Below are positions 1-64,000 of a stretch of DNA of 64,000 nt, piece by piece. The notes below the pieces were generated by a model, which ran no database searches, was not told the DNA's origin, and saw only the letters and a list, made by a program, of their open reading frames with translations. Both the position numbers and the translations under genes were made by a program. Origin of the DNA: Candidatus Aenigmatarchaeota archaeon. GTDB taxonomy: Archaea; Aenigmatarchaeota; Aenigmatarchaeia; QMZP01. Every line of letters begins with the position of its first letter. Position 1 is the first letter of the stretch. The stretch covers positions 73,635 to 137,634 of the forward strand of contig JACPNN010000004.1 of assembly GCA_016185435.1 (NCBI GenBank), read 5' to 3'.

Positions 1-66
1 AGAAAGGAGGAAGAAATGGACAGATTAATGGCGACCATTGCAAGGGAAGTTTTGGACAGATTCTGA
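1..66 (+). CDS. 3' end of an upstream gene (C-terminal ...RKEEEMDRLMATIAREVLDRF*); possibly Nop5/Nop56, because of the conserved archaeal nop5-flpA gene order
   Basis: Open frame runs to the window edge and ends at TGA 64-66, about 80 nt upstream of the fibrillarin gene. The identity rests on synteny only. Confidence 0.25.
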   Translation, partial: RKEEEMDRLMATIAREVLDRF

Positions 67-146
67 TTTCCTCGCAAGCTGACAAAGCAATTTCTGCTGT
101 GTAAGTAGTTGGAAGAAGTTAAATATCTCTCCTCCATCTATTTCAT

Positions 147-800
147 ATGCACCTCCTTTTCCCCGGCATCTGGAAGCATGAAGGCAGGATACTGACAAGG
201 AACCTTATTGCTGGCCAGAAAAGCCTTTCGGAAGAGCTGCTGACAGTTGATGGGACTGAATACAGAGCATGGGACCCTTATCACTCAAAGCCTGCTGCGG
301 CCATAATGAAGGGCCTGAAGGATTTTCCCATAAAGGAGGGGGGCAAGATACTGTATCTGGGGGCTGCAAACGGGAATACGGCGAGCTATTTTTCAGACAT
401 AATCGGGATGAAGGGGATTATTTATGGGGTGGAAATATCAGACAGGGCGATGATAGACCTCATCCAGCTGTGCAGGAAGAGGAGGAATATAGCGCCGATA
501 CTGGCCAATGCCAAGCTGCCCAAGGAATACATATGGATAGAGAGGGTGGATGCCGTTTATGAGGACGTGGCCGCAAGAGACCAGACTGAAATACTGATAA
601 GGAACTGCCAGACCTTCCTGAAGAAAGGGGGATATGCGATGATTGCGATAAAGGCAAGGAGCATAGATGTGGTGAAGAACCCGAAGGAGATATTCAGGCA
701 GGAGATGGCCAAGCTGAAGGAGCATTTCGAGGTGGCGGAAGAGATTGATATTGAGCCGTTTGAGAAGGACCATGAGCTTGTTGTGCTGAGAATGAAATAG
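147..800 (+). CDS. flpA: Fibrillarin-like rRNA/tRNA 2'-O-methyltransferase
   Basis: 217 aa. SAM-binding motif LYLGAANGNTASYFSDIIG and overall similarity to archaeal fibrillarin. TAG stop. Confidence 0.9.
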   Translation: MHLLFPGIWKHEGRILTRNLIAGQKSLSEELLTVDGTEYRAWDPYHSKPAAAIMKGLKDFPIKEGGKILYLGAANGNTASYFSDIIGMKGIIYGVEISDRAMIDLIQLCRKRRNIAPILANAKLPKEYIWIERVDAVYEDVAARDQTEILIRNCQTFLKKGGYAMIAIKARSIDVVKNPKEIFRQEMAKLKEHFEVAEEIDIEPFEKDHELVVLRMK

Positions 801-862
801 ATATCATAGCGGCCACAAAATCTGGGAATGCTTTAAGCGACAATAAGGATCCTGACAGGGCC

Positions 863-2131
863 TCATTTGTACTTCTTGGATCTGCCCTGATAATGGCTGT
901 CATGGCCTGCGTAGTCTGAATGGGAGCTGTACATGTCCTGGCCTCCTGATTCAGCTGCCCTGGCAGGCGACAGGGGCTTGTAAGGGTTGCTTTCCTCTCC
1001 CTGAACCGGCTCGAAGCGCTTCTCGAAGTCGGCATTTGGGACATTCTCAGTATCTATTGTTGAAAGCGTGCCCATGCTTGTCCTGAAGCTCCACAGGAGC
1101 GTGCCCTTCATATCCAGACAATAGAGATTGCAGTCGAAGCCGCTGAGGAAAAGCCTATTGTTGAGGAAGGATGGAGGGGCGCATAAACCGCCTTTGGCCT
1201 GGAACCTCCAGAGAAGCCTGCCGCTTTCGTCCAGGGTATAGAGGTTGCCGTCGAAGGAGGGGAGGAAGATAAGGCCGCTGTGGAAAGAAGGCGCAACCGT
1301 GATGTCGTTGGTTGGGAATTTCCAGAGCAAGCGGCCTTCTGCGGTCAGGGCGTAGAGGTTGCCGTCGAAGGAGCCTGTATAAATTGTGCTCCTGTTTATG
1401 CTCGGATTGTATGGGCCTATAGGCTCAGAAGCGGCGAATTTCCAGAGAAGCTCGCCTGAAAGGTTCACGGAATACAGGTTCTTGTCCTTGGAGCCGAAAT
1501 ACAGAGAATCCCCCAGAACCCGGGCCCTGCTCACCACCCCATTTGTCGCAAATTTCCAGAGGACATTTCCATCAAGGGAGAGAGCATGCATATTGCTGTC
1601 TGCCGAGGGGACAAAGACCATATCCTTATGGACATGGGGATCGGAGTATATGGGGCCGTTGGTCGCATATTTCCATAGAACCTTGCCGTCCCTGCCCAGA
1701 ACATAGAGCTGGCCGTCGTGGCAGCCGAAATATATCGCATTATCAGTCACAAGCAGGCTTGTTATCACTATGTCGTTTGTAGGGAATTTCCACAGAAGCT
1801 GGCCCTCGTGGGTTATACAGTAGATGTTGCCGTCGTAGCTGCCGAAATATATGGCATCCCTGTCGGCTGCGGGCGTTCCTATTACCGGCCCTCCGGTCCT
1901 GAACCTGAATATCTCGTTCCCTTCCCTGTCAAGGGCGTACATGCTGCCGTCGCAGCAGCCGAAGTATATCACAGAGCCGCTGACCCTTGGAGGGCATGCT
2001 ATGCTGCCGCCAATGGTGAGGTGGAAGAAAGGGTCCTTTATGGCCCTTGTATTCGCAGATACCTCGACCATCCCGAAGGCGTCGGGAAGGGGCTCCATAG
2101 GCCAACTGCTCTCCTGGACGTAGTCCCTCAT
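863..2131 (-). CDS. PQQ-like beta-propeller repeat protein
   Basis: 422 aa with at least 8 repeats of the pattern DG(N)LYAL..G.LLWKF..(N)..., typical of PQQ/YVTN beta-propeller blades. Confidence 0.75.
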   Translation of the reverse strand: MRDYVQESSWPMEPLPDAFGMVEVSANTRAIKDPFFHLTIGGSIACPPRVSGSVIYFGCCDGSMYALDREGNEIFRFRTGGPVIGTPAADRDAIYFGSYDGNIYCITHEGQLLWKFPTNDIVITSLLVTDNAIYFGCHDGQLYVLGRDGKVLWKYATNGPIYSDPHVHKDMVFVPSADSNMHALSLDGNVLWKFATNGVVSRARVLGDSLYFGSKDKNLYSVNLSGELLWKFAASEPIGPYNPSINRSTIYTGSFDGNLYALTAEGRLLWKFPTNDITVAPSFHSGLIFLPSFDGNLYTLDESGRLLWRFQAKGGLCAPPSFLNNRLFLSGFDCNLYCLDMKGTLLWSFRTSMGTLSTIDTENVPNADFEKRFEPVQGEESNPYKPLSPARAAESGGQDMYSSHSDYAGHDSHYQGRSKKYK

Positions 2132-2201
2132 AATATCCTTATCTATCGAAAAAGCGATTTTAAATCTGTTGTGGCTGAAAAGCAGAAAAGAGGCGGATGG
2201 C

Positions 2202-3356
2202 CTATTTCTCCATCGCAGCCACGCCTTCCCGCATCCTTGACTTGAAGGCCTCTATGTCCTTCACCATGGCCCCTGCTGCCCTCTCATGGCCGCCGCCCAT
2301 GCCGATCCCTTCTGCGGCCTTCTTTATGATGTCACCGATGTCGAAGGCTGCGTGCTGCCATCTGGCAGAGATCTTCCAGCCTCCGGCCGACTTCTTGTAG
2401 ATTGTGATTATATTTTCAGGATAGGTCTTTGCGAGGATGCTGGATATGAGGCTTACGATGTTCAGGGGGGACTGGACCTCGTAAAAGATTATCCTGTTTT
2501 CTGTTTTCTTGTTCTTCTCGAAATCCTTCAATATTGCATCCACTTCATTCTTTACGGATTCATACATGTCGCCAAGCCTTATGTCTGAAACAAAGGAATA
2601 GAAGTCAGGGGCCTTCACCAGGGTTTCAAGGGCGTATTTGGCCCCTGTGAGGCCTTTGGCGGTTATGGCCGCTGAGATGAGCTTGGCTGCGTGGCCTGTC
2701 TTGGAGTCTATTATGCTTTCGTCGAGATCAGTGTCCACCAGATCCTTGAAGCGCTGCCTGTAGTCCTCAAGGAACTGGTTGCAGTCATGTATTGCGTAAT
2801 CAGAGATTACTCCAATAGCTGCGACCCACATGTGCTTCTGGACCATGTAGCCGAGATCCGATAAAAGGTTGTACACAAGGTAGCTTGTCGGCTGGTAGAT
2901 GCTTTTGTTTTCGAATCTGGGATTGATGTGAACAATGTTCTCTGAATTCATATTCTTATCAGGGGTGTGGTGGTCTATAACTACAAATGTTGAGTTCCTC
3001 AGGAGCTTGGACGCCTGCTCAACTTTCCTCCATTCCTGATCCACGGGAAGATCAAGGAAAACAACAACATCAGGCCTTTTTCCGTAGATCCACTTGACAA
3101 AGTCGTCGTCCATCATGGGGCCTTCCCGGGCAAAGGTCTCGAAATGGGGGAAGGCCTTGAGGAAGAGGGCTGCAGAGCTTATGCCGTCGCCGTCCTGGTG
3201 GTAGAAAAGGAGGGGCCTTTTGCTGTTTTCAAAGAGGTCCCTGAGGTTGGGGGCCATGTTATAAGTGGGGGGTGTGGGGTTTATATATGCGCAGTTCCTT
3301 AAGGGATCCACTGCATTGATGTGGAAATATAGTCTATATAACTCGATTTCCAACAT
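2202..3356 (-). CDS. DHH/DHHA1 family phosphoesterase (NrnA-like nanoRNase / pAp phosphatase or RecJ-like)
   Basis: 384 aa. DHH motif (VVIDHHTP) and DHHA1 GGGH motif (GMGGGHERAAG). Confidence 0.8.
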   Translation of the reverse strand: MLEIELYRLYFHINAVDPLRNCAYINPTPPTYNMAPNLRDLFENSKRPLLFYHQDGDGISSAALFLKAFPHFETFAREGPMMDDDFVKWIYGKRPDVVVFLDLPVDQEWRKVEQASKLLRNSTFVVIDHHTPDKNMNSENIVHINPRFENKSIYQPTSYLVYNLLSDLGYMVQKHMWVAAIGVISDYAIHDCNQFLEDYRQRFKDLVDTDLDESIIDSKTGHAAKLISAAITAKGLTGAKYALETLVKAPDFYSFVSDIRLGDMYESVKNEVDAILKDFEKNKKTENRIIFYEVQSPLNIVSLISSILAKTYPENIITIYKKSAGGWKISARWQHAAFDIGDIIKKAAEGIGMGGGHERAAGAMVKDIEAFKSRMREGVAAMEK

Positions 3357-3434
3357 TATCCTCTTTGCTGTTCTTCTTTCCCAAGAGATTGCTTATTCAT
3401 TCTCTCCTAAATAAATTGGTACCCCCAGAAAGCG

Positions 3435-6400
3435 CTACCAGTTTGGCCACTCTATGGACGGCTTAAAGACCAGATATGCTATGCCCCCCTGAACCCCTCT
3501 GGCAACCCATCTGTATGCTCCTGAAACCGGGCCCAGAGAACTGCTGAGGGCCAATATGGTTATATCGAATGCAGTACCCGCTATCTGTTTTCTCATATCC
3601 TCACTGCTGTAGCAGAAATTGTATTTCTCTCCCTGTTTCTTGCTTTCCACTGAGACGACAACCGCATCGACCGTGCATGTCGGATCGGAAGGCAGTCTAA
3701 TGGGCTTGAAGCCGTACAGCTCTTTGATATAATCGATTCTTCCGTCCTCGTCTGAATCTGCCATCCTGAACATGTTGTTTTCGTGGATAGTTATGGTATC
3801 GATAAACGCATCGGGCTCTGTTGGGGGATTCTCATCGGTGAAGGAAAGCGTGTATGCTTTCAGCCTGTCTATCGGGTCGTTCACAGTGAATATCATCAGA
3901 TCTGCAAGTTCATCGGACGTTCCTGCTGTTATGGCATCCCTTTTCGCGTGGCTGAAGAATGTTATTGCATTCCTATTTATGGCTTTGTCCAGCTTTTCGG
4001 AACGGATGATGCAGTAGGATTCCCATAGGGAAAGATCTACATGATTGTCTTTCTTTTCCAGATAAGTGAATCTGAAGAAACGGTCAATGGGACTGTTCTT
4101 GTCCGAGCTTTCAGCGTGGCTCTCTTTGTCACCGCAGATGAAATAGGGTGAGTCAAGGGTAACGTAGTCTCCGCCTCTTTTCTGCGCTGTGGCGGGGTCA
4201 ATTGTATCTATCAGTTGGTCATTGTAGTATATCTCTGCCTTGTAGCAGCTGAACTTGTCTCCCTGGCCTTCTTCTATCACAAGGGGGTTGTTGGCGGATG
4301 TCTGTACACTCGCAACATCTGTCCATCTCCTTTCATACGGCTTGCAGTTGTCAAGCTTTTGTATTTTCTCAACCGATGTCCCTGTGCTTTGGGATGGATC
4401 ATTGCCAATCAGGCCAAGCGGGGGTAATTTTATCTTTTCCAGTTTTTGATTAATATAAACAAAAAGCCTTCTTTTATCCTCGTTCCTGCTTTCCAGAAGG
4501 TCCTTGAGAGAATCGGCGAGATATGTCTTCGCCAGGAAGCTGCCGCACATTGGCTGCTCCTTGATTTCCCCAAGGTCGGGCTGGTCGCACTGGGTCACGC
4601 CTGTGATTGCGTCATGCTCGTATCCATAACATCTGATTGGCCTTGACTCAACCTTGAGGTCTCCGTGACAGGGGGAGGCCAGATAGAACTTGGTTGGGAA
4701 ATTGCCCACCACGCCAGTTCCTGATGCATAGCCCTTGTCAAGCACGACGGGTTTCCCGATTTCAACGCCGTTCAATTGATAGGTTGTGTCAAAAATCTCT
4801 GCCGGATTCTCAAAGTCTTCGCCTTTTAAGTCTTCAAGCGAGCATTTTAGGGCCCTCATCAAAAGCATGCTTCCGCCTATTGGCTCGCTTTTGAGCAGTT
4901 CACATTCACTGAGCTTGCCGAAGTAGGTTGCAATGCCCGTGAATCCAAAATACAGCATTGTTTTCTTTGCCTGATCCCACTTTATCCCTAAAAATACCTT
5001 CTGGGCCACAGCCTTTTGGGCATCTTCCTTCATCAGGGGCATAAAGTCTATCACATCTGCCCCGATTTTTTCTGAAAGTGGCTTGTTCAGCAAGGACTTT
5101 GCCTTGTCATGGTTTAGCTGGAGGAATGTCCATGCGTCAGCTTCTGTCCCTTGGGCTTTAGCAAGGGCCTTGAACGCGGGGCTGGCATCATCTACCACGT
5201 TTCGAAGTTCGCCGAATGTTTTGTAAGTTTTGACCACCTCATCACTGACGCTGTGGTAATAAACCTTTCTGATAAGGCCTGATTTGAGGGCATATTCTTC
5301 CAGGCGGTTGAGCTTGGTGTTGCCTTTCCCTATCCCCACCGCAAGGAAGGCGTCGTCCTTCAGCTTGGAGATGGATTTTTTCACGGCTTCATAGCCCATG
5401 CCGATGGTCTTGCCGAACCCTGATCTTCTGCTTGCATCGACAACTGTCTTCACAGGCGCTATGGCCCTGCGGCCAATCGATTTGAACATGAAATCGGCAG
5501 GGATCATATACAGGACGACAACTGTCGCTGATTCCCACCACGAGGAGAAGCTTTTCCAGGATGCGTCCTCTCCTTCCGGGAACTGCTGGTAATAGACAAG
5601 GTAGCTGGGATTGCCAGCGCCATAGATGAATTCCTTGGGGCTCGCAAAGCCGCCGAAATCATCCGGAAGGCTGAAGCCCAGTATCTTGCATGACTTTACA
5701 ACTTCCTCTTCTTTGCAATCCTCTGCCTTGGCCAGCTTTGCATTTCCTTCCTCCACTGTGCCTTTAAGGAGCTTTTCAGCCTCTTTCCTGCATTTTTCCT
5801 GTGCTTTCTCATTTGTATCGGCAACAATAGGGAGCATTCTCAGCGGGCCGTATGGAGGGACGGAACATTTCTCGCATGTCACCTGCTTTTTCTGGCCTTC
5901 CCTGCAGTCGATTACTGTCCTGTCAATGGGCTTGCATTTGGGGCCGGGATTTGGACCAATGTTCTTTTCACAGACATCGCTGCTGTACTTGCTTCCACAC
6001 TCTTTCTCAGGAAGCCATCTGAAGCCTGTTTCAGGGCCTGTGAGGCAGCACACGGTGTCCTTGCAGATAATATCCTTCACTACTTCGGCCTTTTCTGAAC
6101 GCTCCTTTGATTTTGCCTCTTCAGCTGCTTCAGGGGTCACATAAAGCTGGTAGCATTCATCGCTGTCATAGATCTGGCCGCTCATGACGGTATTGGTAGC
6201 GCAGACAAGGGCTGTGTAGGACTCTATTGAGGTCTTGTCGTCCTGGGGGCTGGTGGCGCAGAAAATTCCCAAATTCTTGCACATGAACTCGAACAGCTTG
6301 GCAATGCCCTGGCCGCCAGAGGCTATGATGATCAGAAGGACAAGAGCCAGAACTATAAATCCTATTATTTCAGGCCCCATCTCCTCAGCTTCGCTGCCTT

Positions 6401-6461
6401 TTCTTGCTTTACCGAAAGACATGTTATCACTTGCCTGATGAAGACTTGGAGAAGAGATCAA
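3435..6461 (-). CDS. Large (about 1000 aa) membrane-anchored, Cys-rich extracellular protein of unknown function
   Basis: One N-terminal TM helix (IIGFIVLALVLLIIIASG), then a long hydrophilic domain with many Cys pairs. The true start is probably the Met at 6422 (MSFGKARKG...), which avoids overlap with the small upstream ORF. Confidence 0.6.
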   Translation of the reverse strand: MISSPSLHQASDNMSFGKARKGSEAEEMGPEIIGFIVLALVLLIIIASGGQGIAKLFEFMCKNLGIFCATSPQDDKTSIESYTALVCATNTVMSGQIYDSDECYQLYVTPEAAEEAKSKERSEKAEVVKDIICKDTVCCLTGPETGFRWLPEKECGSKYSSDVCEKNIGPNPGPKCKPIDRTVIDCREGQKKQVTCEKCSVPPYGPLRMLPIVADTNEKAQEKCRKEAEKLLKGTVEEGNAKLAKAEDCKEEEVVKSCKILGFSLPDDFGGFASPKEFIYGAGNPSYLVYYQQFPEGEDASWKSFSSWWESATVVVLYMIPADFMFKSIGRRAIAPVKTVVDASRRSGFGKTIGMGYEAVKKSISKLKDDAFLAVGIGKGNTKLNRLEEYALKSGLIRKVYYHSVSDEVVKTYKTFGELRNVVDDASPAFKALAKAQGTEADAWTFLQLNHDKAKSLLNKPLSEKIGADVIDFMPLMKEDAQKAVAQKVFLGIKWDQAKKTMLYFGFTGIATYFGKLSECELLKSEPIGGSMLLMRALKCSLEDLKGEDFENPAEIFDTTYQLNGVEIGKPVVLDKGYASGTGVVGNFPTKFYLASPCHGDLKVESRPIRCYGYEHDAITGVTQCDQPDLGEIKEQPMCGSFLAKTYLADSLKDLLESRNEDKRRLFVYINQKLEKIKLPPLGLIGNDPSQSTGTSVEKIQKLDNCKPYERRWTDVASVQTSANNPLVIEEGQGDKFSCYKAEIYYNDQLIDTIDPATAQKRGGDYVTLDSPYFICGDKESHAESSDKNSPIDRFFRFTYLEKKDNHVDLSLWESYCIIRSEKLDKAINRNAITFFSHAKRDAITAGTSDELADLMIFTVNDPIDRLKAYTLSFTDENPPTEPDAFIDTITIHENNMFRMADSDEDGRIDYIKELYGFKPIRLPSDPTCTVDAVVVSVESKKQGEKYNFCYSSEDMRKQIAGTAFDITILALSSSLGPVSGAYRWVARGVQGGIAYLVFKPSIEWPNW

Positions 6462-6579
6462 AAAGGACCTGGGTGATGCTTTTTCCCTTGAATGCGAAAT
6501 CCACGATAAAGGCTAAAACAACCAGAAGGACGATGATTGCAATAATGATTACGACGAGAGTCTTGATCGAGAACTCCAT
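6427..6579 (-). CDS. Small single-TM membrane protein (50 aa), hypothetical
   Basis: MEFSIKTLVVIIIAIIVLLVVLAFIVDFAFKGK... lies immediately upstream of the large surface protein on the same strand. Coding status is uncertain. Confidence 0.3.
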   Translation of the reverse strand: MEFSIKTLVVIIIAIIVLLVVLAFIVDFAFKGKSITQVLFDLFSKSSSGK

Positions 6580-7055
6580 AAATAATATTAAGTCCAAGGC
6601 ATAAATAAGATATATGAGCGACGATTTTATCATGGTTGTACTGCCGTGGTTCATAGCTGCGATAATAACAGTAGTTGCTATTATATATGTTGGGGACAAA
6701 TTAGGCGTGTTCAAATGAAAGGCGATTACGGCCCTGTGACAATGTGGATGATGCTGGCACTGCTCCTTGCATTTATAATAGGACTTGTCATTCTGGTCAT
6801 TAATAACAAGTTTTATGGGCCCATTCTGAAATGATATTTTTGGGCATATTTTATAAAAAGAAAATCCAATATCAAAGGCCATTTTGCATCAGGACGGCAA
6901 CAGGATAAGCCAGAAGAGCGTATCCTGCTTGTTCTTTCCTGGAAACGTTTTCAAGTATGCAGCTTTCCCAGATACTGAATAAATTATCCACGCTTTTCCA
7001 ATGGGGCACCAACAGGTGAGGGTAATTTATGTGAAGAAAGCCAAATATTCATGGA

Positions 7056-7691
7056 ATGAAAATGAAGGCAGCTATTGTAGGCGACTGGGTTCTTATTCTT
7101 TTCGCAATAATTGGAATTTTTTCTGCAATAGCGCTTGTCACATATCTTGCAGCAAGAACTCTGGCACCGCTGTGCTGGCAGAACACTATTGAGCCTCTGG
7201 CTTCTTCCCTTACGGGAGAAAAGGGTGCCATAGGAGATCTGAGGCTTCTGGGGGGAAGAAGCGAATTCGATTTCAGGCTGCCCATGGAATATGATTGCGT
7301 GAAAAGCGTGCAGTTCAAGGGATACAAGGCATGCATGGGAATATGCGACAGCTTTGGCGGGGAGCAGGACAAAAAGATATGCAAGGAGAGATGTACAAAA
7401 TGCAAGGACAGGGATGGGTGTGTAGTTGCTGTGCCAGTGAAAAAGAGCTTTGGAAATGTTGTCTGGTCTTTTGTCTCCGGCGGTGATGCGGGTAAGACAG
7501 CAAAGCAGATCCACATAAACATCGATACATTCCCGTCTGACTATTCGTTTGAGGGTGATGATGAACTTCAGCCGCTGAAAGGAAAAGACAAGGTATACTG
7601 TCTTCACTTTTCCAAGTCAGGGGACAGTTATAATATCGTCAAGAAGGTTGTGGATGTCACAGCTTCCTGTGGAGGGTTTACGGCGGAGTGA
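7056..7691 (+). CDS. Membrane-anchored Cys-rich protein; first gene of the pilin-like operon
   Basis: 211 aa. N-terminal hydrophobic segment KAAIVGDWVLILFAIIGIFSAIALV, then a Cys-rich hydrophilic domain. The overlapping antisense ORF 6984..7607 was rejected on composition. Confidence 0.55.
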   Translation: MKMKAAIVGDWVLILFAIIGIFSAIALVTYLAARTLAPLCWQNTIEPLASSLTGEKGAIGDLRLLGGRSEFDFRLPMEYDCVKSVQFKGYKACMGICDSFGGEQDKKICKERCTKCKDRDGCVVAVPVKKSFGNVVWSFVSGGDAGKTAKQIHINIDTFPSDYSFEGDDELQPLKGKDKVYCLHFSKSGDSYNIVKKVVDVTASCGGFTAE

Positions 7692-7695
7692 TATC

Positions 7696-8160
7696 ATGAA
7701 AGGGGATGTAAGCGAGGAGCAGTCATATTTCATAGGGGCCGTAGTCATAGGTCTCATGTCGCTTGTTGTCATAGTGAACGTGTTCGTGCTCCCTTTCATG
7801 AGCGACAAATTCAAAGCCACAAACCTTGCCGCAGACATCTCATTCTACATGGGAGCCTTTTCCATCCTCGAGTCCGATGAAAAGGGAGAAGTGGAGATTG
7901 TGCTTGACAGAAAATATGACATAGAATTCAAAAGGCTGGGCCTCGCTGACATAGAAAGGCTGAAGCATATCAGTAAGACATTTGCAGGGGCTGGATTATA
8001 TGTCACTGCATATGCTTACAAAAAGGATGGCAAGGACAGGGAAATGGGACAGAGCATGTATATCATAGTCGACGATGCGGATGAAACAAAATTCACGGCA
8101 TCAGAATACATCAAGATCATAAAGAAGCCGGGGGAAAAAACGAGGTTTGAGTATCTATGA
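7696..8160 (+). CDS. N-terminally anchored small protein (pilin-like), hypothetical
   Basis: Start moved to ATG 7696 (MKGDVSEEQSYFIGAVVIGLMSLVVIVNVFV). A single hydrophobic helix follows a short charged N-terminus. The stop overlaps the next start (ATGA). Confidence 0.5.
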   Translation: MKGDVSEEQSYFIGAVVIGLMSLVVIVNVFVLPFMSDKFKATNLAADISFYMGAFSILESDEKGEVEIVLDRKYDIEFKRLGLADIERLKHISKTFAGAGLYVTAYAYKKDGKDREMGQSMYIIVDDADETKFTASEYIKIIKKPGEKTRFEYL

Positions 8161-8546
8161 TGAAGGCAAGCACACAGGGGATTGAATTCACAGTGGCTGT
8201 GGTTATTTATATATTCTTTGTCATTGGCCTTATCGTAATGATGCTGGTGTACTTGCAGACAATAAATGTCGATACATCGAATGTTGAGCCTGCCCTCAGG
8301 AAGGTGGATGTCGCCCATGCGGCAAAGAACTGCCTCACTGAAAGGGGGGAGATAAAGAAAAACCTGCTGACAGAAGAAAGGGTTCGAAAATGCGGCCTAG
8401 GCAGCTATTACATAAGGGTCACGAACCTTGAAACAAAGGAGATGTGGCAGCATGGATATAACAAAGAAGGTCTTGAGCATACAGTGTTCGCTGCCATTGA
8501 AAAGGACAATGGAGCTGATCCTGCGGAGATCTATGTCAAAGCTTAA
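8157..8546 (+). CDS. Putative class III signal peptide (pilin-like) protein
   Basis: 129 aa. N-terminus MMKASTQG|IEFTVAVVIYIFFVIGLIVMMLV resembles prepilin/class III signal peptides (G then hydrophobic with an early Glu). Confidence 0.5.
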   Translation: MMKASTQGIEFTVAVVIYIFFVIGLIVMMLVYLQTINVDTSNVEPALRKVDVAHAAKNCLTERGEIKKNLLTEERVRKCGLGSYYIRVTNLETKEMWQHGYNKEGLEHTVFAAIEKDNGADPAEIYVKA

Positions 8547-8940
8547 AGGCATAGGGCCTGAACTGATAGTGCTGATAATTATAGCAGCCTTTGGCTTCGG
8601 TTTTGCCTATCTTATCACGCATATCGACTGGATTTCTTTCGTAATAGGGATAAATAATTATCTGAAGCTGTCGTTTGATCTGGAGGACAGGGGGACGAAG
8701 ACGCTTGCATTTCTCCTGACGAGGGAGGGAGGTAGGACAGCGGCTGAAGAGATTGGCGGTTTGAGGGCTGGAAGGGAGCCTGCCGGATTTGTGGAGAAGG
8801 CTGCTGAAGCGCTGAGGATAAAGGTTGAGATAGGGGATGACAAAGGCAGGGTGATAAAGAAGTATGGGGTTGTGTCGGATGCTGTCGACACTACTATAGC
8901 TTTGCCGGGCCTGAAGAAGGGGAGGGTGTCAGTGGGATGA
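8533..8940 (+). CDS. Putative class III signal peptide (pilin-like) protein
   Basis: Start chosen at MSKLKG|IGPELIVLIIIAAFGFGFAY (KG followed by a hydrophobic stretch). A longer ORF from 8428 exists. Overlaps the previous gene by 14 nt. Confidence 0.45.
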   Translation: MSKLKGIGPELIVLIIIAAFGFGFAYLITHIDWISFVIGINNYLKLSFDLEDRGTKTLAFLLTREGGRTAAEEIGGLRAGREPAGFVEKAAEALRIKVEIGDDKGRVIKKYGVVSDAVDTTIALPGLKKGRVSVG

Positions 8941-10013
8941 AAAGGAAAGGCCTGGCTATCACAACATTGATTATTTTCGTAATCATGATATTTTTTGTCT
9001 TCATATACCAGCTGATCACGCCTCTCGGGCAGGTAAACAAACTGCTGGTTAAAGAGAAGGTGAGCCAGAAAAACTTCTTCACAGTAAGCAACTCGCTTGA
9101 CGCCGCCAAATACGGGTTCCTTGAGCCTGCGCTGAAATACTCATATTATCAGGCCTGTTATGATAACCTGAAGAAAGGCGGCTGGAAGAGGGTGGAGGAA
9201 AGCAGGAAGACCAAATATCAGGACATGGAGTTCATGCCGCTTGCCGGGAAGGAGGATTTTCTGGACAGTCTGGAGGGAGAGGCCCTGAAGAATCTTAATA
9301 TTTACACGGAAAATGGCGATGGGGCGTATGTTTTCCTCACCCAGTTCGGGGTGAGGCTGCCGCTTTATGATGATGTTAAAATAAGGCAGGAGACAGGAAA
9401 GGCTGTCATAGGAGCCGAGGGGGGGAAGCTGAAGATTGAGGAGAAGGAGCCCGATGAGACAATAAGGCTGGAGAAGGTTTCGAGGCTCGAGGCTGAAGCA
9501 GATGACAACTGCCTGCAGATGCATTCTGCTGCCCGGGAAAAGGAGGAAAAGCTGAAGGGCATGCTTGAAGAGGCCATGAAGAAAGAGATGATCAGGTGGC
9601 CTGTCCTTGGAGCCAAGGATGCTGAACACCAGACTGCCGATGATGTGTTTGCCAAGGCGGCAGGGGAGGCCGGGATAGAGGTTACCGGCATTGAGAATGG
9701 AAGACTGAAGATGGAAGAGGGCCTGAAGGGCATAAGAATTCCGGCAGGAGAAGGCACGGAAGGGCTTAATACAAATTACATTTTATTAAGAAATCTGATC
9801 AAGGCGGATATAAAAGCGAAGGAGTGCGAGGACAGGACCTGCTATAATTTCATTTATCAGGCAAGCGTGCCTGTGGGAGTGAAAATTGCCAATAAAAACG
9901 ACAAGGACAGGCTTCCTGTATTCAATGGCAAGGATGTGGCCTTTGAAGCTCTGGAGATCAGCTTTGCTTATACGCATGAGTTCGGGTATGAGAGGGGGCC
10001 TTTGATTCCTTAG
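8937..10013 (+). CDS. Large pilin-like protein with class III signal peptide-like N-terminus and coiled-coil-rich body
   Basis: 358 aa. MKRKG|LAITTLIIFVIMIFFVFIYQLI. Its ATG overlaps the upstream stop (ATGA), which suggests translational coupling. Confidence 0.5.
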   Translation: MKRKGLAITTLIIFVIMIFFVFIYQLITPLGQVNKLLVKEKVSQKNFFTVSNSLDAAKYGFLEPALKYSYYQACYDNLKKGGWKRVEESRKTKYQDMEFMPLAGKEDFLDSLEGEALKNLNIYTENGDGAYVFLTQFGVRLPLYDDVKIRQETGKAVIGAEGGKLKIEEKEPDETIRLEKVSRLEAEADDNCLQMHSAAREKEEKLKGMLEEAMKKEMIRWPVLGAKDAEHQTADDVFAKAAGEAGIEVTGIENGRLKMEEGLKGIRIPAGEGTEGLNTNYILLRNLIKADIKAKECEDRTCYNFIYQASVPVGVKIANKNDKDRLPVFNGKDVAFEALEISFAYTHEFGYERGPLIP

Positions 10014-10067
10014 GTGCCGTGTTTCCGGCTGAAATTGCTGTCCATGGTTGTATAAACATTTTGCTTA

Positions 10068-10421
10068 TTATATCATCTCAAGATACTTCTTCTGCCTTAT
10101 GGCTACTGACTTCAGGCTGAGCAGGGAGATTTTTTTCCTTAAAGCCGCATCCTGGGTGCAGATCACATACCCTTTTTTGGCCATGCTGAGGAGGGCTGTG
10201 TCGACAGGCTGCCCTGATTCTATCAGGAAGCACTCTGAGCCGGCAAAATCAGCCGCCATCCTTGAGAATCTCCTTTGCCTGCTTCTTATCTTTTCAAGCT
10301 CGGCAAAGACAGAGGAAAGGGCAAACAGTTCCGGCCGGCCGAACTTGGAAAGCTCGCTTACGAGGCCTATCTTGAATGCGAAAATGTCAACAAGGAAGTT
10401 GGTGTCGAGGAGGAATTTCAT
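10068..10421 (-). CDS. vapC: PIN-domain nuclease (VapC-like toxin)
   Basis: 117 aa. N-terminal MKFLLDTNFLVD... acidic PIN signature. Confidence 0.7.
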   Translation of the reverse strand: MKFLLDTNFLVDIFAFKIGLVSELSKFGRPELFALSSVFAELEKIRSRQRRFSRMAADFAGSECFLIESGQPVDTALLSMAKKGYVICTQDAALRKKISLLSLKSVAIRQKKYLEMI

Positions 10422-10464
10422 ACATAGATTCTTTCCTCTTGATATATAAACCGATTCTGGAAAA

Positions 10465-10605
10465 CTATTTCTTCCTGGCCTTCCACTCCCTTGCGAACTC
10501 CCTCATCTTGGTGTCAATTTCGGTCTCGCTGCTGAAACTCTGGCCATATCTCTTCTTGAACTCGCCAAGAAACTGCTCTATTTCCTCGTCTCTGTCAGCA
10601 GGCAT
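10465..10605 (-). CDS. Small putative antitoxin partner of the downstream PIN gene
   Basis: Roughly 46-aa charged helical protein (MPADRDEEIEQFLGEFKKRYGQSF...) 43 nt upstream of the PIN gene. The call rests on position only. Confidence 0.3.
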   Translation of the reverse strand: MPADRDEEIEQFLGEFKKRYGQSFSSETEIDTKMREFAREWKARKK

Positions 10606-10693
10606 TGGAGGTCTATTAAAATATATTGCTGCGGTTGCTTTTAAAAGGAAGAGGGGGCCTTGCGGCAAACCCGTTATTTCTACAGCAAGAAAA

Positions 10694-11131
10694 CTAAATA
10701 ACCTCGATTGGCTCCTTCCTCCTCAAATCAGTTTTATCGAAATGCCCGTCAAAGCTTATTATGGTCTCTGCACCTGTTTTTTTGGCGGTAAGATACTGCA
10801 GGCTGTCATCGAAATCCAGCCCGATTTTCTGGGCGACAATGCTTATTGCCAGCTCTTCTCCTATAGTAGTGGTGTGGATTGTAAGGCCTATCGAATTATT
10901 AATATTCTTCAGAAAGGTTTCCAGAATAGCCAAGTTTTCCGAGAGTATTCCTTCGACTGCATGGACTGTGAATGAAGACACTATGCATTGCAGTTCACCT
11001 GAGGAAACCTTCTGCAAAAATTTTTCGCAATCTTCTGCTTTCTTTTGGTTCAGAAGGATCTCCAGAAAAATATTGGTGTCTATCAGATGCACGTCAGTCC
11101 ACCTTTCTCCATGCTTTATGCTGCAATTCAA
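10694..11131 (-). CDS. vapC: PIN-domain nuclease (VapC-like toxin)
   Basis: HLIDTNIFLEIL...D..Q PIN motifs. The true start is probably the GTG near 11092, abutting the upstream RHH gene. Confidence 0.75.
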   Translation of the reverse strand: MNCSIKHGERWTDVHLIDTNIFLEILLNQKKAEDCEKFLQKVSSGELQCIVSSFTVHAVEGILSENLAILETFLKNINNSIGLTIHTTTIGEELAISIVAQKIGLDFDDSLQYLTAKKTGAETIISFDGHFDKTDLRRKEPIEVI

Positions 11132-11321
11132 CCGAGTTTTCTCCTGATTTTATGGAGCCTCTCAAAGCTGACCAGTCTATTTTGTCTGAGGATATCCATT
11201 TTTTTATCAGGTTTTCAGTTGCGGCCTTCAGGCTGCCTCTTTTGTAGCCATACGCTTTCATAGCCTTTCTCCTGAACCTCGCCAAAACCTTTTCATCTGT
11301 GTCGATCTTTAAAGTACCCAT
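11094..11321 (-). CDS. vapB: Ribbon-helix-helix (CopG/VapB-like) antitoxin
   Basis: 75 aa. TLKIDTDEKVLARFRRKAM... beta-strand-helix-helix pattern. Sits immediately upstream of the PIN gene and overlaps it. Confidence 0.5.
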   Translation of the reverse strand: MGTLKIDTDEKVLARFRRKAMKAYGYKRGSLKAATENLIKKWISSDKIDWSALRGSIKSGENSVELQHKAWRKVD

Positions 11322-11559
11322 ATTAAGTATAGGTACTTTTGTACTTTATAAAGTTTTTGGTACTCTATGGCTCTGCGGCAAATCCGGAAATATAATGGAA
11401 GCCGCTTCTTCCCTTCCACAAAACCAGCACAAGGAAGCCGATCATAATCACTTATGGAACCGCATTCAACGCCTGACTCTGCACAAAAGCTGAAGATCCC
11501 ATTGGAAAGAAAATCTAGTTTTGTCGCAATCTCAGAGTATTCTGGCAATCGATGGGAAA

Positions 11560-12828
11560 TTAGCTCTTGAAGAGAAGGAATTTCCATGCAGGGGTTATTT
11601 CTATATTATCTATGACTCTTTCATCTTCCATGTCCACAACCAGCGCTGTTCTTACTTTTTTTCCGAACTTCTTGATGAATTTTCTTATCTGCTTGATTTC
11701 CTTCCCGCCCTTTTTTATCTCGATCGCATCCACAGTGTCTTTGTCTGGGATTATGAAGTCAACCTCAAAGCCGTTCCTGTAAAAGAATTTTGTATCGAGT
11801 GCATTCAAAATGGCATTTTCCAGCATTGAAGGCAGGGCTTTTTCCATGTCCTGAATGAATGCATAAATCAGGTTGGGAGTGGCGAGATAGGCCTTTTTCA
11901 GCTTCCTCATGCTGGCAAGAGGGGATCCTCTGTAGTTGAAGACGAATCTGATAAGCAGAGAGAATTCCAGATACTCGAAATAGTTTGCAATGGTCCTGTG
12001 ATCCTTTCCTAGATTTCTGGATATCTCCCTGTAGTTGACAATCATTCCGGGATTGTTGCCTACCATGTAAACCAGATTCTTCAGCAATTCGATGTCTATA
12101 GACCCGAATTCCTCCGGAATGTCCTTGTATATTATCCTGTCAATCACATTGTTCAGCAGATATTTTCTCACGAAATCATCATCATCCTCATTCACCAGCT
12201 CGGGAAAAGTGCCGTGCCTGAGATACCTGTAAAAGAGCGGCAAAAGCTCCCTTTTCCATAGGCTGGGGTTTTCCTTTATTTTCTTGGCGTCCTTTCCTGT
12301 TATTTCAAGAAATTCCTGAAAATCCAGAGGCTTAAGAAGAAAATCGAGAATCCTGCCCGCAAGGCTTTCCTTGGCCCTTTTCCTGAAGGCGACAGATGCT
12401 GAGCCTGACAGGAAGAACTTGATGTTGGGGTAGAGGTCATAGAAGACCTTTATCTTGTTTTCCCAGTCTTTCACCTTCTGCACCTCGTCAAGGAAAATGT
12501 ACAGTCTGTCTTTTGTTTCGCCGAAGGTCTTGCCCAGAATGAGCTTCTGGTAGGAGTCAAGAACATCCTTTAGGTCAAAGGCCATCTCATCAAAGGAGAA
12601 ATATAATATATTCCTCGGGCTCTCGCTTTCCAGAAGCCTTTCTATCAGCTGGAACATCATGGTCGTCTTTCCGACTCTTCTGAGGCCCCATATCAGAACA
12701 GCCTGCCTCTTTCCAGCATGCTGCTCGATTTCGAAATAGAGCTTCCTTTTGTATCCCTTCAGCCATTCTTCCTTCACCCTGCCTGCCTTCCACCAGGGAT
12801 TGAAAACCTCGATGTCCTCGATTTTCAT
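11560..12828 (-). CDS. AAA+ ATPase (AAA_14 / DUF4143 family)
   Basis: 422 aa. Walker A GLRRVGKTTMM and Walker B LDEVQ, with a C-terminal DUF4143-like region. Confidence 0.8.
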   Translation of the reverse strand: MKIEDIEVFNPWWKAGRVKEEWLKGYKRKLYFEIEQHAGKRQAVLIWGLRRVGKTTMMFQLIERLLESESPRNILYFSFDEMAFDLKDVLDSYQKLILGKTFGETKDRLYIFLDEVQKVKDWENKIKVFYDLYPNIKFFLSGSASVAFRKRAKESLAGRILDFLLKPLDFQEFLEITGKDAKKIKENPSLWKRELLPLFYRYLRHGTFPELVNEDDDDFVRKYLLNNVIDRIIYKDIPEEFGSIDIELLKNLVYMVGNNPGMIVNYREISRNLGKDHRTIANYFEYLEFSLLIRFVFNYRGSPLASMRKLKKAYLATPNLIYAFIQDMEKALPSMLENAILNALDTKFFYRNGFEVDFIIPDKDTVDAIEIKKGGKEIKQIRKFIKKFGKKVRTALVVDMEDERVIDNIEITPAWKFLLFKS

Positions 12829-12832
12829 AGTA

Positions 12833-12920
12833 ATTACATTATGATGTAATAAGTATTTAAATTTTGTTACATTGAAATGCTATAATTTATCGTTTTCAGG
12901 CTGCGTATAACGCCGTTATA
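12833..12920. promoter_or_regulatory. Divergent promoter region with two palindromes
   Basis: ATTACAT-TATG-ATGTAAT at 12833..12850 and a perfect 7-1-7 palindrome TATAACG-C-CGTTATA at 12906..12920, between the ATPase gene and the 12984 gene. Confidence 0.4.
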
Positions 12921-12983
12921 TAACACTGTTATTCCCTTCTGCTTGCTGCCAATTTATTCAGACGGCAGGAATATATTTAATCA

Positions 12984-14372
12984 GTGATGGATTTGCCCGA
13001 AACAGAATCGTCTATACTGCTCAGAATGCTGGATAAGTATAAGCTTTTCGACATTGATATAGAGCTTGCCCAGTTCTTCCGTATCAGCAACAGGGGCGAC
13101 ATCGAGGGGCCATACAAAGGACTGCCTGAGCCTTATAGGATGGGCGGCACAGGTCGCAACATTCCCCTGGAGCATTTCAGGATAACAACAGTACGCTTCA
13201 GGAGTCGTGAAGGTGTCCCGTATATCTATTTCCGTACGCCCCGCATAGAGGCAGGCAGTGTCAAGATAGGCAAAATCAATGTGCTGGACAGGCCGCTGAA
13301 GATCAATGATCTTGTTTGGATCACACCTCAGGATGGCAGGGTAGGCCTGGTAATCGGCACAATAATCAGGATAATAGACACGGAGAGAACGAAAAAACCG
13401 CCCAAAGAGGATGAAAATGAGGAGCTTGAGAAGATCAAAGAGGAGCTTGAAGAAAACCGCAGGCTGTATGCCCTGCCTTCAGGAGAAAAGCCCGCCCTGA
13501 AGCCCTACGCCCCCGGCCCCCTGCCTGCAAATATCCCTAGGAGAGGAAGGAAGGAGAGGGGATTGTGGGAGGACAACAGACCCATACCTATGGGGCCGCT
13601 AAGGCCGCCGGCATTGCCGCCGGGAAGGGAAGGGAGACCTGAACCAAGGCCTGTAATTCTGGAGGAAGGGATTCGGGAGCCGACAATAGTGAACATTTAT
13701 GCCCTTCCGCTCGACGAAAGAGGCAGGCCAGGCCTTCATGGAGTGCAGCAGCTTCGTGCACGCATCCTGACATCAGAACCGAGAAGGTTGGAGCTTATAG
13801 ACCAGCTTCTTCCTTTAAGAAATCTTGAGCTTGATAACCCGCCTGCCCGCATACTGATCGAGGCCGAATACGATCATCCGCAGGCCGGAAGGCTTGTGGC
13901 GCACAGGGAGTTTGATCTGCATCCGGGGGTAAATAATCTGATCCTCCAGTTCAGAATTCCTTTTGGCGCTGGCGGGATCGGAGGGCCGGGAAGGCCAGAA
14001 GGGCCAGTTGGAGGAGGGCCTGCGAGGCCCGAAGGCGTCGGGGGCGGTGAAGGGGAAGGATGGTGGTTTGAAGGCCATGTTGTTGACCAGAACAATAATC
14101 CGATACCCAATGCAAGGATTACAATAGCTGGCACTGCCCATTCTGTTGCTACAGGAGCAAATGGCAGATACAGAATTCCCGCTGCAGGAGGGCTTCCGCA
14201 GGGAAACTATACTCTATTTTGCCAAGTCCCGCCAGAACAAACCCGTGGTGCTGCACAGACACATGCAGCAGATGTGAATATTGCCGAAGGCGGGCAGGCT
14301 GAAATAAGGATATTTCCAGTTGAAGTAGAGCACCGCCAGAATAGAGGCGGAGAACCAAGGAGGGAAGGATAG
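12984..14372 (+). CDS. Pro-rich protein with C-terminal carboxypeptidase-regulatory-like (CarboxypepD_reg) domain
   Basis: 462 aa with no signal peptide. Pro/Gly-rich linker, then GEGEGWWFEGHVVDQNNNPIPNARITIAGTAHSVATGANGRYRIP. Ends at TAG 14370-14372, in frame with the next ORF. Confidence 0.55.
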   Translation: MMDLPETESSILLRMLDKYKLFDIDIELAQFFRISNRGDIEGPYKGLPEPYRMGGTGRNIPLEHFRITTVRFRSREGVPYIYFRTPRIEAGSVKIGKINVLDRPLKINDLVWITPQDGRVGLVIGTIIRIIDTERTKKPPKEDENEELEKIKEELEENRRLYALPSGEKPALKPYAPGPLPANIPRRGRKERGLWEDNRPIPMGPLRPPALPPGREGRPEPRPVILEEGIREPTIVNIYALPLDERGRPGLHGVQQLRARILTSEPRRLELIDQLLPLRNLELDNPPARILIEAEYDHPQAGRLVAHREFDLHPGVNNLILQFRIPFGAGGIGGPGRPEGPVGGGPARPEGVGGGEGEGWWFEGHVVDQNNNPIPNARITIAGTAHSVATGANGRYRIPAAGGLPQGNYTLFCQVPPEQTRGAAQTHAADVNIAEGGQAEIRIFPVEVEHRQNRGGEPRREG

Positions 14373-14375
14373 ACT

Positions 14376-17300
14376 ATGCCTGCAATAATTATCAACTTCA
14401 TTATAAACATAAATGTTCCGCCGCCCCCGCCTCCTCCTCCTGGAGGGGGTGAAGGATGGATTGAAGGTCTTGTAAGAGATGAAGGCGGCAGAGCCATTGA
14501 TAATGCAAATGTTATTAATCATACTACTGGAGAACACACCCAGACCAATCATTTAGGCTACTACAGGCTTCCGCAGGATCCGCGAGAAGGTCTGACTCCC
14601 GGCCATCATCTTGTCGCATGCGGAGCAACAGGCTTTGAAGATCAGGAAAGGGAAATTGAGGTGAGACCTGGACGGGCTGCAAACGGCAATTTCACTCTTC
14701 ACAGAAGAACTGGCCGTACTCCGGCTGGCCAAGGTGTTGTCTATGGTCAAGTCTGGATAAAGAATGCGCAGGGAAAGGATGAGCCTTTCATACCCCAAAC
14801 TGAAAGAGTGCCTGACTGGCAGCAAAGGAACAGAATATATGCATATCCCTTAACTCATACCGTCCTTGGCTGGTTTGGGAGGATTCTCCCTGATACCCGT
14901 CTCAATTGGCCAGAAGCTATATCTGAAGGTCATATTGATGAGCATGGAAGATATTCTTTAAGCCTGTTTCCTGGAACCTACCAGCTCGTGTGCAATATCA
15001 CAGATCCACGCCGGGTACAATGGCCCGTAGCTGACTCAAGGAGAGATGCAGCCGGCAATATAATACAGCCACTGCCTCACCACGCTGATCCGTCTTCAGT
15101 GTATGAACCCAAGACAGCCATGGCAACAGTTCGGGCGTATCAAAGAACCAAGCATGACTTCCATTTCTACCCGCAAGGAGGTTCACGGATTGCCAGAGGC
15201 GCAAATACAGCAAGAAACTGGATCGAGCAGAGGTGGGGGGCCGGGATTACAGGGAACATTCACATCATCGCGCTTCTTGCGATAGGCGTCCTCATCTCCA
15301 ACTACTTCCATAACACCAACTTCCTTCTCGGCTTCTGGTCGCTGGTCGCGTACTTCCTGATACCTGAGCCCATACAGGGCAGGCTACAGCAGGAGCTTGA
15401 AGAAGGCCACATGCAGCTGCAGTTTAGGTGGCGGGACTTGGTAATGAGAGGAGAGAACAGAGAGCAGTTCAACAACGCGTGGAGATGGCTGCTTGGCAAC
15501 AACAATTCCCAGTTCACCGCGCTGAGGAGCTTTGCCAAGGTAATGGCCATCTGGTTCTTCAGCCAGGGACTACTGCAGAGCACCTTCGCCTTTTCGAACA
15601 TAATGCTGCTCATAGTGGTCTTTGCAGGATACTATTCCTTTGCCATAGAGTATGACACAAGGAGATCGGGCCAGGTGATAGAGTCATTCTTCAGGTTCGC
15701 CTTCCTAGGCGTGTACCTGATCCCGTGGGTTGTAGTGGCGAGGGTGTTCGATTCTAATGTCCTTGGGCTAATAGCATTTGCGTTTTTGGCCGTACCTCCC
15801 TTTTCGAGAAGGGACCAGCAGCATGAATCCTCAATAGGGTCAGGACTGGAACCGGCGATGAAGGTTGCCTTCCTTATCTGCATGATCATAGCGCTTATGT
15901 ACAGCGGGGCGATGGCCACATTCTTCCCCGAATCCCAGATGTTCCAGACGCAGACAGGTTGGGGGCTTAAGGGAGGCTTGGCAGACACGTTCTTCTTCTT
16001 CTGGTTCCTGACAACGCTGGTCGGGTTCTTTTCACCGCCACAGGAGAGGCCCGCAGCAGGATTCATCATGCTTTTCGCAGCGACTGTCATATATGCGCTT
16101 GGGCCCGGAACCCAGGAGGTGGGGCAGGGGCTGCTCGGGCCTTATTTCCCTGCATTTTACAAAGGCATGATAGGAACAATCAAGCCCGTGACCCAAGCGT
16201 TCTCTGGCTTCGGGAGCGCATTCGGTCCTGCCCTCTGTCTGCTCACCAATCCTGTGGCATGTGCACAGAACATAACTGACGGCAGATGGAGTCAAGATTC
16301 AACTACTGGGATTGCAGGGGCATACGGCGTCGAGCTGGAGGACTTCAGGATGGATGATCAGATATTCACAGAGCAGCCTTTTGCCATCACGCTGAAGCTG
16401 AACAATCTGGGCTCGTTCGATGCGAGGCATGTCGATGTCAGCTTTGCGGCCGGGGAGGATGCGGCAACTATAGAGGAGAGGGAGAGCATGTGGATAAGGC
16501 CGTTCAGATCAAGGCAGGATACAGACAACAAAAGGAAGCGGATGAACCTAGCCGAACTTGGTTTCGGTGACAGGCCTGATGACCCTCAGGGGAAGGAGGG
16601 CCTTGACTGCGTTGAAGACAGCACAGGCGTACCGGTTCTTTGCAGGAGCACCGACCGCATTGATGTCATGGAGAAGAAGGACATACAGCCCATAAGGTTC
16701 GAGAGCAATGATGAAGGGATAAAATGCAGGGCCGTCACCAAATATGAGCTGTATGAAAAGTATCTGCCCTTTGCGGCCAAGGTCTCATATGATTATGGCA
16801 TCTCATCGAGCCTTGATGTAGAGTTCCTCAGCGATGCCGAATGGCGAAGAAAGTCGCAGGCAGAGGAGCTTACTTTCCAACAGAAGATACCCTCCACCCT
16901 TTCGAATTCCCCTGTCATGCTGAATATAGACACTACACCGCAGCCGATAAGGGAGGATGTCTCATTCCCAATCAGGATGCAGCTGAAGACCGGGCCCAGA
17001 GGAGGGACGATAAACAGGACATACATGATAAATGCGGAAATACCGACGGAGCTGTGGAAGGCGAAGAGGTACTGCACACCGTCTCCCTCCAGCGAGACAG
17101 AGATTGCCCAGAAGGGCGTGACACTGGTCAGATGGGAGGAGAGCAGGATACTGCCTTCAAGGACAATCGCATGCCAGTTCAACGGATACAAGTTCCCGAA
17201 GGGCGAAAAGGAGAAAATAGGCGTGCAGCCGACAAAGAGTTTCCTGATAAAGACCAATGCAAGCTACAGGTTCGAGAAGGCGGAGCAGACCATAGGCAAG

Positions 17301-17750
17301 CTGGAATGGGGCGGGGTGGCGTGCTGCTATCCGGCAGGGCAGTACAAAGGGCAGGACGGAGACAAATTCTGCCAGTCCCTTGGATATCCTGCATGCGATG
17401 CAACGACTCATCAATGCAAGGCGGAGGCGCAGACGTGGGGGCCTGCCGATCATTGCAAGAACCAGATAGCGTCAAACCCGAAGGAGAAGTGCAACCTTGG
17501 TGCTGGAGGATGCTCATCGGATGCGGAGTGCTGCTCTGACCCTGCTGATTGCCAGGGCTCTGGAGGGCTGTTTGATGTCGATAGCGATGGAAATCCTGAT
17601 TCTCTGGAATGCAGGAGAAAAATAGCCAATGGCGTCTGCTGCCCTGCAAAGACAAGCGACAATGACTGCGCTGCAGCCCACCAGATGTTCACGGAGAACA
17701 AGAGCCCGGCAGAGGTAAGTGACTTCCTGAGAAAGAATACGGGTCCCTGA
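14376..17750 (+). CDS. Giant (1124 aa) polytopic membrane protein with N-terminal poly-Pro + CarboxypepD_reg-like domain and Cys-rich C-terminal domain
   Basis: PPPPPPPPGGGEGWIEGLVRDEGGRAIDNANVINHTTGEHTQTNHLGYYRLP, then at least 8 predicted TM helices (about aa 290-620), a large hydrophilic domain, and a C-terminus with more than 20 Cys. Confidence 0.6.
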   Translation: MPAIIINFIININVPPPPPPPPGGGEGWIEGLVRDEGGRAIDNANVINHTTGEHTQTNHLGYYRLPQDPREGLTPGHHLVACGATGFEDQEREIEVRPGRAANGNFTLHRRTGRTPAGQGVVYGQVWIKNAQGKDEPFIPQTERVPDWQQRNRIYAYPLTHTVLGWFGRILPDTRLNWPEAISEGHIDEHGRYSLSLFPGTYQLVCNITDPRRVQWPVADSRRDAAGNIIQPLPHHADPSSVYEPKTAMATVRAYQRTKHDFHFYPQGGSRIARGANTARNWIEQRWGAGITGNIHIIALLAIGVLISNYFHNTNFLLGFWSLVAYFLIPEPIQGRLQQELEEGHMQLQFRWRDLVMRGENREQFNNAWRWLLGNNNSQFTALRSFAKVMAIWFFSQGLLQSTFAFSNIMLLIVVFAGYYSFAIEYDTRRSGQVIESFFRFAFLGVYLIPWVVVARVFDSNVLGLIAFAFLAVPPFSRRDQQHESSIGSGLEPAMKVAFLICMIIALMYSGAMATFFPESQMFQTQTGWGLKGGLADTFFFFWFLTTLVGFFSPPQERPAAGFIMLFAATVIYALGPGTQEVGQGLLGPYFPAFYKGMIGTIKPVTQAFSGFGSAFGPALCLLTNPVACAQNITDGRWSQDSTTGIAGAYGVELEDFRMDDQIFTEQPFAITLKLNNLGSFDARHVDVSFAAGEDAATIEERESMWIRPFRSRQDTDNKRKRMNLAELGFGDRPDDPQGKEGLDCVEDSTGVPVLCRSTDRIDVMEKKDIQPIRFESNDEGIKCRAVTKYELYEKYLPFAAKVSYDYGISSSLDVEFLSDAEWRRKSQAEELTFQQKIPSTLSNSPVMLNIDTTPQPIREDVSFPIRMQLKTGPRGGTINRTYMINAEIPTELWKAKRYCTPSPSSETEIAQKGVTLVRWEESRILPSRTIACQFNGYKFPKGEKEKIGVQPTKSFLIKTNASYRFEKAEQTIGKLEWGGVACCYPAGQYKGQDGDKFCQSLGYPACDATTHQCKAEAQTWGPADHCKNQIASNPKEKCNLGAGGCSSDAECCSDPADCQGSGGLFDVDSDGNPDSLECRRKIANGVCCPAKTSDNDCAAAHQMFTENKSPAEVSDFLRKNTGP

Positions 17751-17753
17751 TGC

Positions 17754-18290
17754 CTATGGCAGAGGAGGGCAGTTGCTCTTCGGACGCCTTGCAGCATGCG
17801 TGTCCTCAAAATAGGATGTGATGCCATATTTGCCGTCCACCTTGGTGACGCCTACACCATATCTGCCGTCTTTGACGCCGAGCTGATTGTCTATCTGTAT
17901 GTGCCTCATTTGCTTTAAGCCATTTTCCATAGAGTTAAGTTTTTCCAATACAAAATCGTCTTCGCCTATATAGATTGTGCCTCTGTACTCCCTTTCTCCA
18001 CGGTCTTTCTTGCATCTGTCTGGCTCGATTGTGTTCTCGAAGCCTTCCCAGTACAGGGCGGTTTTCCCAATCGGTCTGCCTGTGTTGGTATCATAGACTT
18101 CCCTCGGGTCGAGTCTTGTGATTGTTATGGGAGTGTTATAGGGGATGAGGGGCGCTCTTGGCCTTGAGCCGAAAGAACCGAAAATGCCTGCCAGGCCAAT
18201 GGCTGTGATAGCGGTGGCGGCGATTATTCCTGTTTTGTATTTTTGGCCAAATGTCTTTGTGCTGTTCCAAGCTGCCTTTAAATTAACCAT
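17754..18290 (-). CDS. Membrane-anchored hypothetical protein
   Basis: 178 aa. N-terminal TM helix IIAATAITAIGLAGIFGSFG. Convergent with the giant membrane protein gene. Confidence 0.4.
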   Translation of the reverse strand: MVNLKAAWNSTKTFGQKYKTGIIAATAITAIGLAGIFGSFGSRPRAPLIPYNTPITITRLDPREVYDTNTGRPIGKTALYWEGFENTIEPDRCKKDRGEREYRGTIYIGEDDFVLEKLNSMENGLKQMRHIQIDNQLGVKDGRYGVGVTKVDGKYGITSYFEDTHAARRPKSNCPPLP

Positions 18291-18336
18291 ATTTTGTCAC
18301 TAATAAGTAGTTTCGAATATATATTTAAATGCTTTT

Positions 18337-19259
18337 TGTGCTATCCCGAATTAGTTAGAGCCTTCCTGTCACTATAAAATACCTCGGCAGGGTATTTATA
18401 GCCTATAGCGCCGCATGGCCTCCTATAGTTCCAGTATCTAACGAACTTACCGTGGTCGCCTTTGGTGACCCATATCTCCGCCTCATAGCAGCCATGGAAA
18501 TTCTCAATCTTGCCGCAGGTAGTCGGTCTCTTTACAGTGCTGTGGATAACCTGCACTCCCTGCTGTTCGCAGAACAGCTCGAAATCTGTCAGCTGTCCGC
18601 TCAGGTTGTTCCTGAACTGGCTGCCGTTGTCTGTCAGTATCTGCTCCGGAGTCCCGTATCTCCTGAAGGCTTGCGCTACAAGCCTTATTGCATTCTCCAT
18701 CGTGGCTTCATCGAACTTCTTTGACGCCGCGACAAACCTCGAATGGTCGTCATAAAACGTCAGCATGGGATTGCCGATCAGCACATCCTTCCAGTCTCCC
18801 TGCCACAGGGACATGCTGTGCTGCCTTTCCCATCGAGTCCTGCCCCATGTCCTTCTTTCCCTGGTTATGGGGCTGTTGAGGTTCTTTTCCTTGATGAGCT
18901 GGTATATGCGGTTATGCGGTATGTGCACCCCATGGTGCACATCGAGATGTCCTTCTATCTTGGTCGGCCCCCAGCGATAGGCTTTCCTCCATATCTGGAT
19001 CCTCCTTGAATCGTTGGCGCCTATGGTGTATCTGGCCTTCGGTCCAGGCTTCCTCTTGTTGACAAGGGAGGCGTACTCGCCTTTGTTTATCCGCAACTTC
19101 CAGAGAAAGTAAGTGCTTTCCGGTATATTCAGCTCTCTCCGTATGTCTATGTCGCTCCAGCCTTCTCTTAGCTTGAGCAGCATCATTGCTATCTTGTTGT
19201 CCCTGTCCATCGAATCACCTCATCCTGTTATAGGTGACTCCAACTAATAGGGATAGCTC
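18337..19259. mobile_element. Insertion sequence (about 923 bp) with a single DDE/rve transposase gene, imperfect terminal IRs and a 16-bp flanking direct repeat
   Basis: Left end TGTGCTATCCCGAATTAGTTAGAG (18337..18360). The right end is its inverted complement GCTATCCCTATTAGTTGGAG (19239..19258). The 16-mer ATATTTAAATGCTTTT occurs directly on both flanks (18321..18336 and 19260..19275). Confidence 0.75.
18341..19210 (-). CDS. DDE transposase, integrase-core (rve) type
   Basis: 289 aa. N-terminal HTH, then an rve-like catalytic core (WQGDW...D...LTDNGSQF...E). Confidence 0.8.
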   Translation of the reverse strand: MDRDNKIAMMLLKLREGWSDIDIRRELNIPESTYFLWKLRINKGEYASLVNKRKPGPKARYTIGANDSRRIQIWRKAYRWGPTKIEGHLDVHHGVHIPHNRIYQLIKEKNLNSPITRERRTWGRTRWERQHSMSLWQGDWKDVLIGNPMLTFYDDHSRFVAASKKFDEATMENAIRLVAQAFRRYGTPEQILTDNGSQFRNNLSGQLTDFELFCEQQGVQVIHSTVKRPTTCGKIENFHGCYEAEIWVTKGDHGKFVRYWNYRRPCGAIGYKYPAEVFYSDRKALTNSG

Positions 19260-19657
19260 ATATTTAAATGCTTTTCGGTACCGGAAAGGCAGAATTCTGG
19301 ATTTGCTCTTCTCCTGAATGTAACAAATAATCTGCATTTATGCAATCGCAGGATAGTGATTTTCTTTTTCCTGTTTTCTGTTTTCGGAAGAATGAAAGAA
19401 AACAAGAGTATAGAGTCTTTATTGCATCGAAATTGTCAATAGAATCAGGGATAAGAAAGTCCGGCTTTATGAAGATGCTGAAAAGCCTATGGTGTGTTCA
19501 GCGCCTCACCGGCCTTCAAAGCTTCTTCAGGCGTGATGGAAGCGTAATACAGGAGGGCTATGAAAAGGAGGATGAGGGAAGCGATGATGGCCATCCATAT
19601 GCTTCTGGGGATTTTGGGAAAGTTCATATATGTATATTTGTTGGAATTAGTTAAAAT

Positions 19658-20233
19658 CTAAGCACTTTCCTTGGCAGTTACAACACTTTCTGATTTCTGC
19701 CCTAAGCCAAGCAGTTCCCTGTATCCGGCCTCCACTGGATCGCCTGGGCTCAGGCTGCCTGCATAGCTGTCGAATGCGCCTTTTGTCTGATATGCCAATT
19801 GGCCGACTAGTACCATGTCGTTGTGGCTTGCCTTGCCTGCAAGCTTTTTCAGGCCGGCAAAGGTCTTATAAATGACTTCATTGCCCTCTGAAAGGGCCTG
19901 CAGCCTTTCCCATTCTTTCTGCTTTTTAAAGTCTATGAAAGTGTCATTGCTACCGCCACGGAAAGGAACCCAGAGCCCCCATTTGTATCCGTCTCCCACA
20001 AGGCGATTAGCCAAAAGCTGCGAGAAAGGGGCGGCATACAATGTCCCTCCCTTCACAAAGCAGATAACGCCAGCATTGGCGCCATATGTTCTCTCAAGGT
20101 CGTGCAGATCGCTATAGTCGCTGGGAGGCTTTACTTGATATTCCTGCCAAGTTTCGTCGCCATGAAAATGTGTTCTGAGCTTTTCCCTGAAATTCCTTCT
20201 CACTATCGGAATGGCAGTGTTTTCCAGAGACAT
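19658..20233 (-). CDS. Hypothetical protein
   Basis: 191-aa ORF with coherent codon usage. No recognisable motif. Confidence 0.4.
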   Translation of the reverse strand: MSLENTAIPIVRRNFREKLRTHFHGDETWQEYQVKPPSDYSDLHDLERTYGANAGVICFVKGGTLYAAPFSQLLANRLVGDGYKWGLWVPFRGGSNDTFIDFKKQKEWERLQALSEGNEVIYKTFAGLKKLAGKASHNDMVLVGQLAYQTKGAFDSYAGSLSPGDPVEAGYRELLGLGQKSESVVTAKESA

Positions 20234-20375
20234 AGTATCACTTTTACTATTAGATGGTGATACTATATTTATAAGCTTTTTGGTGGGAGGTTTCAGGGTT
20301 GAAAAGTGGCTATAGATATCTGTATAACAATGTTATATTCCAGCAATCAACTTTAAATTCCTGTGCCGCCCCATC

Positions 20376-21437
20376 TCAAGTCCCCACCACAATCCTTATC
20401 AGGTCCCTCAGCCCGGGCGCAAGGCCCAGTATCAGAATCACCAGCTTCAGGAAGCCCTTGAAATCCCTGCTCTCATCGCTCCTTTCTATATACCAGAGTA
20501 TAGGCAGGACAACAACTGCCTTCAGAAGGAAGAATGACTCAGGCCCAAAAATGCCAGTCACGAACTCCACCAGCGGATGCTGCTCCCCATATCCGAGGTA
20601 CTTGAGCGCGATGAATGTGGCCGAAGCGTCGAGAAAATGGGCCGACATGATGAGCTGGATGTCTTTCTTCAGCAGTATACCGAATGCCTCCTGAAGCCTG
20701 TTCCTGTTATTTTTTTTGAAATAATGGCTCAAAGAATGCAGAAAAGCATACGTAAAAACAGAGGCCAATATAGTGAGGCCTGTTACGTGAAAGAATCTTT
20801 CAGGATATCTGTAAGGCAGTACGCTCAGGCTGATAACTGCTGCAATAGCTCCAATGGAGAGCATGGTTTTCCAGTAAGGAATCCTTATGTTTCTTTTTCC
20901 AAGAGCCTTCTCAGCGGCTATTGAGAAAAGGAAGATGAACAGGGCCAGGAAGAACGTCAGAAGGTAGCTTCCGGGTGTGGCGAAGAAAGGCACAATCCAG
21001 CTCAAAGGCAGCAATATGAAGTCAGGAAGGGGTGAAGAAGAAAGATGCTCGAATGCCTTCTGCTGCAGCAGACCGATATTGAAGCCTGGCTCTGAGACTG
21101 AAAGGAACCTTGAAAGCTGGCCTGTTTGCTCAGCTGCCTTGTAGGCCAGGCCATAAGCGACGTCCCTTAGAACTCTTGTTGAAGATGCAAGCACGATGAA
21201 GGGTATGATAGCCCAGAAAAAATGTTTGTCTATTTTTATTTCAAACTTCCTGACAAGCCTGTAGACGCCATATACGGAAACAATAAGAATAGCTGCATAT
21301 GTGACTGAATTGACAGGATTGAAATCCCCGCCTCTAAGGATAGGCTCGATGAAATTCTCCTCAAGAAAACCCATGGTGGTTATTGGCTCTGCTGCTTTAA
21401 TAATTTTTGGGTCGATATACAAGATGGCATTTGACAA
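20376..21437 (-). CDS. Polytopic integral membrane protein (at least 8 TM), unknown function
   Basis: 353 aa, mostly hydrophobic helices. The start may be the internal Met at 21373 (MGFLEENF...). Confidence 0.5.
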   Translation of the reverse strand: MSNAILYIDPKIIKAAEPITTMGFLEENFIEPILRGGDFNPVNSVTYAAILIVSVYGVYRLVRKFEIKIDKHFFWAIIPFIVLASSTRVLRDVAYGLAYKAAEQTGQLSRFLSVSEPGFNIGLLQQKAFEHLSSSPLPDFILLPLSWIVPFFATPGSYLLTFFLALFIFLFSIAAEKALGKRNIRIPYWKTMLSIGAIAAVISLSVLPYRYPERFFHVTGLTILASVFTYAFLHSLSHYFKKNNRNRLQEAFGILLKKDIQLIMSAHFLDASATFIALKYLGYGEQHPLVEFVTGIFGPESFFLLKAVVVLPILWYIERSDESRDFKGFLKLVILILGLAPGLRDLIRIVVGT

Positions 21438-22191
21438 AGAGGATGAGGAAGAAGGTTATGTTATTGTAACAGAAGAGACAGGATATAGAAACTTGGAAAA
21501 AAAGAGAAATCATGCTTTAATTGAACCTGATTATGATGCATGGTTTGCAGGCCTTTCTGCCGACACCAGAATAGATCCTGATTTCGTGAACGGCTATCTG
21601 AGGGACAGAATGAGAGCAGTCGGGGAAAAGGCCTCCAGGCTTACAGGCAAGCCCTATGTTGAGCCTGACTTCTATTTCAATGATGATCTTGGCGATGCTA
21701 TAGCCGGTGCTACATACATAGACAAAAAAGGCGATGCAAAAGGAATAGCCTTCAATCCGTCTATAACCGAGGACTATGAACAGACAAAAATGGTTGCGGG
21801 GCATGAGGCCATACATGCTGTGCAAAAAGGCCTGCATGTGCTTGCGGACGTATATGCCGAGCTTACCGATGAAAGAACTGGCCAGTCATATCTCTTTGCC
21901 ATCGGCAGGGCAATAGCGGAAGGCGACAATGAGTTTACCTCAGAGGCCATCGGAGAAGGAGCTACAGGAGCATATTCCGAAGAGCTTGGGCTTGCAAGAG
22001 GCCTGGATTCAATTTATCCAAACAAGAGACTTTTTAGGACAGCAGAGAATCAGGATTATGAGACTCTAGAAAAGATGCTGAATTATGAAGAAGCAAAAGG
22101 GGTTATAGACAGCTATCTTAAATCCAAGCTTGGCAGGGCAGGCAGGGCATACACCTCATCTGAGATGGTATACGCTCCGGCATCGGAATGA
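21301..22191 (+). CDS. Membrane-anchored putative zinc metalloprotease-like protein (HExxH)
   Basis: HEAIH motif (AGHEAIHAVQKG) and an N-terminal TM helix. The start is uncertain (internal Mets at about 21349 or 21373) because of the overlap with the divergent gene. Confidence 0.45.
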   Translation: MTELTGLKSPPLRIGSMKFSSRKPMVVIGSAALIIFGSIYKMAFDKEDEEEGYVIVTEETGYRNLEKKRNHALIEPDYDAWFAGLSADTRIDPDFVNGYLRDRMRAVGEKASRLTGKPYVEPDFYFNDDLGDAIAGATYIDKKGDAKGIAFNPSITEDYEQTKMVAGHEAIHAVQKGLHVLADVYAELTDERTGQSYLFAIGRAIAEGDNEFTSEAIGEGATGAYSEELGLARGLDSIYPNKRLFRTAENQDYETLEKMLNYEEAKGVIDSYLKSKLGRAGRAYTSSEMVYAPASE

Positions 22192-22318
22192 ATCCTTCAT
22201 CTGCAGCAAGTCTCCCTCTCAGAAGCTTATCTACGGGCTCGGGCCTTATTATTACTAATAGGGAGATTTCACTAAATTAATAAAGATGAAACTACTAAGT
22301 AGTAAATAAAGTGATAAT

Positions 22319-23200
22319 ATGGTAGACATACTGGTGAGGAAGAAAGTATTAAAGATACAGGAAAGGCTGGGTATGAGGATAGGCATACCATACGGGACAA
22401 AGGACATACTTGCCGATAATCAAAAGAGCACGATTGAAGTTTTGAAGGAGCTCTACAAGATAGGCCTCAAGTCGTTTGTCCTGCCGAAGGAGCTTTTTGC
22501 CAATATAAGCCATCACAGCGAAGTGTACAAGGTGAGGTATGCAGAGCTCCTCAAGATCAAGGATGAGGCGAAAAGATATAATATAGAACTTGCCCTCAGG
22601 CATGATTCCCTTTCCTCTGAACCTGATGAGACGCTGAGAATATTCACGACCGTTGCGAGCATAATGGACTGCAGGGGGATAATAATCCAGCCTAACTTCT
22701 ACAGCAAAATCATGCCGAAAGACCAGGCACTCAAGCTTGCGGTTTATAAGATAAACGAGATAACCACCAGCTCAGGCTTCAAGACAAAGCTCGGCATAGA
22801 GACGACAGGAAAGACAAATGACGTCGGCAGCCTCGAGGATGTCATAGACATAGTAAAAAGGACCCATTCGACAGAGGCCGTCATAAACTGGGGGCATCTC
22901 CATGCGAGGGAGAGGGGATGGCTCAGGGCGAGAACCGACTTCGGCTATGTGATAAAGAAGCTGAGGGAAAGCATTGGCTTGAACTCAATCCATAATGCAT
23001 ACTTCTTCTTCTCCGGAGTAAATTACGGCAAAGACGGCTTTGCGGGCCATCTTCCCTATGAAAAAGCCGACATAAACCTTGAGCACATGATACGGGAAAG
23101 CATGTCCGCAGGCGTGAAAGGCACGCTGATTTTCGAGGACCCGAACAAGGAGAACTTTGTCCTCAAGCTGATGGACAAGCTTGCCGATATGGTGAGGTAG
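22319..23200 (+). CDS. Xylose-isomerase-like / AP-endonuclease-family-2-like TIM-barrel protein
   Basis: 293 aa. Weak resemblance to the Endo IV/UvdE-type TIM barrel (IETTGK, WGHLHARE). Assignment is tentative. Confidence 0.4.
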   Translation: MVDILVRKKVLKIQERLGMRIGIPYGTKDILADNQKSTIEVLKELYKIGLKSFVLPKELFANISHHSEVYKVRYAELLKIKDEAKRYNIELALRHDSLSSEPDETLRIFTTVASIMDCRGIIIQPNFYSKIMPKDQALKLAVYKINEITTSSGFKTKLGIETTGKTNDVGSLEDVIDIVKRTHSTEAVINWGHLHARERGWLRARTDFGYVIKKLRESIGLNSIHNAYFFFSGVNYGKDGFAGHLPYEKADINLEHMIRESMSAGVKGTLIFEDPNKENFVLKLMDKLADMVR

Positions 23201-23314
23201 CTGCACCGCTACCAAAAGGCTTAGGGATGTGCAGTCTCCTAATCTTATGGACGATTTATGAGGGGATGGCAGGCACTCTCCGGATTTATAAAAAAGGCTG
23301 TGCAATGATATTCT

Positions 23315-23608
23315 ATGAAGGCATACGGAGAAATCTTGAGAATTTTGAGGAAACAAAAGCCATTGCTCGGAAGCAGATACAGTGTCAGTTATATAGGCGT
23401 CTTTGGTTCGTATGCAAGAGGAACGCAAAAAAAGGGCAGCGATATTGATATCCTCGTGGATTTTAGCGGGCCAATAGGCCTCTTTGCATTTATGCAACTT
23501 GAAAGCTATTTGAGCAACATCCTGGGCATTAAGGCCGATTTGGTAATGAAGACCGCACTAAAACCGCATATAGGAAAGCTCATAATCAAAGAGGTAGTTC
23601 CAGCATGA
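23315..23608 (+). CDS. mntA: Minimal nucleotidyltransferase (MNT) antitoxin-like protein
   Basis: GSYARGTQKKGSDIDILVDF Pol-beta-type NTase motif. 97 aa. The stop overlaps the start of the HEPN gene. Confidence 0.8.
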   Translation: MKAYGEILRILRKQKPLLGSRYSVSYIGVFGSYARGTQKKGSDIDILVDFSGPIGLFAFMQLESYLSNILGIKADLVMKTALKPHIGKLIIKEVVPA

Positions 23609-23949
23609 AAAGGGAATTCCTGGATTATGTTGAAGATGTCATAAAATCCATCACTATGATAGAGGAATTCGTCTCAGGTTTGTCTTATGAGAACTTCAAG
23701 AAGGACGAGAAAACTGCATATGCTGTTGTGCGTGCCCTTGAAATAATAGGTGAATCTGTGAAAAACATGCCTGTGGCGATCAGGCAGCATTATCCTGAAA
23801 TCCAGTGGAAAGAAATGTCTGCAATGCGGGACAAGCTTATTCATGCATATTTTGGAGTTGATCTTTCGGTGGTATGGAAGACCATCAAAGAAGAGCTTCC
23901 TCCCCTTAAACCTTTGTTCGAGAAGATAAAGCGAGATTGCCAAAAATAG
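23605..23949 (+). CDS. hepT: HEPN-domain (DUF86/HepT-like) toxin-like protein
   Basis: 114 aa. R-x4-6-H-like motif (RDKLIHAYFGVD). Translationally coupled to the MNT gene. Confidence 0.75.
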   Translation: MKREFLDYVEDVIKSITMIEEFVSGLSYENFKKDEKTAYAVVRALEIIGESVKNMPVAIRQHYPEIQWKEMSAMRDKLIHAYFGVDLSVVWKTIKEELPPLKPLFEKIKRDCQK

Positions 23950-23986
23950 AAGAGGCTGCATTTCAGGAAATAGAAGTAAAAGACAT

Positions 23987-24535
23987 ATGATCATAACCAT
24001 CTCTGGCAAGCCCGGCTCAGGCAAATCGACTGTGGCCAGGCTTCTCGCAAAAAGGCTTGGATACAGGCATTACTCTGTGGGGGATTTCATGAGGCAGATA
24101 GCGAAGGAGAAGAAGATATCCCTCCTTGAGCTTTCGAATATTGCTGAACAGGGGATTGAAACAGACAGTAGGCTTGATGATATGCAGATCAAGCTGAAGG
24201 GGCAGGATAATTTTGTCCTCGACAGCAGATTGGGATGGCATTTCCTCCCCAACTCCCTGAAGATATTTCTCGAAGTGGATGATAAAACAGCGGCGAAAAG
24301 GATATACAGGGACATGAGAAAGGAGGAGAAGGAAAACATGACACTGGAAGACACGGAAAAATCAATCAGAAGGAGGATAAAATCGGAAAAAGAGAGGTAC
24401 AAGGAATACTATGGCCTAAACCCGTATGACAAGAGGCATTATGATCTTGTCATGGACACAAACAGACAGGCGCCTGAAAAAGTTGTTCGAATTATATTGA
24501 ATTTTCTGGAAGGGCAGCTACCGCACCATCCCTAA
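23987..24535 (+). CDS. cmk: Cytidylate kinase, archaeal type
   Basis: P-loop ISGKPGSGKST, 182 aa, and overall similarity to archaeal Cmk / adenylate-kinase-like NMP kinases. Confidence 0.75.
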   Translation: MIITISGKPGSGKSTVARLLAKRLGYRHYSVGDFMRQIAKEKKISLLELSNIAEQGIETDSRLDDMQIKLKGQDNFVLDSRLGWHFLPNSLKIFLEVDDKTAAKRIYRDMRKEEKENMTLEDTEKSIRRRIKSEKERYKEYYGLNPYDKRHYDLVMDTNRQAPEKVVRIILNFLEGQLPHHP

Positions 24536-25072
24536 AAGAGCATCCAATATCACAGGAGCTTCTGTGATTCCCTCATCGCTGCTGAAATGCCCCATGCCAT
24601 TGACGATTACCGCCTCTGCGCCAAGATTCTTCTGGTAGGTAAAGGCATGGTCTATAGGCACTATTTTGTCGTCCTCTGAGTGTATCACGACAAAGTTTGC
24701 GCAGACAGCTTTTACCCTTTCCCAATCAAGAGGTTTTTTGAAAAAATTTTCAATATACTTATATCCCCTATTATCGGCTGGCGCTGCAACAAGAACTGCG
24801 CCTCCGATATGCTGTCCTTTCTTCAGGGCATCAAGATATCTGAGAATGGCAAGGCAGCCTAGGCTGTGGCCTATGAAATAGGTGTCGCTGTCAGGCTTTC
24901 CGACAATAGCTGATAAGCAGCTTACCCAGTCCTCTGCTTTCGGATAATCTGGGTCGGGCATCCGGGGGGCAAAAACTTCAAAGCCTTTCTCCTCCAATTT
25001 ATCCTTGATCCACAATTTCCAGCCTGTGTCAGGCCTCCCCTGAAAACCGTGGACAATAAGAACCCTTTTCAT
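24518..25072 (-). CDS. Alpha/beta serine hydrolase (RBBP9/YdeN-like)
   Basis: 184 aa. GHSLG nucleophile elbow and the conserved MKRVLIVHGF... N-terminus of the YdeN/RBBP9 family. Confidence 0.7.
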   Translation of the reverse strand: MKRVLIVHGFQGRPDTGWKLWIKDKLEEKGFEVFAPRMPDPDYPKAEDWVSCLSAIVGKPDSDTYFIGHSLGCLAILRYLDALKKGQHIGGAVLVAAPADNRGYKYIENFFKKPLDWERVKAVCANFVVIHSEDDKIVPIDHAFTYQKNLGAEAVIVNGMGHFSSDEGITEAPVILDALLGMVR

Positions 25073-25297
25073 ATTATGCCAAACCTTTTATGGGTTTTAT
25101 AGCTCAAAAAGGTTTAATCCAAAAACGATTAACCTCTGTAATCAGAGGGAAGTAAACCATAGAAGGGATACCTCCCTTCTGGGAAAGGTTTAATCCAAAA
25201 CCAGCACTTGTAATGTTGGTTTCTCAGGGGGAAATGGGGATGCGCAGCCTTCGGCTGGCATGCCTTCGCAAAGCGAAGAGCATCGCTGGAAACCCCA

Positions 25298-25843
25298 TCA
25301 GCACACCTTCTCCCCAATCCTCTCCATAAGCTCCTTCTTTATGTACACAGGGGCTGAGAACCTGTAAGCAACAGCCACTGCATCGCTGGGCCTGGAATCA
25401 AGTGCTATGAGCTTGTTATCGCCCTTTATGAAAAGCTTTGAGTAGTAAATTCCGTCCCTCATGTCCTCGACCTTGACCATCAGGACCTCGACATCGAGGG
25501 ACTGCAGGGCATCTGAAAGCAATTCATGGGTGAAAGGCCTTATAGGCGTCTCTTTCAGTCTGGCCCTTTCGATTGCAGCAGCCTGTTCAGGAGTCGTGCC
25601 TGCAGATATCTGCATGCAGGAGGCGGCCATGAATACTGTGGTTCCCCGCGCAGTGACATTCAGCAAAAGGTAGCCTCCTGTCGACAGAGGCGATAGTTCG
25701 CCTTTGGGAGAAGGTAAAATGCCTCTTTCATTTTCTATCTGATGCTTGCCTGACTGGAGATTCATTATGTAAAAAATGACAGCGAGGGCCAACAATAGAA
25801 AAATAAGGTAATATGCGCCCCTGCCATTATTTCTGTTTTTCAT
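25298..25843 (-). CDS. Bifunctional nuclease family (DUF151) protein with N-terminal TM anchor
   Basis: C-terminal region ...LMVKVEDMRDGIYYSKLFIKGDNKLIALDSRPSDAVAVAYRFSAPVYI matches the DUF151 fold signature. Confidence 0.65.
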   Translation of the reverse strand: MKNRNNGRGAYYLIFLLLALAVIFYIMNLQSGKHQIENERGILPSPKGELSPLSTGGYLLLNVTARGTTVFMAASCMQISAGTTPEQAAAIERARLKETPIRPFTHELLSDALQSLDVEVLMVKVEDMRDGIYYSKLFIKGDNKLIALDSRPSDAVAVAYRFSAPVYIKKELMERIGEKVC

Positions 25844-25845
25844 GC

Positions 25846-26604
25846 CTATTCAATGAAATATCCCATTGCCTCCCATATATCCTTTGCCCTGGCTGTATCC
25901 ATGCCTAATCTGGACGACAAGTCCTCGTCTTTGGCCACATAGCTTGTTTCGCAGTAGTTGATCCCGCCGAGCATCCTGCACTCGAATTTCTTTTCATGGC
26001 CTATTGTCTGGAAATAGTACTCGCTGGGGATAACAAAAAGCTTCGCTCCTGCCGCTTTTGCTGCCTTTGCCTTCTCCTCTATGCCGCCTGCAAGGCCTAT
26101 GGTTCCGTCCTCATTTATGGAGCCTGTAATCATCGTACTCTGCCTTATTGTCCTGTTTTCAAGAGCGGCTATGGTAGCCAATGTGAGCGCTGCTCCTGCT
26201 GACGGGCCTTCTATAAAAGATGCGTTTGTCTCCATCGCATAGATTATATCATATGAATGGATGTTGATGCCAGTGACGTTTTCAGCGACCTTCCTTGACA
26301 CCCTTATGCTGTTCTGCGTGTCTGTGAAGAAAAGCACGCTGTTTATGTCTGCAAGAACTCTTCCCTGCCCCGGCAAGGCGATAACCCTGAGCCTGCTCGC
26401 CACGCCCTTGCCCTGCGTGTCGACGGCAGGAACTTGAATCACTGCTTCGGAGCCTTTGCTTCCCATTTTGCTCGCAACAATCCTTTCCACAACCTTTTCC
26501 ACTGGCTTTTCCACATATACTGCCTTGGGAAAGAACTCTGTGCCGGCATACAGACCAATGAGCAGAGCAGCAATGGTGGCAACGTAGATAAATTTATGGC
26601 TCAT
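25846..26604 (-). CDS. Membrane-anchored Lon-like (S16) protease domain protein
   Basis: N-terminal TM, then a Lon_C-like proteolytic domain (TGSINEDGTIGLAGGIEEKAKAAKAAGAKLFVIP). Confidence 0.7.
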   Translation of the reverse strand: MSHKFIYVATIAALLIGLYAGTEFFPKAVYVEKPVEKVVERIVASKMGSKGSEAVIQVPAVDTQGKGVASRLRVIALPGQGRVLADINSVLFFTDTQNSIRVSRKVAENVTGINIHSYDIIYAMETNASFIEGPSAGAALTLATIAALENRTIRQSTMITGSINEDGTIGLAGGIEEKAKAAKAAGAKLFVIPSEYYFQTIGHEKKFECRMLGGINYCETSYVAKDEDLSSRLGMDTARAKDIWEAMGYFIE

Positions 26605-26610
26605 ACCATC

Positions 26611-27198
26611 TTATGGCGCAGCACGAATAAAAAGTTCACGGGGGGCCTGCAGTTTTTTTGCCCTCACAGATATCGAATCTATAAAGCTGTCGGAATTGGG
26701 AGCTATTTTGTCAACTTTCTGCAGCAGCCTGTAGATCAGGTTTCTGGCCTTTCCTACCTTGGTTGGCAGCAATATCTCGACAAGGGCTGATGCCCTGCCG
26801 CCGCTCGTTTTCATCTCAATTATTTCAAATCCATGGTCCCTGAGAAGCCTTTCGACACATGGTTTCGTGAACCTGTAGAAGTCGTTTGGATGGGAATGGT
26901 AGCGGTAGAAGAAAGGAACCGAAAGATAGAGCATGCCGCCAGGCTTCAATACCCTGAAGCATTCGCCGAGAAAATGGTGCGTCCCGTAAAGGTGCTCCAT
27001 TATGCTGTGCGCATGCACCTCATCAAACTCTGAATTTTTTGCGAAATTCCAGTCCCTCTCTATATCCCAAACAATATCAGGCTCAACGCTATTATCTATA
27101 TCCACATTCAAGGCCCCATGCATCTTGAATTTCCCGCAGCCGATGTTCAGTTTTTTCATAGTGGGAAGTAATTGCTTTGTTTCCTTAAAAAAGCCCAT
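26611..27198 (-). CDS. Class I SAM-dependent methyltransferase
   Basis: LNIGCGKFKMHGALNVDI motif I and LKPGGMLYLSVP motif. Confidence 0.7.
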   Translation of the reverse strand: MGFFKETKQLLPTMKKLNIGCGKFKMHGALNVDIDNSVEPDIVWDIERDWNFAKNSEFDEVHAHSIMEHLYGTHHFLGECFRVLKPGGMLYLSVPFFYRYHSHPNDFYRFTKPCVERLLRDHGFEIIEMKTSGGRASALVEILLPTKVGKARNLIYRLLQKVDKIAPNSDSFIDSISVRAKKLQAPRELFIRAAP

Positions 27199-27220
27199 GC
27201 TGTCCGTAAAATTTCTATTT

Positions 27221-27541
27221 TCAAAAAAGTTTCTTCCCTATTTCCTTGTACAATCTGGACGCATTTTTTATTTCCTTTCCTCCCTTCTCCGTTATCTCAT
27301 AATATGTCTTTTCAGGCCCATGGTCCTTAACCCTCCTGACTGCCCTCACATAACCCCCTGCCTCCAGCTTCTTCAGAACCATATAGGCAGTGACATTTCC
27401 TGGCAGAAAGCCGAATTTCTGCCTGACTTTCTCCCGTATTTCATAGGGATACATGTCCTGCTCCTTAAGGAGTGTGAGGATGTAAACCCACAGGTTATCT
27501 CTTGTAAGGCTCCTGCTAAAGCGCTCGAAAGGCGTTGGCAT
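27221..27541 (-). CDS. PadR-family transcriptional regulator
   Basis: 106 aa. PadR wHTH signature (YILTLLKEQDMYPYEIREKV...GNVTAYMVLKKLEAGGYV). Confidence 0.75.
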   Translation of the reverse strand: MPTPFERFSRSLTRDNLWVYILTLLKEQDMYPYEIREKVRQKFGFLPGNVTAYMVLKKLEAGGYVRAVRRVKDHGPEKTYYEITEKGGKEIKNASRLYKEIGKKLF

Positions 27542-27656
27542 ATTCTTAATTGTTTCATGGAATAAAATACCATTCGCCTATCCCTGTGCAAACATTTATA
27601 AAACCTGCCCATGTTACTATTTTATTACATAAAATAGTCGGGGAGTTGGTGAGGGC

Positions 27657-28760
27657 ATGGGGAAAAAGATAAGGATTGCCATAGCAGGTGTAGGAAATTG
27701 CTGCTCCAGTTTGATACAGGGGCTGTATTATTACAAAAAAGTGAATTTCAACGACGAATTGGTTCCGGGATTGATGCACAATATAATAGGCGGGTACAAG
27801 ATCTCAGACATCAAGCCGGTGGCTGCTTTCGATGTTGATGCGAGAAAGGTTAAGCGCGACCTTTCAGAAGCCATATTTGCGCTGCCCAATAACACAATGA
27901 TCTTCCAGAGAGAGATACCAAACATGGCTGTGCCGATACAGATGGGACCGGTGTTGGATGGTGTTGCGCAGCACATGCTGGAATATCCTGAGGGTGAATC
28001 TTTCAGGATATCGCATGAGAAACCGGTAAATGTTGTAAAGGCGCTGAAAGACAGCGGTGCTGAGATATTCGTAAACTACCTTCCAGTCGGCTCGGAAGAA
28101 GCCGTCAAGTTTTATGCACGATGTGCGCTGGAAGCCGGCTGTGCTTTCATCAACATGATGCCTGTTTTCATTGCCTCAAATGACGACTGGGCGAAGAAGT
28201 TTGAAAACAAGAATCTGCCTGTGGCGGGGGATGATATAAAAACCATGATAGGGGCGACAATAACGCACAGGATGCTTGCAAAGCTCTGGTCGGACAGGGG
28301 GGTTAAGCTTGAAAGGACGTATCAGCTGAATACAGGCGGTAATACAGACTTTCTCAATATGCTTGAAAGGTTGCGTCTCAAGAGCAAAAAGATAAGCAAG
28401 ACAGAATCGGTACAATCACAGCTTCCTGTTCCGCTGGAGCCGAAAAATATCCACATAGGGCCGAGTGATTATGTGCCCTGGCAGAAAGATAACAAGATCT
28501 GTTTCATCAGGATGGAAGGTACGATGTTTGGAGGGGCGCCTTCTGTGATGGATCTCAGGTTGAGCGTGGAGGACTCTCCTAACAGCGCAGGCTGCGCTAT
28601 CGATGCAATAAGATGCGCGAAGCTCGCCCTCGATAGGGGAATTGGAGGCAGATTAATATCGATTTCGGCATATACGATGAAGCATCCTCCTGTCCAATAC
28701 TCGGATAACGTAGCGAGGGAAATGGTCGAGGAATTCATCGCCGGCAAAAGGGAGCGCTAG
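27657..28760 (+). CDS. myo-Inositol-1-phosphate synthase (archaeal MIPS)
   Basis: N-terminal IRIAIAGVGNCCSSLIQG Rossmann motif and length 367 aa typical of archaeal MIPS. A TATA-like TTTATAAAA box sits about 70 nt upstream. Confidence 0.85.
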   Translation: MGKKIRIAIAGVGNCCSSLIQGLYYYKKVNFNDELVPGLMHNIIGGYKISDIKPVAAFDVDARKVKRDLSEAIFALPNNTMIFQREIPNMAVPIQMGPVLDGVAQHMLEYPEGESFRISHEKPVNVVKALKDSGAEIFVNYLPVGSEEAVKFYARCALEAGCAFINMMPVFIASNDDWAKKFENKNLPVAGDDIKTMIGATITHRMLAKLWSDRGVKLERTYQLNTGGNTDFLNMLERLRLKSKKISKTESVQSQLPVPLEPKNIHIGPSDYVPWQKDNKICFIRMEGTMFGGAPSVMDLRLSVEDSPNSAGCAIDAIRCAKLALDRGIGGRLISISAYTMKHPPVQYSDNVAREMVEEFIAGKRER

Positions 28761-28800
28761 ATTCATGCACTTCTTTTAAGCCAGAAACAGAAAATAAATT

Positions 28801-29367
28801 ATGGCATCAAAGAAAGCAGTGAAAATAACATATTTCGTCCACGGCTCAACATCTGACAACGAGAAAGGCATTGCCTCGGGATGGAACAATCCGGGCCTGT
28901 CTGAACTTGGAAAATTGCAATCTCTCGAACTGAAGAAAATCATCAGAAACAGGGGATTCGATGCCGTCTTCTGTTCAGATCTGAAAAGGGCTGCAGAAAC
29001 GGCTGAAATTGTTTTTGGAGGCAGGGCGGAGACAATCCAGGATGAAAGACTGCGAGAATGCAATTATGGAGAATCAGCAGGCTGTAAATCAAAGTCGATA
29101 GATGCTATTTCTGAAAAACATATAGAGGAGCGATTTCCTGGCGGGGAGTGCTACAAAGATGTTGAAAAGAGGATCAGAAGCTTTTTGGATTATCTTTTGA
29201 CAAATTATTCAGAGAAAAGCATCGCCATGGTAGGCCACAGGGCCCCGCAGCTGGCGCTTGAAGTGATCCTGAAAAACAAAACATGGGAGCAGGCAATACA
29301 GGAAGATTGGAGGCTCAAGGGGCAAAAAGGTTGGAGACCAGGGTGGATGTATTGGCTGGAAGCATAG
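28801..29367 (+). CDS. Histidine phosphatase superfamily (phosphoglycerate-mutase-like) protein
   Basis: RHG-like catalytic N-terminus (ITYFVHGSTSDNEKG) and GHRAP later in the protein. Confidence 0.7.
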   Translation: MASKKAVKITYFVHGSTSDNEKGIASGWNNPGLSELGKLQSLELKKIIRNRGFDAVFCSDLKRAAETAEIVFGGRAETIQDERLRECNYGESAGCKSKSIDAISEKHIEERFPGGECYKDVEKRIRSFLDYLLTNYSEKSIAMVGHRAPQLALEVILKNKTWEQAIQEDWRLKGQKGWRPGWMYWLEA

Positions 29368-29396
29368 GTTTATAAATTTTACGATTAAGTTGAATT

Positions 29397-29861
29397 ATGC
29401 CAGCAGCAGTTGTTTATGTAGGACTGAACAAGAACGACAACCAACTCCAATACCTAAGAGACAACTTAGGTAAACTTGGAAAAACCGAAGAAGTCAATGA
29501 GATTTTTTGGGTAGTGGATATACCAGACAGGATTTATAGAAGTAGACGTGAAAAGTTGCTCTTTAATATTGGCGGAAGACATTTTTTCAGAAAAAGAATA
29601 GCATCTCAGGTGAAACAGATTGCTGAGAGCCCTAGCTATACTTCGTTAATGGATGAGAATCAGAAAAGAGCAAGGGATCTGAACACGATGCTTCAGCAAG
29701 CTCGCATGCAGGCAGGATATAGAGATTATGAGCATATAGCCGGTAGCCCATTTTATATAGATCCTAATGTCACGGAAGTCTTTGTGGACGCAACAGAAGC
29801 GAGACGGTTTGCATCAAAAGCTCTAGAAATAGAAGAAAACAAGATAGCAGCATGGATGTAA
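29397..29861 (+). CDS. Hypothetical protein
   Basis: 154-aa ORF with no recognisable motif. Confidence 0.35.
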   Translation: MPAAVVYVGLNKNDNQLQYLRDNLGKLGKTEEVNEIFWVVDIPDRIYRSRREKLLFNIGGRHFFRKRIASQVKQIAESPSYTSLMDENQKRARDLNTMLQQARMQAGYRDYEHIAGSPFYIDPNVTEVFVDATEARRFASKALEIEENKIAAWM

Positions 29862-29872
29862 GATTAAATCGT

Positions 29873-30997
29873 CTATTTCCTCTTCTTCTCCATCGCTTCC
29901 CTGACCCTCTCGACAGCTATTTCCATGGCGGCCTTTCTTGGCATGATTCTTTTCCTTTCAGCCCTCTCGAGGGCAAGCATGGTGTTCCTTGTTATCCTCT
30001 CCTCGACTGCCTTGAACATGAAGTGCCTGTTCTGGCCTGTGTACTCTGAATAGCTTGATATCACGCCCCCTGCATTGGCGACAAAATCAGGAACGACAAG
30101 CACGCCTTTATTATAGAGCTTCTCCTCGATTTCAGGCTTCATGGGGATGTTGCTCCCCTCGACAATTATCCTTGCCTTCACATTCCTCCAGTTCCTTTCA
30201 GTGATGATGTCAGGCAGGGCTGCAGTCACAAGGATGTCCACAGGGAGCTCGAAGAGCATGGAGCCTGGAAGAACATCTCCGGGCCTGTACTTGGTGACGC
30301 TGCCCTTCTCTTTTTTCATCTTTTCGAGCTTCTCATAGTTCAGCCCTCTCTTGCTATAAACAGCCCCCTGGGAATCGGAAACAGCGACAACTTTTGCTCC
30401 TTCCTTCTCAAGGAATTTCATGGCGAATGTCCCGACATTGCCGAAGCCCTCTATGGCGACTGTCGTCTTTCGTATGTCTATGCCTGAATGTTCGCAGGCA
30501 ACCTTTGTTGCATGGAAAACTCCAAAGCCTGTCGAGCCAAGCTCATGGGGCAGCCCGCATTTTTCCTCATCAACGCACATGTTTGCAGGCTTGCCTGTGC
30601 AGGCCTGCCAGCTCCCGACGGCAAGGGAAAAGGCCGCCATCTCCTCTTCACCTGTGTTCATGTCCGGGCCGGCGACATATTCTGATGGGCAAATTGGCCT
30701 GATCGCTTTGCCAAAAACTTTTATCATATCAAACTTTTGCTCTTTTGTAAGCCTCTTCACATCAGCTGCTATGCCTGCCTTTGCCCCGCCAAAAGGCAGA
30801 TCGGCTAACGCATTCTTCCATGTCATCGTCCTTGCGAGCTTTGCGACCTCTTCCACGGTCACTGTGGGCGTCATCCTGATTCCGCCTTTGCCCGGGCCGA
30901 GGGCCAGATTATCAAGGACGACAAAGCCGTGCATCTTTGTCCGGGGATCATAGACCTCGAAAATCTTTTCAGGCCCGAATTCGTCAAAAGTTATCAT
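29873..30997 (-). CDS. Glu/Leu/Phe/Val dehydrogenase family protein (short form, about 374 aa)
   Basis: Catalytic lysine motif GGAKAGIAAD, and a NAD(P)-binding GFGNVG motif downstream. Confidence 0.8.
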   Translation of the reverse strand: MITFDEFGPEKIFEVYDPRTKMHGFVVLDNLALGPGKGGIRMTPTVTVEEVAKLARTMTWKNALADLPFGGAKAGIAADVKRLTKEQKFDMIKVFGKAIRPICPSEYVAGPDMNTGEEEMAAFSLAVGSWQACTGKPANMCVDEEKCGLPHELGSTGFGVFHATKVACEHSGIDIRKTTVAIEGFGNVGTFAMKFLEKEGAKVVAVSDSQGAVYSKRGLNYEKLEKMKKEKGSVTKYRPGDVLPGSMLFELPVDILVTAALPDIITERNWRNVKARIIVEGSNIPMKPEIEEKLYNKGVLVVPDFVANAGGVISSYSEYTGQNRHFMFKAVEERITRNTMLALERAERKRIMPRKAAMEIAVERVREAMEKKRK

Positions 30998-31123
30998 AGG
31001 ATTATGACATTTAGGCTTAGGGGGTTATTTATTTGTTCGGTGATATTCTGTAACTGATCATGCTATTCGGATAGAAATTGCGTAACTTTTCAGAATGCAT
31101 CGAAAAATAAAATTTTCTTCATT

Positions 31124-32599
31124 TCACGCCTCATCCTGAACAAATTTCTTCCCTTCCTTCAGCACCATTTCAGCCCTCGCAAGCTCGTGGCCTATGTATG
31201 CGGCATGGTCGAGCATGGAGATGAGATTTTCATTGATTATTCTCCTGTAAAGAACTTGGGCCTTGTTTCCCCTGAAGACATAGCCTGTCGGCAGGCCTTC
31301 CCTTGTATAATGCTCGACTATTATCTCCCCATTTTCGACCTTAACGATGAAATAGCCGTTCTCGTCCTCTGAGAAGGCCGCTGGTTTGTCCGCATGGTAT
31401 TTGTCTATTATGGCCTTGGCCTCCTTCCAGTTGTTCTCATAGATGTGGGCAGATGTGGATACTGTTATCAGCTTCCCTGCCTCCATCTCCAGCTCTTTGG
31501 CCATCTGCCTCTGCAGCCTCCTCAGGGCGAAGGCATTGAGGGGCCATGCCCCGAACATGTCATTGGACCTTATTATTGCCGTCTCATAGAGCTTGTTGCC
31601 TTTGATGCTCCACACTATCTGGGTTATGCACGGGGGGTCTTTTGACAGGCTGTCTGCCTCGACATTCCATGTGACTGCAACAGCCCGCCTCGTGTGGGGA
31701 ACTTCTTTCAGGCGCTTCAGGGCATTCTCCACCTGATTCACAATGCCGGAGGGCGTGGCATATTTCAGCAGCCTGTTGCCGTATGTGTACTCCACACCCT
31801 CAGGCTTCTCCTCTGAAAAGAATGTAGCGAAGTAGCTTTCGAGGTCCTTTTCCGTTATGTTCAGCCAAGGCGCTATTTTCTCATCATCGCCTTCTATTAC
31901 AGTGACGAGATTTATGACCTCATTCTGCCTTGCCTGGTACTCAGTCTGCTTCTCCTCCCCGAATTTCATCACCACATCAAGGGCCTTCAGCCATACATCG
32001 GCAATGCTCCTGCCCCTCACTTTAAAAGCTACTTCCCCTGATTTCATCTCCGCAGGCCTTGTCTCGAGCTCTGTTATGAAGACAGCCTCCATGAATGGCT
32101 GCTCATTCTTCAATTTCTCGACAGCATTTGGAAGCTCCTCTTCCTTCCCTCTCAAATCAATCACCTTCACATGGCTGCGGAAACTTTCGATAAGGCAGGG
32201 ATCCACATTCGAATCGATATAGCCTGACGAGCCGATTATTTTCCTGTCTGAATCACAGCCGCTGCTGACGAAATTCATCAGGGCCTGGCCGCTCTTCATG
32301 AGATCTGCGCCGCAGAGGGCTATGTATCTTATGGTGGGCTTCGCAAGGATGTTCTTGAGCATGGGGTTTATCCCCTGGACCGTGTAAAGGTTGCCGCAGA
32401 CTGCGTATTTGTTCTCAGGCACCTTACTGTGGATTATTTCCTTCCTTGTCCAGAGGGTGCATATCCCCACTGAGCTGTCAGGATTGCCCAGCTTCAGCTC
32501 GTCCCTGTAGAATATCGGCCATTCCATGTCATCAGGCCAGATTTGGATGCAGGCCATAAAAATGTTGGGGATTGAAAAAGGGAACGACCCCATTCTCAA
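31124..32599 (-). CDS. thyA: Thymidylate synthase (ThyA-like core) with large N- and C-terminal extensions
   Basis: Core motif PHTRRAVAVTWNVEADSL...PCITQIVWSI parallels the ThyA RR..W..PC active-site region. About 250 extra N-terminal aa and a C-terminal tail (DUF4346-like). Confidence 0.65.
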   Translation of the reverse strand: MRMGSFPFSIPNIFMACIQIWPDDMEWPIFYRDELKLGNPDSSVGICTLWTRKEIIHSKVPENKYAVCGNLYTVQGINPMLKNILAKPTIRYIALCGADLMKSGQALMNFVSSGCDSDRKIIGSSGYIDSNVDPCLIESFRSHVKVIDLRGKEEELPNAVEKLKNEQPFMEAVFITELETRPAEMKSGEVAFKVRGRSIADVWLKALDVVMKFGEEKQTEYQARQNEVINLVTVIEGDDEKIAPWLNITEKDLESYFATFFSEEKPEGVEYTYGNRLLKYATPSGIVNQVENALKRLKEVPHTRRAVAVTWNVEADSLSKDPPCITQIVWSIKGNKLYETAIIRSNDMFGAWPLNAFALRRLQRQMAKELEMEAGKLITVSTSAHIYENNWKEAKAIIDKYHADKPAAFSEDENGYFIVKVENGEIIVEHYTREGLPTGYVFRGNKAQVLYRRIINENLISMLDHAAYIGHELARAEMVLKEGKKFVQDEA

Positions 32600-32751
32600 T
32601 ATGCTACAGGCTGAAATATGCGGCTGATGCGGGCGGAAGCGATCAAGTAAGTTTTATTGATATTGATTTTTGCTGGAAAACATGGCGGCTGCATAAATTC
32701 AGCGGATAAAAAAAGAAAGCGGCATCTGGAAGCTTCTTTTTCTGACAAGTT

Positions 32752-32790
32752 GCATATGACCTTGAGTTGAGAGGGGGTGTGTGCGACGCA
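32752..32790 (+). repeat. Copy 1 of a recurring intergenic motif (TTGCATATGACCTTGAGTTGAGAGGGGGTGTGTGCGAC)
   Basis: Shares the core GCAyAkGrCCTynrGTTGAGArG with three other intergenic sites in the same orientation. Confidence 0.5.
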
Positions 32791-32861
32791 AAGCTACTCA
32801 GAACCCATTTAGCACTCCACCGCATGGCGTCCCTTTCAGAGTGGCTGTGACTTGTGCGCCA

Positions 32862-33617
32862 TCAATCGATATCAACCCATTGAACAAACGAGTATGATTT
32901 GAGCTGATCCACAAGCTCATCGCTATGTGCATCGCATGATGGAGGGAGTAATAGATAGCGACTGCTGGTCCATAGGGTGCGGCCCACGATGCGCACGTTA
33001 ATTGACTCCTGGATATGGTATTTCTGGCTGATGGTGGTGGAGTTTATGAATGTAATCAGCAGTTCACAAGATTTCGATTTGTTTTGAGCGGTCGACGCCA
33101 TAACCTCCCGCTTGATAATAGTATCTTGCATACGACGTTTGAGCTCTTGAGGTACAGGAACGATAAGCTCTGAACCAGGCGAGAGAACATATCCGTGTCC
33201 CTTTGCATCTAGCTTAATAATGGTCCCCGAAGCCTTGTGCTCCGCGTAGACCTCATATCGGCCCTTGGGTAATCGTAACAACTCACGCGTTGAGTTCAAT
33301 AACTGACCCTTGGCTGCTTGGCTGCCTGTAGGCAATTGATAAACCTCAAAATCGTACGCGGGATTTTTCAAGAGTGTTTCATTGATTTTCTGAGAAGCAA
33401 TAGCTACTTGTTCATACGTTCTTCCAGGAAATTCCTTTGGTACTAATGAAGGGATCGTGTCTAATGCTTTCTCATTGATGCCTTCTAAGATTAACATGCC
33501 AAACTCAGGGTCAGAAGCTCCTTTTTGCTCGCCCTCATAAAATCGCTGGACAATATAGATTCCAGAAGTAGCTAGGATTATGCTCAAGAAAACAACTATG
33601 ACAATTTTATTTGACAC
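32862..33617 (-). CDS. Membrane-anchored hypothetical protein
   Basis: 251 aa. N-terminal TM helix IVIVVFLSIILATSGIYIV. Confidence 0.4.
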   Translation of the reverse strand: MSNKIVIVVFLSIILATSGIYIVQRFYEGEQKGASDPEFGMLILEGINEKALDTIPSLVPKEFPGRTYEQVAIASQKINETLLKNPAYDFEVYQLPTGSQAAKGQLLNSTRELLRLPKGRYEVYAEHKASGTIIKLDAKGHGYVLSPGSELIVPVPQELKRRMQDTIIKREVMASTAQNKSKSCELLITFINSTTISQKYHIQESINVRIVGRTLWTSSRYLLLPPSCDAHSDELVDQLKSYSFVQWVDID

Positions 33618-33704
33618 CTAGTTCCACCTTTTAGTATGCCATTTAATTCTAAGTGTGAGTACCTTATAAGTGAAACTCACAAGAAATGTCAACCTCCTTT
33701 GCTC

Positions 33705-33745
33705 GCATAGGGCCTCCGGTTGAGATGGGGCGTGCGACCGAGAAG
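33705..33745 (+). repeat. Copy 2 of the intergenic motif (GCATAGGGCCTCCGGTTGAGATGGGGCGTGCGACCGAG)
   Basis: As above. Contains a second, partial iteration (GACGGGGTGTGTGGCAGG) downstream. Confidence 0.5.
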
Positions 33746-33835
33746 ACGGGGTGTGTGGCAGGCTGATTCCACTCCTTCTTTCCACCGAGTTTTGAGACTA
33801 TAAGCTTTATATACTAATTTGAATTAGTACTAATT

Positions 33836-35212
33836 ATGATTAGGTTTATAGACAGGGGAGATGAAATAGGGCTTCTCGAAGAAGAATGGAAGAAGGAGAA
33901 AGCAAGATTTATAGTGGTCTATGGAAGAAGGAGAATAGGCAAGACAAGGCTTTTGATGGAATTTGCGGCTGATAAGAAAGGCGTCTATTTCATTGGAGAA
34001 GATACAAGCAGGCAGATACATATCAGGGATTTAAAAAATGCACTTGCAGATTTCTTCAATGACAGCTTCTTGAGAAATACAGAAATTAGAGACTGGAGCA
34101 ACTTTTTTGAATATCTTAAGAAAATAATCCCTGAAAAAGAGAGGTTTTACATAATAGTGGATGAATTTTCCTATTTTATAAAGGCTGATGCTTCAATAAC
34201 AAGCTCCCTGCAAAAGTTCTGGGATCTTTTCCTTTCCCGCACCAATGTGTTTTTTGTGGTTTCAGGCTCCATATTCGGCCTTATGGAAGAAAGCGTTTTG
34301 TCCTCTTCCTCGCCTCTTTATGGCAGAAGAACAAGGGATATCTTGCTTGGCCAGCTGCCGGCAAGGCATGCGGCAATGTTTCTCGCATCAGATATTGAAG
34401 AAAAGCTCAAAACAATCATGTGTATTGGAGGTATACCTGAATACCTCATCAAGGCTTCTGAATCTGATAATTTCAAAAGCTTCATAGAAAATGAATTTTT
34501 CAGAAAAAGCGGATATTTCTACAGGGAGCCATATTATCTGCTTTCCCAAGAATTCAAGGAGATAAAGACGTATTTTTCCATCATAAATGCCATCGCCTTT
34601 GGGAACACAAAAGCAACAGAGATAGCAAACTTTGTCGGAATTGATTCAAGGGAGATATACCCCTATCTTGAGAATCTCATAAGGCACGGATTTATAAAAA
34701 AGGAAATTTCTGTTCTTGGCGACAGAAAGGGCGGAATTTATTTAATTGAAGACAACTTTTTCGATTTCTGGTTCAATTTTGTCTATCCGAACAGGAACAG
34801 CATAGAGAGAAAGAGCTATTCTGCCAGCGAGCATGATTTGAACCGTTATCTAGGAAAGAGGTTTGAGATGCTAATCAGAAATGATATATTTCAAGAAATT
34901 TTTGGCCCAAAATTTGAAAAACTCGGCAGATGGTGGCACAAGGACAAAGAGATAGACATTGTAGCTTTAAGCGAGCAAACTAAGGAAATACTCTTTGCAG
35001 AATGCAAGTGGCAGGAAAAGGTTAATGCTGAAAAAATTGCAAAAGAGCTTGCTGAAAAATCAAGGTTTGTAGACTGGAATTTGAATGAAAGGAAGGAAAC
35101 TTTTGCGGTATTTGCCAAAAGTTTCAGGAAGAAAATCTATGAATTTGGAGGGAAAAAAGTTTATTGCTTTGACCTCAAGGATTTGGGGAGGGTGATGGAA
35201 AACGGCAAGTAA
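33836..35212 (+). CDS. Archaeal AAA ATPase (Arch_ATPase / DUF234 family)
   Basis: Walker A VYGRRRIGKTRLL and Walker B IIVDEFSY. 458 aa. The gene is distinctly AT-rich compared with its neighbours. Confidence 0.8.
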   Translation: MIRFIDRGDEIGLLEEEWKKEKARFIVVYGRRRIGKTRLLMEFAADKKGVYFIGEDTSRQIHIRDLKNALADFFNDSFLRNTEIRDWSNFFEYLKKIIPEKERFYIIVDEFSYFIKADASITSSLQKFWDLFLSRTNVFFVVSGSIFGLMEESVLSSSSPLYGRRTRDILLGQLPARHAAMFLASDIEEKLKTIMCIGGIPEYLIKASESDNFKSFIENEFFRKSGYFYREPYYLLSQEFKEIKTYFSIINAIAFGNTKATEIANFVGIDSREIYPYLENLIRHGFIKKEISVLGDRKGGIYLIEDNFFDFWFNFVYPNRNSIERKSYSASEHDLNRYLGKRFEMLIRNDIFQEIFGPKFEKLGRWWHKDKEIDIVALSEQTKEILFAECKWQEKVNAEKIAKELAEKSRFVDWNLNERKETFAVFAKSFRKKIYEFGGKKVYCFDLKDLGRVMENGK

Positions 35213-35303
35213 ATCTCGCCTGCTTTCGCACTCCATTCCCATGCGTTTTATTTCGACTCTCAAGACAGGCTGATGGTGAAAAACCCCGGTATTATAACAA
35301 ACT

Positions 35304-35338
35304 TGCACAGGGCCTCGGGTTGAGAAGTGGTGTACGAC
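35304..35338 (+). repeat. Copy 3 of the intergenic motif (GCACAGGGCCTCGGGTTGAGAAGTGGTGTACGAC)
   Basis: As above. Confidence 0.5.
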
Positions 35339-35452
35339 AAATAACATCCAAATTTTGTTTGCAGGCAACTCGAAGAGCTCATTATCGAAAGAGGCTCACG
35401 AGATTCCCTTGGGATATGCTCCCGTAGAGATTAGAAGCAATAGGCTACACGG

Positions 35453-35857
35453 CTACACCGGGAATTGGGTTAGTAGATCGACGAAAATTGGTAGTTTCCT
35501 GCAATACCTCTTTCCCTCAATAGTGGGTTTAACGTGTAATGAAGAGATAGATCCGTCTGCCGGTTGCTCTCTAGGATAGTTGAAATGATCGACAAGGCCT
35601 GCCACTTGTAATCGGTCAATACTCTTGCCAATCTCATCTCTGGTAAAACCTTTCATAGAAAAATCTGTATACAAAGCCCCCCTCCTTCTTCCATCCCTAT
35701 AATAAACTGTATACAAGATCTCTAAATCTAAGTTGCTCTGGACGCCATAGACGAAACTTCTATTGATTTTTTGGATAGGGATTCTATCACAAGGAGGAGA
35801 TCTCTGCGATGCCATACAAAGGATATATGAGATCGTAAGTTTTAAATTCTTGATCAT
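35453..35857 (-). CDS. Hypothetical protein
   Basis: 134-aa ORF between repeat copies 3 and 4. Confidence 0.3.
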   Translation of the reverse strand: MIKNLKLTISYILCMASQRSPPCDRIPIQKINRSFVYGVQSNLDLEILYTVYYRDGRRRGALYTDFSMKGFTRDEIGKSIDRLQVAGLVDHFNYPREQPADGSISSLHVKPTIEGKRYCRKLPIFVDLLTQFPV

Positions 35858-35879
35858 GGACTAGCGTGTCTAATCGCTT

Positions 35880-35916
35880 GCATATGGCCTTGAGTTGAGA
35901 GGTTTACCGTCAGCCC
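35880..35916 (+). repeat. Copy 4 of the intergenic motif (GCATATGGCCTTGAGTTGAGAGGTTTACCGTCAGCCC)
   Basis: Matches copy 1 at 23 of the first 24 positions. Confidence 0.5.
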
Positions 35917-36033
35917 TTATCACGAGATGAGAAAAGACAGCCTCTCTTCTGCTTCTATCGCTGCTGAAAGGCAGAAAGAGGGTGCGCAAGCCAAGCCTGT
36001 TGAATATGTCTTTAAATATCTTATCAGCAAGTA

Positions 36034-36366
36034 ATGGTTATGGCTAACTACACGAGGATTGGGATTGCAAAAAAACTCATCAGGGCATTTAAGGAACTCG
36101 ATAGGGCCTTAATGAGGTATTCGGCCAATCCAGATTTGTTTTCCAAGCGTGAAAGAGACATGGCGCTTAGTGTTGGCTATTGCTCTGCTCTCAATAGTTT
36201 GGTGAATAATCCTGTGGAAGAGCCTGTCATTCTGAATGCCGACATAGATGAAATCAGAAAAGGCATCAGAATTTTTAATAAATATTTTGATAAGTGGAAC
36301 GAAAAAGGGAGGGAGGCCGAACGGGCTGAAGCAGGTTATATCTCTCCAGTTCAATCCTCCCAATGA
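36034..36366 (+). CDS. Hypothetical protein
   Basis: 110-aa ORF. Confidence 0.35.
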   Translation: MVMANYTRIGIAKKLIRAFKELDRALMRYSANPDLFSKRERDMALSVGYCSALNSLVNNPVEEPVILNADIDEIRKGIRIFNKYFDKWNEKGREAERAEAGYISPVQSSQ

Positions 36367-36702
36367 GTTGCGTTTCTTTTCCGTTTATCTCACCCTTCTT
36401 CTCAGCTCGGCCAGCTCCTCCATGATCTCGTCAAAGCGCCTGTCTATCAGCTCTATGACTTCCTCATGCGGCTCGGGCCTTCTCCTTTCCTGAAGCCTTT
36501 CGTGCGGCAATGGCATAGTTTCACCTCCTTAGCCCTTAAGGGCCATGAATATCAGTGTTGCGAAGCATGCAAAGATGGGGGCTGTCGTAGGCAGTATCAC
36601 TTCAATCCTGAGGCCGAAATGGCTCAGCAGGAGGCTGAAGACGGAGGATAGTGCAAAGGAGCAAATAATGCCTGCCATCATGGCCCTGAAGCTTCTTTCG
36701 GT

Positions 36703-36786
36703 TTTCATAGGAAAGTCGAAATTACTGATTATCTATTGGAAGAGCAGATATTTAAAGGTTTCGGGTTTCATAGGAAAGTCGAAATT
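36703..36786. promoter_or_regulatory. Two 21-bp direct repeats (TTTCATAGGAAAGTCGAAATT) in a divergent promoter region
   Basis: Identical copies at 36703..36723 and 36766..36786, upstream of the ArsR-like gene at 36827. The first copy overlaps the start of a possible minus-strand small membrane ORF. Confidence 0.45.
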
Positions 36787-36826
36787 TACTTTAAAACTTT
36801 AATATTAAACCCGAAATAATAATTAT

Positions 36827-37222
36827 ATGCCGCTTTTTGAGGATATCGTCCACAAGGCCCTTGCAAGCGAGATAAGGAGAAAGATACTTCTGGCCTTGGG
36901 CGAAAAGGAGCTTTACCTGACAGAGCTTGCAAAAAAGCTGAAGAAACAGCCCCAGACAATTGATTTTCACGTCGAGATCCTTGAAGAGATAGGTGTTATC
37001 GGGGGCGAGGTCAAGAAGGGAAAGAAATTCTATTTCCTCAAGAACAAGGAAATCCTGAAATTCCTGGAGAATAGGAGGCCTGTCCCGGAGGAATTCAGGC
37101 CAAGGCCGCCGCATGAGATGGTTCTGGATGCTGTGGACAAGCTGGAGAAAAGGATAGAATCCGTTGAAGGGAAAATTGATGCGATATACGAAGGCCTAAA
37201 GAGGACGAGGCTGATAAGATAG
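36827..37222 (+). CDS. ArsR-family / winged-helix transcriptional regulator
   Basis: 131 aa. N-terminal wHTH (HKALASEIRRKILLALGEKELYLTELAKKL). Confidence 0.6.
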   Translation: MPLFEDIVHKALASEIRRKILLALGEKELYLTELAKKLKKQPQTIDFHVEILEEIGVIGGEVKKGKKFYFLKNKEILKFLENRRPVPEEFRPRPPHEMVLDAVDKLEKRIESVEGKIDAIYEGLKRTRLIR

Positions 37223-37292
37223 GCTATCAATGGCGCTTTCCGGCTTGCATGGCATCATGCAGATTTAAAAATCTGGCAGATAAAATAAGGGC

Positions 37293-37514
37293 ATGGCAGG
37301 CGTATCCATTTCAGCGAAATCTTTAGAAGAAGGATATCTGTTCACATTAGAGGCTGGCTCATCGCCCATACGTAGGGATGCTCATAATGCGGTAATTTAT
37401 CTGAGAAATATTCAAAATCACGAAGGATTGGCAGAGAGCGATATCCATTTCGACAGTTCTGTACCCCCAGAATATCGGGCCTATTTCTTGAAAAAACTGG
37501 GCTTTTCAAAGTGA
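37293..37514 (+). CDS. Hypothetical protein
   Basis: 73-aa ORF. Confidence 0.3.
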   Translation: MAGVSISAKSLEEGYLFTLEAGSSPIRRDAHNAVIYLRNIQNHEGLAESDIHFDSSVPPEYRAYFLKKLGFSK

Positions 37515-37561
37515 AATGACAGAGCTTTTCATAAGGAAGCGAGACTATATCTATTTAGAAG

Positions 37562-38881
37562 GTGCCCTCTGTGAAGCCCAGAAACGTCCTTATATTGGGA
37601 GCAGCCGGAAGGGATTTCCATAATTTCAATGTCTTCTACAGGGGCAGGAAGGAGTATAATGTGTGTGCTTTTACTGCCGCCCAGATACCAGATATTTCTG
37701 GTAGAAAATACCCAAAAGAGCTGGCAGGGAAACTGTATCCGAACGGGATACCCATTTACCCTGAGGAAAAGCTTCCTGAAATTATCAGAAAATTCAGGGC
37801 TGATGATGTCGTCTTCTCCTATTCGGATGTCAGCCATGAGCATGTGATGCACCTTGCAAGCATTGCCATAGCCAATGGCGCAAATTTTGCCCTTCTCGGC
37901 TCGGACCAGACAATGCTGAAGTCCACAAAGCCTGTGATAGCAGTATGTGCCGTAAGGACAGGCTCAGGGAAAAGCCAGACAACAAGATGGATAGCGAATT
38001 ATCTGAGGGACAATGGGAAAAGGGTTGTGGTTGTCAGGCATGCAATGCCTTATGGCGATCTGAGAAGGCAGGTTGTCCAGAGGTTCGAAACATACTGGGA
38101 TCTTGAAAGGCAGCACTGCACGATTGAGGAGAGGGAAGAGTATGAGCCCCATATAGCTCTTGGTATTGTGGTCTATGCGGGCGTCGATTATGAGAAAATA
38201 CTAAGAAGCGCTGAAAAGGAAGGAGATGTAATCCTGTGGGACGGGGGGAACAATGACCTGCCCTTCTTCAAGCCGGACCTGCACATTGTTGTGGCCGATC
38301 CTCACAGGGCGAGCCATGTGATGAAATACCATCCCGGAGAGGCGAATGTGAGGATGGCGGATCTGGTCATCATAAACAAGGTTGACAGCGCGCACAGGGG
38401 GGAAGTCGACCTGCTGAGGAAAAATATCCGCATTGCAAATAAAAGGGCAAAGATTCTGCTTGCAAGATCGCCGATAGATGTCGAGATGCCTGACATAATA
38501 AAGGGCAAAAATGTCATTGTTATAGAGGACGGGCCGACAATCACACATGGCGGCATGCAGTTCGGCGCTGGAACGATTGCAGCAAGGAAATACAAGTGCA
38601 GGATCATTGATGCCGAAAGGTATGCTATTGGCAGCCTAAGGGAGACATACAAGAAATACCCTCATCTTCAAAAAATACTGCCTGCTATGGGATATGGAAA
38701 AAGGCAAACAGAGGAACTCGAAAAGACTATAGATAAGGCCAAATGCGATGCTGTCATAATAGGAACGCCTGTCGACCTCAGGAAGATAATCAGGATCAGC
38801 AAGCCAACAACAAGGATATTCTACAGCCTGCAGCCCCTGAAGCCGAAAGATCTGGAAAAGGAGCTTGCAAGGTTTATCTGA
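37562..38881 (+). CDS. P-loop protein resembling cyclic 2,3-diphosphoglycerate synthetase
   Basis: 439 aa with an internal Walker A (RTGSGKSQTT). Size and N-terminal pattern recall cDPG synthetase. Unverified. Confidence 0.35.
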   Translation: MPSVKPRNVLILGAAGRDFHNFNVFYRGRKEYNVCAFTAAQIPDISGRKYPKELAGKLYPNGIPIYPEEKLPEIIRKFRADDVVFSYSDVSHEHVMHLASIAIANGANFALLGSDQTMLKSTKPVIAVCAVRTGSGKSQTTRWIANYLRDNGKRVVVVRHAMPYGDLRRQVVQRFETYWDLERQHCTIEEREEYEPHIALGIVVYAGVDYEKILRSAEKEGDVILWDGGNNDLPFFKPDLHIVVADPHRASHVMKYHPGEANVRMADLVIINKVDSAHRGEVDLLRKNIRIANKRAKILLARSPIDVEMPDIIKGKNVIVIEDGPTITHGGMQFGAGTIAARKYKCRIIDAERYAIGSLRETYKKYPHLQKILPAMGYGKRQTEELEKTIDKAKCDAVIIGTPVDLRKIIRISKPTTRIFYSLQPLKPKDLEKELARFI

Positions 38882-38902
38882 TTAAAATTTATGGGAAGGC
38901 TG

Positions 38903-39847
38903 TCACGAATAATGTATCATCTTCTTCTTTTTCATTGACTCCTCAGAAATCTCAAGCAGCCTTACGATTTTCAGGCCGACCTCTGCATCGGCAACGGAAA
39001 AGCCCCTGCTTTCAGAGCATCTTATGAATTCCCTCAGCTCGTCCTGCAGCGTGTTGTTGGGGATTATGTCCACATCATAATAGCTGTTCTGCTCATTGTC
39101 ATAAACGCTCACTTTCTGCCTTGCGCAGTCAGCGAAAATTGTCTTCCTGCTCCCGACAAAAACGACTTCTCTCTGCTTCCTTGGAGTAAGCCAGCTCACC
39201 TCGATATTCACCAGCGTGCTGTTCAGCCTGCAGATGATGAATGCCGCTTCTGCATGCTTCTGCTGCCTGTATGATCCTCCCACGCAGGATATCTCATCCG
39301 GAAGGGCATTGAATATGTAATTCACTATGTCAAAAGGATGGGGGGCAAGGTCGAATATGACGTCCCTGTCAGCGTATATCGGCTCGAGGTTGGACCAGTT
39401 CAGCTTCAGGAGGTAAGGTGTGCCGATATCGCCTTTGATGAAAGAGTTTCTGATGAAATTGACCGCATTGTTGAAGCGGAATATGTGGCCGACAGAAAGG
39501 TGCAATTTCCTTTCATTTGCGAGCCTTATGAGCCCCTGCCCCTCCTCGGATTTGAGGACAAAGGGCTTCTCCACAAGGGTATTTTTCCCCGCCCTTGCAG
39601 AATCGGATGCGACCTGGAAATGGGTGCTGTTGGGGGTGCATACGCTGACATATCTGATTTCCTTGTTTTGAAGGAGCTCCTTATAATCGGCATAAATCCC
39701 TTTAACAGGGTAGAGCTCCCTGCATTTCTGAAGGCTCTCTTTTGAAACGTCTGCAGCATAGACCTCCAGCCCCAGCTTTATGTATTCCTCAATGTGCTTT
39801 TTCCCCCAGAAGCCTGCCCCTATAACCCCAGCAGCCCCCTCATCCAT
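38903..39847 (-). CDS. Gfo/Idh/MocA-family NAD-dependent oxidoreductase (WbpB-like UDP-sugar dehydrogenase)
   Basis: N-terminal Rossmann GAGFWGKKH and a Gfo/Idh/MocA C-terminal domain. Confidence 0.8.
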   Translation of the reverse strand: MDEGAAGVIGAGFWGKKHIEEYIKLGLEVYAADVSKESLQKCRELYPVKGIYADYKELLQNKEIRYVSVCTPNSTHFQVASDSARAGKNTLVEKPFVLKSEEGQGLIRLANERKLHLSVGHIFRFNNAVNFIRNSFIKGDIGTPYLLKLNWSNLEPIYADRDVIFDLAPHPFDIVNYIFNALPDEISCVGGSYRQQKHAEAAFIICRLNSTLVNIEVSWLTPRKQREVVFVGSRKTIFADCARQKVSVYDNEQNSYYDVDIIPNNTLQDELREFIRCSESRGFSVADAEVGLKIVRLLEISEESMKKKKMIHYS

Positions 39848-40928
39848 TGCAGAAACTCCTTACCGACTCTGAAATGTACTTCACTTCCTCGGTTTTCAAT
39901 TGAGGGTGGATGGGCAGGCATATGACTTCCTTTGACAGCCTTTCAGCGGCAGGATAGTCCCCTTCCCTGTAATTGAACAATTTCCTGTAAATGGGCTGCA
40001 GATGGATCGGGATGGGGTAATGCGAGCTGGTCTGTATTTCTTTTTTTTCGAGGTATCCGGCAAGGCCGTTCCTGTCCTTCGCCCTGCAGGCAAAAAGGTG
40101 GAATGAGCTTTTTATGTAGGGCGGGATTTTTGGGAGGGCAAAGCCTTCCAACTCTTTCAGCTCCCTGAAATAGACGGAGGCCAAGCTGTGCCTGGCTTCA
40201 TTCCACCTGTCAAGATGCTTCAGCTGCACTATGCCTATCGCCGCATTGACTGTATTCAGCCTTGACGTATATCCCAGCACATCATGCTCATACTGGCCAA
40301 TCCTTCCGCAGTTCCTGAGCTTTGCCGCCATATCTGCAATTTTTTTGTCATTTGTCACTATCATTCCTCCATCTCCTCCGACAGTCAGGTTTTTTGTGGA
40401 ATAAAATGAGAAGCAGCCGACAGTCCCGAGAGAGCCTGCTTTCCTGCCTTTGTATGTCGCGCCATGCGCCTGGCACGCATCCTCCACTACAAAGAGGCCA
40501 TTCCTGCCTGCAATCTCGTTTATCCTGTCCATCTCGCAGGGCGTGCCATAGATATGGATCGGAAGTATGGCCTTTGTTTTCCCTGTTATTTTTTCTTCTA
40601 TCCTGTCTGCATCGATATTGTAAGCCTCCCCGTCAGAATCGACAAAAACAGGCTTGGCGCCTGCATGTATGATTGCGTTGGAGCTTGCTATAAAGGAAGA
40701 GGGGCATGTTATAATTTCCTTTGACTGTACGTCAAGAGACTTCAAAGCCAGCTCCAGCGCATTGGTGCCGGAGGAGGTAGAGACGGCATGCTCAGCGCCG
40801 CAGTATCTGGCAAAGAGCTCCTCGAATTTCGATACGCTTTCCCCAAGCACAAGCCTCTCGTTCTGAAGGGCATGTATGGCAGCTTCCTCCATCTCCTTCG
40901 TGATTATAGGCCTGAAAAGCTGTATCAT
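39840..40928 (-). CDS. DegT/DnrJ/EryC1/StrS-family PLP-dependent sugar aminotransferase (WbpE-like)
   Basis: DACQAHGATYKGRKAGSLG...FSFYSTKNL PLP-lysine region. Confidence 0.85.
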   Translation of the reverse strand: MIQLFRPIITKEMEEAAIHALQNERLVLGESVSKFEELFARYCGAEHAVSTSSGTNALELALKSLDVQSKEIITCPSSFIASSNAIIHAGAKPVFVDSDGEAYNIDADRIEEKITGKTKAILPIHIYGTPCEMDRINEIAGRNGLFVVEDACQAHGATYKGRKAGSLGTVGCFSFYSTKNLTVGGDGGMIVTNDKKIADMAAKLRNCGRIGQYEHDVLGYTSRLNTVNAAIGIVQLKHLDRWNEARHSLASVYFRELKELEGFALPKIPPYIKSSFHLFACRAKDRNGLAGYLEKKEIQTSSHYPIPIHLQPIYRKLFNYREGDYPAAERLSKEVICLPIHPQLKTEEVKYISESVRSFCNG

Positions 40929-41392
40929 TTTCTCATCTCCCTTGCCGGGTTGCCCACAACTGTCGCTCCCGGCGCGACATCCTTTGTCACCACTGAGCCT
41001 GCTCCTATTACGGCAGCCTTCCCTATTCTCAGGCCTGGAAGGATGACAGAGCCTGCCCCTATGGAAACATTGTCCTCTACAACTGTTTCTTTAAGGCTCC
41101 AGTCAGAGGCGGATTTGGGGGAGCCGTCAGGGTTGACGGCTGCCGGATACTTGTCATTGGTGAAGCAGACATGGGGGCCTATAAAGACACCATCGCCGAT
41201 TGTGACGCCCTCGGGGATGAATGCAAAAGGCTCTATCTTGCAGTTCTTTCCCACCCTGACGCCTTTCTTTATCTCCACAAAGCACCCTATTTTTGTGCTG
41301 TCCCCTATTTCGCAGCCGAAGAGGTTGACGAAGCTGAAGAGCTTCACATTTTCCCCCAGCTTCACGCCCTCGATAACTGAATAGGCTGGCAT
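40925..41392 (-). CDS. Left-handed beta-helix (hexapeptide) sugar N-acetyltransferase (WbpD/PglD-like)
   Basis: 155 aa of hexapeptide repeats ([LIV]G..[STAV].[LIV]). Confidence 0.8.
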   Translation of the reverse strand: MPAYSVIEGVKLGENVKLFSFVNLFGCEIGDSTKIGCFVEIKKGVRVGKNCKIEPFAFIPEGVTIGDGVFIGPHVCFTNDKYPAAVNPDGSPKSASDWSLKETVVEDNVSIGAGSVILPGLRIGKAAVIGAGSVVTKDVAPGATVVGNPAREMRK

Positions 41393-41512
41393 AAGAATTT
41401 GTTGCCTGATATATATTTAAAAGCAGATTGCATATGCCTTTCAGCCCATAAGGATGTATATATTGACAAAAAGAATCAATCTATCCAGGATTTAAAAACA
41501 GGACATATAGAG

Positions 41513-42253
41513 ATGATTATGCCCCACAAAATACTCCTTATCCTTCCGGCATACAATGAGGAAGGGAAGATAGGCAGCCTTGTCAGGAAGGCAAAGAAAA
41601 GCATTGTCAGTGGCATCTTCGTGGCATGCGACGGCTGCACTGACAGGACAGAGGAAGAAGCGCGGGAAGCAGGGGCCATTGTTTCCGCCCTTGGCAAAAG
41701 ATGCGGCGTAGGGAATGCGATAAGGAGGGGCATAGATTATGCCCTTGAGAAAGGCTATGACATAGGGGTCATAATGGGAGGGGATGACCAGGATGACCCG
41801 CAGGAGATTTCTCATCTTATAAAAAAGATTGATGAAGGATATGATTTTGTCATAGGCTCGAGATACCTTCCCGGAGGAAAGACAGTGAACCAGAACCTGT
41901 TCAGGTTCCTCACCACAAAGATGTACAGCGCCTTCTTTTCTGTCTTCGCGATGAAAGGATTGAGCGATGCGTCAAATGGCTTTCGCGCATTCAGAACCCG
42001 GATATGCAAAAGCATGGACCTGTGGAGGAGCGACATTGACGGCTATGAGCTTGAGCCGGTCATGCTCTTTGAGGCCGTCAAAAATTTCAGGTTCGCTGAA
42101 GTGCCTGTCACAAAATATTATCACAAGGGCAAAAGCTATTCAAAGATGAAGGTCTTTGTCGACTGGTGGAAGATTATAAGGCCTGTCCTGTGGAAGTTTT
42201 GGGAAGGCGCGTGGGGAAATGGCGGAAAATCTTCCAGAAGGGCAGCAATTTAA
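41513..42253 (+). CDS. Family 2 glycosyltransferase (dolichyl-phosphate sugar transferase-like)
   Basis: Start placed at MIMPHKILLILPAYNEEGKIG (GT2 N-terminal motif) with a DxD later. A longer ORF from 41399 exists. Confidence 0.75.
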   Translation: MIMPHKILLILPAYNEEGKIGSLVRKAKKSIVSGIFVACDGCTDRTEEEAREAGAIVSALGKRCGVGNAIRRGIDYALEKGYDIGVIMGGDDQDDPQEISHLIKKIDEGYDFVIGSRYLPGGKTVNQNLFRFLTTKMYSAFFSVFAMKGLSDASNGFRAFRTRICKSMDLWRSDIDGYELEPVMLFEAVKNFRFAEVPVTKYYHKGKSYSKMKVFVDWWKIIRPVLWKFWEGAWGNGGKSSRRAAI

Positions 42254-42274
42254 ATCGGCTTTCCAATACAGACG

Positions 42275-43879
42275 ATGAAGCTGTCCCTGCCGATAGCAGC
42301 TTTGATTGTCTTTTCTGCGGCAAGCACAGTAGGCCTTGGAGAGCTGCCTTTTTGTTCTGACACTGACAGCGGAATAGCAGAAACTTCCAGGGGCGTTTGC
42401 TCCTCCACATCCTTAAATTTCAGCGACAGATGCTCTGGACATTTCCTCCTCGAAGGCTATTGCAAAAAAGACAGCTCATGCGGCTTCAAAGCGATAGACT
42501 GCAACAGGTTCTGCAAAGGCCAGAATTCCGGACAGGCTGGCATATGCGATAATGGGGCATGTGCTTGCTCTGCTTCTCCGCTGCCGGCATGCTCTGACAG
42601 CGACAATGGCATGGAGCCTTTCTCATCCGGCATATGCTCGGTGACAAGAAACGGGAAAACAGAAAACTTTGGGGACAGGTGCATATCGCAAAATTTCCTC
42701 CTCGAAAGGGGGTGTTCCAGGGGCAGTGATTTTTGCCAGGCAAGATTTCTCAACTGCGATTCTGAGTGCAAAAAGGCTGACAGGAATTCCCTTGGGCTTT
42801 GCACTTCGAATGCATGCTCATGCGCTCCTTCACAAAAAGGGCCCAAGATTGTGATAAGCGAGGTGTACTATGACCCTCCGGATGAGACGGATGAGTTTGT
42901 GGAGCTGTTTGTTGAAAATGCGAGCATGCTGTTGAATGTTTCAGGCTGGAAAATAACTGATTTTGACAATAACAACATCACATTGCCCTTCATTTCGGGC
43001 CTTGGAAAATCTGATTACATAGTGATATACACAGGCAACGGGACAAATGATACGGACGCAAGTGACGGAAAAGCGGCCATATACAGGAGAAGGGGTTCAG
43101 GCATCTGGACCAATACTGGGGATGAAGTCGGCCTGTATGATCGGGAAGGAAAAATACATGACTTCATGAGATATGAGGAAGGCAATGGCGATCCTGTTCT
43201 CGCGAACTGGCCTTCCAGCGACAACGGGCCTGCAGCGCCTGAAGGCGAAAGCGTGCAGCTGAATGGGACGGACATGGACTCAGGGGTGAACTGGATATCT
43301 GCATTGCCAAGTCCTGGAGGGCCGATTATTTTCAAAACTCTGTATGATGATTTTTCTGGTAACAGCCTGAACCTGACAAAATGGAATGAATCGACAGACT
43401 TCGCTTTTACTGATATGCATGGAATAAATACTACAGAAGGAGCCTATCATAACTCTCAAATTGAGACTGTATCGCCTGGCACCACAACATTTCTCACAAT
43501 GAATAGGCTCATCCAGGCCACCGAAAGGCTTGAATTTGATATCAAATATGTGTCTGGGGAGGGGAACAACATATTCTACTATTATTTCAATGGGATAGCG
43601 CCACAACACCTCTTTAACTGCAGCAACTGTGGAACAATTGGATTTTGGAATACAAATGGATCTATAGGTACTGATTTTGGAATATACCATTTCAAAATCG
43701 AATTTTATCAAACAGGTGTATATTGGCAAATTAGAAAACCAGATAGCACGCTTTTCATTGCAAATTTCACTAATAGCCCAATCCTGATTGCACCCTATAG
43801 TGTGAAGTTTATTACAGCAACTGGACATAACGGCCTTGTTCACTTCGATTACGACAACTTCACCATCGTGAGGCTATAG
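42275..43879 (+). CDS. Secreted Cys-rich protein with lamin-tail domain (LTD)
   Basis: Signal-peptide-like N-terminus, two Cys-rich repeat modules, then the LTD signature KIVISEVYYDPPDETDEFVELFVEN...GWKITDF. Confidence 0.6.
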   Translation: MKLSLPIAALIVFSAASTVGLGELPFCSDTDSGIAETSRGVCSSTSLNFSDRCSGHFLLEGYCKKDSSCGFKAIDCNRFCKGQNSGQAGICDNGACACSASPLPACSDSDNGMEPFSSGICSVTRNGKTENFGDRCISQNFLLERGCSRGSDFCQARFLNCDSECKKADRNSLGLCTSNACSCAPSQKGPKIVISEVYYDPPDETDEFVELFVENASMLLNVSGWKITDFDNNNITLPFISGLGKSDYIVIYTGNGTNDTDASDGKAAIYRRRGSGIWTNTGDEVGLYDREGKIHDFMRYEEGNGDPVLANWPSSDNGPAAPEGESVQLNGTDMDSGVNWISALPSPGGPIIFKTLYDDFSGNSLNLTKWNESTDFAFTDMHGINTTEGAYHNSQIETVSPGTTTFLTMNRLIQATERLEFDIKYVSGEGNNIFYYYFNGIAPQHLFNCSNCGTIGFWNTNGSIGTDFGIYHFKIEFYQTGVYWQIRKPDSTLFIANFTNSPILIAPYSVKFITATGHNGLVHFDYDNFTIVRL

Positions 43880-43932
43880 ATACTTTTATGCCCATATATG
43901 CTTGAATTATATATAGGTTCAATAGGAGTTCT

Positions 43933-44229
43933 ATGCCGACAAAAGAAGATATAATGGAAGCCCTGAAGGAAGTGAATGACCCTGAATTGAGGCTGAGCAT
44001 AGTCGAGCTTGGGCTGGTGTACGATGTGAAAATCGAGAATGAAACGGTTCATGTCACCATGACGCTTACATCAATAGCATGCCCCCTCGGGCCGATGATA
44101 GCTGCGGAAGTGGAGGAAAAGATAAAATCTCTTGGTTTCAAGGATGTCAGGGTTGAAATCACCTTTAACCCCCCATGGAGCCATGAGAGGATGAGCGGCG
44201 AGGTAAAGATGAGGCTTGGGCTGATATAA
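43933..44229 (+). CDS. DUF59 / Fe-S cluster assembly (SufT/MIP18-like) protein
   Basis: 98 aa. EALKEVNDPEL..SIVELGLVYDV...TLTSIACP signature. Confidence 0.7.
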   Translation: MPTKEDIMEALKEVNDPELRLSIVELGLVYDVKIENETVHVTMTLTSIACPLGPMIAAEVEEKIKSLGFKDVRVEITFNPPWSHERMSGEVKMRLGLI

Positions 44230-44252
44230 TTGAAAAATGAATTGCTTTTCCT

Positions 44253-45167
44253 CTAGGCCATATTGAACAGCCTGAGAAGCAAAGCCTTCTGGACATGAAG
44301 CCTGTTGCCTGCCTGCTCCCACACTATTGAATGCTCCCCGTCCATTATTTCAGAAGTGACTTCAAGGCCCCTGTGTGCAGGCAGGCAATGCATGAAAACG
44401 AAGTCCTTTTTTGCGTGCCTTGCGAGCTTCTTATTTATTTGAAAATCCATGAAGGCCTTCATCCTTTCATCATTTTCCTTCTCCTCGCCCATGGAAACCC
44501 AGACATCTGTATAAATCACATCGGCATTTTTTGCCGCCTCTGTTGGCCTGTTTGTAAACGAAACCTTTGATTTGTTTTTTTGTGAAAAATCCCTTGCCTT
44601 TGACAATATCCTTTTGTTCGGCTCGTAGCCTTTGGGTGTTGAAACAGAAATATTTATACCTGTAATGCCGCAGGCCAATAAAAGAGAGCTGCAGACATTG
44701 TTCCCGTCTCCGATATAAGCAAGTTTTATCCCCTCAAATTTTCCGAATCTTTCCTTGATTGTGAAAATGTCAGCCAAAGCCTGGCAGGGGTGCTCAAGAT
44801 CGGAAAGCATGCTGATCACAGGGACAGAGGCATATTTTGAGAGAAGTTCCAGAGTCCTGTGGTCACTTACTCTTGCGCAAATGGCATCCACATATTTTTC
44901 CATGACTTTAGCGACATCCTCTATCAGCTCTCCCCTCGATATCTGGGTGGAGGAGGAGTCTATATACATCGGGTAGCCTGAAAGCTGGGCTATGCCTGCT
45001 TCGAAGCTCATCCTTGTCCTTGTCGATGGCTTTTCGAACAGTAAAGCTATTGTTTTCCCTTTCAGCTGCGTCCCAAAGGGATATTTTTTCATTCTTGAAG
45101 AAATGTCCATAAGCTCCAGAAATTCTTCCCGAGTCAGGTCGGCAACTGACAAGAAATCCTTTTTCAT
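44253..45167 (-). CDS. argF: Ornithine carbamoyltransferase
   Basis: STRTR carbamoyl-phosphate-binding motif and HCLP ornithine-binding motif. Confidence 0.85.
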   Translation of the reverse strand: MKKDFLSVADLTREEFLELMDISSRMKKYPFGTQLKGKTIALLFEKPSTRTRMSFEAGIAQLSGYPMYIDSSSTQISRGELIEDVAKVMEKYVDAICARVSDHRTLELLSKYASVPVISMLSDLEHPCQALADIFTIKERFGKFEGIKLAYIGDGNNVCSSLLLACGITGINISVSTPKGYEPNKRILSKARDFSQKNKSKVSFTNRPTEAAKNADVIYTDVWVSMGEEKENDERMKAFMDFQINKKLARHAKKDFVFMHCLPAHRGLEVTSEIMDGEHSIVWEQAGNRLHVQKALLLRLFNMA

Positions 45168-46099
45168 AAATATCCTATTTCTGTTCCGGCCTTTTTATGC
45201 ATGGCCTTGTAGGCGTCCTTCAGCCGGGCTATTACTGCTGCGCCTTTAGTTGCTTTTACAAAATCAATACAAGCCTGCACCTTTGGCCCCATGCTGCCTT
45301 CCCTGAACTGGCCCTCCTTCAAATATTTCAGAGCCTGGCTTGCTGTCAGTTTATCCAGCCTCCTCTGGCTTTCCTGCCCGAAATCAAGATAAACGCCATC
45401 GATATCAGTCAGGATAAGAAGCATGTCGGCCTTCAGGGTTTTTGCTAACAGACCAGCTGTCATGTCCTTGTCGATAACAGCTTCCATTCCTCTTATTTTT
45501 TTCTTCTCTTTTATTACCGGTATGCCCCCTCCGCCTGAAACTATAAGCAGATGATTTTTTTCAAAAAGCAGCTTTATCACGCCTTTTTCCAAAATATCCT
45601 GAGGTTTCGGGCTTGGCACGACTCTTCTGTATTTTCCGTTTATTTTGGCCATTGAATAGCTTTTTGGAAGCTTCAGCATCTCGCTTTTCGAATAAAATCT
45701 GCCGACAGGCTTTGATGGCTTTGAAAATGCGGGGTCTTTCGGATCAACAAGAACCTGCGTCAGAATAGTAATTATTTTTCTTTCAATTCCGGCCTTTTCC
45801 AGCTCATTGTAAAGGCCTCTTTCCAGAAGATAGCCTATCTGGCCCTGTGTCTCGGCCACATCGACATCAAGGGGAAGGCTTATTGTTTTGGCCTTCTCCT
45901 GCTGGAGCATTATGTCCCCCACCTGCGGGCCGTTGCCGTGGGTTATGGCCACTCTGTGGCCTTCCCTGATTATTCTGGCAAGCTCCCTACATGTGGAATT
46001 TACAGTCTCTTCATAAGTCTCATATGATGATTTTTTACGCGGGTTGAGGAGGGCATTGCCGCCGAGGGCGATGACGAGGTTCATATTAATAGATTGCAA
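45164..46099 (-). CDS. arcC: Carbamate kinase
   Basis: N-terminal VIALGGNALL amino-acid-kinase motif. 311 aa. The stop overlaps the start of the transcarbamylase gene. Confidence 0.85.
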   Translation of the reverse strand: MQSINMNLVIALGGNALLNPRKKSSYETYEETVNSTCRELARIIREGHRVAITHGNGPQVGDIMLQQEKAKTISLPLDVDVAETQGQIGYLLERGLYNELEKAGIERKIITILTQVLVDPKDPAFSKPSKPVGRFYSKSEMLKLPKSYSMAKINGKYRRVVPSPKPQDILEKGVIKLLFEKNHLLIVSGGGGIPVIKEKKKIRGMEAVIDKDMTAGLLAKTLKADMLLILTDIDGVYLDFGQESQRRLDKLTASQALKYLKEGQFREGSMGPKVQACIDFVKATKGAAVIARLKDAYKAMHKKAGTEIGYL

Positions 46100-46185
46100 A
46101 TCTGAAGTTAAATGGAAGCTGGATGGTATTGAAAAGTCTTAATCAGGGCAAAAAGATTCCAGAAACAGCATGTGATGGTGCACTG

Positions 46186-46579
46186 TTACAAGATGAAACC
46201 CCTTTCCTTCAAAACTGCCTTCGCCTCTTCTGCAAAATTCTTCAGGCCTGCTATCTGTTTTTCTAAAGTCTCATTATCCAAGGCGATTTCTGTTTTCCTT
46301 CCATAATCTGCCTGCAGCCTCATCCCGTATGAAGATTCCAAAAGTTCCCTGTAGTTGTGACTGAGTGCCCCGGACTCAAAAAGCTTCTGGATGCTGTTCC
46401 AGATTTTTCCATGATTTCTGGAGGAAGCTCCATGGAAAGCCATAAGAAGGAGAGTAAGCCAAGTTTTCTCCTGCAATATACAAACGGCTTGCGGCCATAG
46501 GGAGGCTTATAGATAATGCAGCCTCAGCGTCCTTTATCGCCTGAATCCCTCTGATATATGACTCCTCTGCTTCATTCAT
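46186..46579 (-). pseudogene. HEPN-domain gene interrupted by a frameshift
   Basis: Two overlapping ORFs in different frames (46376..46579 with a HEPN-type N-terminus MNEAEESYIRGIQAIKDAEAAL, and 46186..46476 with the HEPN C-terminal half). Together they make one HEPN protein of about 130 aa. Confidence 0.5.
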
Positions 46580-47649
46580 TTCCAGTCCTCCAGCCTCTTT
46601 GAGGCCTCTCTGTATTTCTCCTCAAAAAGATTCAGTACTTTTTCAACTTCAGATTTGCTGACATCCAATGCGCTCTCATCCCACCACTTTCGTGTCAGCC
46701 TATAAGCAGAAGAAAGTTTTGCTTCTCCTATCTGTTTCAGTTGGGAAGGTATATCGTGTTTGGAACCTGGTATTATATTATTTAAAAGAAGCACCGCTCT
46801 GCACAGATGGATGGCTATTGTGCTCAGGAAGGATGGTGAGGAGTCCGGAAATTTTTTGTACATTTCCCTTGCCTCCTTCAGCCTCTCATCTGCAAATTTG
46901 AGCCTCATTCGAATTGATTTCTTTGTGACTAGGGGTATTCCTTTCAACAGATGGTGGGCAAAGAAGCTGTCCTTATCGAAAATCACTATCCCATCCTGCA
47001 TAATGTTTATCAGGAAATCATCGCCTATATCGTAATTATCCATGAATTGTTTTTTTGTTTGCAGAAAAACCTGGGATACCTCGGAAAATATATCTGAGAT
47101 CTCATGGCCAACTTCTTTCAGCTCATCTGCTGCCTGCTTTTGAACTGCAGTTTCCACGATAACCATGATATCTATATCGCTCCATTTTGCTGCCCTGCCT
47201 TTGGAAACAGAGCCAAAAACTACTACAGACACAAGGTTGTCTCCGAGTATTTCCTTATACGAGTCTTTAAGCCTGCTTATTGATGTCCTGAACCTTCCAG
47301 GAATATCAAAAAGCCTGTCCGTATGGGACAGCGCTATAAGGCTGAAGACAAAAGGATTGTTTTTGTTCAGCCTGTAGACAACCCTGTTCCCGTCATTTCT
47401 TCTTGTCAGGATCCTGTTCCTTTCGAACTCTTGCAGAAGCTCGCTTGTTCTGCCCAGCCCTACAGCAAGCTCTTTCGAAAGCTTATTGAGATAGTACTCT
47501 TCATAGGGCTTTCTTGCCATGGCCAAAAGTATCCTGAACCCGACCCTTGAAAACATCTTTTCTATCATAATTCTGTTTGGGGCAGGGGTATTTATAAACT
47601 TTCTGAAAATAGAAAGAAGTTTCTGATTTATAGCTATCGATACAAACAT
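46576..47649 (-). CDS. wHTH + nucleotidyltransferase (Pol-beta superfamily) domain protein, probable partner of the HEPN gene
   Basis: NTase motif VVVFGSVSKGRAAKWSDIDIMVIV in the middle. N-terminal wHTH-like region. Stop/start overlap with the HEPN gene. Confidence 0.7.
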   Translation of the reverse strand: MFVSIAINQKLLSIFRKFINTPAPNRIMIEKMFSRVGFRILLAMARKPYEEYYLNKLSKELAVGLGRTSELLQEFERNRILTRRNDGNRVVYRLNKNNPFVFSLIALSHTDRLFDIPGRFRTSISRLKDSYKEILGDNLVSVVVFGSVSKGRAAKWSDIDIMVIVETAVQKQAADELKEVGHEISDIFSEVSQVFLQTKKQFMDNYDIGDDFLINIMQDGIVIFDKDSFFAHHLLKGIPLVTKKSIRMRLKFADERLKEAREMYKKFPDSSPSFLSTIAIHLCRAVLLLNNIIPGSKHDIPSQLKQIGEAKLSSAYRLTRKWWDESALDVSKSEVEKVLNLFEEKYREASKRLEDWK

Positions 47650-47833
47650 TTGACCGGCTCAGGCTTGAATTCTTCTTTAGGATGTTATCTCCAGTTTCAA
47701 CTGCTTTTGTCGATATATCTGCCAAAAAATCTGTTTTTATTGCCTATATTACGCATCTCCTATAGAAGTCAAAAATTAAAGTCGGTTACTATATATGTCT
47801 GAAATTGGGGAAGGTATCTCCAGAAATATCGGG

Positions 47834-48505
47834 TCATCTGATCCTGAAGTCGGAAATAATGCTGGTCTTATAGGAGCTGGGTATTGAGGAAAGTATGCTT
47901 TTTGTGCTGGTCACTTTGTCATCATATGTTATGTTCCATGTGCTGCCATACGATTCCACTTTTGTCACCCCTTCAAGACCTGAAAGCCTGGCCTTTGTCG
48001 CATAATAGCAGTTGGCGCACCATATGCCATCTATCCTGATGCTTGCCATCCTCAGGTCTGTCTTGCCTTCGATGTAAACAATTCTGGTTCCGCTTTCCTG
48101 AAAGGCCAGGGGGGCTGCCAAAGGGACGATGACAAATACTAGAATAACATACACAGCCGCATATGTGATCAGAACAAACGCTATGAGATTCCTGTATTGC
48201 TTGATTCCATGCATTGTGCACGCCTTCCTGTTCTGAAGGAAAACATAAAGGGCTGCGATCATGTAAGCGATCGAAAAGGCAATGAAGTGCCACCTGTATT
48301 CGGCAAAGGCGAGGACGAAGGAAGAGCTTGCAAGCCCAAGAAAAACGAGCGCCAGGGGGATTGTGCAGCAGAAGCTTGCAAAAAAGCCTGAAAGAAACCC
48401 GATTATTGAAGCGCTTTTATTGTCACTGGCTGTTCCTGGATCAGAGTTTTTGTAAAACCTGGACTTCCTGGCGTATTTGTTTGGGAAGGGCGTGTTGCTT
48501 TTCAT
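47834..48505 (-). CDS. MerT-like membrane protein fused to a C-terminal HMA (MerP-like) metal-binding domain
   Basis: Vicinal Cys pair in TM1 (FASFCCTIPLALVFLG) as in MerT. C-terminal GIWCANCYYAT CxxC heavy-metal-associated motif. Confidence 0.45.
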   Translation of the reverse strand: MKSNTPFPNKYARKSRFYKNSDPGTASDNKSASIIGFLSGFFASFCCTIPLALVFLGLASSSFVLAFAEYRWHFIAFSIAYMIAALYVFLQNRKACTMHGIKQYRNLIAFVLITYAAVYVILVFVIVPLAAPLAFQESGTRIVYIEGKTDLRMASIRIDGIWCANCYYATKARLSGLEGVTKVESYGSTWNITYDDKVTSTKSILSSIPSSYKTSIISDFRIR

Positions 48506-48642
48506 CTTGAATTATATTCTTTTTGCTGCTAAAAAATCAGTCACTGGTTTCAGGAATATCTTGTTAAAATCCAGCTTTGACATGTAAAGGTCAAGCATAT
48601 TAGCTTCCAAAGAAGTGTTAATTAATCCGATCTGGGTGAACT

Positions 48643-49266
48643 ATGGAACAAAAGATGGCAATCGTATTGGCAGTTGGGATAGTGCTGGGGCTTGCTGCTG
48701 GAACACTTATTTCTTCGTTCCAGGTAAACAGCCTCAATGCCAAGCTCACAGAGGTCTCAGGCAGGGCAACGGCTGCTGAAAGCCTCAAGGGCCAGATTTC
48801 AGACCTCAAGCTGCAATTGGAGAAGCTGAATGTGAATGAGCTCTACGGCCTTGTGAAAGCCGGAGACAAAGCCAAAGCCTATGGGATCGGCGACCTCAAC
48901 AAGATGCCTCCAATAATTGCTAATGACTATGTTGGCCAGACGCCTGTGGTGGTGTCATGGTGCCCCCTTTGCAACACCCTGACCGCATATGAAAGGGCTC
49001 TTCCAGGAGACATTATCGCCAATGGCAAGACCATATCCAAAGGCACAGTCCTGACTTTCAGGGAGGCAGGGGCGAGGAAGATACCAGGCACTGACATAGA
49101 CAACCTGCATTTCAAGGATGATGAGACAGGCAGCTTATGGGCTCAGGGCCCTGGAATGGCTGTGGAAGGGCCGGCCAAAGGGCAAGAGCTAAGGACGCTT
49201 CCAATCCAGCTGTTCAACAAGGGCGTAATAGCAAAAATGGGTGCGCCTGTCTGGGGTTCCAGCTAA
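48643..49266 (+). CDS. Membrane-anchored DUF3179-like protein
   Basis: N-terminal TM helix. VVVSWCPLCNTLTAYERAL motif is paralogous to the C-terminal domain of the 50003 gene product. Confidence 0.5.
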   Translation: MEQKMAIVLAVGIVLGLAAGTLISSFQVNSLNAKLTEVSGRATAAESLKGQISDLKLQLEKLNVNELYGLVKAGDKAKAYGIGDLNKMPPIIANDYVGQTPVVVSWCPLCNTLTAYERALPGDIIANGKTISKGTVLTFREAGARKIPGTDIDNLHFKDDETGSLWAQGPGMAVEGPAKGQELRTLPIQLFNKGVIAKMGAPVWGSS

Positions 49267-49286
49267 ACCAATTGGGGGGGGGATAT

Positions 49287-50006
49287 ATGCCAGAGCTCAC
49301 AGTCTTTGTTGCATTTGTAGCTGGCCTCTTTTCTTTTGTTTCGCCATGCATACTGCCTCTCATACCTGCATTCCTGTCTTACCTTTCAGGCGTCAGCCTG
49401 TCGGAAGCTGGGAAGAGCTCAAAGTCAAGGATATTTGTCTTCATGAATGCTGCTTTCTTTGTGCTTGGGTTTTCCCTTGTCTTCTCCATATTGGGCGTCC
49501 TGCTTTCAAGCATCCTCAGCGATGCAGCATACGACTTAAGGCTGTGGCTGGGAAGGATAGGCGGAGTGATAATAATAGCCTTTGGCCTTTACCTCATGAA
49601 GCTGATAAGGCTAACCTTCCTTGAGAAGGAGCACAAGATGAAGGTCAGGAGGTTCGGCAGCAGCTATGCCACTTCCTTCGCTTTCGGCGTCGCGTTTGCT
49701 GCAGGCTGGACGCCATGCGTTGGAGCAATACTTGGAAGCATACTTGCCCTTGCCGCAGTGCAGCCGCAGAATGCCTTCTCCCTGCTGCTTGCTTACTCTG
49801 CAGGCTTGGGAATACCCTTCCTGCTTTCCGGACTCTTCATCTCAAGGATGCAGCCATTAATAAAAAAGCATTCCAGTGCCATTGACAAGGCCAATATGGT
49901 GTTCGGGGCTGTGCTTGTGATTCTTGGCATACTCGTCTTTACCAACATGCTCGCATCAATAGCAAGCATACCTTTCCTTAACCAGTTCTTGCAGGGGGGA
50001 ATATGA
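49287..50006 (+). CDS. ccdA: CcdA/DsbD-type transmembrane thiol-disulfide electron transporter
   Basis: Start at ATG 49287 (MPELTVFVAFVAGLFSFVSPCILPLIPAFLSYLSG). Two conserved Cys sit in TM helices (..SPC.. and ..TPC..). The longer ORF from 49137 was rejected. Confidence 0.75.
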   Translation: MPELTVFVAFVAGLFSFVSPCILPLIPAFLSYLSGVSLSEAGKSSKSRIFVFMNAAFFVLGFSLVFSILGVLLSSILSDAAYDLRLWLGRIGGVIIIAFGLYLMKLIRLTFLEKEHKMKVRRFGSSYATSFAFGVAFAAGWTPCVGAILGSILALAAVQPQNAFSLLLAYSAGLGIPFLLSGLFISRMQPLIKKHSSAIDKANMVFGAVLVILGILVFTNMLASIASIPFLNQFLQGGI

Positions 50007-51526
50007 CAGGCTCAAGCAGGATGGCTTTGGGTATAGCAGTGGTCCTGATTGCAGGAGCCATAGCTTTCATAGAGCTGCAGAAACCGCAGGCAAAAATGCA
50101 GGAGGATGAAAATGTCGGCCTTTCAATAGGCAAGACGGCTCCTGATTTCCAGCTTGAAACGATTGACGGGAAAAAGGTGCATCTAAAGGACTTCAGGGGC
50201 AGGGCTGTCATTCTGAATTTCTGGGCATCATGGTGCCCTCCATGCAGGGTTGAGATGCCGGAATTCCAGCAGGCCTTCGACAAGAACAAGGACAAATTGG
50301 TGGTTGTGGGGGTAAACCTCCAGGAGGCAAGGGAAAATGCTCAGGCCTTTGTCGACAAAAACAGGATAACCTTTCCTATACTCCTTGACCCCAAGGCAGA
50401 GGTGAAGGACCTTTATGGGGTCTTTACCCAGCCTGTCACATATTTCATCGACAAGGAGGGAAAGATTGTGGACAAGAAGTTCGGGCAGCTGACTGGTGAA
50501 GAGATTGATGAGAAAATTGGAAGGCTTATTGGAGAGGGCTTGTCTAAAGCGAATGCCGGAAATGAGGAAATCAAAACCCTTCCGGACGGAACAAAATACA
50601 TCATCCATCCTGACAAGTTCCTTTCTGGCGGGCCTCCAAAGGACGGCATTCCATCAATTGACAATCCTAAATTTGTTTCAGTCAAGGAGTCAGAAGAATG
50701 GATGGAAGGCAATGATCTGGTTCTTGGGATAGTGCACAAGGGAGTGGCAAGAGCATACCCTTTCAAAATACTGGTCTACCATGAGATAGTCAATGATGAA
50801 ATTGCCGGAGACCCGATATTAATAACTTATTGCCCGTTATGCCAGACAGGGCTTGCGTTTGAAAGAAGGGTGAATGGCCAGGCTGTTGAATTCGGAGTTT
50901 CAGGAAAGCTTTACAACAGCGAGCTTCTGATGTATGACCGCTTGACTGAATCTTATTGGCCACAGAGCCTGGGGAAAGCCGTATATGGCAAGCTTACTGG
51001 GACAAGTCTCAAAAAATTGCCGATAGATGTTGCCAGATGGAAAGGCTGGAAGGAAAAGAATGCTGAAGGGCAAGTCCTTTCAAGGGACACAGGATTTCTC
51101 AGGGATTATGGAAGGGACCCTTATGGAGGCTATTACGATTCAAGAAGCGTGTGGTTCCCTCTGGAAAATGAGGACAAACAAAACAGGCTGCATCCCAAGG
51201 AAAGGGTGATAGGCATTGAAGCAAACGGCAAATACAAGGCTTACACGCTTGAAAGCATAAGGAAGGGGAAGGTGATAAATGATGCTGTCGGGGGAAAAAG
51301 TATCGCGATTTTCTATGACCCTGATCTTGATTTTGCGAGAGCCTTTGAAAGCGACGGGAGAAGCTTCAGGCCTGAAAATGGCAAAATACTTGATGACAAA
51401 GGCAATGAGTTTGCGGCAGACGGGAAATCAGGCAGCATGCAGCTTGAAAGGCTTATAGCTGAAAATGCGTTCTGGTTCGCATGGTATGCTTTCCATCCGG
51501 ATACGGATCTTTATAAGTTGAGTTAA
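50003..51526 (+). CDS. TlpA/ResA-like thioredoxin-fold thiol-disulfide oxidoreductase fused to a DUF3179-like domain
   Basis: N-terminal TM anchor, WASWCPPC thioredoxin active site, and C-terminal ITYCPLCQTGLAFERRV. Its ATG overlaps the stop of ccdA. Confidence 0.75.
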   Translation: MTGSSRMALGIAVVLIAGAIAFIELQKPQAKMQEDENVGLSIGKTAPDFQLETIDGKKVHLKDFRGRAVILNFWASWCPPCRVEMPEFQQAFDKNKDKLVVVGVNLQEARENAQAFVDKNRITFPILLDPKAEVKDLYGVFTQPVTYFIDKEGKIVDKKFGQLTGEEIDEKIGRLIGEGLSKANAGNEEIKTLPDGTKYIIHPDKFLSGGPPKDGIPSIDNPKFVSVKESEEWMEGNDLVLGIVHKGVARAYPFKILVYHEIVNDEIAGDPILITYCPLCQTGLAFERRVNGQAVEFGVSGKLYNSELLMYDRLTESYWPQSLGKAVYGKLTGTSLKKLPIDVARWKGWKEKNAEGQVLSRDTGFLRDYGRDPYGGYYDSRSVWFPLENEDKQNRLHPKERVIGIEANGKYKAYTLESIRKGKVINDAVGGKSIAIFYDPDLDFARAFESDGRSFRPENGKILDDKGNEFAADGKSGSMQLERLIAENAFWFAWYAFHPDTDLYKLS

Positions 51527-51569
51527 CATATCGAACTAACTGTCTCTGTAGTTGTTGCCAATTCTCTCC

Positions 51570-54098
51570 TTACTTTAGAAGATTAAGCAATTTATCTTCT
51601 ATAGAAAATGTCCATTTCTGGAATGATGATGCTCCGACATATTGATTGAACGCAAAGAGTGCTCCTGAAAGGATTAGGTAGCCTAAAACAATAAATAGTG
51701 CTCCAGATATGAGAGATGTCGAATGCACTCTGATTGTCTTTTTTCCGATACTGAAATGTAGTTCCTTGCCTTCGATCATTTTCCAATATCTCCCATTTTT
51801 ATCTATTTTGCTGAGATACGTCGAAAGGAGCAGTAATGGGAGGGCAAGGCCCAAAGCGTATAGGAATAAGAGCAAGCCTCCAGTAAGCGCTGAACCAGAT
51901 GTCGATGCCAAAAGAAGGACAGCAACTAGGATAGGCCCGATGCAGGGTGTCCACGATAAGCCGACAACACTCCCAAAAACAAATGCGCCGGCATACGTTG
52001 TTGGTTTGCTCTGCTTTATTTTTAGGCCAGTGAATCCTTTGCCAAATAAGATATACAATCCAAAGAGGATTACTATAATGCCCGTTACTTGAGAAAAGAC
52101 TGTTAGATTAGATTTCAAAAAATTTCCAATAAATGTTGCTGTCATGCCAAGGAGGGAGAACACAATAGCTAAGCCTAAAAAGAATGCTATGGCCATTCCC
52201 TTCACGTTCTTTTTTGATGATTCAAAAGTGTATGCAATATACGCTGGAAGAATTGGAAGTGTACATGGAGAAATAAATGAGAGAAGACCAGCAAAAAAAG
52301 CGACTAATAACAAGAGTAAAATTGGCCCTTCAAGCTTATTCAAGCCTTCATTGGTGGGAACAAATGCTACTGATTTGTTTGGTTCTTGGCTCTTAATAAG
52401 ACTATTAACCCAAAAGTTCTTCAATGCTTCTTGTTCAACTTGGTTAATCTCTGCTTTTTTGGAGTTGTATTCTGATATGAGGCCATGCTTGGATGCAAAT
52501 TGTGCGGCTTTTGCAATATAATATCCGCTGTCCAAACCACCAGCTTCACCAGTCTTACTACCCAATGTTTTGATACCGGCATCCAAATATTTAATATCTC
52601 CAGTCTGCTGATAGAGTTTCAGTAATGAATATGCAATAATCCCATTTTCTTCTGCTGGTTTAGAAAGGTCAATGTTTTCCCCAGGAGCATAAAGTTGTGT
52701 GTCGAGGCTGTTTCTCTCAAAGAATCCTCCACTGTTCCAATCATATAGGTTATTCAAGCTATATTCAGCTAATTTCTTAGCAGTAGCAAGATGCTCTTCA
52801 TCTCCTAAAACTTCATACCCTTCAGTAAATGCAAGTATCAAGTATGCATTATCTAACAAACTCCCGCGCACTTCTTTGCTTCCATCTTCTTTGTAATAGT
52901 GATACGCTCCATTTTCACTAACCATGTTCTGCAAGAAAAAATCAAGAGATTTTTTTGCCATTCCTTTATATTCTTGGTTACCTGTTCTTTGCCACAAAAA
53001 AAGATAGGCAAGTATCGCCTCTGTGTTCCAATCGGAGTATTTTGTCTTTTCCACCCTCGGCTTATCAGATGGTCGCGGGTTCTTTCCGTAATACGCATTT
53101 TCTCCGTGTACATCTGTATTGGCGTAGAATCCGCCAATTTTTCCATCGTACCAGTGTAATTTTATATAGTCATTTGTTTTTTCTACAACTTCATTTACCA
53201 TCGTATCGTTAGGTGTTATCTCTTTGAGATGTGCATAAGCCTTCAATAATTTGGCATTATCATATAGCATCTTCTCATAATGAGGTGGCGTCCATTCTCT
53301 TGTTGTGCCATAGCGATGAAAACCACCCTCAATGGGGTCAAAAAGATGGTAATTAGCTCCTACATCTTGGATTTTGGTGTACTGATTTTTTAGCGTGTTT
53401 TGTACCAATGTTAAGAATTGCTTGTTTCCTGTTGATTCATAAATCTCTAATGAAAAATCTAAAGTCCTTCCTTGGGGAAACTTCTGTCCGGTTCCAAAAC
53501 CGCCATAAATAGGGTCGTAAGTTTGTAAAGTATAAGAAGCGTAACCATTGATAATATTTTGCAGCTGGCTTTCTGTTGGGATAACTGGCCCCTCTTTTTT
53601 GTACTCGTAAGAAAATTCATTTGCGAATCCGCTGCTCTCAACATATTTGACGGCTTGCCTGAGGTTGGCTACCATGTTTTGCACTTGTCTTGGGCCGGAA
53701 TATCCAAAAAGTCTTTTGCCATTTGGGGACATTATAGTTGTTGAAGGCCAGCCGCCTTCCAAATATTTTCTTGTTAAATCCTGACGTTGGTCAGCGTCAA
53801 CGTAGATGGGTATAAAATTTTCATTGATATACGGATAAATGTCCGGATGAAATAGATAGTCTTCACTTTCGTAAACTTGACACCAATAACACCATGATGG
53901 AGCTGTTAATAAGAGAAATATAGGCTTATTTTGTTTTATTGCTTCATTGAAGGCGTTAGGGCCATAATCTCTCCAATTGATAAGCGGTTTTAACTTTTCA
54001 GAGTGTTCAAAAGAATAGTGAGATGTAGCCAAAACCGGTGATGGAAAAAGTGATGATAGGATTACAAGAGATAGGAGTAGATGTTTTCTTTTTCTCAT
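51570..54098 (-). CDS. Fusion protein: secreted YyaL/DUF255-like thioredoxin plus (alpha/alpha)6-type domain plus C-terminal CcdA-type membrane domain
   Basis: Signal peptide, SWCYWCQV thioredoxin-like motif, a long alpha-helical repeat region, then a polytopic C-terminus with FISPCTLPILPAYIAY and SWTPCIGPIL (the CcdA Cys pair). Confidence 0.7.
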   Translation of the reverse strand: MRKRKHLLLSLVILSSLFPSPVLATSHYSFEHSEKLKPLINWRDYGPNAFNEAIKQNKPIFLLLTAPSWCYWCQVYESEDYLFHPDIYPYINENFIPIYVDADQRQDLTRKYLEGGWPSTTIMSPNGKRLFGYSGPRQVQNMVANLRQAVKYVESSGFANEFSYEYKKEGPVIPTESQLQNIINGYASYTLQTYDPIYGGFGTGQKFPQGRTLDFSLEIYESTGNKQFLTLVQNTLKNQYTKIQDVGANYHLFDPIEGGFHRYGTTREWTPPHYEKMLYDNAKLLKAYAHLKEITPNDTMVNEVVEKTNDYIKLHWYDGKIGGFYANTDVHGENAYYGKNPRPSDKPRVEKTKYSDWNTEAILAYLFLWQRTGNQEYKGMAKKSLDFFLQNMVSENGAYHYYKEDGSKEVRGSLLDNAYLILAFTEGYEVLGDEEHLATAKKLAEYSLNNLYDWNSGGFFERNSLDTQLYAPGENIDLSKPAEENGIIAYSLLKLYQQTGDIKYLDAGIKTLGSKTGEAGGLDSGYYIAKAAQFASKHGLISEYNSKKAEINQVEQEALKNFWVNSLIKSQEPNKSVAFVPTNEGLNKLEGPILLLLLVAFFAGLLSFISPCTLPILPAYIAYTFESSKKNVKGMAIAFFLGLAIVFSLLGMTATFIGNFLKSNLTVFSQVTGIIVILFGLYILFGKGFTGLKIKQSKPTTYAGAFVFGSVVGLSWTPCIGPILVAVLLLASTSGSALTGGLLLFLYALGLALPLLLLSTYLSKIDKNGRYWKMIEGKELHFSIGKKTIRVHSTSLISGALFIVLGYLILSGALFAFNQYVGASSFQKWTFSIEDKLLNLLK

Positions 54099-54105
54099 AT
54101 GAAAT

Positions 54106-54124
54106 AAGGGGCTCTGCCCCTTAT
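54106..54124. repeat. GC-rich perfect hairpin AAGGGGCTCTGCCCCTTAT; inverted copy of the element at 54693..54712
   Basis: GGGGC-TCT-GCCCC palindrome. The reverse-complement copy TAGGGGCAGAGCCCCTTA lies 587 bp away. Together they bracket the small membrane-protein gene. Confidence 0.5.
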
Positions 54125-54288
54125 AATCCCCGTCGGTTATGGCAGGCTTCCTCTGCGGGTCCTCTTGGTGATGAGCTTGCCCGGACCACGCAGTATCCGC
54201 CAGCCCCCTGTGAATTCTAAGTGGCTTTTCTTCGCTTTCACACAGGACGAGACGATTTTTTGTTCTCGGCCCGCGAAAAAAAAAGAAA

Positions 54289-54669
54289 TTACCCCTTCAG
54301 CGCCATCTTCAGCCTGTCAGGCATCATTGCCAGCGCCTTGAGTATGCCCATCAGGATTATGAATATGCCTGACAATATGAAGCCTATTCCGCCGAGCTTC
54401 AGGGTCATCAGCATAGGCGGGAAGACGAAGAAAATCGTTCTTGCCTCCACCAGTGCCGGGTTGTCGCTGCTTGTCGCAAGCTCCCAGACGTTTTTGGGCA
54501 CCTGACCTATTTCTGTAAGCGCAGGCTTCAGCGTCGTGAACTCAAGGTAGATAGCTGAAAGCACCATCATCAGGCCTATTGCTGCAAGCATCATTCCAAC
54601 CTTCGCCATCATCATGACCTTTGCCTTGGCTTTCTCAGGATCCATTGCCATCTCTTTCATGGTTTTCAC
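54289..54669 (-). CDS. Small polytopic membrane protein, hypothetical
   Basis: 126 aa, three predicted TM helices, Met/Lys-rich N-terminus. Confidence 0.4.
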   Translation of the reverse strand: MKTMKEMAMDPEKAKAKVMMMAKVGMMLAAIGLMMVLSAIYLEFTTLKPALTEIGQVPKNVWELATSSDNPALVEARTIFFVFPPMLMTLKLGGIGFILSGIFIILMGILKALAMMPDRLKMALKG

Positions 54670-54692
54670 CTCCTCTTATCTATTAAACATTA

Positions 54693-54712
54693 TAGGGGCA
54701 GAGCCCCTTATG
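54693..54712. repeat. GC-rich hairpin TAGGGGCAGAGCCCCTTA (inverted partner of 54106..54124). A further palindrome CAGAGCCCTTATATAAGGCTCTG lies at 54726..54748.
   Basis: Read directly from the sequence. Confidence 0.5.
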
Positions 54713-55191
54713 TCATCCAAACTTCTCAGAGCCCTTATATAAGGCTCTGCATGATCCATGCAGCAAGCTGCGCGTATCTGTGGACGCTGTTAGCCGGTTG
54801 GCCTGGCGCGTGACCCAAGAGCCACAGACTTCAGAAGCTTCTATGGCTGGGATGGATATGCTGTGCTCTCAGGGAGGGAGAGGATGTTCGTAGCTGAGTT
54901 CCAGGCCCTCAGGCACAGGCGAAGCTCTGGGTATTTCATCCAACCCATATTCTGTTCCCACCTGATATGGTCGGCGTCTACGCATGTATTTCTCTGTAGT
55001 ATATTCTCCTTCATGTGATAAATGCCTGTCGCCTTCCATATTGAGATCAAATTTTCCCATTTTTCTCACCTCCTGATTTTTTCTTCATGCTCTTGAGAAT
55101 ATCGTCCATGCCTTCCAAATACCAGCCAGGCTTCCAACACTTCTCCCTTGTAGCAGAGTCGTTTAAGGAGCGAGGCCAGGAATCTGCTATT

Positions 55192-55413
55192 TTATCCATT
55201 AATTTCAACTCCAGCGCCTTCTTTGCTGTATGCGTATAGTTTGCCGTTTTCCTCATTCTGCACCTTTGCATGGCTGCCATCGCAGAACGGCTTTTTCTTC
55301 GACAGGCCGCACATGCATATCCATCTGCTCTCTTTGCCAACCTGTATCTCCACGGGAGCCTTTTCCTCATGTATGACAATTCTTGCCATGTTTTCAGCCT
55401 CCTTTAAGGCCAA
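55192..55413 (-). CDS. CDGSH iron-sulfur domain protein (mitoNEET-like)
   Basis: C-x-C-x(8)-C-x(3)-H: ICMCGLSKKKPFCDGSH. Confidence 0.7.
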   Translation of the reverse strand: MALKEAENMARIVIHEEKAPVEIQVGKESRWICMCGLSKKKPFCDGSHAKVQNEENGKLYAYSKEGAGVEING

Positions 55414-55633
55414 GGGCCTTTTCTATAGCAGACTTGTCGAAGCCGACGATAATTTTCCCGCCTATATCGATGACAGGAACCCCCATCTGGCGGCTTTTTG
55501 CCATCATCTCAGCCGCAGCTATTGGATTATGCTCCACGTTCAGCTCTTTGTACTCTATGCCCTTCCCTTTAAAAAAATTCTTCGCCATTTTGCAGTAAGG
55601 GCATAATGTTGTTGTATAGATTTTCACTTCCAT
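55394..55633 (-). CDS. grx: Glutaredoxin (copy 1)
   Basis: MEVKIYTTTLCPYCKMAKNFF... CPYC active site. Start set at ATG 55633; the ORF-track start at 55642 is a GTG. Confidence 0.8.
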   Translation of the reverse strand: MEVKIYTTTLCPYCKMAKNFFKGKGIEYKELNVEHNPIAAAEMMAKSRQMGVPVIDIGGKIIVGFDKSAIEKALGLKGG

Positions 55634-55928
55634 GATACTCACCAGTTATGATTGAACGCAGGCTGATATTAATCTGATGTTTATGCATCAAAACTCGTGT
55701 TTAACTACACTTTCTTGTAGACTGATATAATAATCCTGACAATGACAGGAACTAAATATTTTCGCTTGTAATCAGCATGCTGCAAGATAGGCACTACATT
55801 GAGGTAAAGCTATCGTTTTTTGCTTTGATTTTGGGTAGAAACCAATCAGAAGGTATATTTAACTTACTTGTAAATCCAGTATCGGGATAAAATTGCACAA
55901 CCCCTCCCAGCTTTAGGTGGTATGCAAG

Positions 55929-56084
55929 CTAATGCACAGCATGTTTGGTAATTTCTATGTTGCAGCTGCTGTGTTTGGAGCACCAGGCCTCGCACTTTTG
56001 CGCCCATGATTCCTCTTTATAGGCAAAGCCGCATGCATCGCACACATATAAAACATTTCCCGCTTTCCTGTTCGCCTTCACCAT
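55929..56084 (-). CDS. Small zinc-ribbon protein (51 aa)
   Basis: MVKANRKAGNVLYVCDACGFAYKEESWAQKCEAWCSKHSSCNIEITKHAVH, a CxxC...CxxxC arrangement. Sits upstream of the ALDH gene on the same strand. Too short for the ORF track. Confidence 0.3.
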   Translation of the reverse strand: MVKANRKAGNVLYVCDACGFAYKEESWAQKCEAWCSKHSSCNIEITKHAVH

Positions 56085-56105
56085 ATGAAACCCCTATCTA
56101 CTTCT

Positions 56106-57596
56106 CTATTTTCCAGCATACACGACTGAATGCCAGTCCTTAATAGCCTTTCCTGTCAAGTCAATATACACATGCTTTGTGCGCGTGTATTCATCGAAGG
56201 AATAGATAGACAAATCCTTTCCGAAACCCGACTGTTTGAAGCCTCCGTGGGGCATTTCCGAGGTCAATATGCCATGCTCGTTTATCCACACAGTTCCGAA
56301 ATCAAGCTCGTTTGCGGCCTTCATGCAGGAGGTTATATCCCTGCCATAAACAGAGGCAGCAAGCCCGTAGTCAACATCATTTGCCTTTTCTATCGCCTCA
56401 TCCAGTTTGCTGTAGCTGTATGCTACAATTACAGGGCCGAATATCTCCTCCCTGCACACTGCCATATCCTGCTCCGCATCCCTGAGTATGGTGGGCTCGA
56501 GGTAAAATCCCTTCTTCAGGCCTGCCGGCCTTTTCCCTCCTGCAACAATCCTGGCCCCCTCCTCTAAACCTTTCCTTATGAAGGCTTCAACCCTTTCGCG
56601 CTGCCTTGCTGATATCAGCGGCCCCATGTCTGTTTTTGCATTGAGAGGGTCACCGACAACAAACCTGCGGGCCTTCTGGGCCATTCTCCTAATGGTTTTT
56701 TCATAGAGATCTTCGTGAATTATCACGCGCGTGACTGCTGTGCAGTCCTGCCCCGTGTTCCAGTATCCGCCAATTACAGCGCCCTGTGCAACAGCTTCAA
56801 TATCCGCATCCGGCAACACTATCATGGGGGCCTTGCCGCCCAGTTCCAAGTGAATGCGCTTAATGCTCGCTGAAGCCATTTGCACCACCCTCTTGCCTGT
56901 CTCTGTATCTCCTGTCAGCGCAATCATATCCACCTTCCTGCTCATGGCAATCTCGCTGCCTATAACACCCCCCGGACCTGTGACAACATTAAGCGCCCCC
57001 TTCGGGACACCTGCCTTTGCCGCAAGTTTTGCGAATTCGAGAAGGGTAAGAGGCGTGTAGCTTGCGGGCTTGACCACAAGAGTATTGCCTGCAGCAAGAG
57101 CAGGGGCTATTTTCCATACAGCAATGTAGAGCGGGTAGTTCCACGGGATAATGCAGCCTATTACGCCTAAGGGTTCCCTCCTTATTATGCTGGTTCCCAT
57201 GCCGGAATATTCAGCTGCAGCCTTTCCTTCAAGGCTTCTTGCTGCGCCGGCGAAGAACTTCAGGTTGTCTATTATAAAAGGCAGGTCTGAATCCCTGCTG
57301 TATTTCAGGGTTTTGCCGACGTTAAGCGATTCGAGTTTTGCAAGCTTGTCTGCATTGCTTACAACAAGCTCCGCAAGCCTGTAGAGGACTGCCGACCTCT
57401 CCGCAGGCGTTTTGCCGCTCCATATCCCTGAATCAAAGGCCTTTCTTGCGGCATCAATAGAGCGCCTCGCATCCTCAACAGTCCCCTTTGGAACCTTTGC
57501 TATAACATCCTCTGTTGCGGGGTTTAGCACATCAAAGGTTTCGCCAGAGGAAGAGCCAGACCAAACGCCGTCAATATACATGCCATATTCTGCCAT
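56106..57596 (-). CDS. NAD(P)-dependent aldehyde dehydrogenase
   Basis: 496 aa. ELGGK(A/S)P and catalytic Cys region (TGQDCTAVTRV). Confidence 0.85.
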   Translation of the reverse strand: MAEYGMYIDGVWSGSSSGETFDVLNPATEDVIAKVPKGTVEDARRSIDAARKAFDSGIWSGKTPAERSAVLYRLAELVVSNADKLAKLESLNVGKTLKYSRDSDLPFIIDNLKFFAGAARSLEGKAAAEYSGMGTSIIRREPLGVIGCIIPWNYPLYIAVWKIAPALAAGNTLVVKPASYTPLTLLEFAKLAAKAGVPKGALNVVTGPGGVIGSEIAMSRKVDMIALTGDTETGKRVVQMASASIKRIHLELGGKAPMIVLPDADIEAVAQGAVIGGYWNTGQDCTAVTRVIIHEDLYEKTIRRMAQKARRFVVGDPLNAKTDMGPLISARQRERVEAFIRKGLEEGARIVAGGKRPAGLKKGFYLEPTILRDAEQDMAVCREEIFGPVIVAYSYSKLDEAIEKANDVDYGLAASVYGRDITSCMKAANELDFGTVWINEHGILTSEMPHGGFKQSGFGKDLSIYSFDEYTRTKHVYIDLTGKAIKDWHSVVYAGK

Positions 57597-57626
57597 ACAT
57601 ATTTTAAGCTGCAGGATAATAAAAAC

Positions 57627-58787
57627 ATGTCGTTTAATATGAAAATCGCTGTTTTGGGCGGCTACGGAGAGATGGGAAAAACAGCCGTCCGCGATCTTGC
57701 CGAGACCTTTGATGGCAGGATCATAGTCGCCGGGAGGGATTATAAAAAGGCTGCTGCTTTTGCGCGGTCGCTTAAAACCGGAAATGCATTTCCGGCAAGG
57801 GCAGATGCCGCAGATGTAAAGGGCCTTGCGGCGCTTATAAAAGGCTGCGATGTTGTTGTTAACTGCGCGCAGTATTATTTCAATCTGAATGTCATGGAAG
57901 CAGCTCTATCTGCCGGAGCAAACTATATTGATCTCGGGGGGCTTTTCCACACGACAAAAAAACAGCTGAGGCTGCATAAAAAATTTGCGAAGAAAAATCT
58001 CGTCGCTGTTCTGGGGTGCGGCTCAACGCCCGGGATAACCAATGTGATGGCCGCTTACGGGGCAGAGAGGTTTGAGCTGGTGGAGGGGATAAAGGTAAGG
58101 TTTGGAGGAGCAGACTATACGGATTACGGTGACATGCCAATTGTTGTCCCTTACTCCATGCAGACCATATTTGATGAGTTCACAATGGAGCCTGCTGTGC
58201 TAAAGAACGGGAGGATAAGGATGGTAGAGCCAATGTATGGCAGAGAGTTATATGATTTCCCGCAGCCAATAGGAAGAAAGCGCTGTTTTGCCACCCTGCA
58301 TTCCGAGCTTGCGACATTCCCTTCATCTTTCAAAGGCCTCAAGAGTTGCGCATTCAAGCTTGCCTTCCCCGCAGATTTTGTATCAAAGGTGAAGTTCCTC
58401 GTGGATGCGGGGTTTGCTTCGACTGAGAAAATAGCAGCCGGCTCTGCGATAACCCCAAGGGAGGTTTCAATAAGGCTACTCAACCGCTTCCTGCCCCCGC
58501 CTCACATAAAAGTGAGGGATGAGGAAATGCTTGTGGTTGATATGGCCGGAAAAGCAGGGGGCAGAAGGAAGAGGGTGAGGGTGGTTTGCCATGCGAAATC
58601 CAGCGAGAAGTGGAATGTTTCCGCAGGGGCTGTGGATACTGGCGTGCCGCCGTCAATAATTGCCCAGATGGTTGCGGCAGGCAGGGTAAAGCGCAAAGGC
58701 GTTCTGCCTCCTGAGCTGTGCATCGAGCCGGAGCCTTTTTTCAGGGAACTGAAGAAAAGGGGGATGAAAGTGTTCATCTCAAAGTAG
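57627..58787 (+). CDS. Saccharopine dehydrogenase-like NAD(P)-binding oxidoreductase
   Basis: N-terminal IAVLGGYGEMGKTAVRDL Rossmann motif and C-terminal Sacchrp_dh-like region. Confidence 0.7.
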   Translation: MSFNMKIAVLGGYGEMGKTAVRDLAETFDGRIIVAGRDYKKAAAFARSLKTGNAFPARADAADVKGLAALIKGCDVVVNCAQYYFNLNVMEAALSAGANYIDLGGLFHTTKKQLRLHKKFAKKNLVAVLGCGSTPGITNVMAAYGAERFELVEGIKVRFGGADYTDYGDMPIVVPYSMQTIFDEFTMEPAVLKNGRIRMVEPMYGRELYDFPQPIGRKRCFATLHSELATFPSSFKGLKSCAFKLAFPADFVSKVKFLVDAGFASTEKIAAGSAITPREVSIRLLNRFLPPPHIKVRDEEMLVVDMAGKAGGRRKRVRVVCHAKSSEKWNVSAGAVDTGVPPSIIAQMVAAGRVKRKGVLPPELCIEPEPFFRELKKRGMKVFISK

Positions 58788-60207
58788 CCAGCTTCTTCCT
58801 TATTTCATCATATGCGGCAATGCAGCAGTCGCCGTAGGCTGCGACTGTTTTCTCAATCTCCCTCTTTCCATGAGAGAAGGAAAGAAACAGCGGCTCCTCT
58901 ATATCTGCATCCGTAAGCACCCCGCGTTTCATCAGTTCTGTCTGCAGAAGAGGGTATAATGTAAGCTCGCAGTGCTCCAAATCCCTCCATTCCCTTATCT
59001 CTTCTTTCTTTGTGAAGGCTATCTGGAACATTGCAGGTATGCCGTTTATCAGGTGCGGAATACTGCGGTCTTCCAGTGCTTCATCCAAGCCGTTCATCAG
59101 CCTTTTTCCTGCGCTGTTTATATGGTCATGCACCCTGCGCTTTATGAGCTCCCTAATGGTTGTATCAGCCGCTGCAAGCGATACAGGATTGCTTGAATAT
59201 GTGCCTCCGTGCGCCACCATCCCCGGCCCCACAAGCTCCATATACTCCTTCTTCCCCACTATCGCAGAGATCGGAAACCCGTTACCCAATGCTTTCGCAA
59301 AGGTTGCAATGTCAGGCTTCACCCTGAAAAGCTCCTGCGCTCCTCCCAGAGCTGCCCTGAAGCCGGTTTTCACTTCATCGAAAATCAGAAGCATATCATG
59401 CCTGTCGCAGAGCTCTCTCAAGTGCTTCAAATATCCTTCCTTGGGCATGATTGCCGCAGCATTCCCCATTATCGGCTCCGTGATTATCGCAGCCGTATTA
59501 TCCTTGTTTTCCTTCACCGTTTTCTCTATGGCCTCAAAATTATTCCACCTTTCCACAATTACCATATTTTTTATCGCATCTGGAATGCCCAAGGACTGCT
59601 TATGGGGTATTTGGTTGTGCCCCCTTTTTCGAAGCCCGAACGGCGGTTCTGTGGACCAGAGGAGATAATCATGGAGGCCGTGGAAATGGCCTTCGAACTT
59701 TATTATCCTGTCCTTTTTGGTCGCAGCTCTCGCAATCCTGAGCGCATGCATTGTAGCTTCCGTACCTGTGCTTGAGAATCTGGCCATCTCCGCGCATGGT
59801 ATGATGGAGCACAGCTTCTTTGCAACCCTTATCTCAAGCTCGTGCCCTGCGGCATATGCTGTGCCCAGATGCTCTGCGCTGTGAACGCTTTTTGACACAG
59901 CTTCATAATCATGGCCCAAAATTACAGGGCCGTAACCCAGCCTGTAGTCTATGTACCTGTTGCCGTCAACGTCCCACAAATAAGCGCCTTTTGCTCTGGA
60001 TACATAAAGGGAGCATGGGAGTCCCGGAGGGCATATCCCTGATCTCCACACCCGTGCATTGGAGCTCACGCCTGCAGGCAGATATTTCATGGCCTCTTTG
60101 TACATTTTAAGCGACTTTTTGAAGCCCTTGTACTGCGCCATATAAGAAATTGTTCGGCCAATATTAATGCTTTCCTCAATATTCTCTCTTTCACTTTCCT
60201 TTACCAT
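58774..60207 (-). CDS. Class III (omega) aminotransferase, PLP-dependent
   Basis: 477 aa. The DEVKTGFR PLP-lysine motif is characteristic of class III transaminases. Confidence 0.85.
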   Translation of the reverse strand: MVKESERENIEESINIGRTISYMAQYKGFKKSLKMYKEAMKYLPAGVSSNARVWRSGICPPGLPCSLYVSRAKGAYLWDVDGNRYIDYRLGYGPVILGHDYEAVSKSVHSAEHLGTAYAAGHELEIRVAKKLCSIIPCAEMARFSSTGTEATMHALRIARAATKKDRIIKFEGHFHGLHDYLLWSTEPPFGLRKRGHNQIPHKQSLGIPDAIKNMVIVERWNNFEAIEKTVKENKDNTAAIITEPIMGNAAAIMPKEGYLKHLRELCDRHDMLLIFDEVKTGFRAALGGAQELFRVKPDIATFAKALGNGFPISAIVGKKEYMELVGPGMVAHGGTYSSNPVSLAAADTTIRELIKRRVHDHINSAGKRLMNGLDEALEDRSIPHLINGIPAMFQIAFTKKEEIREWRDLEHCELTLYPLLQTELMKRGVLTDADIEEPLFLSFSHGKREIEKTVAAYGDCCIAAYDEIRKKLATLR

Positions 60208-61231
60208 ATTGTATTATGGATTTTTCAAATTCCTCATCATTGCATGCACATATAAATTCGTTTTCATTCACATATCTGTATGCTGAATAAACAGCAGCCA
60301 CAGCCTCGCCTACGCCTGTAATTGCCTGCTTAAATTCCATATCGGCAACATCGCCTGCCGCGAATATTCCAGGCAGATTTGCCTCTGCTTTTCTGTTAAT
60401 GACGATTTCCATCTTTGAATTGGTTGCTATGCCGAGTGATTGCGCCAACTGGCTGTTAGGGATCATCCCTATCTCTACAAATACCGCATCTATCATAAAT
60501 TTTTTGCTGCCACTGTATTCCCTGTCCAATATGACATATTCAACCCTGCCAGCCCCATGAATTTCGTTTACATTGGTGTTGTTTATTATTTCTATCTTGC
60601 CCTCACTGATTTTCTGCTCTACTCGCCTCATGTTGACAGGCTCGGCCCTTATCTTCTCACCCCGGTAAACTATATACACCTTTTTTGCCCATTTTGCAAG
60701 CACCAGCGCTTCCTTTGCCGCGCTGTCAGAGCCGCCAACAACCGCCACGGTTTTCTCTTTGTATATTGGGCCGTCGCAGAGCGCGCAGGAGTGCACGCCT
60801 TTGTTTGCAAATTCCTTTTCTCCCGGAATTCCAAGCTCCCTGTGTTTTGCGCCGGTTGCAAATAAGATTGTCTTTGCATGGAAGCTCTGGCTTTCCGTGA
60901 AAATGGAATAGCACGATTCGCTGCATTTAACTATTTTTATCGCCTTCTCTTCCACAAGGTTTGCACCATAATCCATTGCATGCTCCTGAATATTGTCTGC
61001 CAGTTCTTGTCCTGTAAGTCTCTTGAAGCCAGGATAGTTTTCCACGACATCTGTCAGGATTATAGTCCCGCCTGTCATTTCCGAAAGCACAAGAGTTTTC
61101 ATGCCCAGCCTGCCGGCATACATAGCGCCTGCAAAGCCTACAACCCCTCCGCCGATAATGGCGATGTCATACGCTATGTGTTCGTGATCCATGGAAATAC
61201 CACCTTCAAAAAACTCCCGAAAATTTTGCAA
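60191..61231 (-). CDS. trxB: Thioredoxin-disulfide reductase-like FAD/NAD(P) flavoprotein
   Basis: FAD motif IIGGGVVGFAGAMYAG, redox-active CALC (HSCALCDGP), NAD(P) motif VVGGSDSAAKEAL. Confidence 0.8.
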   Translation of the reverse strand: MQNFREFFEGGISMDHEHIAYDIAIIGGGVVGFAGAMYAGRLGMKTLVLSEMTGGTIILTDVVENYPGFKRLTGQELADNIQEHAMDYGANLVEEKAIKIVKCSESCYSIFTESQSFHAKTILFATGAKHRELGIPGEKEFANKGVHSCALCDGPIYKEKTVAVVGGSDSAAKEALVLAKWAKKVYIVYRGEKIRAEPVNMRRVEQKISEGKIEIINNTNVNEIHGAGRVEYVILDREYSGSKKFMIDAVFVEIGMIPNSQLAQSLGIATNSKMEIVINRKAEANLPGIFAAGDVADMEFKQAITGVGEAVAAVYSAYRYVNENEFICACNDEEFEKSIIQYGKGK

Positions 61232-61326
61232 TTACAGCTATTAAGGCAATTGCGATCATTCCAATCATCAGCTTGTCGTGCATGCACATGCCTTCATGCT
61301 CTTTGCAGCTGTTCATGGGGCATATC

Positions 61327-62316
61327 TTAGCCATATTTCACACCTCCATTTGCATTCCGCAGAATCTCTAATTCTTTTTGTATTTCTGCAATCATATGTT
61401 CAGTCATCTCCGGTAACCCATAGCGGTGGTTCCATCCCCATTGATCGCGTGCAGACGAATCATCAATGCTATTCGGCCATGAATCTGCGACTCTTTGCTT
61501 GAGATCATCTATCTTGTAATCTGTTTTGAAGCGGGGGATATGTTTTCTTATCTCCTCAGCCAGCTCTTCTGGGGTAAAACTCATCGCTGAAAGGTTGTAG
61601 CTTGTCCTTACCTTTATATCTTCCTTCGGCGCTTTCATAATCTCCAGCGCAGCTCTTGTTGCATCACGCATATCCATCATGGGCAGCTCTGTGTCGTGCC
61701 TCAGGGGGGAAGCATAATGCTCTCCCCTGACGGCTGCATAAATCATTTCAATCGCATACTCTGTTGTCCCAGGCCCTGGCTTTCCAGGAGTAAGCAGTCC
61801 AGGATAGCGTACGCTTCTCCCGTCTACTTCAAATTCGTCAAAAAATTGATTAAGAAGTTTTTCCCCTTCAACCTTGTTCCTGCCATATTCGAATTCCGGA
61901 TCCAAGGGAGCGTTTTGCGGCGTATTATGTTTCGGTGCGCTTGAACCAAAGACAGCGATAGAGCTGGGCCAGAACACCCTCATATCATACTCCCTGGCAA
62001 CATCAAGAACATTTTTCAGGCCGCCCATATTCACGCGTCTGGCGCGTTCCGGATCCTTTTCAGCCGCTATTGACAAGAGCGCAGCAAGGTGATAGATTTC
62101 ACCGTCATCCAAATCATGCTCCTCAACAACCGATATCAATCTTTCCTTGTCATACACATCGACTTGTGCCGATAAAGAGCCATCCGGAAGTCCGGTCAAT
62201 GGGGTTCTGTTATAGCCTGCTATGACCATCTGGGATCCATGCTGCGCATACAGCGCTTTCAATAAATTCCGCCCGATTGCGCCAGCTCCGCCGGTCACTA
62301 AAATATTTTTCATCAA
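61327..62316 (-). CDS. Extended-SDR NAD-dependent epimerase/dehydratase family, L-threonine 3-dehydrogenase-like
   Basis: ILVTGGAGAIGRNLLKAL Rossmann motif. The C-terminal ADSWP..DDS.AR..WGW resembles the C-terminus of SDR-type threonine dehydrogenases. Confidence 0.65.
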   Translation of the reverse strand: MMKNILVTGGAGAIGRNLLKALYAQHGSQMVIAGYNRTPLTGLPDGSLSAQVDVYDKERLISVVEEHDLDDGEIYHLAALLSIAAEKDPERARRVNMGGLKNVLDVAREYDMRVFWPSSIAVFGSSAPKHNTPQNAPLDPEFEYGRNKVEGEKLLNQFFDEFEVDGRSVRYPGLLTPGKPGPGTTEYAIEMIYAAVRGEHYASPLRHDTELPMMDMRDATRAALEIMKAPKEDIKVRTSYNLSAMSFTPEELAEEIRKHIPRFKTDYKIDDLKQRVADSWPNSIDDSSARDQWGWNHRYGLPEMTEHMIAEIQKELEILRNANGGVKYG

Positions 62317-62567
62317 ATCGCCTCGCTGTTTTGAGGCTCTGAAGCAAGCGCTTTTTCTATGGCTTGCCTGTCAAAGCCCACGATTATCTTGCCGTTTATG
62401 TCCAAGACTGGAACCCCCATCTGGTTGCTTTTCGCCGCCATCTCTTTTGCTGCGCTGGCATCGCTCTCAACATTGAATTCTTCATATGCGACGCCTTTTT
62501 TGCGCAACAAATTCTTAGCCATTTTGCAGTAAGGGCATAATGTTGTTGTATAGATTTTCACTTCCAT
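62313..62567 (-). CDS. grx: Glutaredoxin (copy 2), paralog of 55394..55633
   Basis: MEVKIYTTTLCPYCKMAKNLL...; the N-terminus and about 100 bp of upstream sequence are nearly identical to copy 1. Confidence 0.8.
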   Translation of the reverse strand: MEVKIYTTTLCPYCKMAKNLLRKKGVAYEEFNVESDASAAKEMAAKSNQMGVPVLDINGKIIVGFDRQAIEKALASEPQNSEAI

Positions 62568-63303
62568 GATACTCACCAGTTATGATTGAACGCAGGGTGA
62601 TATTAATCTGATGTTTATGTGTCAAAAATCATGTTTAACTTAGTTTTAAAGATTCTATAAGGATAAATAGCCGCCCAGGAGAAACAGAAATGATGGAAGT
62701 CGTCTACCCGTGCAAGGACTTTATCAAGCTCTTCCTGAATCCAGATCTTGCCGGAATCGTCTATAAGCCTATCGTCCATGTTAAGTAACCTTTACAACGC
62801 TTCACTCATACAACTCCGCCGGAAACCCTTCTATCCCCAATATGGAATCTTGAAAATAAGCGATCGTTGAAAAAAAATAAGGAGATGACAGGAGATTGGA
62901 TGTAGAAAATTCAAGGGAGAAACAGAAGGCTACAAATGCGATATGTGCGGGGCAGAAGCTGACGAGCACGATACAGATCATGGTTGAGGGAGCAAGCACT
63001 GCATGCCGAAATGCAGGTGCTGATATTTTTCGCAAATTCAGAATTGATTCATATTCTTTTCTGCAAAATATGCAGAACAGGAATTTCCGGTTGCAAGAGG
63101 ATTCAGGGGCCCGCATACGCATATGATGCAGGCCTTCCCTCATCTCCAAACAAAAATAGGGGGCATCAGCAACCGCAGTGGCCTTGGTCATTGGCTCCCT
63201 TTTTCCCTTTCTCCATAGTATCACCTCCAGAAGGATGTTGTGCTCGCAGAATATGTAGCTTCTATCTAAGGGTTAAAGTCTAGTTGTAATTCAAATCAGC
63301 ATC

Positions 63304-63669
63304 CTAGCCTTTTATGAAAACATTGGATTCTGCAAGCCTGAGCAAAGGCACAACAGCCTTCCTTACTTTTTCCCCTTTTGATGTGAGCGAGTACTCTACA
63401 TGTGGAGGCCTTTCCTGAAAGCTCCTGCGCATCACCAAATTGTACTGTTCAAGCTCCCTAAGCCTTTCCGATAATGTCTTCTGGGTCATGCCGATCCTTC
63501 TCCGCAGATCGTTGAATCTCATTGTGCCGAAATTGCCGATAGTAACTATAATGCTCAGGGTCCATTTCTTGCTGAGGAATATGGCAGCCTTTTCCAGCGG
63601 CCTTGGGCAGTAGCCGCTGCCCTTCATACTGCACCCATTGGTTTCTGCCTGTAAACTGGTTTCCCTCAT
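63304..63669 (-). CDS. HxlR-family (DUF24) winged-helix transcriptional regulator
   Basis: CPRPLEKAAIFLSKKWTLSIIVTI...RFNDLRRRIGMTQKTLSERLRELEQYNLV matches the HxlR signature. Start chosen at an internal Met (63669 or 63627); the 210-aa ORF from 63936 is too long for this family. Confidence 0.6.
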   Translation of the reverse strand: MRETSLQAETNGCSMKGSGYCPRPLEKAAIFLSKKWTLSIIVTIGNFGTMRFNDLRRRIGMTQKTLSERLRELEQYNLVMRRSFQERPPHVEYSLTSKGEKVRKAVVPLLRLAESNVFIKG

Positions 63670-63741
63670 GAAACTGTCACCCTTATATCTGATTGATTGA
63701 TAGTATATAAAAGAAACTATTAAAGAAAGTTGGAGGTGACT

Positions 63742-63876
63742 ATGGCAAGAATCAAGGACTGCTGCAGCGGGGGCGTTTGCCCAGAATGCGATTGCTGCAT
63801 TTGCATCTGCACTGAAGATTTGAAGAAAGCCCTTTCGCCTGAAGCAAGAAAGCTGCTGGCTAAAGCCCTGAGTTAG
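63742..63876 (+). CDS. Small Cys-rich peptide (44 aa, 8 Cys)
   Basis: MARIKDCCSGGVCPECDCCICICTEDLKKALSPEARKLLAKALS, with a GGAGGTGA Shine-Dalgarno-like sequence 3 nt upstream. Divergent from the HxlR regulator. Too short for the ORF track. Confidence 0.35.
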   Translation: MARIKDCCSGGVCPECDCCICICTEDLKKALSPEARKLLAKALS

Positions 63877-64000
63877 GCAAAACATATATGGGGATAAAAG
63901 AGGCAATCGAGGGGATGGCATTGATGCTAAGCTCAAGGAAACACCTGGCTGTAGCAGTTGCCACCATGGCGATTATGGTGCTCTTGTCTGTCTATATTCC

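Follow-up and report, generated by a model that had tools for sequence, protein, structure and literature searches.

Directed copies of an intergenic motif between single-gene modules in a strain-specific island of an Aenigmarchaeota genome

The genomes of DPANN archaea are tiny, and genes gained from hosts and neighbours are thought to be of great importance to these organisms; to our knowledge the mechanism of this uptake is largely unknown. Several known systems place short sites next to single genes. The attC sites of integrons are imperfect palindromes, 55-141 nt long, that fold as single-stranded DNA, CALINs are by definition arrays without IntI and the adjacent attI, and in pdif modules XerC/D sites stand on either side of a gene. 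For some Aenigmatarchaeota there is a report of CALINs whose attCs are of restricted diversity (PMC9668308). The Xer/dif site is formed by two inverted arms of ~11 bp with a spacer of ~6 bp (PMC2958812), and REPs are palindromes of 20-40 nt with an unpaired GTAG/CGTC tag and a high copy number, found mostly as inverted dimers downstream of genes (PMC3733652). Here we describe a motif-bearing array, examined in one genome only, an Aenigmarchaeota (DPANN) MAG from which a stretch of 64 kb (the window) was analysed. The motif fits no known recombination-site or repeat family.

The motif copies and the modules

The consensus TYGCAYAKGRCCTYSRGTTGAGADG is found four times on the same strand of the window, at 32750, 33703, 35303 and 35878, with ~0.1 copies expected by chance. 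The original prediction had placed four plus-strand copies here, all of them intergenic, and both points were borne out: its degenerate consensus matches exactly at 32752, 33705, 35305 (given there as 35304) and 35880, and every one of the copies (c1 to c4) lies between called genes. After adding two bases on the left, the block common to the four is 25 nt long (32750-32774, 33703-33727, 35303-35327 and 35878-35902) and 17 of its positions are invariant. The close likeness claimed for c1 and c4 amounts to 24 identities in this 25-nt block and that claimed for c2 and c3 to 30 of 37 positions, the inner copies differing from the outer ones at 6-7 of the 25. A right-hand extension (GGGG.GTGCGAC / GTACGAC) is common to c1, c2 and c3 and missing from c4, in which the similarity breaks off after GAGAGG. 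The features of the region, with the scores given by the motif model, are as follows.

32705-32745: A/T-rich hairpin that anchors the island on the left, both strands having T runs; a hairpin is found at the matching position in the relative L009
32746-36385: strain-specific island of 3.64 kb, absent from L009
32750-32787, plus strand: c1, full length (38 nt), TTGCATATGACCTTGAGTTGAGAGGGGGTGTGTGCGAC, 43.7 bits; starts at a distance of 4 nt from the conserved left-edge hairpin
32862-33617, minus strand: module A, 251-aa protein with a hydrophobic N-terminus, no family match (Pfam)
33703-33738, plus strand: c2, full length (36 nt), TCGCATAGGGCCTCCGGTTGAGATGGGGCGTGCGAC, 52.7 bits; divergent spacer between the 251-aa and ATPase genes
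33836-35212, plus strand: module B, ATPase (ATPase_2, wHTH and DUF234), PADLOC candidate PDC-S27, GC 0.38
35303-35338, plus strand: c3, full length (36 nt), TTGCACAGGGCCTCGGGTTGAGAAGTGGTGTACGAC, 52.8 bits; convergent spacer
35453-35815, minus strand: module C, 120-aa orphan protein (NCBI MBI2675133)
35878-35902, plus strand: c4, 5' part only (25 nt), TTGCATATGGCCTTGAGTTGAGAGG, 20.1 bits; 3' half unpaired
36034-36366, plus strand: module D, 110-aa orphan protein (108 aa at NCBI), flanked by c4 and the island's right edge
36385-36516, minus strand: 43-aa gene, right anchor, kept in L009; last codons GGGTGAGATAA
55892-55927, minus strand: c6, candidate fifth copy, TTGCATACCACCTAAAGCTGGGAGGGGTTGTGCAAT; ~20 kb off, weaker and on the other strand

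When up to three mismatches were allowed the consensus gave one additional match, at 4367-4387 on the minus strand within a 1008-aa ORF; shuffled sequence gave a mean of 0.12 matches, and five were reached in none of 100 shuffles. This match (nhmmer E 0.37) and another one at 36097-36125 (E 2) were treated as chance. In pairwise local alignments of the four intergenic regions the motif was the sole similarity (z 4.5-14.6 in direct orientation, nothing inverted). Independent binding sites would be neither as long nor as similar as these copies (17 of 25 positions invariant), which descend from one ancestor of ~37 nt. Model searches beyond the island, covering the rest of the window, 10 kb of added flank and the relatives, returned one further candidate only, c6, which stands right after the stop (TAG) of a zinc-ribbon-like gene of 51 aa, with TTTTAT behind it (nhmmer E 0.13; a model built without it gives 20.2 bits, with a rough E of 0.009). 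The short inverted elements previously described at the copies (TCAACC...GGTTGA and CTCTCAAG...GTTGAGAAG) do exist, but they are not common between copies and fold no better than shuffles.

The spacings from copy to copy (953, 1600 and 575 nt) hold genes and, as had been proposed, the units are single genes of mixed orientation (the 251-aa protein, the Arch_ATPase gene and a small third gene), with copies at every joint between them; the four module genes read -, +, -, + in order. The third gene had been given as an ORF of 134 aa, which is present, but the NCBI annotation is of 120 aa with its start at 35815. This protein has no homologue but itself and no Pfam match; read from its sequence it may be a winged-helix protein, although a single-sequence structure prediction (pLDDT 40) was too poor to confirm the fold. 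The 251-aa protein has a single homologue cluster (44% identity) among 1.84 billion representatives, with no motif at the locus of the homologue, and none of the island proteins had a match among viral contigs or PDB sequences. The ATPase DNA (33797-35181) has a counterpart gene of 91% identity in another MAG, L065, and at least this module is demonstrably exchanged DNA. In L065 no motif flanks the gene, and the homology stops 58 and 120 nt inside c2 and c3, so that the motif does not travel with the ATPase gene.

The island, its empty site and the searches

The syntenic relative L009 (~85% DNA identity) lacks window 32746-36385 entirely. These limits come from a more careful alignment than BLAST, by which L009 has 165 nt against window 32571-36386. 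The block as a whole is a presence/absence polymorphism; polymorphism unit by unit, for which the original prediction had suggested looking, was not seen, the metagenome contigs (from at least seven runs) being all 100% identical. The sequence was assembled identically in at least seven independent sequencing runs and is therefore not an assembly artefact. In a third relative (L081) the contig ends ~100 nt before the junction. The island is located between the stop codon of the 43-aa gene and the hairpin upstream of MtrA-ThyA, has a GC content of 0.39-0.44 (flanks 0.47-0.50) and consists of four self-contained single-gene modules of differing composition (0.387-0.443). Its cargo is a defence-candidate ATPase and three orphan genes. 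All four clustered copies are inside, c1 at the left edge and the others one per internal joint, and there is no copy at the right edge, c4 being 483 nt inside it.

No direct copy of the motif was found at the empty site of L009. Here the last codons of the 43-aa gene are GGTTGAGATAG, the core of the motif turned in the opposite direction. The octamer GGTTGAGA has a single occurrence in 13.3 kb of L009, 3-10 nt from the insertion point and also opposite to the motif, a placement with a chance probability of ~0.0014 (a post hoc estimate). At three other indel joints between the window and L009 there was no motif copy.

A search of 185,579 reference genomes gave four unrelated single matches and no copy of this motif, the JGI metagenomes gave 52 single matches without common flanks, and two motif patterns found nothing in viral contigs. 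The island itself had no match among plasmids and phages. The reported absence of tyrosine and serine recombinases from the window was borne out for the ORFs scanned; over ~74 kb (the window plus 10 kb of flank, the latter by precomputed Pfam matches) the scanned ORFs gave no tyrosine, serine or HUH recombinase and no match to Phage_integrase or IntI. The sole recombinase-like gene, 14 kb distant, is that of an rve transposase, and a link to it was rejected since no terminal repeats are like the motif. The 64-kb window contains neither tRNA nor tmRNA genes, and an origin of the motif as a tRNA or att fragment was rejected on this ground.

Possible origins of the motif

The reading that we tentatively prefer, which is possible though well short of probable, takes the motif for a joint or recombination site that was passed on by descent. 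The modules would have been joined at the repeat, which a sequence-specific DNA enzyme from another part of the genome would recognize; each module, circular or linear, would bring one copy and recombine through it with one of those present in the array, and the outcome would be one copy per module, a single direction and a hybrid or truncated c4 at the array end. Recognition and crossover would take place in the conserved block CCT...GTTGAGA.G, since the similarity of c4 breaks immediately after it. Several observations speak for a joint site: the four direct copies in consecutive intergenic spacers against 0.12 by chance, their confinement to the island (bar one further candidate), the absence of the island from L009 with c1 starting 4 nt from the conserved flank, the different GC of the modules together with the exchanged ATPase DNA, the lone octamer near the insertion point of L009, and c4 itself, with its left 25 nt kept and its right side unrelated, as a hybrid end site would be. 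Furthermore, conservation is higher in the loop-like core than in the putative stem, which argues for recognition by a sequence-specific protein and not for structure alone.

Against a joint site stand the absence of a recombinase from the ORFs scanned over ~74 kb, the inverted orientation of the empty-site octamer, the L065 ATPase gene free of the motif, the lack of a copy at the right edge and at the other indel joints (n=3), the lack of unit-level polymorphism, the absence of the motif from any other genome or metagenome searched, and the lack of the dyad symmetry usual for tyrosine-recombinase core sites. Moreover, with no direct copy at the empty site of L009, the island may have arrived as one block. 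It is improbable, in our judgement, that the locus represents an undescribed DPANN way of building arrays, in which a recombinase or nuclease with its gene elsewhere would capture self-contained single-gene modules successively at a ~37-nt non-attC site with a conserved GTTGAGA core; such a system would be integron-like in function with unrelated sites, and the core-like octamer of L009 would be the entry point. If the motif is a module-joining site, it would belong to a compact gene-capture mechanism distinct from integrons, and the motif model would be a handle for finding such arrays and their enzyme.

In the leading alternative, though a somewhat unlikely one, the copies form a small set of hairpin repeats between genes, REP/MITE-like DNA or else a short structured RNA, in which the 5' TYGCAYA would pair with the 3' UGUGCRA and the loop would carry GUUGAGA. 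The copies would have come in with recently acquired DNA, or spread within it, and might act on transcript ends or be targets of a trans-acting transposase. An outer stem of 6-7 bp is possible in c1, c2, c3 and c6 (92% of cells paired, against 17-69% with the partner slid), and one-sided changes preserve the pairing (U-G / C-G / U-A), the G-U pairs working on the motif strand only. However, there are zero two-sided (compensatory) changes, the observed score was reached by 378 of 500 shuffles, the folding energies are ordinary (z -2.3, -0.7, +1.2 and -0.3), c3 has a C-A mismatch in the stem, c4 lacks the 3' half and the loop is more conserved than the stem. The solitary c6 speaks for a hairpin repeat, as it stands on the other strand, immediately past a stop codon and with a T run behind it; all seven of its outer stem pairs are intact, and it is the best match outside the island for the model built without it. 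Still, one candidate in ~70 kb outside the island is a low copy number, and no Rfam family matches the motif. Like the REP, REPIN and MITE families, the motif is 20-40 nt long and intergenic, with a possible imperfect hairpin and one solitary copy right after a gene end. Unlike them, it has no GTAG/CGTC tag, amounts to five copies in ~74 kb, is conserved in the loop more than in the stem and has no RAYT or IS200-type gene in sight; the clustered copies are all head-to-tail and two of them stand between divergent genes, whereas REPs are for the most part dimers, head-to-head or tail-to-tail, downstream of genes (PMC3733652). Membership in REP or REPIN was rejected over the ~74 kb on the tag, copy number and dimer orientation.

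A cis-regulatory role, as an operator or upstream activating site for leftward promoters, is unlikely. The island would then be one co-regulated block that arrived once, and the motif would perhaps be bound by a DNA-binding protein of the island, with the 120-aa protein as candidate. The claim that the motif has no fixed relation to gene orientation was half right, since each minus-strand gene is bracketed by copies and c2 and c4, which have the same orientation relative to these genes, are at like promoter distances. Read from the sequence, each module gene has its own TATA-like element at the proper distance, c2 and c4 end 33 and 29 nt upstream of such elements (TTATAA at 33669-33664 and AATTTAAAA at 35848-35840, correctly placed for the 251-aa and 120-aa starts), and c1 and c3 are 74 and 114 nt downstream of the stop codons of the two minus-strand genes. 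The NCBI start of the 120-aa gene agrees with the placement of AATTTAAAA, and the lack of a copy in L009 fits the arrival of a single block. Nevertheless, c1 and c3 are downstream of genes, c3 (90 nt past the ATPase stop and 114 nt past that of the 120-aa gene) has no gene to regulate, and c6 faces the antisense strand of a coding region. A T/A-rich run ~31 nt beyond c1 would speak for a regulatory site, but it is the terminator-like hairpin whose position is conserved in L009. In addition, ~34 bits over 25 nt and a further 12 shared nt are far beyond the need of a binding site and look like identity by descent, the motif has no dyad or direct half-site structure, and DNA binding by the 120-aa protein is unsupported by Pfam (no match) or by structure prediction (pLDDT 40). 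A hairpin repeat or an operator would be a lineage-specific curiosity, although one that still marks a recently acquired island.

We consider a coding relic very unlikely, in which the copies would stem from the 3' end of the coding sequence of an opposite-strand gene, duplicated by each integration of an element there, as at tandem att sites in protein genes. The opposite strand of all copies reads ..TP.LN.R(P/S)(Y/C)A(S/T), with a stop within 0-4 codons in four of the five, and four of the seven codon differences between c2 and c3 are synonymous in this frame; but the open frames have just 13-72 codons and are unrelated upstream of the motif, the synonymous excess is matched by 13% of random substitution sets, and an intact target gene is found at neither array end nor at the site in L009. 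A true integron-type array (CALIN) with unusual attC sites is extremely unlikely, for although there is one site per single-gene unit and GTTGAGA fits six of the seven positions of the R' box GTTRRRY, it has no R'' (RYYYAAC) partner within 150 nt, there is no imperfect palindrome of 55-141 nt (146-nt DNA folds of both strands at the four copies gave z -0.9 to +1.8), no IntI was found in the scanned window ORFs and 10 kb of flank, and the motif core is absent from the supplementary text of PMC9668308. A group II intron end was rejected too: GTGCGAC/GTACGAC at the end of c1-c3 resembles a 5' splice site (GUGYG, to be followed by conserved domain I and, downstream, domains V/VI), but the sequences beyond are unrelated and no intron model matched even at E <= 10. 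No CRISPR or tandem array was found in the window, and the gene-containing spacings given above do not fit the regular CRISPR spacers of 25-50 nt.

Comparison with known systems

The original prediction had considered nested integrations at a repeated att site, an explanation that gains no support, the L009 empty site being free of a direct copy and the window free of a tRNA gene. The locus resembles the tandem att arrays (archaeal pNOB8/SSV-type, or bacterial IMEX at dif) in its direct repeats of 25-37 nt at every joint, in the near identity of the outermost pair and in the foreign composition between repeats. It differs from them in that neither an integrase, whole or split, nor a tRNA or dif target is present, its units are single genes of 0.6-1.6 kb and not elements, and its inner and outer copies differ at 6-7 of 25 positions. 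The near-identical c1 and c4 may be compared to the direct repeats at both ends of an integrated element, c4 standing 483 nt inside the right edge of the island. For integration by a tyrosine recombinase, a single att copy at the empty site, an integrase in the scanned ORFs and a tRNA target in the window were looked for and none was found. There is likewise no dyad of 11-bp arms with a 4-10-bp spacer: the best dif-like match in c1-c4 had 5-6 of 11 positions, and a fraction of 0.97-1.0 of the shuffles were at least as good. As in the pdif modules of Acinetobacter plasmids, a short site brackets single genes and no dedicated recombinase is nearby; pdif sites, however, are 28-bp dyads alternating in orientation, whereas the motif has no dyad and points all one way.

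From the integrons and CALINs the array differs in its full-length elements of 36-38 nt (25 nt in c4) against the 55-141 nt of attC sites, in the lack of attC structure and of an R''/L'' partner, in genes of mixed orientation with their own promoters where cassettes are mostly promoterless, co-oriented and each mobile with its attC, in one gene that occurs elsewhere (L065) without the site and in an empty site without an attI-like remnant. It resembles them in that each single-gene unit has one short site, the sites all point one way, the variable array lies in a strain-specific region, no integrase is adjacent (as in CALINs) and the conserved core contains a heptamer like GTTRRRY. The function proposed for the motif would be like that of integron attC/attI sites or of tandem att arrays, while its sequence and structure belong to none of those families.

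The motif and its copies

The degenerate consensus of the original prediction matches the 64-kb window exactly four times, at 32752, 33705, 35305 and 35880, always on the plus strand as had been stated. Dinucleotide shuffles gave a mean of 0.12 matches, and the observed number was reached in none of 100. When the intergenic regions were aligned locally to each other the motif was the sole similarity, with z-scores of 4.5-14.6 in direct orientation and no signal in the inverted one. Once two left-hand bases are added, the block common to the copies (c1 to c4, from left to right) is 25 nt long (TYGCAYAKGRCCTYSRGTTGAGADG), with identities of 24/25 between c1 and c4 and 30/37 between c2 and c3. 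The right-hand continuation found in c1, c2 and c3, GGGG(N)GTGCGAC or GTACGAC, extends the full element to 36-38 nt; in c4 the similarity ends directly after GAGAGG. The motif-bearing sequence was assembled identically and independently from at least seven sequencing runs. The copies share about 34 bits of information over the 25 nt and a further 12 nt in common, indicating identity by descent and not convergence of binding sites.

Scanning the entire window with a profile gave no further convincing copy. Outside its training set, a covariance model trained on c1-c3 only gave two similar scores, one for c4 (20.1 bits) and the other for a candidate fifth copy, c6:

55927-55892, minus strand: c6, 20.2 bits, rough E-value 0.009, nhmmer E-value 0.13

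This candidate is immediately preceded by the TAG stop of a 51-aa gene and has TTTTAT on its other side. A broader model including c6 found no added members in the window, in the syntenic relative L009 or in another metagenome-assembled genome, L065. A match at 4367-4387 on the minus strand (GCACAGGGACATCGGTTGAGA, two differences from the consensus), which includes the c3 blocks GCACAGGG and GGTTGAGA, lies inside a 1008-aa ORF (3435-6461, no Pfam match) and was treated as chance (nhmmer E-value 0.37).

Exact-pattern scans found nothing related in 185,579 species (one genome each), JGI metagenomes or IMG/VR. The patterns were strict (c6 itself would fail them), so divergent relatives of the motif could have been missed. 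Pattern matches in four soil or peat metagenome contigs (L019, L040, L051 and L055), sharing a GATCCAAGTTGAGCATAGGGCCTTCGGTTGAGAGGGAGCCGGAGGCTAACCATGCAAGTG that resembles the 5' region of an unusual small-subunit rRNA, are unrelated to the motif and due to chance.

The island and its modules

The original prediction had proposed to look in relatives for presence or absence of the units between the copies, and L009 (GCA_964372825.1), collinear with window 27.5-46 kb at about 85% DNA identity, does lack the whole 3.64-kb block, having 165 nt in place of window 32571-36386. Under more permissive alignment the left homology reaches about 32724 and takes in an A/T-rich hairpin with T runs, with a GC-rich hairpin in the same position of L009; on the right, homology restarts at 36386, where a small conserved gene has its stop codon. 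The insertion therefore spans 32746-36385 (3.64 kb). All four copies are within it, c1 starting 4 nt from the conserved flank, and its GC content is 0.387-0.443 versus 0.47-0.50 in the flanks. Island DNA matched nothing in collections of plasmids and phages. The host is a DPANN archaeon, and the island flank carries an MtrA-thymidylate synthase-DUF4346 fusion gene whose product is 100% identical to a protein from a Candidatus Aenigmarchaeota metagenome-assembled genome.

Single-gene modules of the island

32862-33617, minus strand: module A, 251 aa, no Pfam hit
33836-35212, plus strand: module B, ATPase_2 + DUF234 ATPase, PADLOC candidate PDC-S27
35453-35815, minus strand: module C, 120 aa (NCBI start)
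36034-36366, plus strand: module D, 110 aa

Among 1.84 billion representatives a single homologue cluster (44%) was found for the module A protein, and no motif is present at the homologue locus. For the module C protein there was no homologue except itself, and for that of module D no family, PDB or viral-contig match. On reading the sequence, TATA-like elements are seen at the usual distance upstream of each gene start (TTATAA at 33669-33664, TTTATATA near 33806, AATTTAAAA at 35848-35840 and TTTAAATA near 36008), and the modules are thus self-contained transcription units. L065 (GCA_964448625.1) contains DNA 91% identical to window 33797-35181, located directly behind a paralogous ATPase. 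The motif is found on neither side of the L065 ATPase, and the shared DNA stops short of both copies, by 58 nt on the right of c2 and by 120 nt on the left of c3; the motif is thus not part of the mobile unit of the ATPase gene. The ATPase DNA has a GC of 36-38% versus 47% in the flanks in both genomes. When 33797-35200 is compared with L065 620-2255, the last ~30 nt of the module B gene resemble the 3' end of the upstream L065 paralogue (78% over 252 nt), which points to recombination between ATPase paralogues.

In 13.3 kb of L009 there is a single GGTTGAGA octamer, and it is located 3-10 nt from the insertion point. It falls within the final codons of the small gene and points the opposite way to c1-c4; at this place the window reads GGGTGAGA. 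The chance of finding it so near is about 0.0014, a post hoc estimate against the window background rate. The motif core (GTTGAGA) may have been recognised by the insertion event, or the octamer may be a coincidence.

Other variable regions of the window

Three other indels between the window and L009 (29322-29873, 36786/36790 and 38847-42415) contain no motif copy. In the first (L009 11416-11468) the window has, after a His_Phos_1 gene, a 154-aa ORF (29397-29861) absent from L009, and the His_Phos_1 phosphatase has 188 aa versus 129 aa in L009. Just upstream of an ArsR/HTH_20 regulator gene (36827-37222) there are a 28-nt direct repeat (36696-36723 and 36759-36786, 96%) and an imperfect palindrome (36759-36816, TTTCGGGTTT...AAACCCGAAA), both conserved in L009 and in the contig of a third relative, L081, and probably the operator of this gene. 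In both relatives an additional ~480-495 nt, absent from the window and holding a 148-aa ORF in L081, separate the repeats from the regulator gene. Finally, 38847-42415 is a second variable island, of surface-glycosylation type and with no motif copy: its sugar-modification cluster (GFO_IDH_MocA oxidoreductase, DegT aminotransferase, hexapeptide transferase and GT2) has as counterpart in L009 (3570-5908) a PMT_2 glycosyltransferase and a 228-aa gene.

A 135-nt stretch (55572-55706 and 62506-62640) is 95% identical between two glutaredoxin-like paralogues (55394-55642 and 62313-62576, both minus strand), and its left occurrence is 186 nt from c6. It corresponds to the upstream region and first ~20 codons, the remainder of the genes being about 65% alike. 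These repeats enclose a 6.9-kb cluster (aldehyde dehydrogenase, saccharopine dehydrogenase, aminotransferase, Pyr_redox_2 oxidoreductase and epimerase), and metagenome contigs end exactly at them, suggesting gene conversion or duplication-mediated insertion. A 126-aa ORF resembling a membrane protein (54289-54669) is enclosed by a 23-nt inverted repeat pair (54099-54121 and 54694-54716, 96% complementary), with the GC-rich palindrome AGGGGCTCTGCCCCT in each arm; the arms resemble either a pair of bidirectional terminators or the two termini of a small element. Another ATPase of archaeal type (AAA_14 + DUF4143; 11560-12828, minus strand) sits in a low-GC stretch (0.42-0.43), beside PIN-domain genes according to the flank annotation, and is possibly a further defence or variable locus. 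The sole recombinase-like gene seen in the window is an rve (DDE) transposase with HTH_32/HTH_23 N-terminal domains (18341-19210, minus strand), which shows no clear terminal inverted repeats and no similarity to the motif.

Readings of the motif and known systems

The motif is a real, statistically solid and lineage-restricted repeat that marks an island of four genes, strain-specific, in a DPANN archaeon. Its copies are found where the parts of a recently inserted block of mosaic composition join, and practically nowhere else in the DNA reached. This anatomy is observed; from it we infer recombination at the motif. Our preferred reading, a tentative one based on one genome and one informative relative, is that the motif is a joint or recombination site for assembling single-gene modules, with c4 as a putative hybrid end site and a joining enzyme that would be encoded elsewhere in the genome. 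The missing enzyme, the lack of a copy at the right edge or at the L009 empty site and the ATPase result all weaken it.

A small hairpin repeat family, which we consider rather doubtful, would account for c6 and for a stem of 6-7 bp that 5' TYGCAYA can form with 3' UGUGCRA in c1, c2, c3 and c6, with G-U pairs possible on the motif strand only and GUUGAGA in the loop. Stem cells are paired in 92% of cases versus 17-69% for slid partners, with every change one-sided. The stem score was equalled by 378 of 500 shuffles, folding energies of the copies are unremarkable, and the loop and the CCT block are more conserved than the stem; support for the hairpin is weak. Such a family, however, leaves the clustering, the uniform orientation and the conserved loop unaccounted for.

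The absence of any fixed relation to gene orientation, as originally predicted, was only half right: both minus-strand genes are bracketed by copies. On the upstream side, c4 ends 29 nt before the TATA-like element of the 120-aa gene and c2 ends 33 nt before that of the 251-aa gene; on the downstream side, c3 and c1 are 114 and 74 nt past the respective stop codons. Of the plus-strand genes, that of the ATPase has c2 and c3 on its two sides, and the 110-aa one has c4 and the island edge. An upstream regulatory site would explain why c2 and c4 are equally far from two promoters, as well as arrival as a single block, but not the length of the conserved sequence nor c1, c3 and c6, and is unlikely. 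That the copies are relic coding ends is very improbable.

There are no tRNA genes or Rfam matches in the window. As first reported, tyrosine and serine recombinases are missing, both among the window ORFs scanned and in the Pfam hits precomputed for 10 kb of adjoining DNA. The suggestion of an integron-like array was reasonable given the integrase-less integron arrays reported in some Aenigmatarchaeota (PMC9668308); the motif core is absent from the supplementary text of that paper. The copies do not fit attC sites, having no long imperfect palindrome, no R'' partner and the wrong size, with genes in mixed orientation under their own promoters and no IntI, and a true integron is extremely unlikely. 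Nested integrations at a repeated att site, also suggested, fail for want of an integrase, a tRNA and a direct copy at the L009 empty site. Among other known elements, dif or pdif sites were discarded (no dyad in the motif), as were REP (tag missing, copies few and not in the right arrangement), group II introns (no match) and CRISPR (no array). With integrons and att arrays the motif shares a likeness in function at most, being a member of neither.

Follow-up and report, generated by a model that had tools for sequence, protein, structure and literature searches.

A CcdA-TlpA-DUF3179 operon in an Aenigmatarchaeota genome and its proposed role in extracytoplasmic thiol redox chemistry

In both Neisseria PilB (a thioredoxin-MsrA-MsrB protein fed by DsbD) and the CcdA-Etrx-MsrAB2 system of Streptococcus pneumoniae, a CcdA/DsbD conduit serves an extracytoplasmic TlpA-like thioredoxin, which in turn serves a terminal Cys-based reductase; PilB carries thioredoxin and client on a single polypeptide. 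The Bacillus subtilis CcdA-ResA and CcdA-StoA pairs combine a six-TM CcdA with a membrane-anchored CxxC thioredoxin, the motif of StoA being CPPC. Bradyrhizobium TlpA keeps the cysteines of Sco1 and CoxB reduced, in partners that carry a Cu site on a thioredoxin-like (Sco1) or cupredoxin (CoxB) fold.

Here we analyze a 64,000-nucleotide stretch of an Aenigmatarchaeota genome (the window), in which three adjacent genes, g2, g3 and g4, recall all of these systems. The proposed order of conduit, thioredoxin and terminal Cys protein is that of the two Msr systems, and the thioredoxin of g4 is fused to its putative client, as in PilB. However, that client would be DUF3179, with a Rieske-like beta fold and a CPLC or UPLC motif, rather than MsrA or MsrB, and the host is a DPANN archaeon. 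A six-TM CcdA and an anchored ResA/StoA-like domain with the same CPPC as StoA are shared with B. subtilis, but the archaeal locus offers neither an apocytochrome c nor a sporulation client, and the g4 domain is joined to DUF3179. An extracytoplasmic TlpA acting on the Cys pair of a non-thioredoxin partner is also the Bradyrhizobium arrangement, although the locus has no cytochrome oxidase context.

Layout of the locus

The sequence-only reading described five consecutive redox genes (g1-g5). All five open reading frames and their Cys motifs are present at exactly the coordinates given for them, but the genes are not co-directional, and they form three transcription units rather than one: g1 (minus strand), g2-g3-g4 (plus) and g5 (minus). 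The 137 bp between g1 and the divergent g2 (48506..48642, unstranded) presumably house the promoters of both, judging from the sequence, and g5 is convergent with g4. The plus-strand genes are tightly packed, with a 20 nt gap between g2 and g3 and a stop/start overlap (ATGA) between g3 and g4. HMM searches bear out four of the five domain assignments (CcdA, TlpA/ResA-like, DUF3179 and YyaL/DUF255); the fifth, MerT-HMA, falls below every curated cut-off. Hydropathy and positive-inside analysis predicts that the thioredoxin-like domains face outward, as had been anticipated, and so do the DUF3179 and HMA domains; both CcdA-type conduits (in g3 and g5) are homologous to the solved CcdA 5VKV.

In the core operon, g2 (48643..49266, plus strand) comprises a TM anchor, a coiled-coil-like linker and one Rieske-like module with CPLC at 48961-48972. 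Its earlier description as DUF3179-like holds to the extent of a 62-bit match, which covers only profile positions 24-131 of 292, and it is a single-module protein rather than a full DUF3179. CcdA, a six-TM thiol-disulfide electron transporter, is encoded by g3 (49287..50006, plus; DsbD_TM 50.1 bits, GA 27) and matches 5VKV with an E-value of 1.6e-31. Its cysteines are Cys21 (49347-49349, SPCILP) and Cys144 (49716-49718, WTPCVG); loops 1, 3 and 5 hold nine K/R against none elsewhere, and both termini are predicted to lie outside.

The product of g4 (50003..51526, plus) has an N-terminal TM anchor, a TlpA/ResA-like thioredoxin domain (50108-50557, CPPC at 50234-50245; AhpC-TSA 117 bits) and a full two-module DUF3179 domain (50639-51505, CPLC at 50831-50842; 349 bits). 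The best NCBIfam match of the thioredoxin domain is ResA, and all such scores are below cut-off (ResA 138 vs 170, StoA 111 vs 210, TlpA 62 vs 230). Its best solved matches are ResA 4NMU and StoA 3ERW, and it also matches the pneumococcal Etrx-type structures 2YP6 (5e-27) and 4HQZ (1.9e-26).

The flanking genes

Only sub-threshold HMM matches identify g1 (47834..48505, minus) as a divergent MerT-like three-TM protein with a degenerate C-terminal HMA-like domain. It scores 21.6 against Pfam MerT (GA 32.9) and 54 against NCBIfam MerTP_fusion (cut-off 180), and has no Pfam HMA match. Its designation as MerT-HMA thus misses the curated thresholds, an outcome that the sequence-only reading had itself named as telling against it, and that applies here in part. 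The protein aligns with the MerTP_fusion profile over its full length (2-179 of 186) and shares with MerT-MerP three TMs, a vicinal CC in TM1 (48365-48370) and, by prediction, an outside C-terminal CxxC domain (CANC, 48008-48019), the N-terminus being predicted inside. It differs from MerTP in that its loop has a single Cys instead of two, and in its degenerate HMA motif (GIWCANC). The search found 372 remote relatives, the nearest of which are 25-35% identical; the CC, the loop Cys (Cys95/96) and the CxxC are invariant. Neither merR nor merA was found in the window. We read g1 as a putative soft-metal-binding membrane protein of a divergent MerT-HMA type; no link to the core is conserved, and its function is probably separate.

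On the other side, g5 (51570..54098, minus) encodes a signal peptide, a secreted YyaL/DUF255 thioredoxin-like domain (53643-54023, minus; CYWC at 53880-53891), an (alpha/alpha)6-like domain and a CcdA membrane domain (51645-52343, minus; Cys612 at 52263-52265, Cys719 at 51942-51944). Its thioredoxin-like domain passes the Pfam Thioredox_DsbH threshold (65.9 bits), in keeping with YyaL, DUF255, Chlamydia DsbH and human SPATA20, but unlike that family g5 carries its own fused CcdA conduit (DsbD_TM 74.4 bits). Solved-structure matches include 5VKV (1.4e-25), 7TKV (5.6e-21) and 3IRA. Like E. coli DsbD (alpha-beta-gamma), g5 joins a DsbD/CcdA-type membrane core and a secreted thioredoxin-like domain in one polypeptide. 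However, the two differ in the kinds of domain and in their order: g5 has an N-terminal YyaL/DUF255 thioredoxin and an (alpha/alpha)6 domain, neither an Ig-like alpha nor a C-terminal gamma domain, and one TM beyond the six of the core (NCBIfam DsbD 55 bits vs 330). More than 110 full-length homologues keep the CYWC and PC motifs. Metagenomic sequences from DPANN and Thaumarchaeota commonly show this architecture, of which we found no discussion in the literature searched. We suggest that g5 is a separate, self-sufficient conduit whose CcdA domain would reduce its own secreted YyaL-type thioredoxin domain.

The proposal that all five genes form one dedicated system does not stand: g5-type fusions stand alone in three other archaeal genomes, and YyaL or MerT relatives occur in none of 80 DUF3179 loci. 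Across those loci and those three genomes, we found no conserved adjacency of g1 or g5 to the core. They are ordinary, independent neighbours, and the region is best explained as three independent units with the g2-g3-g4 operon as its functional core.

Conservation of the core and the proposed relay

The survey covered 80 species-level DUF3179 loci with a neighbourhood reach of 6 kb. The g2-g3-g4 order is kept in a Methanosarcinales MAG (locus L012) at 54-61% amino acid identity. CcdA occurs in 24 of the 80 loci, in 23 of them together with a thioredoxin-like gene; of 28 CcdA genes near DUF3179, 22 are no more than 1 kb away and 27 share its strand. The density of CcdA is ~0.15 per kb close to DUF3179 genes and 0.011 per kb farther out. 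The g2-g4 grouping therefore goes beyond chance, given the order conserved in L012 and the ~14-fold enrichment of CcdA within 1 kb. In the remaining 56 loci, CcdA is absent out to 6 kb, so any CcdA dependence there would act in trans or through another partner.

For the two closest genes on either flank of DUF3179, the leading Pfam families are Redoxin, AhpC-TSA, Thioredoxin and DsbD_TM. Thioredoxin fusions make up 12 of the 120 closest DUF3179 homologues, and TlpA-DUF3179 fusions recur. Adjacent DUF3179, redoxin and CcdA genes are also found in Woesearchaeota and Spirochaetota. Together, co-occurrence, fusions and neighbour families show that the DUF3179-TlpA-CcdA pairing, first put forward as a functional hint from this one locus, is real and general.

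We favour, with a probability of roughly 0.6, a CcdA-TlpA relay that feeds DUF3179 as a terminal extracytoplasmic Cys/Sec redox protein. Electrons would pass from cytoplasmic NAD(P)H to a thioredoxin-reductase-like flavoprotein and small glutaredoxin/thioredoxin-like proteins. By homology, the two membrane-embedded cysteines of CcdA (g3) would take them across the membrane, and the anchored TlpA/ResA-like CPPC domain of g4 would accept them outside. The fusion suggests that this domain reduces the CPLC of its own DUF3179 domain, and conserved adjacency suggests that it also does so in trans for the one-module paralogue g2.

Proximity points to candidates for the cytoplasmic steps. A YruB-family glutaredoxin-like protein (55394..55642, minus; TIGR02196 97.9 bits, cut-off 88.55) and a second YruB-type protein (62313..62576, minus; Glutaredoxin 72 bits) may be electron donors to CcdA. 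The putative NAD(P)H entry point is a thioredoxin-reductase-like flavoprotein 9 kb away (60191..61231, minus; Pyr_redox_2 150 bits; TIGR01292 287 bits over its full length, cut-off 343). The YruB family is a recurrent neighbour of DUF3179: a glutaredoxin-like/TrxR-like cluster occurs in 13 of the 80 loci, and the family is also found in L001 and L005.

DUF3179 as terminal client, and competing readings

No solved relative of DUF3179 was found. The AF2 model (pLDDT 95) is a Rieske-like fold duplicated in tandem; the first of its two modules carries the invariant CPLC. The motif is CPLC in 74 sequences, UPLC (in-frame TGA at the first Cys) in three and CPLT in two, and DUF3179 has been listed as a UxxC/T selenoprotein (PMC9312934, PMC13188914). 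N-terminal hydrophobic segments are present in 105 of 115 homologues and lipobox-like motifs in 53. As terminal client, DUF3179 would use the first Cys of CPLC (Sec in some species) as nucleophile and the second (Thr in some species) as resolving residue. Its most likely role would be to reduce an oxidised target at the cell surface, be it a sulfenate or disulfide in a protein or a small oxidant. Its invariant polar residues, which include K24, D25, N75, D123 and Q132, suggest a defined small-substrate pocket.

The Rieske-like fold is a metal-cluster fold, which raises a less probable reading: DUF3179 could be a thiol-based metallochaperone or metal binder, for Cu(I) or Hg(II) for example, in which the Cys pair and a conserved His ligate the metal, CcdA-TlpA only keeps the cysteines reduced, in the manner of Bradyrhizobium TlpA with Sco1 and CoxB, and g1 shares the function. 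Yet only two Cys are invariant, making a Rieske cluster impossible. DUF3179 lacks the Cys-x-His...Cys-x-x-His ligand set of Rieske [2Fe-2S] ferredoxins (such as T4moC 1VM9 and CarAc 3GCE), has no Pfam Rieske match and no significant sequence similarity to them (hhalign probability 0.65%), and unlike them is duplicated in tandem, extracytoplasmic and thioredoxin-linked. His71-Glu72, upstream of CPLC, is nearly invariant in full-length members and compatible with metal binding, but the pair is missing from g2 and from its orthologue in L012, and CPLT variants lose one thiolate. Several metal-binding selenoprotein families also have UxxC motifs, ArsR-type HTH regulators occur in several DUF3179 loci, and at one of these, L057, genes for a MerA-like reductase and an HMA P-type ATPase lie ~1-5 kb upstream. 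Against this and the adjacent, divergent g1, MerT matches occur in none and HMA matches in three of the 80 loci, no Cu, Hg or cytochrome family is among their top 25 neighbour families, and the window is without mer genes of either kind sought. The Hg or Cu role proposed earlier survives as a minority rival.

Somewhat more doubtful is a narrower form of the terminal-reductase reading, in which DUF3179 acts on the disulfides of Cys-rich secreted surface proteins as a DsbC/DsbG-like reductase or isomerase. The window encodes such proteins (3435-6461, 28 Cys; 14376-17750, 25 Cys; 42275-43879, 22 Cys), and DUF3179 would rely on a reducing pathway as DsbC does on DsbD. Its CP-x-C motif has the Pro after the first Cys that is typical of redox CxxC motifs. 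However, DUF3179 does not adopt a thioredoxin fold, co-occurrence with Cys-rich proteins lends no support, and the polar pocket residues favour a small substrate; disulfide reduction of surface proteins is a possible role. A System-II-type reducing branch of cytochrome c maturation (CcdA plus ResA-like, with DUF3179 as accessory), also suggested earlier, has the annotation of CcdA as a cytochrome c biogenesis protein and the ResA-like matches of g4 in its favour, but is very unlikely. The 75 window ORFs contain no CxxCH, and neither the window nor the 25 leading neighbour families of the 80 loci include ResB/CcsBA or a Ccm family. The g4 domain does not reach the ResA cut-off, the conserved partner is DUF3179 rather than a heme lyase, and DPANN and Patescibacteria (CPR), where the module is often found, generally lack respiratory cytochromes.

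The relay ending in DUF3179 thus remains the preferred reading. DUF3179 is widespread and uncharacterised, and the link to CcdA and TlpA provides its first concrete functional context.

Gene layout and the conserved three-gene unit

The five ORFs proposed in the sequence-only reading were all found at exactly matching coordinates, and each of the cysteine motifs claimed for them is present. Their strands, which that reading did not give, divide the genes into three transcription units: the MerT-like g1 (47834-48505, − strand, 223 aa); the consecutive genes g2 (48643-49266, 207 aa), g3 (49287-50006, 239 aa) and g4 (50003-51526, 507 aa), all on the + strand; and g5 (51570-54098, − strand, 842 aa). 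Genes g1 and g2 diverge across a spacer of 137 bp, and g5 converges on g4 across 43 nt. Within the central unit, g2 and g3 are separated by 20 nt, and g3 and g4 overlap at their stop and start codons (ATGA). The 20-nt gap contains a run of nine Gs (49274-49282) directly 5′ of the g3 start codon, a possible Shine-Dalgarno-like element that, being a homopolymer, is prone to slippage. All five proteins are already in public databases under generic names, and the g1 and g5 families are populated, though poorly studied.

The suggestion that the five genes form one dedicated island was not borne out, and a conserved five-gene unit was rejected. Fusions of the g5 type are solitary in three other genomes, no relative of YyaL or MerT was found at 80 DUF3179 loci, and the relatives of g1 are all remote. 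The “island” is thus a juxtaposition, and the conserved system is g2-g3-g4. Profile searches placed the DUF3179, CcdA and YyaL/DUF255 assignments above threshold, but the MerT assignment of g1 is below it on every model (Pfam MerT, 21.6 versus 32.9; MerTP_fusion, 54.3 versus 180; MerT PRK13751, 23 versus 150).

The g1 protein is predicted to have an inside N-terminus (seven K/R residues), three transmembrane segments and an HMA-like domain outside. Its vicinal cysteine pair in the first segment (CC46-47) is invariant in 26 relatives; a second loop pair was not found, and the only other conserved cysteine (C95/96) follows the second segment. The C-terminal motif is GIWCANC, and this region weakly matches the NCBIfam models CopZ, MerP and UxxU. 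Pfam HMA gave no match in g1 at E ≤ 0.01, whereas g1 relatives do have this domain. A word-indexed homologue search recovered only g1 itself; the remote relatives comprise 372 representatives of MerT+HMA fusions at 25-35% identity, two of which (P0246 and P0254) lie on contigs shorter than 1.5 kb and hence provide little gene context. Neither merR nor merA occurs in the window, where the sole flavoprotein disulfide reductase is TrxR-like. Kinship of g1 with a CC-motif membrane protein of Nitrosopumilus was rejected, as the two share no similarity. Next to g1, the region 46186-47649 (−) encodes a 357-aa protein with a weak N-terminal ArsR-like HTH and an MntA-like nucleotidyltransferase domain, followed by a small ORF (46186-46476) with no family match that may be a HEPN-type partner. 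The two resemble a type VII toxin-antitoxin pair.

CcdA domains are encoded by both g3 and the C-terminal part of g5 (Pfam DsbD_TM, 50.1 and 74.4 bits, respectively, versus a gathering threshold of 27.1), and both match Thermus thermophilus CcdA (5VKV; E 1.6e-31 and 1.4e-25). Each carries P-C motif cysteines in the first and fourth transmembrane segments (SPC21ILP and WTPC144VG in g3; SPC612TLP and WTPC719IG in g5), and two or more such motifs occur in 112 of 113 g5 homologues. Hydropathy and positive-inside counting predict a six-segment core with its N-terminus outside in both proteins. Loops 1, 3 and 5 hold 12 K/R residues in the g5 core, versus four elsewhere; in g3 they hold nine, versus none in the remaining loops and termini, so both g3 termini are predicted to be outside. 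The g3 protein is publicly named “sulfite exporter TauE/SafE family protein” (MBI2675151.1). This is probably a mis-annotation, given the Pfam and 5VKV homology, and the annotation should be changed to CcdA.

The remainder of g5 is predicted to comprise a signal-peptide-like N-terminus (MRKR, a hydrophobic stretch, then VLA/TS) and a 560-aa outside domain, after which the CcdA core enters the membrane from outside. The N-terminal region scores 65.9 bits against Thioredox_DsbH/DUF255 (Pfam threshold 27) and matches the solved structures 7TKV (covering residues 38-312) and 3IRA. The middle region, a putative (α/α)6-like domain, has only weak Pfam matches (GH88, epimerase and C5-epimerase), and mannanase 4V1R covers residues 340-515 (5.8e-7). 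The predicted domain order Trx(DUF255)-(α/α)6-TM differs from the alpha(Ig)-beta(TM)-gamma(Trx) order of Escherichia coli DsbD, against which g5 scores 55 bits versus a cut-off of 330. More than 110 full-length homologues, 50-75% identical, occur in Woese-, Pace-, Nano- and Undinarchaeota and in Nitrosotalea, and they retain both PC motifs as well as CYWC, which is present in 111 of 118 homologues. The gene immediately upstream of g5, likewise on the − strand (54289-54669), encodes a Met-rich membrane protein of 126 aa that lacks cysteine and belongs to no family; family-less genes likewise precede the g5 homologues at two other loci (L092 and L094).

The N-terminal domain of g4 (AhpC-TSA, 117 bits; Redoxin, 91 bits) has the active site WCPPC. 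Its matches among solved structures include ResA (4NMU, 2e-29), pneumococcal Etrx-type proteins (2YP6 and 4HQZ) and StoA (3ERW). Its scores against three NCBIfam models lie below the cut-offs (ResA, 138 versus 170; StoA, 111 versus 210; TlpA, 62 versus 230), and the domain is TlpA/ResA-like at the family level only, an orthologue of no named protein as judged from these scores. Hydropathy and positive-inside counting predict one N-terminal anchor each for g2 and g4, with the remainder outside. Cytoplasmic placement of the thioredoxin domains was not predicted, in agreement with the outward orientation proposed earlier.

Fold and active motif of DUF3179

The DUF3179 domain of g4 covers the entire profile (positions 1-292 of 292; 348.8 bits). 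The g2 protein covers positions 24-131 only (61.7 bits, gathering threshold 27) and is a one-module member. The family is very large: one search gave >8000 scored relatives, and fusions with a redoxin domain account for 12 of the best 120. Most homologues have an N-terminal hydrophobic segment or lipobox-like motif, and the family is therefore generally exported. Mentions of DUF3179 in the searchable literature were confined to its listing as a selenoprotein family, uncharacterised and with a UxxC/T motif (PMC9312934, PMC13188914).

Searching the DUF3179 profile HMM against all PDB sequences gave nothing meaningful, and thus no solved relative by sequence. The AF2 model of the g4 domain (pLDDT 95.1, pTM 0.92) predicts that the modules adopt a Rieske β-sandwich fold; Foldseek against the PDB returned no match at E ≤ 0.001 and only weak, local Rieske matches. 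The domain is internally duplicated, as its halves match in profile-profile comparison (probability 96%, E 4e-9). The N-module carries a nearly invariant H-E-x-x-N-D...T-Y-C-P-L-C signature, and the C-module lacks these residues. Two alignment registers are possible, with CPLC corresponding to either Rieske box I (C-P-H) or box II (C-x-x-H). The Rieske ligands CxH...CxxH are absent: only two cysteines are invariant, and His71 is missing in g2. Given these two cysteines, the lack of a Pfam Rieske match and a similarity to T4moC that is not significant and was rejected as a sequence link (hhalign probability 0.65%, E 0.087), DUF3179 is not a Rieske protein.

The C/U-P-L-C/T motif is invariant in 48 aligned sequences. 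Among 80 DUF3179 loci, 74 encode CPLC, three UPLC and two CPLT (L052, near 2996; L072, near 6154). In the UPLC cases an in-frame TGA falls exactly at the first cysteine of the motif, in a Dehalococcoidaceae genome (L011:3822-3824), an Actinomycetota genome (L034:3286-3288) and a Nitrospinota genome (L061:2178-2180); in the first two, Trx and CcdA genes lie directly upstream of DUF3179. These proteins, from three phyla, are probable selenoproteins. SECIS-like hairpins do follow all three UGAs, but their folding is no better than that of shuffles (z +0.05 to −0.74), and we base the selenocysteine reading on the conserved TGA position and the literature. Selenocysteine at position 1 and threonine at position 4 form the pattern expected of a nucleophilic catalytic cysteine with a dispensable resolving cysteine. 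Such variation would not be expected of an obligate two-thiolate metal site.

Genomic neighbourhoods of DUF3179

We surveyed the 80 loci, drawn from species-representative genomes of very diverse phyla, by iterative HMM searches of six-frame ORFs. Co-occurrence with CcdA was found: 24 loci encode CcdA, and 23 encode both CcdA and a Trx-like gene. Of 28 CcdA genes, 22 lie ≤1 kb from DUF3179 (147 kb of flank) and six in the remaining 551 kb, a ~14-fold higher density near DUF3179 by this internal control, and 27 share its strand. Redoxin, AhpC-TSA, Thioredoxin and DsbD_TM are the top Pfam families among the two nearest neighbours on each side. DUF3179 adjoins genes for a redoxin and for CcdA in Woesearchaeota and in one Spirochaetota genome. 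A Methanosarcinales MAG (L012) encodes a mini-DUF3179, CcdA and a TlpA-DUF3179 fusion in the same order as the window, at 54%, 61% and 56% amino acid identity, which indicates that g2 is a real conserved gene and not a pseudogene fragment.

YruB-type glutaredoxin-like and TrxR-like proteins form a homology cluster that recurs near DUF3179 in 13 of the 80 loci, in keeping with the donor side of the relay proposed below. In the window, the YruB-type gene at 55394-55642 (−) overlaps at its 3′ end, by 20 nt, with a gene for a 73-aa zf-CDGSH iron-sulfur protein (55192-55413, −), suggesting co-translation of two small redox proteins. A general link of DUF3179 loci to MerA was rejected: the nearby “pyridine nucleotide-disulfide oxidoreductase” cluster is heterogeneous, and only one member (L057) is MerA-like.

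At all Nitrosopumilaceae DUF3179 loci (L020, L022, L023, L026-L030, L035 and L062), the directly downstream gene encodes a protein of ~160 aa with roughly four transmembrane segments (e.g., L035:6963-7448, +). This protein belongs to no Pfam or NCBIfam family and has three invariant cysteines, one in LGC68 and a vicinal pair in SLVPLGC100C101GWWLY. These loci have neither a CcdA nor a Trx-like gene, and a DoxX gene often lies upstream on the opposite strand. In ammonia-oxidising archaea, this CC-motif protein might act as an alternative membrane thiol partner of DUF3179.

Also recurrent beside archaeal DUF3179/CcdA modules is a fusion of an HFX_2341_N/Csa3_N-like Rossmann domain with an ArsR-type HTH (L010, L012, L025, L036, L037, L051 and L062, e.g., L012:2680-3315, −; also L001 and L005), which may regulate these modules. 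The window lacks this gene, and g1 sits at its position.

A proposed extracytoplasmic reductase

So, what might DUF3179 do? Domain identities, outward topology predictions, fusions and adjacency, Sec/Thr variants and the Rieske-like duplicated fold are seen in the data, and from established knowledge of the CcdA/DsbD-TlpA pathway we infer how they may connect. NAD(P)H would reduce the TrxR-like flavoprotein (60191-61231; TIGR01292, 287 bits), which would in turn reduce the YruB-type glutaredoxin-like proteins (55394-55642 and 62313-62576). Electrons would then pass through CcdA (g3) to the CPPC of the g4 TlpA domain and on to the CPLC of DUF3179, in cis within g4 and in trans to g2. DUF3179 would finally reduce an oxidised extracellular substrate. 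Functionally, PilB and the pneumococcal CcdA-Etrx-MsrAB2 system come closest, with a TlpA-like domain either fused to its terminal reductase or next to it.

Our tentative reading, with a rough probability of 0.4, is that DUF3179 is an unrecognised class of extracytoplasmic Cys/Sec reductase, built on a tandem-duplicated Rieske fold whose former cluster loop became a redox C/U-P-L-C/T motif, and is the main CcdA-TlpA client in cytochrome-free DPANN and CPR organisms. In ammonia-oxidising archaea, DUF3179 may be fed by another membrane protein, an undescribed one with a CC motif. A possible, more specific form of the relay outlined above is DsbC-like action on the secreted Cys-rich proteins of the window. 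Three large ORFs could be substrates of such extracytoplasmic disulfide chemistry: 3435-6461 (−, 28 Cys), 14376-17750 (+, 25 Cys, with a CarboxypepD_reg domain) and 42275-43879 (+, 22 Cys, with an N-terminal signal-like segment and a Lamin Tail Domain).

Alternatively, DUF3179 could be a metallochaperone whose Cys2(His) site is kept reduced by TlpA, as TlpA does for the Sco1 site. The metal-cluster fold, the conserved His-Glu, the adjacent g1 and the scattered ArsR and HMA neighbours would suit such a role. However, the His-Glu is missing from g2, some members have CPLT, and metal families show no enrichment (the top 25 neighbour families of the 80 loci include none for copper, mercury or cytochromes), and we consider this role unlikely. 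Cytochrome maturation, another role raised in the sequence-only reading, is highly improbable, as none of the 75 window ORFs contains CxxCH, the 64-kb window encodes no CcsBA or ResB/C partner for g4, and the module is common in DPANN and CPR.

A pathway from CcdA through TlpA to a client is well known. Relative to the searchable literature, what appears to be new is the evidence that the pathway has DUF3179 as a conserved client, the predicted duplicated Rieske-like architecture of this family, and our direct observation that its active motif varies (U/C and C/T) where CcdA and Trx genes are neighbours. A Rieske-like fold in which CxxC/UxxC replaces the cluster ligands would be an unusual reuse of a metal-cluster scaffold for thiol chemistry. 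Fusion and synteny with TlpA and CcdA provide a testable role for the very large DUF3179 family, selenoproteins included. The usual explanation for CcdA/DsbD-TlpA pathways lies in the clients known for them, namely cytochrome c, Cu centres, Msr, peroxiredoxins and DsbC/G. To our knowledge, many small-genome archaea and bacteria retain the pathway without these clients, and the link to DUF3179 suggests its purpose in DPANN and CPR organisms.

Follow-up and report, generated by a model that had tools for sequence, protein, structure and literature searches.

The locus considered here raises the question of whether a YyaL/DUF255-type thioredoxin, an (α/α)6 barrel and a CcdA-type membrane domain are really joined in one polypeptide and, if so, what such a protein would do. 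The gene lies in the window, i.e., the whole stretch of 64 kb of DNA that was analysed, and its product is 100% identical to a protein of an Aenigmarchaeota MAG, the host being a DPANN archaeon. The original prediction held that this is a single-polypeptide fusion, and quoted a signal peptide, the motif SWCYWCQV and the two CcdA cysteines in TM helices. All of these were found in the reading frame, and Pfam, sequence matches to the PDB and Foldseek agree with the fusion. The frame, 2529 nt long, is uninterrupted at exactly 51570-54098 of the (-) strand, and its parts follow one another as signal peptide, PF03190 thioredoxin domain, (α/α)6 barrel, tether of about 30 aa and six-helix CcdA domain:

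51570..54098, (-) strand: whole fusion gene, an intact reading frame of 842 aa plus a TAA stop, with an ATG start.
54121..54127, (-) strand: TATA-like element ATTATAA of archaeal type, about 25 nt 5' of the ATG, as read from the sequence.
54024..54098, (-) strand: predicted signal peptide or N-terminal signal anchor, residues 1-25, with an RKRK n-region, an h-region and a final VLA before T.
53634..54020, (-) strand: PF03190 (DUF255/DsbH-type) thioredoxin-fold domain, residues 27-155.
53880..53891, (-) strand: redox motif C70-Y-W-C73, within SWCYWCQV.
53739..53759, (-) strand: EGGWPST loop with W117-P118, found in 81 of 85 sequences.
52419..53573, (-) strand: (α/α)6 barrel of YyaL/AGE type, residues 176-560, without cysteine.
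52329..52418, (-) strand: tether, residues 561-590, poorly conserved and of low confidence.
51573..52328, (-) strand: six-TM CcdA domain, residues 591-842.
52263..52265, (-) strand: C612, the TM1 active-site cysteine in SPC (FISPCTLPI), invariant and aligned to the TM1 cysteine of 5VKV.
51942..51944, (-) strand: C719, the TM4 active-site cysteine in WTPC (SWTPCIGPI), invariant and aligned to the TM4 cysteine of 5VKV.

The element ATTATAA would be the gene's own promoter, giving a leaderless or short-leader mRNA. The W117-P118 pair is presumably the cis-Pro loop, judging from what is known of the thioredoxin fold.

A missed stop or a frameshift between a YyaL gene and a CcdA gene was looked for and not found; at the domain junction the other two frames hold four and eight stops. 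The gene is not a frameshift artefact, because its 2529-nt sequence is identical across four independent Logan assemblies and more than 100 full-length homologues, at 50-75% identity, have the same architecture. Stand-alone CcdAs at 41-51% identity also exist. With about a dozen divergent clusters in addition, and a low GC3 that is even over both halves of the gene, the idea of an assembly or annotation artefact, in which a sequencing error merged two genes, has next to no credibility.

The fusion was also searched for in other archaea and found there, and it is unique neither to this locus nor to archaea. Other archaea, CPR bacteria and two eukaryotic records (some algae) have fused copies at a greater distance, and Peregrinibacteria also carry the fusion. 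The copy in Absconditabacterales has been recoded throughout to genetic code 25 and contains 50 UGA codons in frame. The fusion has been kept through the deep divergence that these bacteria and the eukaryotic records represent, which points to selection and counts for the reductase reading given below. The scan of genome contigs was dominated by ordinary YyaL genes matching EKMLYDN, and the matches listed gave the CPR fusions and no DPANN loci. In its composition the fusion gene stands apart (GC3 z = -3.4), a hint that it was acquired laterally. Annotation of the homologues is automatic in the pipelines, and several sources use the name "cytochrome c biogenesis protein CcdA".

The two ends of the protein are readily assigned. 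The thioredoxin domain scores 65.9 bits against PF03190 Thioredox_DsbH (cut-off 27, E = 5.6e-18, residues 26-152), and its sequence matches in the PDB are 7TKV (E = 1e-25), 3IRA (7e-15) and DsbH 2JU5 (5e-4). The membrane part scores 74.4 bits against PF02683 DsbD_TM (cut-off 27.1, E = 1.1e-20, residues 595-773) and matches Thermus thermophilus CcdA (5VKV, E = 4e-33) through all six helices, its two cysteines aligning with those of 5VKV. For the helical middle, Pfam gives weak matches to families of the six-hairpin clan (GH88, C5-epimerase, GlcNAc 2-epimerase; residues 307-449), and in the AF2 model it is an (α/α)6 barrel. The pLDDT of this model is mostly 85-98 over residues 30-570 and about 85-97 in the thioredoxin domain; it is about 52 in the tether and 55-85 in the TM domain, with a pTM of 0.69, so the placement of the soluble part relative to the membrane domain is unreliable. 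The best Foldseek match in the PDB is the full-length YyaL-type 7TKV (about 590 columns, E = 2e-22). Epimerases of the AGE superfamily come next (11-18% identity, E about 1e-11), and sequence alignments to these cover a barrel fragment only, without the catalytic histidines. About 40 polar and aromatic residues of the kind typically found in YyaL active-site-like motifs are invariant in the barrel, and its invariant motifs are GGF..QKFP, GGFHRY, PHYEKMLYDN, W357-N358, H400, D416 and D453..GF.R462.

The protein has exactly four cysteines (C70, C73, C612 and C719), all of them invariant across 85 homologues, 56 of which carry no others; the CYWC motif is found in 81 of the 85. The predicted signal peptide, MRKRKHLLLSLVILSSLFPSPVLA followed by T, reaches a hydropathy peak of 1.95, and a hydrophobic h-region at the N-terminus is present in 82 of the 85 homologues, the three exceptions looking N-terminally truncated. 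In the same 85-sequence alignment, the mean majority fraction is 0.44 in the tether versus 0.68-0.77 in the domains. The CcdA domain has six hydrophobic segments, with K+R counts of 4 in loop 3-4 and 8 in loop 5-6, a K/R-rich cytoplasmic insert between TM5 and TM6 (a β-hairpin in the model) and a C-terminal tail of 25 aa. Together, the signal peptide and the positive-inside rule place the thioredoxin domain and the barrel outside the cell in the predicted topology, followed by an N-out six-TM CcdA domain. The DsbD-like arrangement that had been proposed, with an extracytoplasmic N-terminal module ahead of the conduit, is thus upheld. Since the CxxC of the thioredoxin domain is the only cysteine pair predicted to lie outside, it would be the sole possible acceptor for the CcdA cysteines.

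Judging from these sequence features, the fusion gene probably encodes a self-contained transmembrane thiol reductase. By homology to CcdA, a cytoplasmic thioredoxin- or glutaredoxin-like protein would reduce the C612/C719 pair. The CcdA domain would then turn outward-facing and hand two electrons to C70/C73 by thiol-disulfide exchange, the acceptor domain being kept close to the outer face of the membrane by the flexible tether of about 30 aa; we infer this transfer because the protein has no other cysteines. Once reduced, the thioredoxin domain would reduce an oxidised extracytoplasmic substrate bound or positioned by the cysteine-free barrel. The thioredoxin domain would in this way play the role of DsbD-γ, ResA or TlpA, and the barrel would replace DsbD-α as the specificity module. 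The electron path that we infer, and its direction, have precedents. As summarised in PMC7329351 (citing Zhou & Bushweller 2018), the redox cysteines of CcdA lie on TM1 and TM4, and the protein exports reducing equivalents; DsbH, the namesake of PF03190, is presented in PMC5193440 (citing Mac et al. 2008) as a reducing periplasmic oxidoreductase that resembles thioredoxin and DsbD-γ. In all classes of the DsbD superfamily, membrane cysteines reduce a thioredoxin-like protein or domain (PMC3322552).

Unfused genes point the same way in one case. Among the matches listed, a Hydrogenedentota MAG has an exported YyaL gene 4 nt 5' of a canonical dsbD, a split version of the fusion, which counts for the reductase reading. 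Motif and Pfam checks gave a DsbD-family neighbour for only one of the eight exported unfused YyaL genes among these matches, a count that weighs against the reductase reading and makes a general association of such genes with the DsbD family a weak one.

Around the fusion gene, the window holds further thiol-redox genes:

49287..50006, (+) strand: stand-alone CcdA of 239 aa with two cysteines (PF02683, E = 2.8e-13).
50003..51526, (+) strand: ResA/TlpA-like thioredoxin (WCPPC) fused to DUF3179 (CPLC), convergent with the fusion gene.
55394..55642, (-) strand: small glutaredoxin-like redoxin (CPYC; PF00462, E = 4e-18).

The original prediction also described a second CcdA standing alone next to a TlpA-type partner, and two conduits in different architectural states side by side; both descriptions hold. 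The gene for the thioredoxin-DUF3179 protein (NCBIfam ResA, E = 2.4e-40; PF11376, E = 3e-104) has its start overlapping the stop of the stand-alone CcdA (ATGA), which is translationally coupled to this TlpA/ResA-type thioredoxin, and the same 239-aa CcdA gene call is present in L081. Pairwise alignment of the stand-alone CcdA with the fused domain gave 31% identity (E = 3e-27), as for a separate conduit, and the two lie on convergent strands. That a reduced genome has two independent conduits for reductant within 5 kb suggests that thiol chemistry outside the cytoplasm is important to these cells. The CPYC redoxin, encoded on the strand of the fusion gene and 1.3 kb upstream of it, is a candidate cytoplasmic electron donor, and glutaredoxin genes also lie near the homologues P0062 and P0070. 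A 126-aa membrane protein (54289-54669) was considered as a conserved partner and rejected, as it is unrelated to the 123-aa ORF near the Woesearchaeota homologue (E = 2.2). An Rfam scan of the window gave no match, the GC-rich intergenic stretch at 54099-54288 included, and a search for tRNA genes in the window found none. The window also has an NCBIfam match to "thy_syn_methano" and an MtrA-like one. A methanogen or ANME host, which these two would suggest, was rejected in view of the identity to the Aenigmarchaeota protein, and with it a reading of the DPANN-like best matches as transfer across phyla.

The gene contexts of homologues allow other readings of the protein to be weighed. Envelope thiol-redox genes (DsbA-like, MauE/DoxX) occur in 5 of 10 homologue contexts, which counts for the reductase; 4 of the 10 have no redox neighbour, an inconsistency that counts against it. 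DsbA-like genes (PF13462/PF01323) lie directly upstream of P0062, P0070 (two copies) and P0097, and cupredoxin or multicopper-oxidase genes adjoin the same three homologues. MauE/DoxX genes were found in four contexts, a Woesearchaeota locus carries ArsR and MerC, and the window itself holds a gene for a MerTP-like heavy-metal transporter. Such neighbours would suit a relay, in which the tethered thioredoxin feeds separate envelope oxidoreductases (DsbA/ScsC-like) in the manner of DsbD-γ or ScsB, the barrel is a docking platform, and the partners repair envelope proteins that bind copper or are exposed to it, or help them mature. In the Scs system (PMC3322552; see also PMC10907172), where ScsB acts on ScsC, a conduit of DsbD type is tied to a partner with the DsbA fold and to copper. 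A related variant with a partial barrel and CcdA, lacking the thioredoxin domain, also suits a docking barrel; it indicates that the link between barrel and CcdA can persist without a fused thioredoxin, which a pure "Trx acceptor" model leaves unexplained. However, the DsbA-like, copper and MauE neighbours are missing in about half of the contexts, including the window, the three copper-linked contexts may stem from related genomes, and the 40 or so invariant barrel residues exceed what a docking surface usually needs. Hence, we consider the relay unlikely as the main function.

The barrel could instead be the centre of the protein, as a carbohydrate-active or isomerase-type enzyme acting on surface glycans that the thioredoxin and CcdA domains only regulate or keep reduced. 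The nearest folds after 7TKV are indeed cellobiose, glucose and GlcNAc 2-epimerases and mannose isomerase, together with sulfoquinovose isomerase and GH76/GH88 enzymes, the weak Pfam matches fall in the same clan, and the Nitrosotalea homologue lies in a context rich in glycosyltransferases. This is nevertheless improbable: identity to the epimerases and isomerases is only 11-18%, the barrel has no cysteine to regulate, and the four strictly conserved cysteines with a dedicated membrane conduit imply that electrons are consumed stoichiometrically.

A role in cytochrome c maturation, where CcdA supplies the reductant and the fused thioredoxin acts on apocytochrome CxxCH as an analogue of ResA or CcmG, is the best-known one for CcdA and the one in the name given to homologues. 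Among the matches listed, an unfused exported YyaL gene (L055) lies 26 nt 3' of a CcsA-like gene. Yet no CxxCH was found in the ORFs of at least 100 aa in the 64-kb window, CcsA, CcsB or Ccm genes occur in none of the 10 homologue contexts, and a ResA-like thioredoxin is already paired with the other CcdA of the window. DPANN and CPR genomes are, moreover, generally poor in c-type cytochromes, and we give this role very little weight. Even less plausible is a reversed flow, with the module working as a DsbA-like oxidase and the membrane domain sending electrons inward, for which one may invoke a CYWC dipeptide unlike the reducing CGPC and the lack of obvious DsbB/VKOR genes of DPANN archaea in these loci: the characterised DsbD-superfamily members covered in PMC3322552 and PMC7329351 all export reductant, DsbH of the same thioredoxin family is reducing, and DsbA-like and MauE/DoxX genes, possible agents of oxidation, occur separately.

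The self-contained transmembrane reductase is therefore the reading that we retain, and it bears on a larger family. YyaL/SSP411/SPATA20 proteins are conserved from bacteria to mammals, humans included. In bacteria they have been called "entirely unstudied" (PMC6822775), and in the literature on DUF255, PF03190/7TKV, CcdA/DsbD and DPANN we found no description of the fusion. It is conceivable, although as a whole somewhat doubtful, that the fusion is both an undescribed fourth class of the DsbD superfamily and a "Rosetta stone" for YyaL/SPATA20: the CxxC of the family would be the catalytic, electron-consuming centre of a reductase acting on a barrel-bound substrate, an activity relocated to the cell surface and coupled directly to a membrane conduit in the ultra-small episymbionts of DPANN and CPR, in ammonia-oxidising archaea and in some alveolate algae, the whole gene having then passed laterally from one domain of life to another. 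A YyaL-type thioredoxin and barrel serving as specificity module would widen the range of targets of extracytoplasmic reduction, and a YyaL protein hard-wired to an electron supply would be direct genomic evidence for a turnover reductase. With four cysteines in one polypeptide, the protein offers a tractable system for substrate trapping. The fused proteins are found chiefly in DPANN archaea and CPR bacteria, groups in which the biology of the cell surface and the dealings with hosts are still little understood.

Compared with known systems, the membrane half is closest to CcdA (T. thermophilus 5VKV; CcdA-ResA of Bacillus), with which it shares the six TM helices, the SPC (TM1) and TPC (TM4) cysteines and, presumably, the export of reductant to an acceptor with the thioredoxin fold. 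It has the Pfam score of the class (PF02683), but CcdA is a stand-alone protein of about 230 aa with a separate acceptor, whereas the fusion adds an N-terminal acceptor and a 385-aa barrel (about 590 residues), and the K/R-rich TM5-TM6 insert is its own. With DsbD (E. coli α-β-γ) it has in common a conduit and extracytoplasmic redox domains in one polypeptide, with an exported N-terminal domain before the first TM helix. DsbD, however, has 8 TM, an Ig-like α domain (PF11412), a C-terminal thioredoxin γ and six redox cysteines; the fusion has 6 TM, no PF11412 match, no C-terminal domain and four cysteines, and at 55 bits versus a cut-off of 330 (NCBIfam DsbD, PRK00293) it falls outside DsbD proper. 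TsoB (NF045694, a rhodanese/DsbD fusion-like selenoprotein), likewise a DsbD_TM fused to a non-canonical redox module, is the best NCBIfam match of the membrane part (E = 1e-25), with 89.9 bits versus a cut-off of 805; the fusion is no TsoB, as it has neither rhodanese domain nor selenocysteine.

The exported half resembles YyaL/SSP411/SPATA20 proteins (7TKV, Brucella Bab1_2064) in its PF03190 thioredoxin with CxxC, its (α/α)6 barrel and the motifs GGF..KFP, GGFxRY and PH(F/Y)EKMLYDN, at an identity of about 20-33%. Typical members have CHWC, about 650-700 aa and no membrane domain, and about 70 of the 78 unfused loci among the matches listed have no signal peptide, whereas the fusion has CYWC and is predicted to be exported and membrane-tethered, unlike the soluble, non-exported state of the family. 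DsbH of Chlamydia (2JU5) belongs to the same Pfam thioredoxin family, is extracytoplasmic and reducing, and its host has a DsbD-type conduit (ScsB). It is a stand-alone thioredoxin of about 150 aa without barrel or membrane domain, and it matches the fusion weakly (E = 5e-4; 26.6 bits versus 190 in NCBIfam).

The third published class, ScsB (Cho et al. 2012, PMC3322552), offers a parallel, since its N-terminal periplasmic domain has been swapped for an unrelated module, and some contexts of fusion homologues resemble Scs loci (DsbA-fold protein, copper proteins). Yet ScsB keeps 8 TM and the γ domain, and its α domain (COG4233) has no relation to PF03190 or the barrel, while the fusion has PF03190 and the barrel as N-terminal module, 6 TM and no γ domain. 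Set against a classification with three classes, DsbD, CcdA and ScsB (PMC3322552), the fusion would add one more architecture to the DsbD superfamily.

The original prediction read window positions 51570-54098 as a single polypeptide joining a YyaL/DUF255-type thioredoxin domain and about 450 residues of helical repeats to a CcdA-type membrane domain. The gene is indeed one intact ORF, the quoted motifs (a signal peptide, SWCYWCQV, FISPCTLPI, and SWTPCIGPI) are each found in its product, and the domains at both ends score above their Pfam cut-offs.

51570-54098, minus strand: fusion gene, unbroken from ATG to TAA, 842 aa
Residues 26-152: PF03190 Thioredox_DsbH (formerly DUF255), 65.9 bits (cut-off 27)
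C70 and C73: CYWC motif of the thioredoxin domain
Residues 595-773: PF02683 DsbD_TM, 74.4 bits (cut-off 27.1)
C612: SPC motif in TM1
C719: TPC motif in TM4

A hidden frameshift, named beforehand as the refuter, is ruled out, the other two frames being closed at the domain junction. An assembly artefact, a lesser alternative under which the joined frame would be spurious, is ruled out by the identity of the 2529-nt gene across four independent metagenome assemblies, and the same architecture in more than 100 full-length homologues rules out both this and a frameshift.

Between the two Pfam domains there are weak matches to the six-hairpin clan. The family profile matches three solved structures: the CcdA of T. 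thermophilus (5VKV, E = 4e-33, with the six helices covered and the cysteine pair in register), a full-length YyaL-type protein (7TKV, E = 1e-25), and 3IRA. An AlphaFold2 model computed from 85 homologues has a mean pLDDT of 82.9, with values mostly of 85-98 over residues 30-570, about 52 in the tether, and 55-85 in the membrane part. Its top Foldseek match, over about 590 columns, is 7TKV (E = 2e-22); epimerases and isomerases of the AGE superfamily come next, and the helical repeats are thereby identified as an (alpha/alpha)6 barrel of YyaL/AGE type.

Four cysteines are all that the protein contains (C70, C73, C612, and C719); they are invariant in alignments of 23 and of 85 sequences, and 56 of the 85 homologues have no other. 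CYWC is found in 81/85, in contrast to the CHWC of ordinary YyaL proteins. The barrel is free of cysteine, and its invariant columns are the YyaL signature motifs (GGF..QKFP, GGFHRY, PHYEKMLYDN, W357-N358, H400, D416, and D453..GF.R462). Hydropathy reveals an N-terminal h-region, a hydrophobic segment kept in 82/85 homologues (the other three look truncated), and six transmembrane segments. Together with the Lys+Arg counts of the loops (4 in loop 3-4, 8 in loop 5-6, and 0 in loop 4-5), this predicts an N-out/C-out CcdA domain, as expected of the 3+3 inverted repeat, with the thioredoxin domain and the barrel outside the membrane. Residues 561-590 form a tether of low conservation and low model confidence.

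The same fusion is present in other archaea, with full-length homologues in Woesearchaeota, Pacearchaeota, Nanoarchaeota, Undinarchaeales, and Nitrosotalea; a gene with a TACK-specific domain on the Nitrosotalea contig is consistent with that assignment. In CPR bacteria, a Peregrinibacteria MAG has an intact fused ORF of 831 aa, and an Absconditabacterales MAG has one of 874 aa (CALDTY010000002.1, 3748-6369), with the same four cysteines but CYRC in place of CYWC. Only genetic code 25 keeps the latter frame open: it has 50 in-frame UGA codons, read as Gly, among them those of the invariant glycines of EGGWP. The gene is hence native to this genome, which has maintained it. In an exhaustive search of 1.84 billion representatives, full-length fusions form about a dozen 50%-identity clusters, the lowest at about 36% identity. 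Two records are eukaryotic: a EukProt transcriptome entry (GILJ01013130, 948 aa, 44% identity) and a protein of the alga Vitrella brassicaformis (CEM35642.1, 1114 aa, 41% identity). Both have a signal peptide, CYWC, PHYEKML(Y/V)DN, and the TPC motif of CcdA; the Vitrella protein has a degenerate TM1 motif (STC) and long low-complexity inserts. These putative eukaryotic fusions are possibly plastid or secretory proteins.

The base composition of the gene is unusual. Its GC is 0.387 and its GC3 of 0.345 is the minimum of the window (0.553 ± 0.061 for 41 other ORFs, z = -3.4); both halves share this low value uniformly, and this suggests that the gene was acquired laterally when already fused. 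ORF 33836-35212 has a similarly low GC (0.382). The sequence ATTATAA, located about 25 nt before the ATG, points to an archaeal promoter of the fusion gene's own. The 190-nt GC-rich intergenic region at 54099-54288, between the fusion gene and the gene of a 126-aa membrane protein upstream of it, matches no Rfam family and no tRNA.

The fusion gene converges with a three-gene plus-strand unit (48643-51526) and lies among other redox genes.

47834-48505, minus strand: MerTP-like transporter of heavy metals, whose C-terminus has a CANC motif of HMA type, beyond the plus-strand unit and adjoining the redox island
48643-49266, plus strand: short DUF3179 gene with CPLC
49287-50006, plus strand: stand-alone CcdA
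50003-51526, plus strand: ResA/TlpA-like thioredoxin (WCPPC) fused to a full DUF3179 domain (CPLC)
55192-55642, minus strand: two overlapping genes, one for a CPYC redoxin of glutaredoxin type (82 aa) and one for a CDGSH iron-sulfur protein (73 aa), which share the strand of the fusion gene and lie 1.1-1.5 kb upstream of it

The original prediction of two conduits side by side in different architectural states, one fused and one next to a TlpA-type partner, holds. At only 31% identity (E = 3e-27), the two CcdA domains are not recent duplicates; in the exhaustive search the fused one is closer to stand-alone CcdAs elsewhere (41-51% identity). The stop of the stand-alone CcdA overlaps the start of the thioredoxin gene (ATGA), and, in addition to what had been described, this thioredoxin is itself fused to an effector-like domain. 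Since DUF3179 is listed among selenoprotein families with UxxC/T (PMC9312934), its CPLC is probably redox-active; if so, the unit would be another chain from conduit to thioredoxin to putative effector domain. The CPYC redoxin and the CDGSH protein are candidate cytoplasmic electron donors. The island is flanked at 46186-47649 (minus strand) by genes read from sequence only, a 357-aa protein with a nucleotidyltransferase domain and, after it, small HEPN-like ORFs; the pair looks toxin-antitoxin-like, and a similar NTP_transf_2 gene lies near one homologue. Farther away (31124-32599, minus strand), a thymidylate synthase (ThyA) fused to DUF4346/MtrA-like domains is 100% identical to an Aenigmarchaeota MAG protein, and the window therefore belongs to a DPANN archaeon and not to a methanogen; this architecture is widespread in DPANN, although its NCBIfam label is methanogen-type.

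The best-supported reading is that the fusion protein is a self-contained transmembrane reductase. Electrons would pass from a cytoplasmic redoxin to C612/C719, from there to C70/C73, and finally to a putative extracytoplasmic substrate, bound to the barrel or close by. This path and its direction are inferred from three precedents and from the thioredoxin CxxC being the sole cysteine pair outside the membrane. CcdA is described as a protein of six helices that exports reducing equivalents and has its cysteines on TM1 and TM4 (PMC7329351); a thioredoxin-like protein or domain is what the membrane cysteines reduce in each class of the DsbD superfamily (PMC3322552); and DsbH, of the same Pfam thioredoxin family, is a reducing, DsbD-gamma-like periplasmic protein (PMC5193440).

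The main rival, which we regard as unlikely, is that the protein serves as a relay or hub from which electrons go on to separate DsbA/ScsC-like partners, as part of an Scs-like system linked to copper. The contexts of ten homologues, a small sample of possibly non-independent members, vary in content: DsbA-like genes lie directly upstream in three and a cupredoxin or multicopper oxidase is found in three, MauE/DoxX genes are nearby in four, one (in Woesearchaeota) has an ArsR-type regulator and MerC, one has a ferredoxin and a cysteine-desulfurase-like gene, and four lack a redox neighbour. The MerTP-like gene of the window, the Woesearchaeota MerC/ArsR genes, and the three cupredoxin or multicopper oxidase loci may indicate a link to metals (Cu/Hg). 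Three further alternatives are lesser ones. A barrel-centred glycan enzyme would fit the AGE-type fold and leaves aside the four invariant cysteines. Cytochrome c maturation would suit a CcdA domain; cytochrome c biogenesis genes occur in 0/10 contexts and CxxCH in no window ORF of at least 100 aa. Reverse (oxidase) flow runs against the precedents for CcdA and DsbH.

Related architectures bear on the role of the barrel. Five proteins from Deltaproteobacteria MAGs (P0266, P0267, P0270, P0274, and P0276, among them HBO84565.1 and HHL39980.1) have 570-640 aa and run from a signal peptide through a partial barrel (corresponding by homology to query residues ~390-560) to a CcdA domain of 38-44% identity, with no CxxC outside the membrane. 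The linkage of barrel and CcdA thus persists without the thioredoxin domain; a simple reductase model does not explain this variant, which hints at a functional interaction between CcdA and the barrel itself. Another homologue (P0280), YyaL-like and exported, lacks CcdA and has a membrane anchor at its C-terminus. A split version occurs in a Hydrogenedentota MAG (JAYGCN010000011.1, 7806-11819), where 4 nt separate an exported YyaL gene (754 aa) from a canonical dsbD downstream of it (DsbD_N, DsbD_TM, and Trx_7). This adjacency is not general: among the matches listed and examined, 1/8 exported, unfused YyaL proteins has such a DsbD-family neighbour.

The YyaL family is functionally unstudied (PMC6822775), and the fusion is a genomic clue to YyaL/SPATA20-type proteins as electron-consuming reductases. 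Another lead on their function is the strong negative phyletic coupling of PF03190 (DUF255) with PF02696 (YdiU/SelO), read by its authors as alternative solutions to one function (PMC6822775). The fusion also directs attention to thiol chemistry at the surface of DPANN and CPR organisms. Databases already know of it, since annotation pipelines register it (JGI labels some homologues "YyaL (SSP411 family)/cytochrome c biogenesis protein CcdA"); NCBIfam has no model spanning the whole protein, and our literature search found no publication that describes or classifies it.

The fusion adds a further architecture to the DsbD superfamily. In sequence and fold it belongs with both CcdA and YyaL, but the usual CcdA is a stand-alone membrane protein and the usual YyaL has neither an export signal nor a membrane domain. 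It differs from DsbD (no PF11412, six transmembrane segments rather than eight, no gamma domain, and 55 bits against a cut-off of 330), from ScsB (a different alpha domain and no gamma domain), and from TsoB (89.9 bits against a cut-off of 805). The DsbD-like arrangement originally proposed is nonetheless apt: as in DsbD and ScsB, the conduit and an extracytoplasmic redox module are within one polypeptide, which we propose to work similarly to CcdA-ResA.
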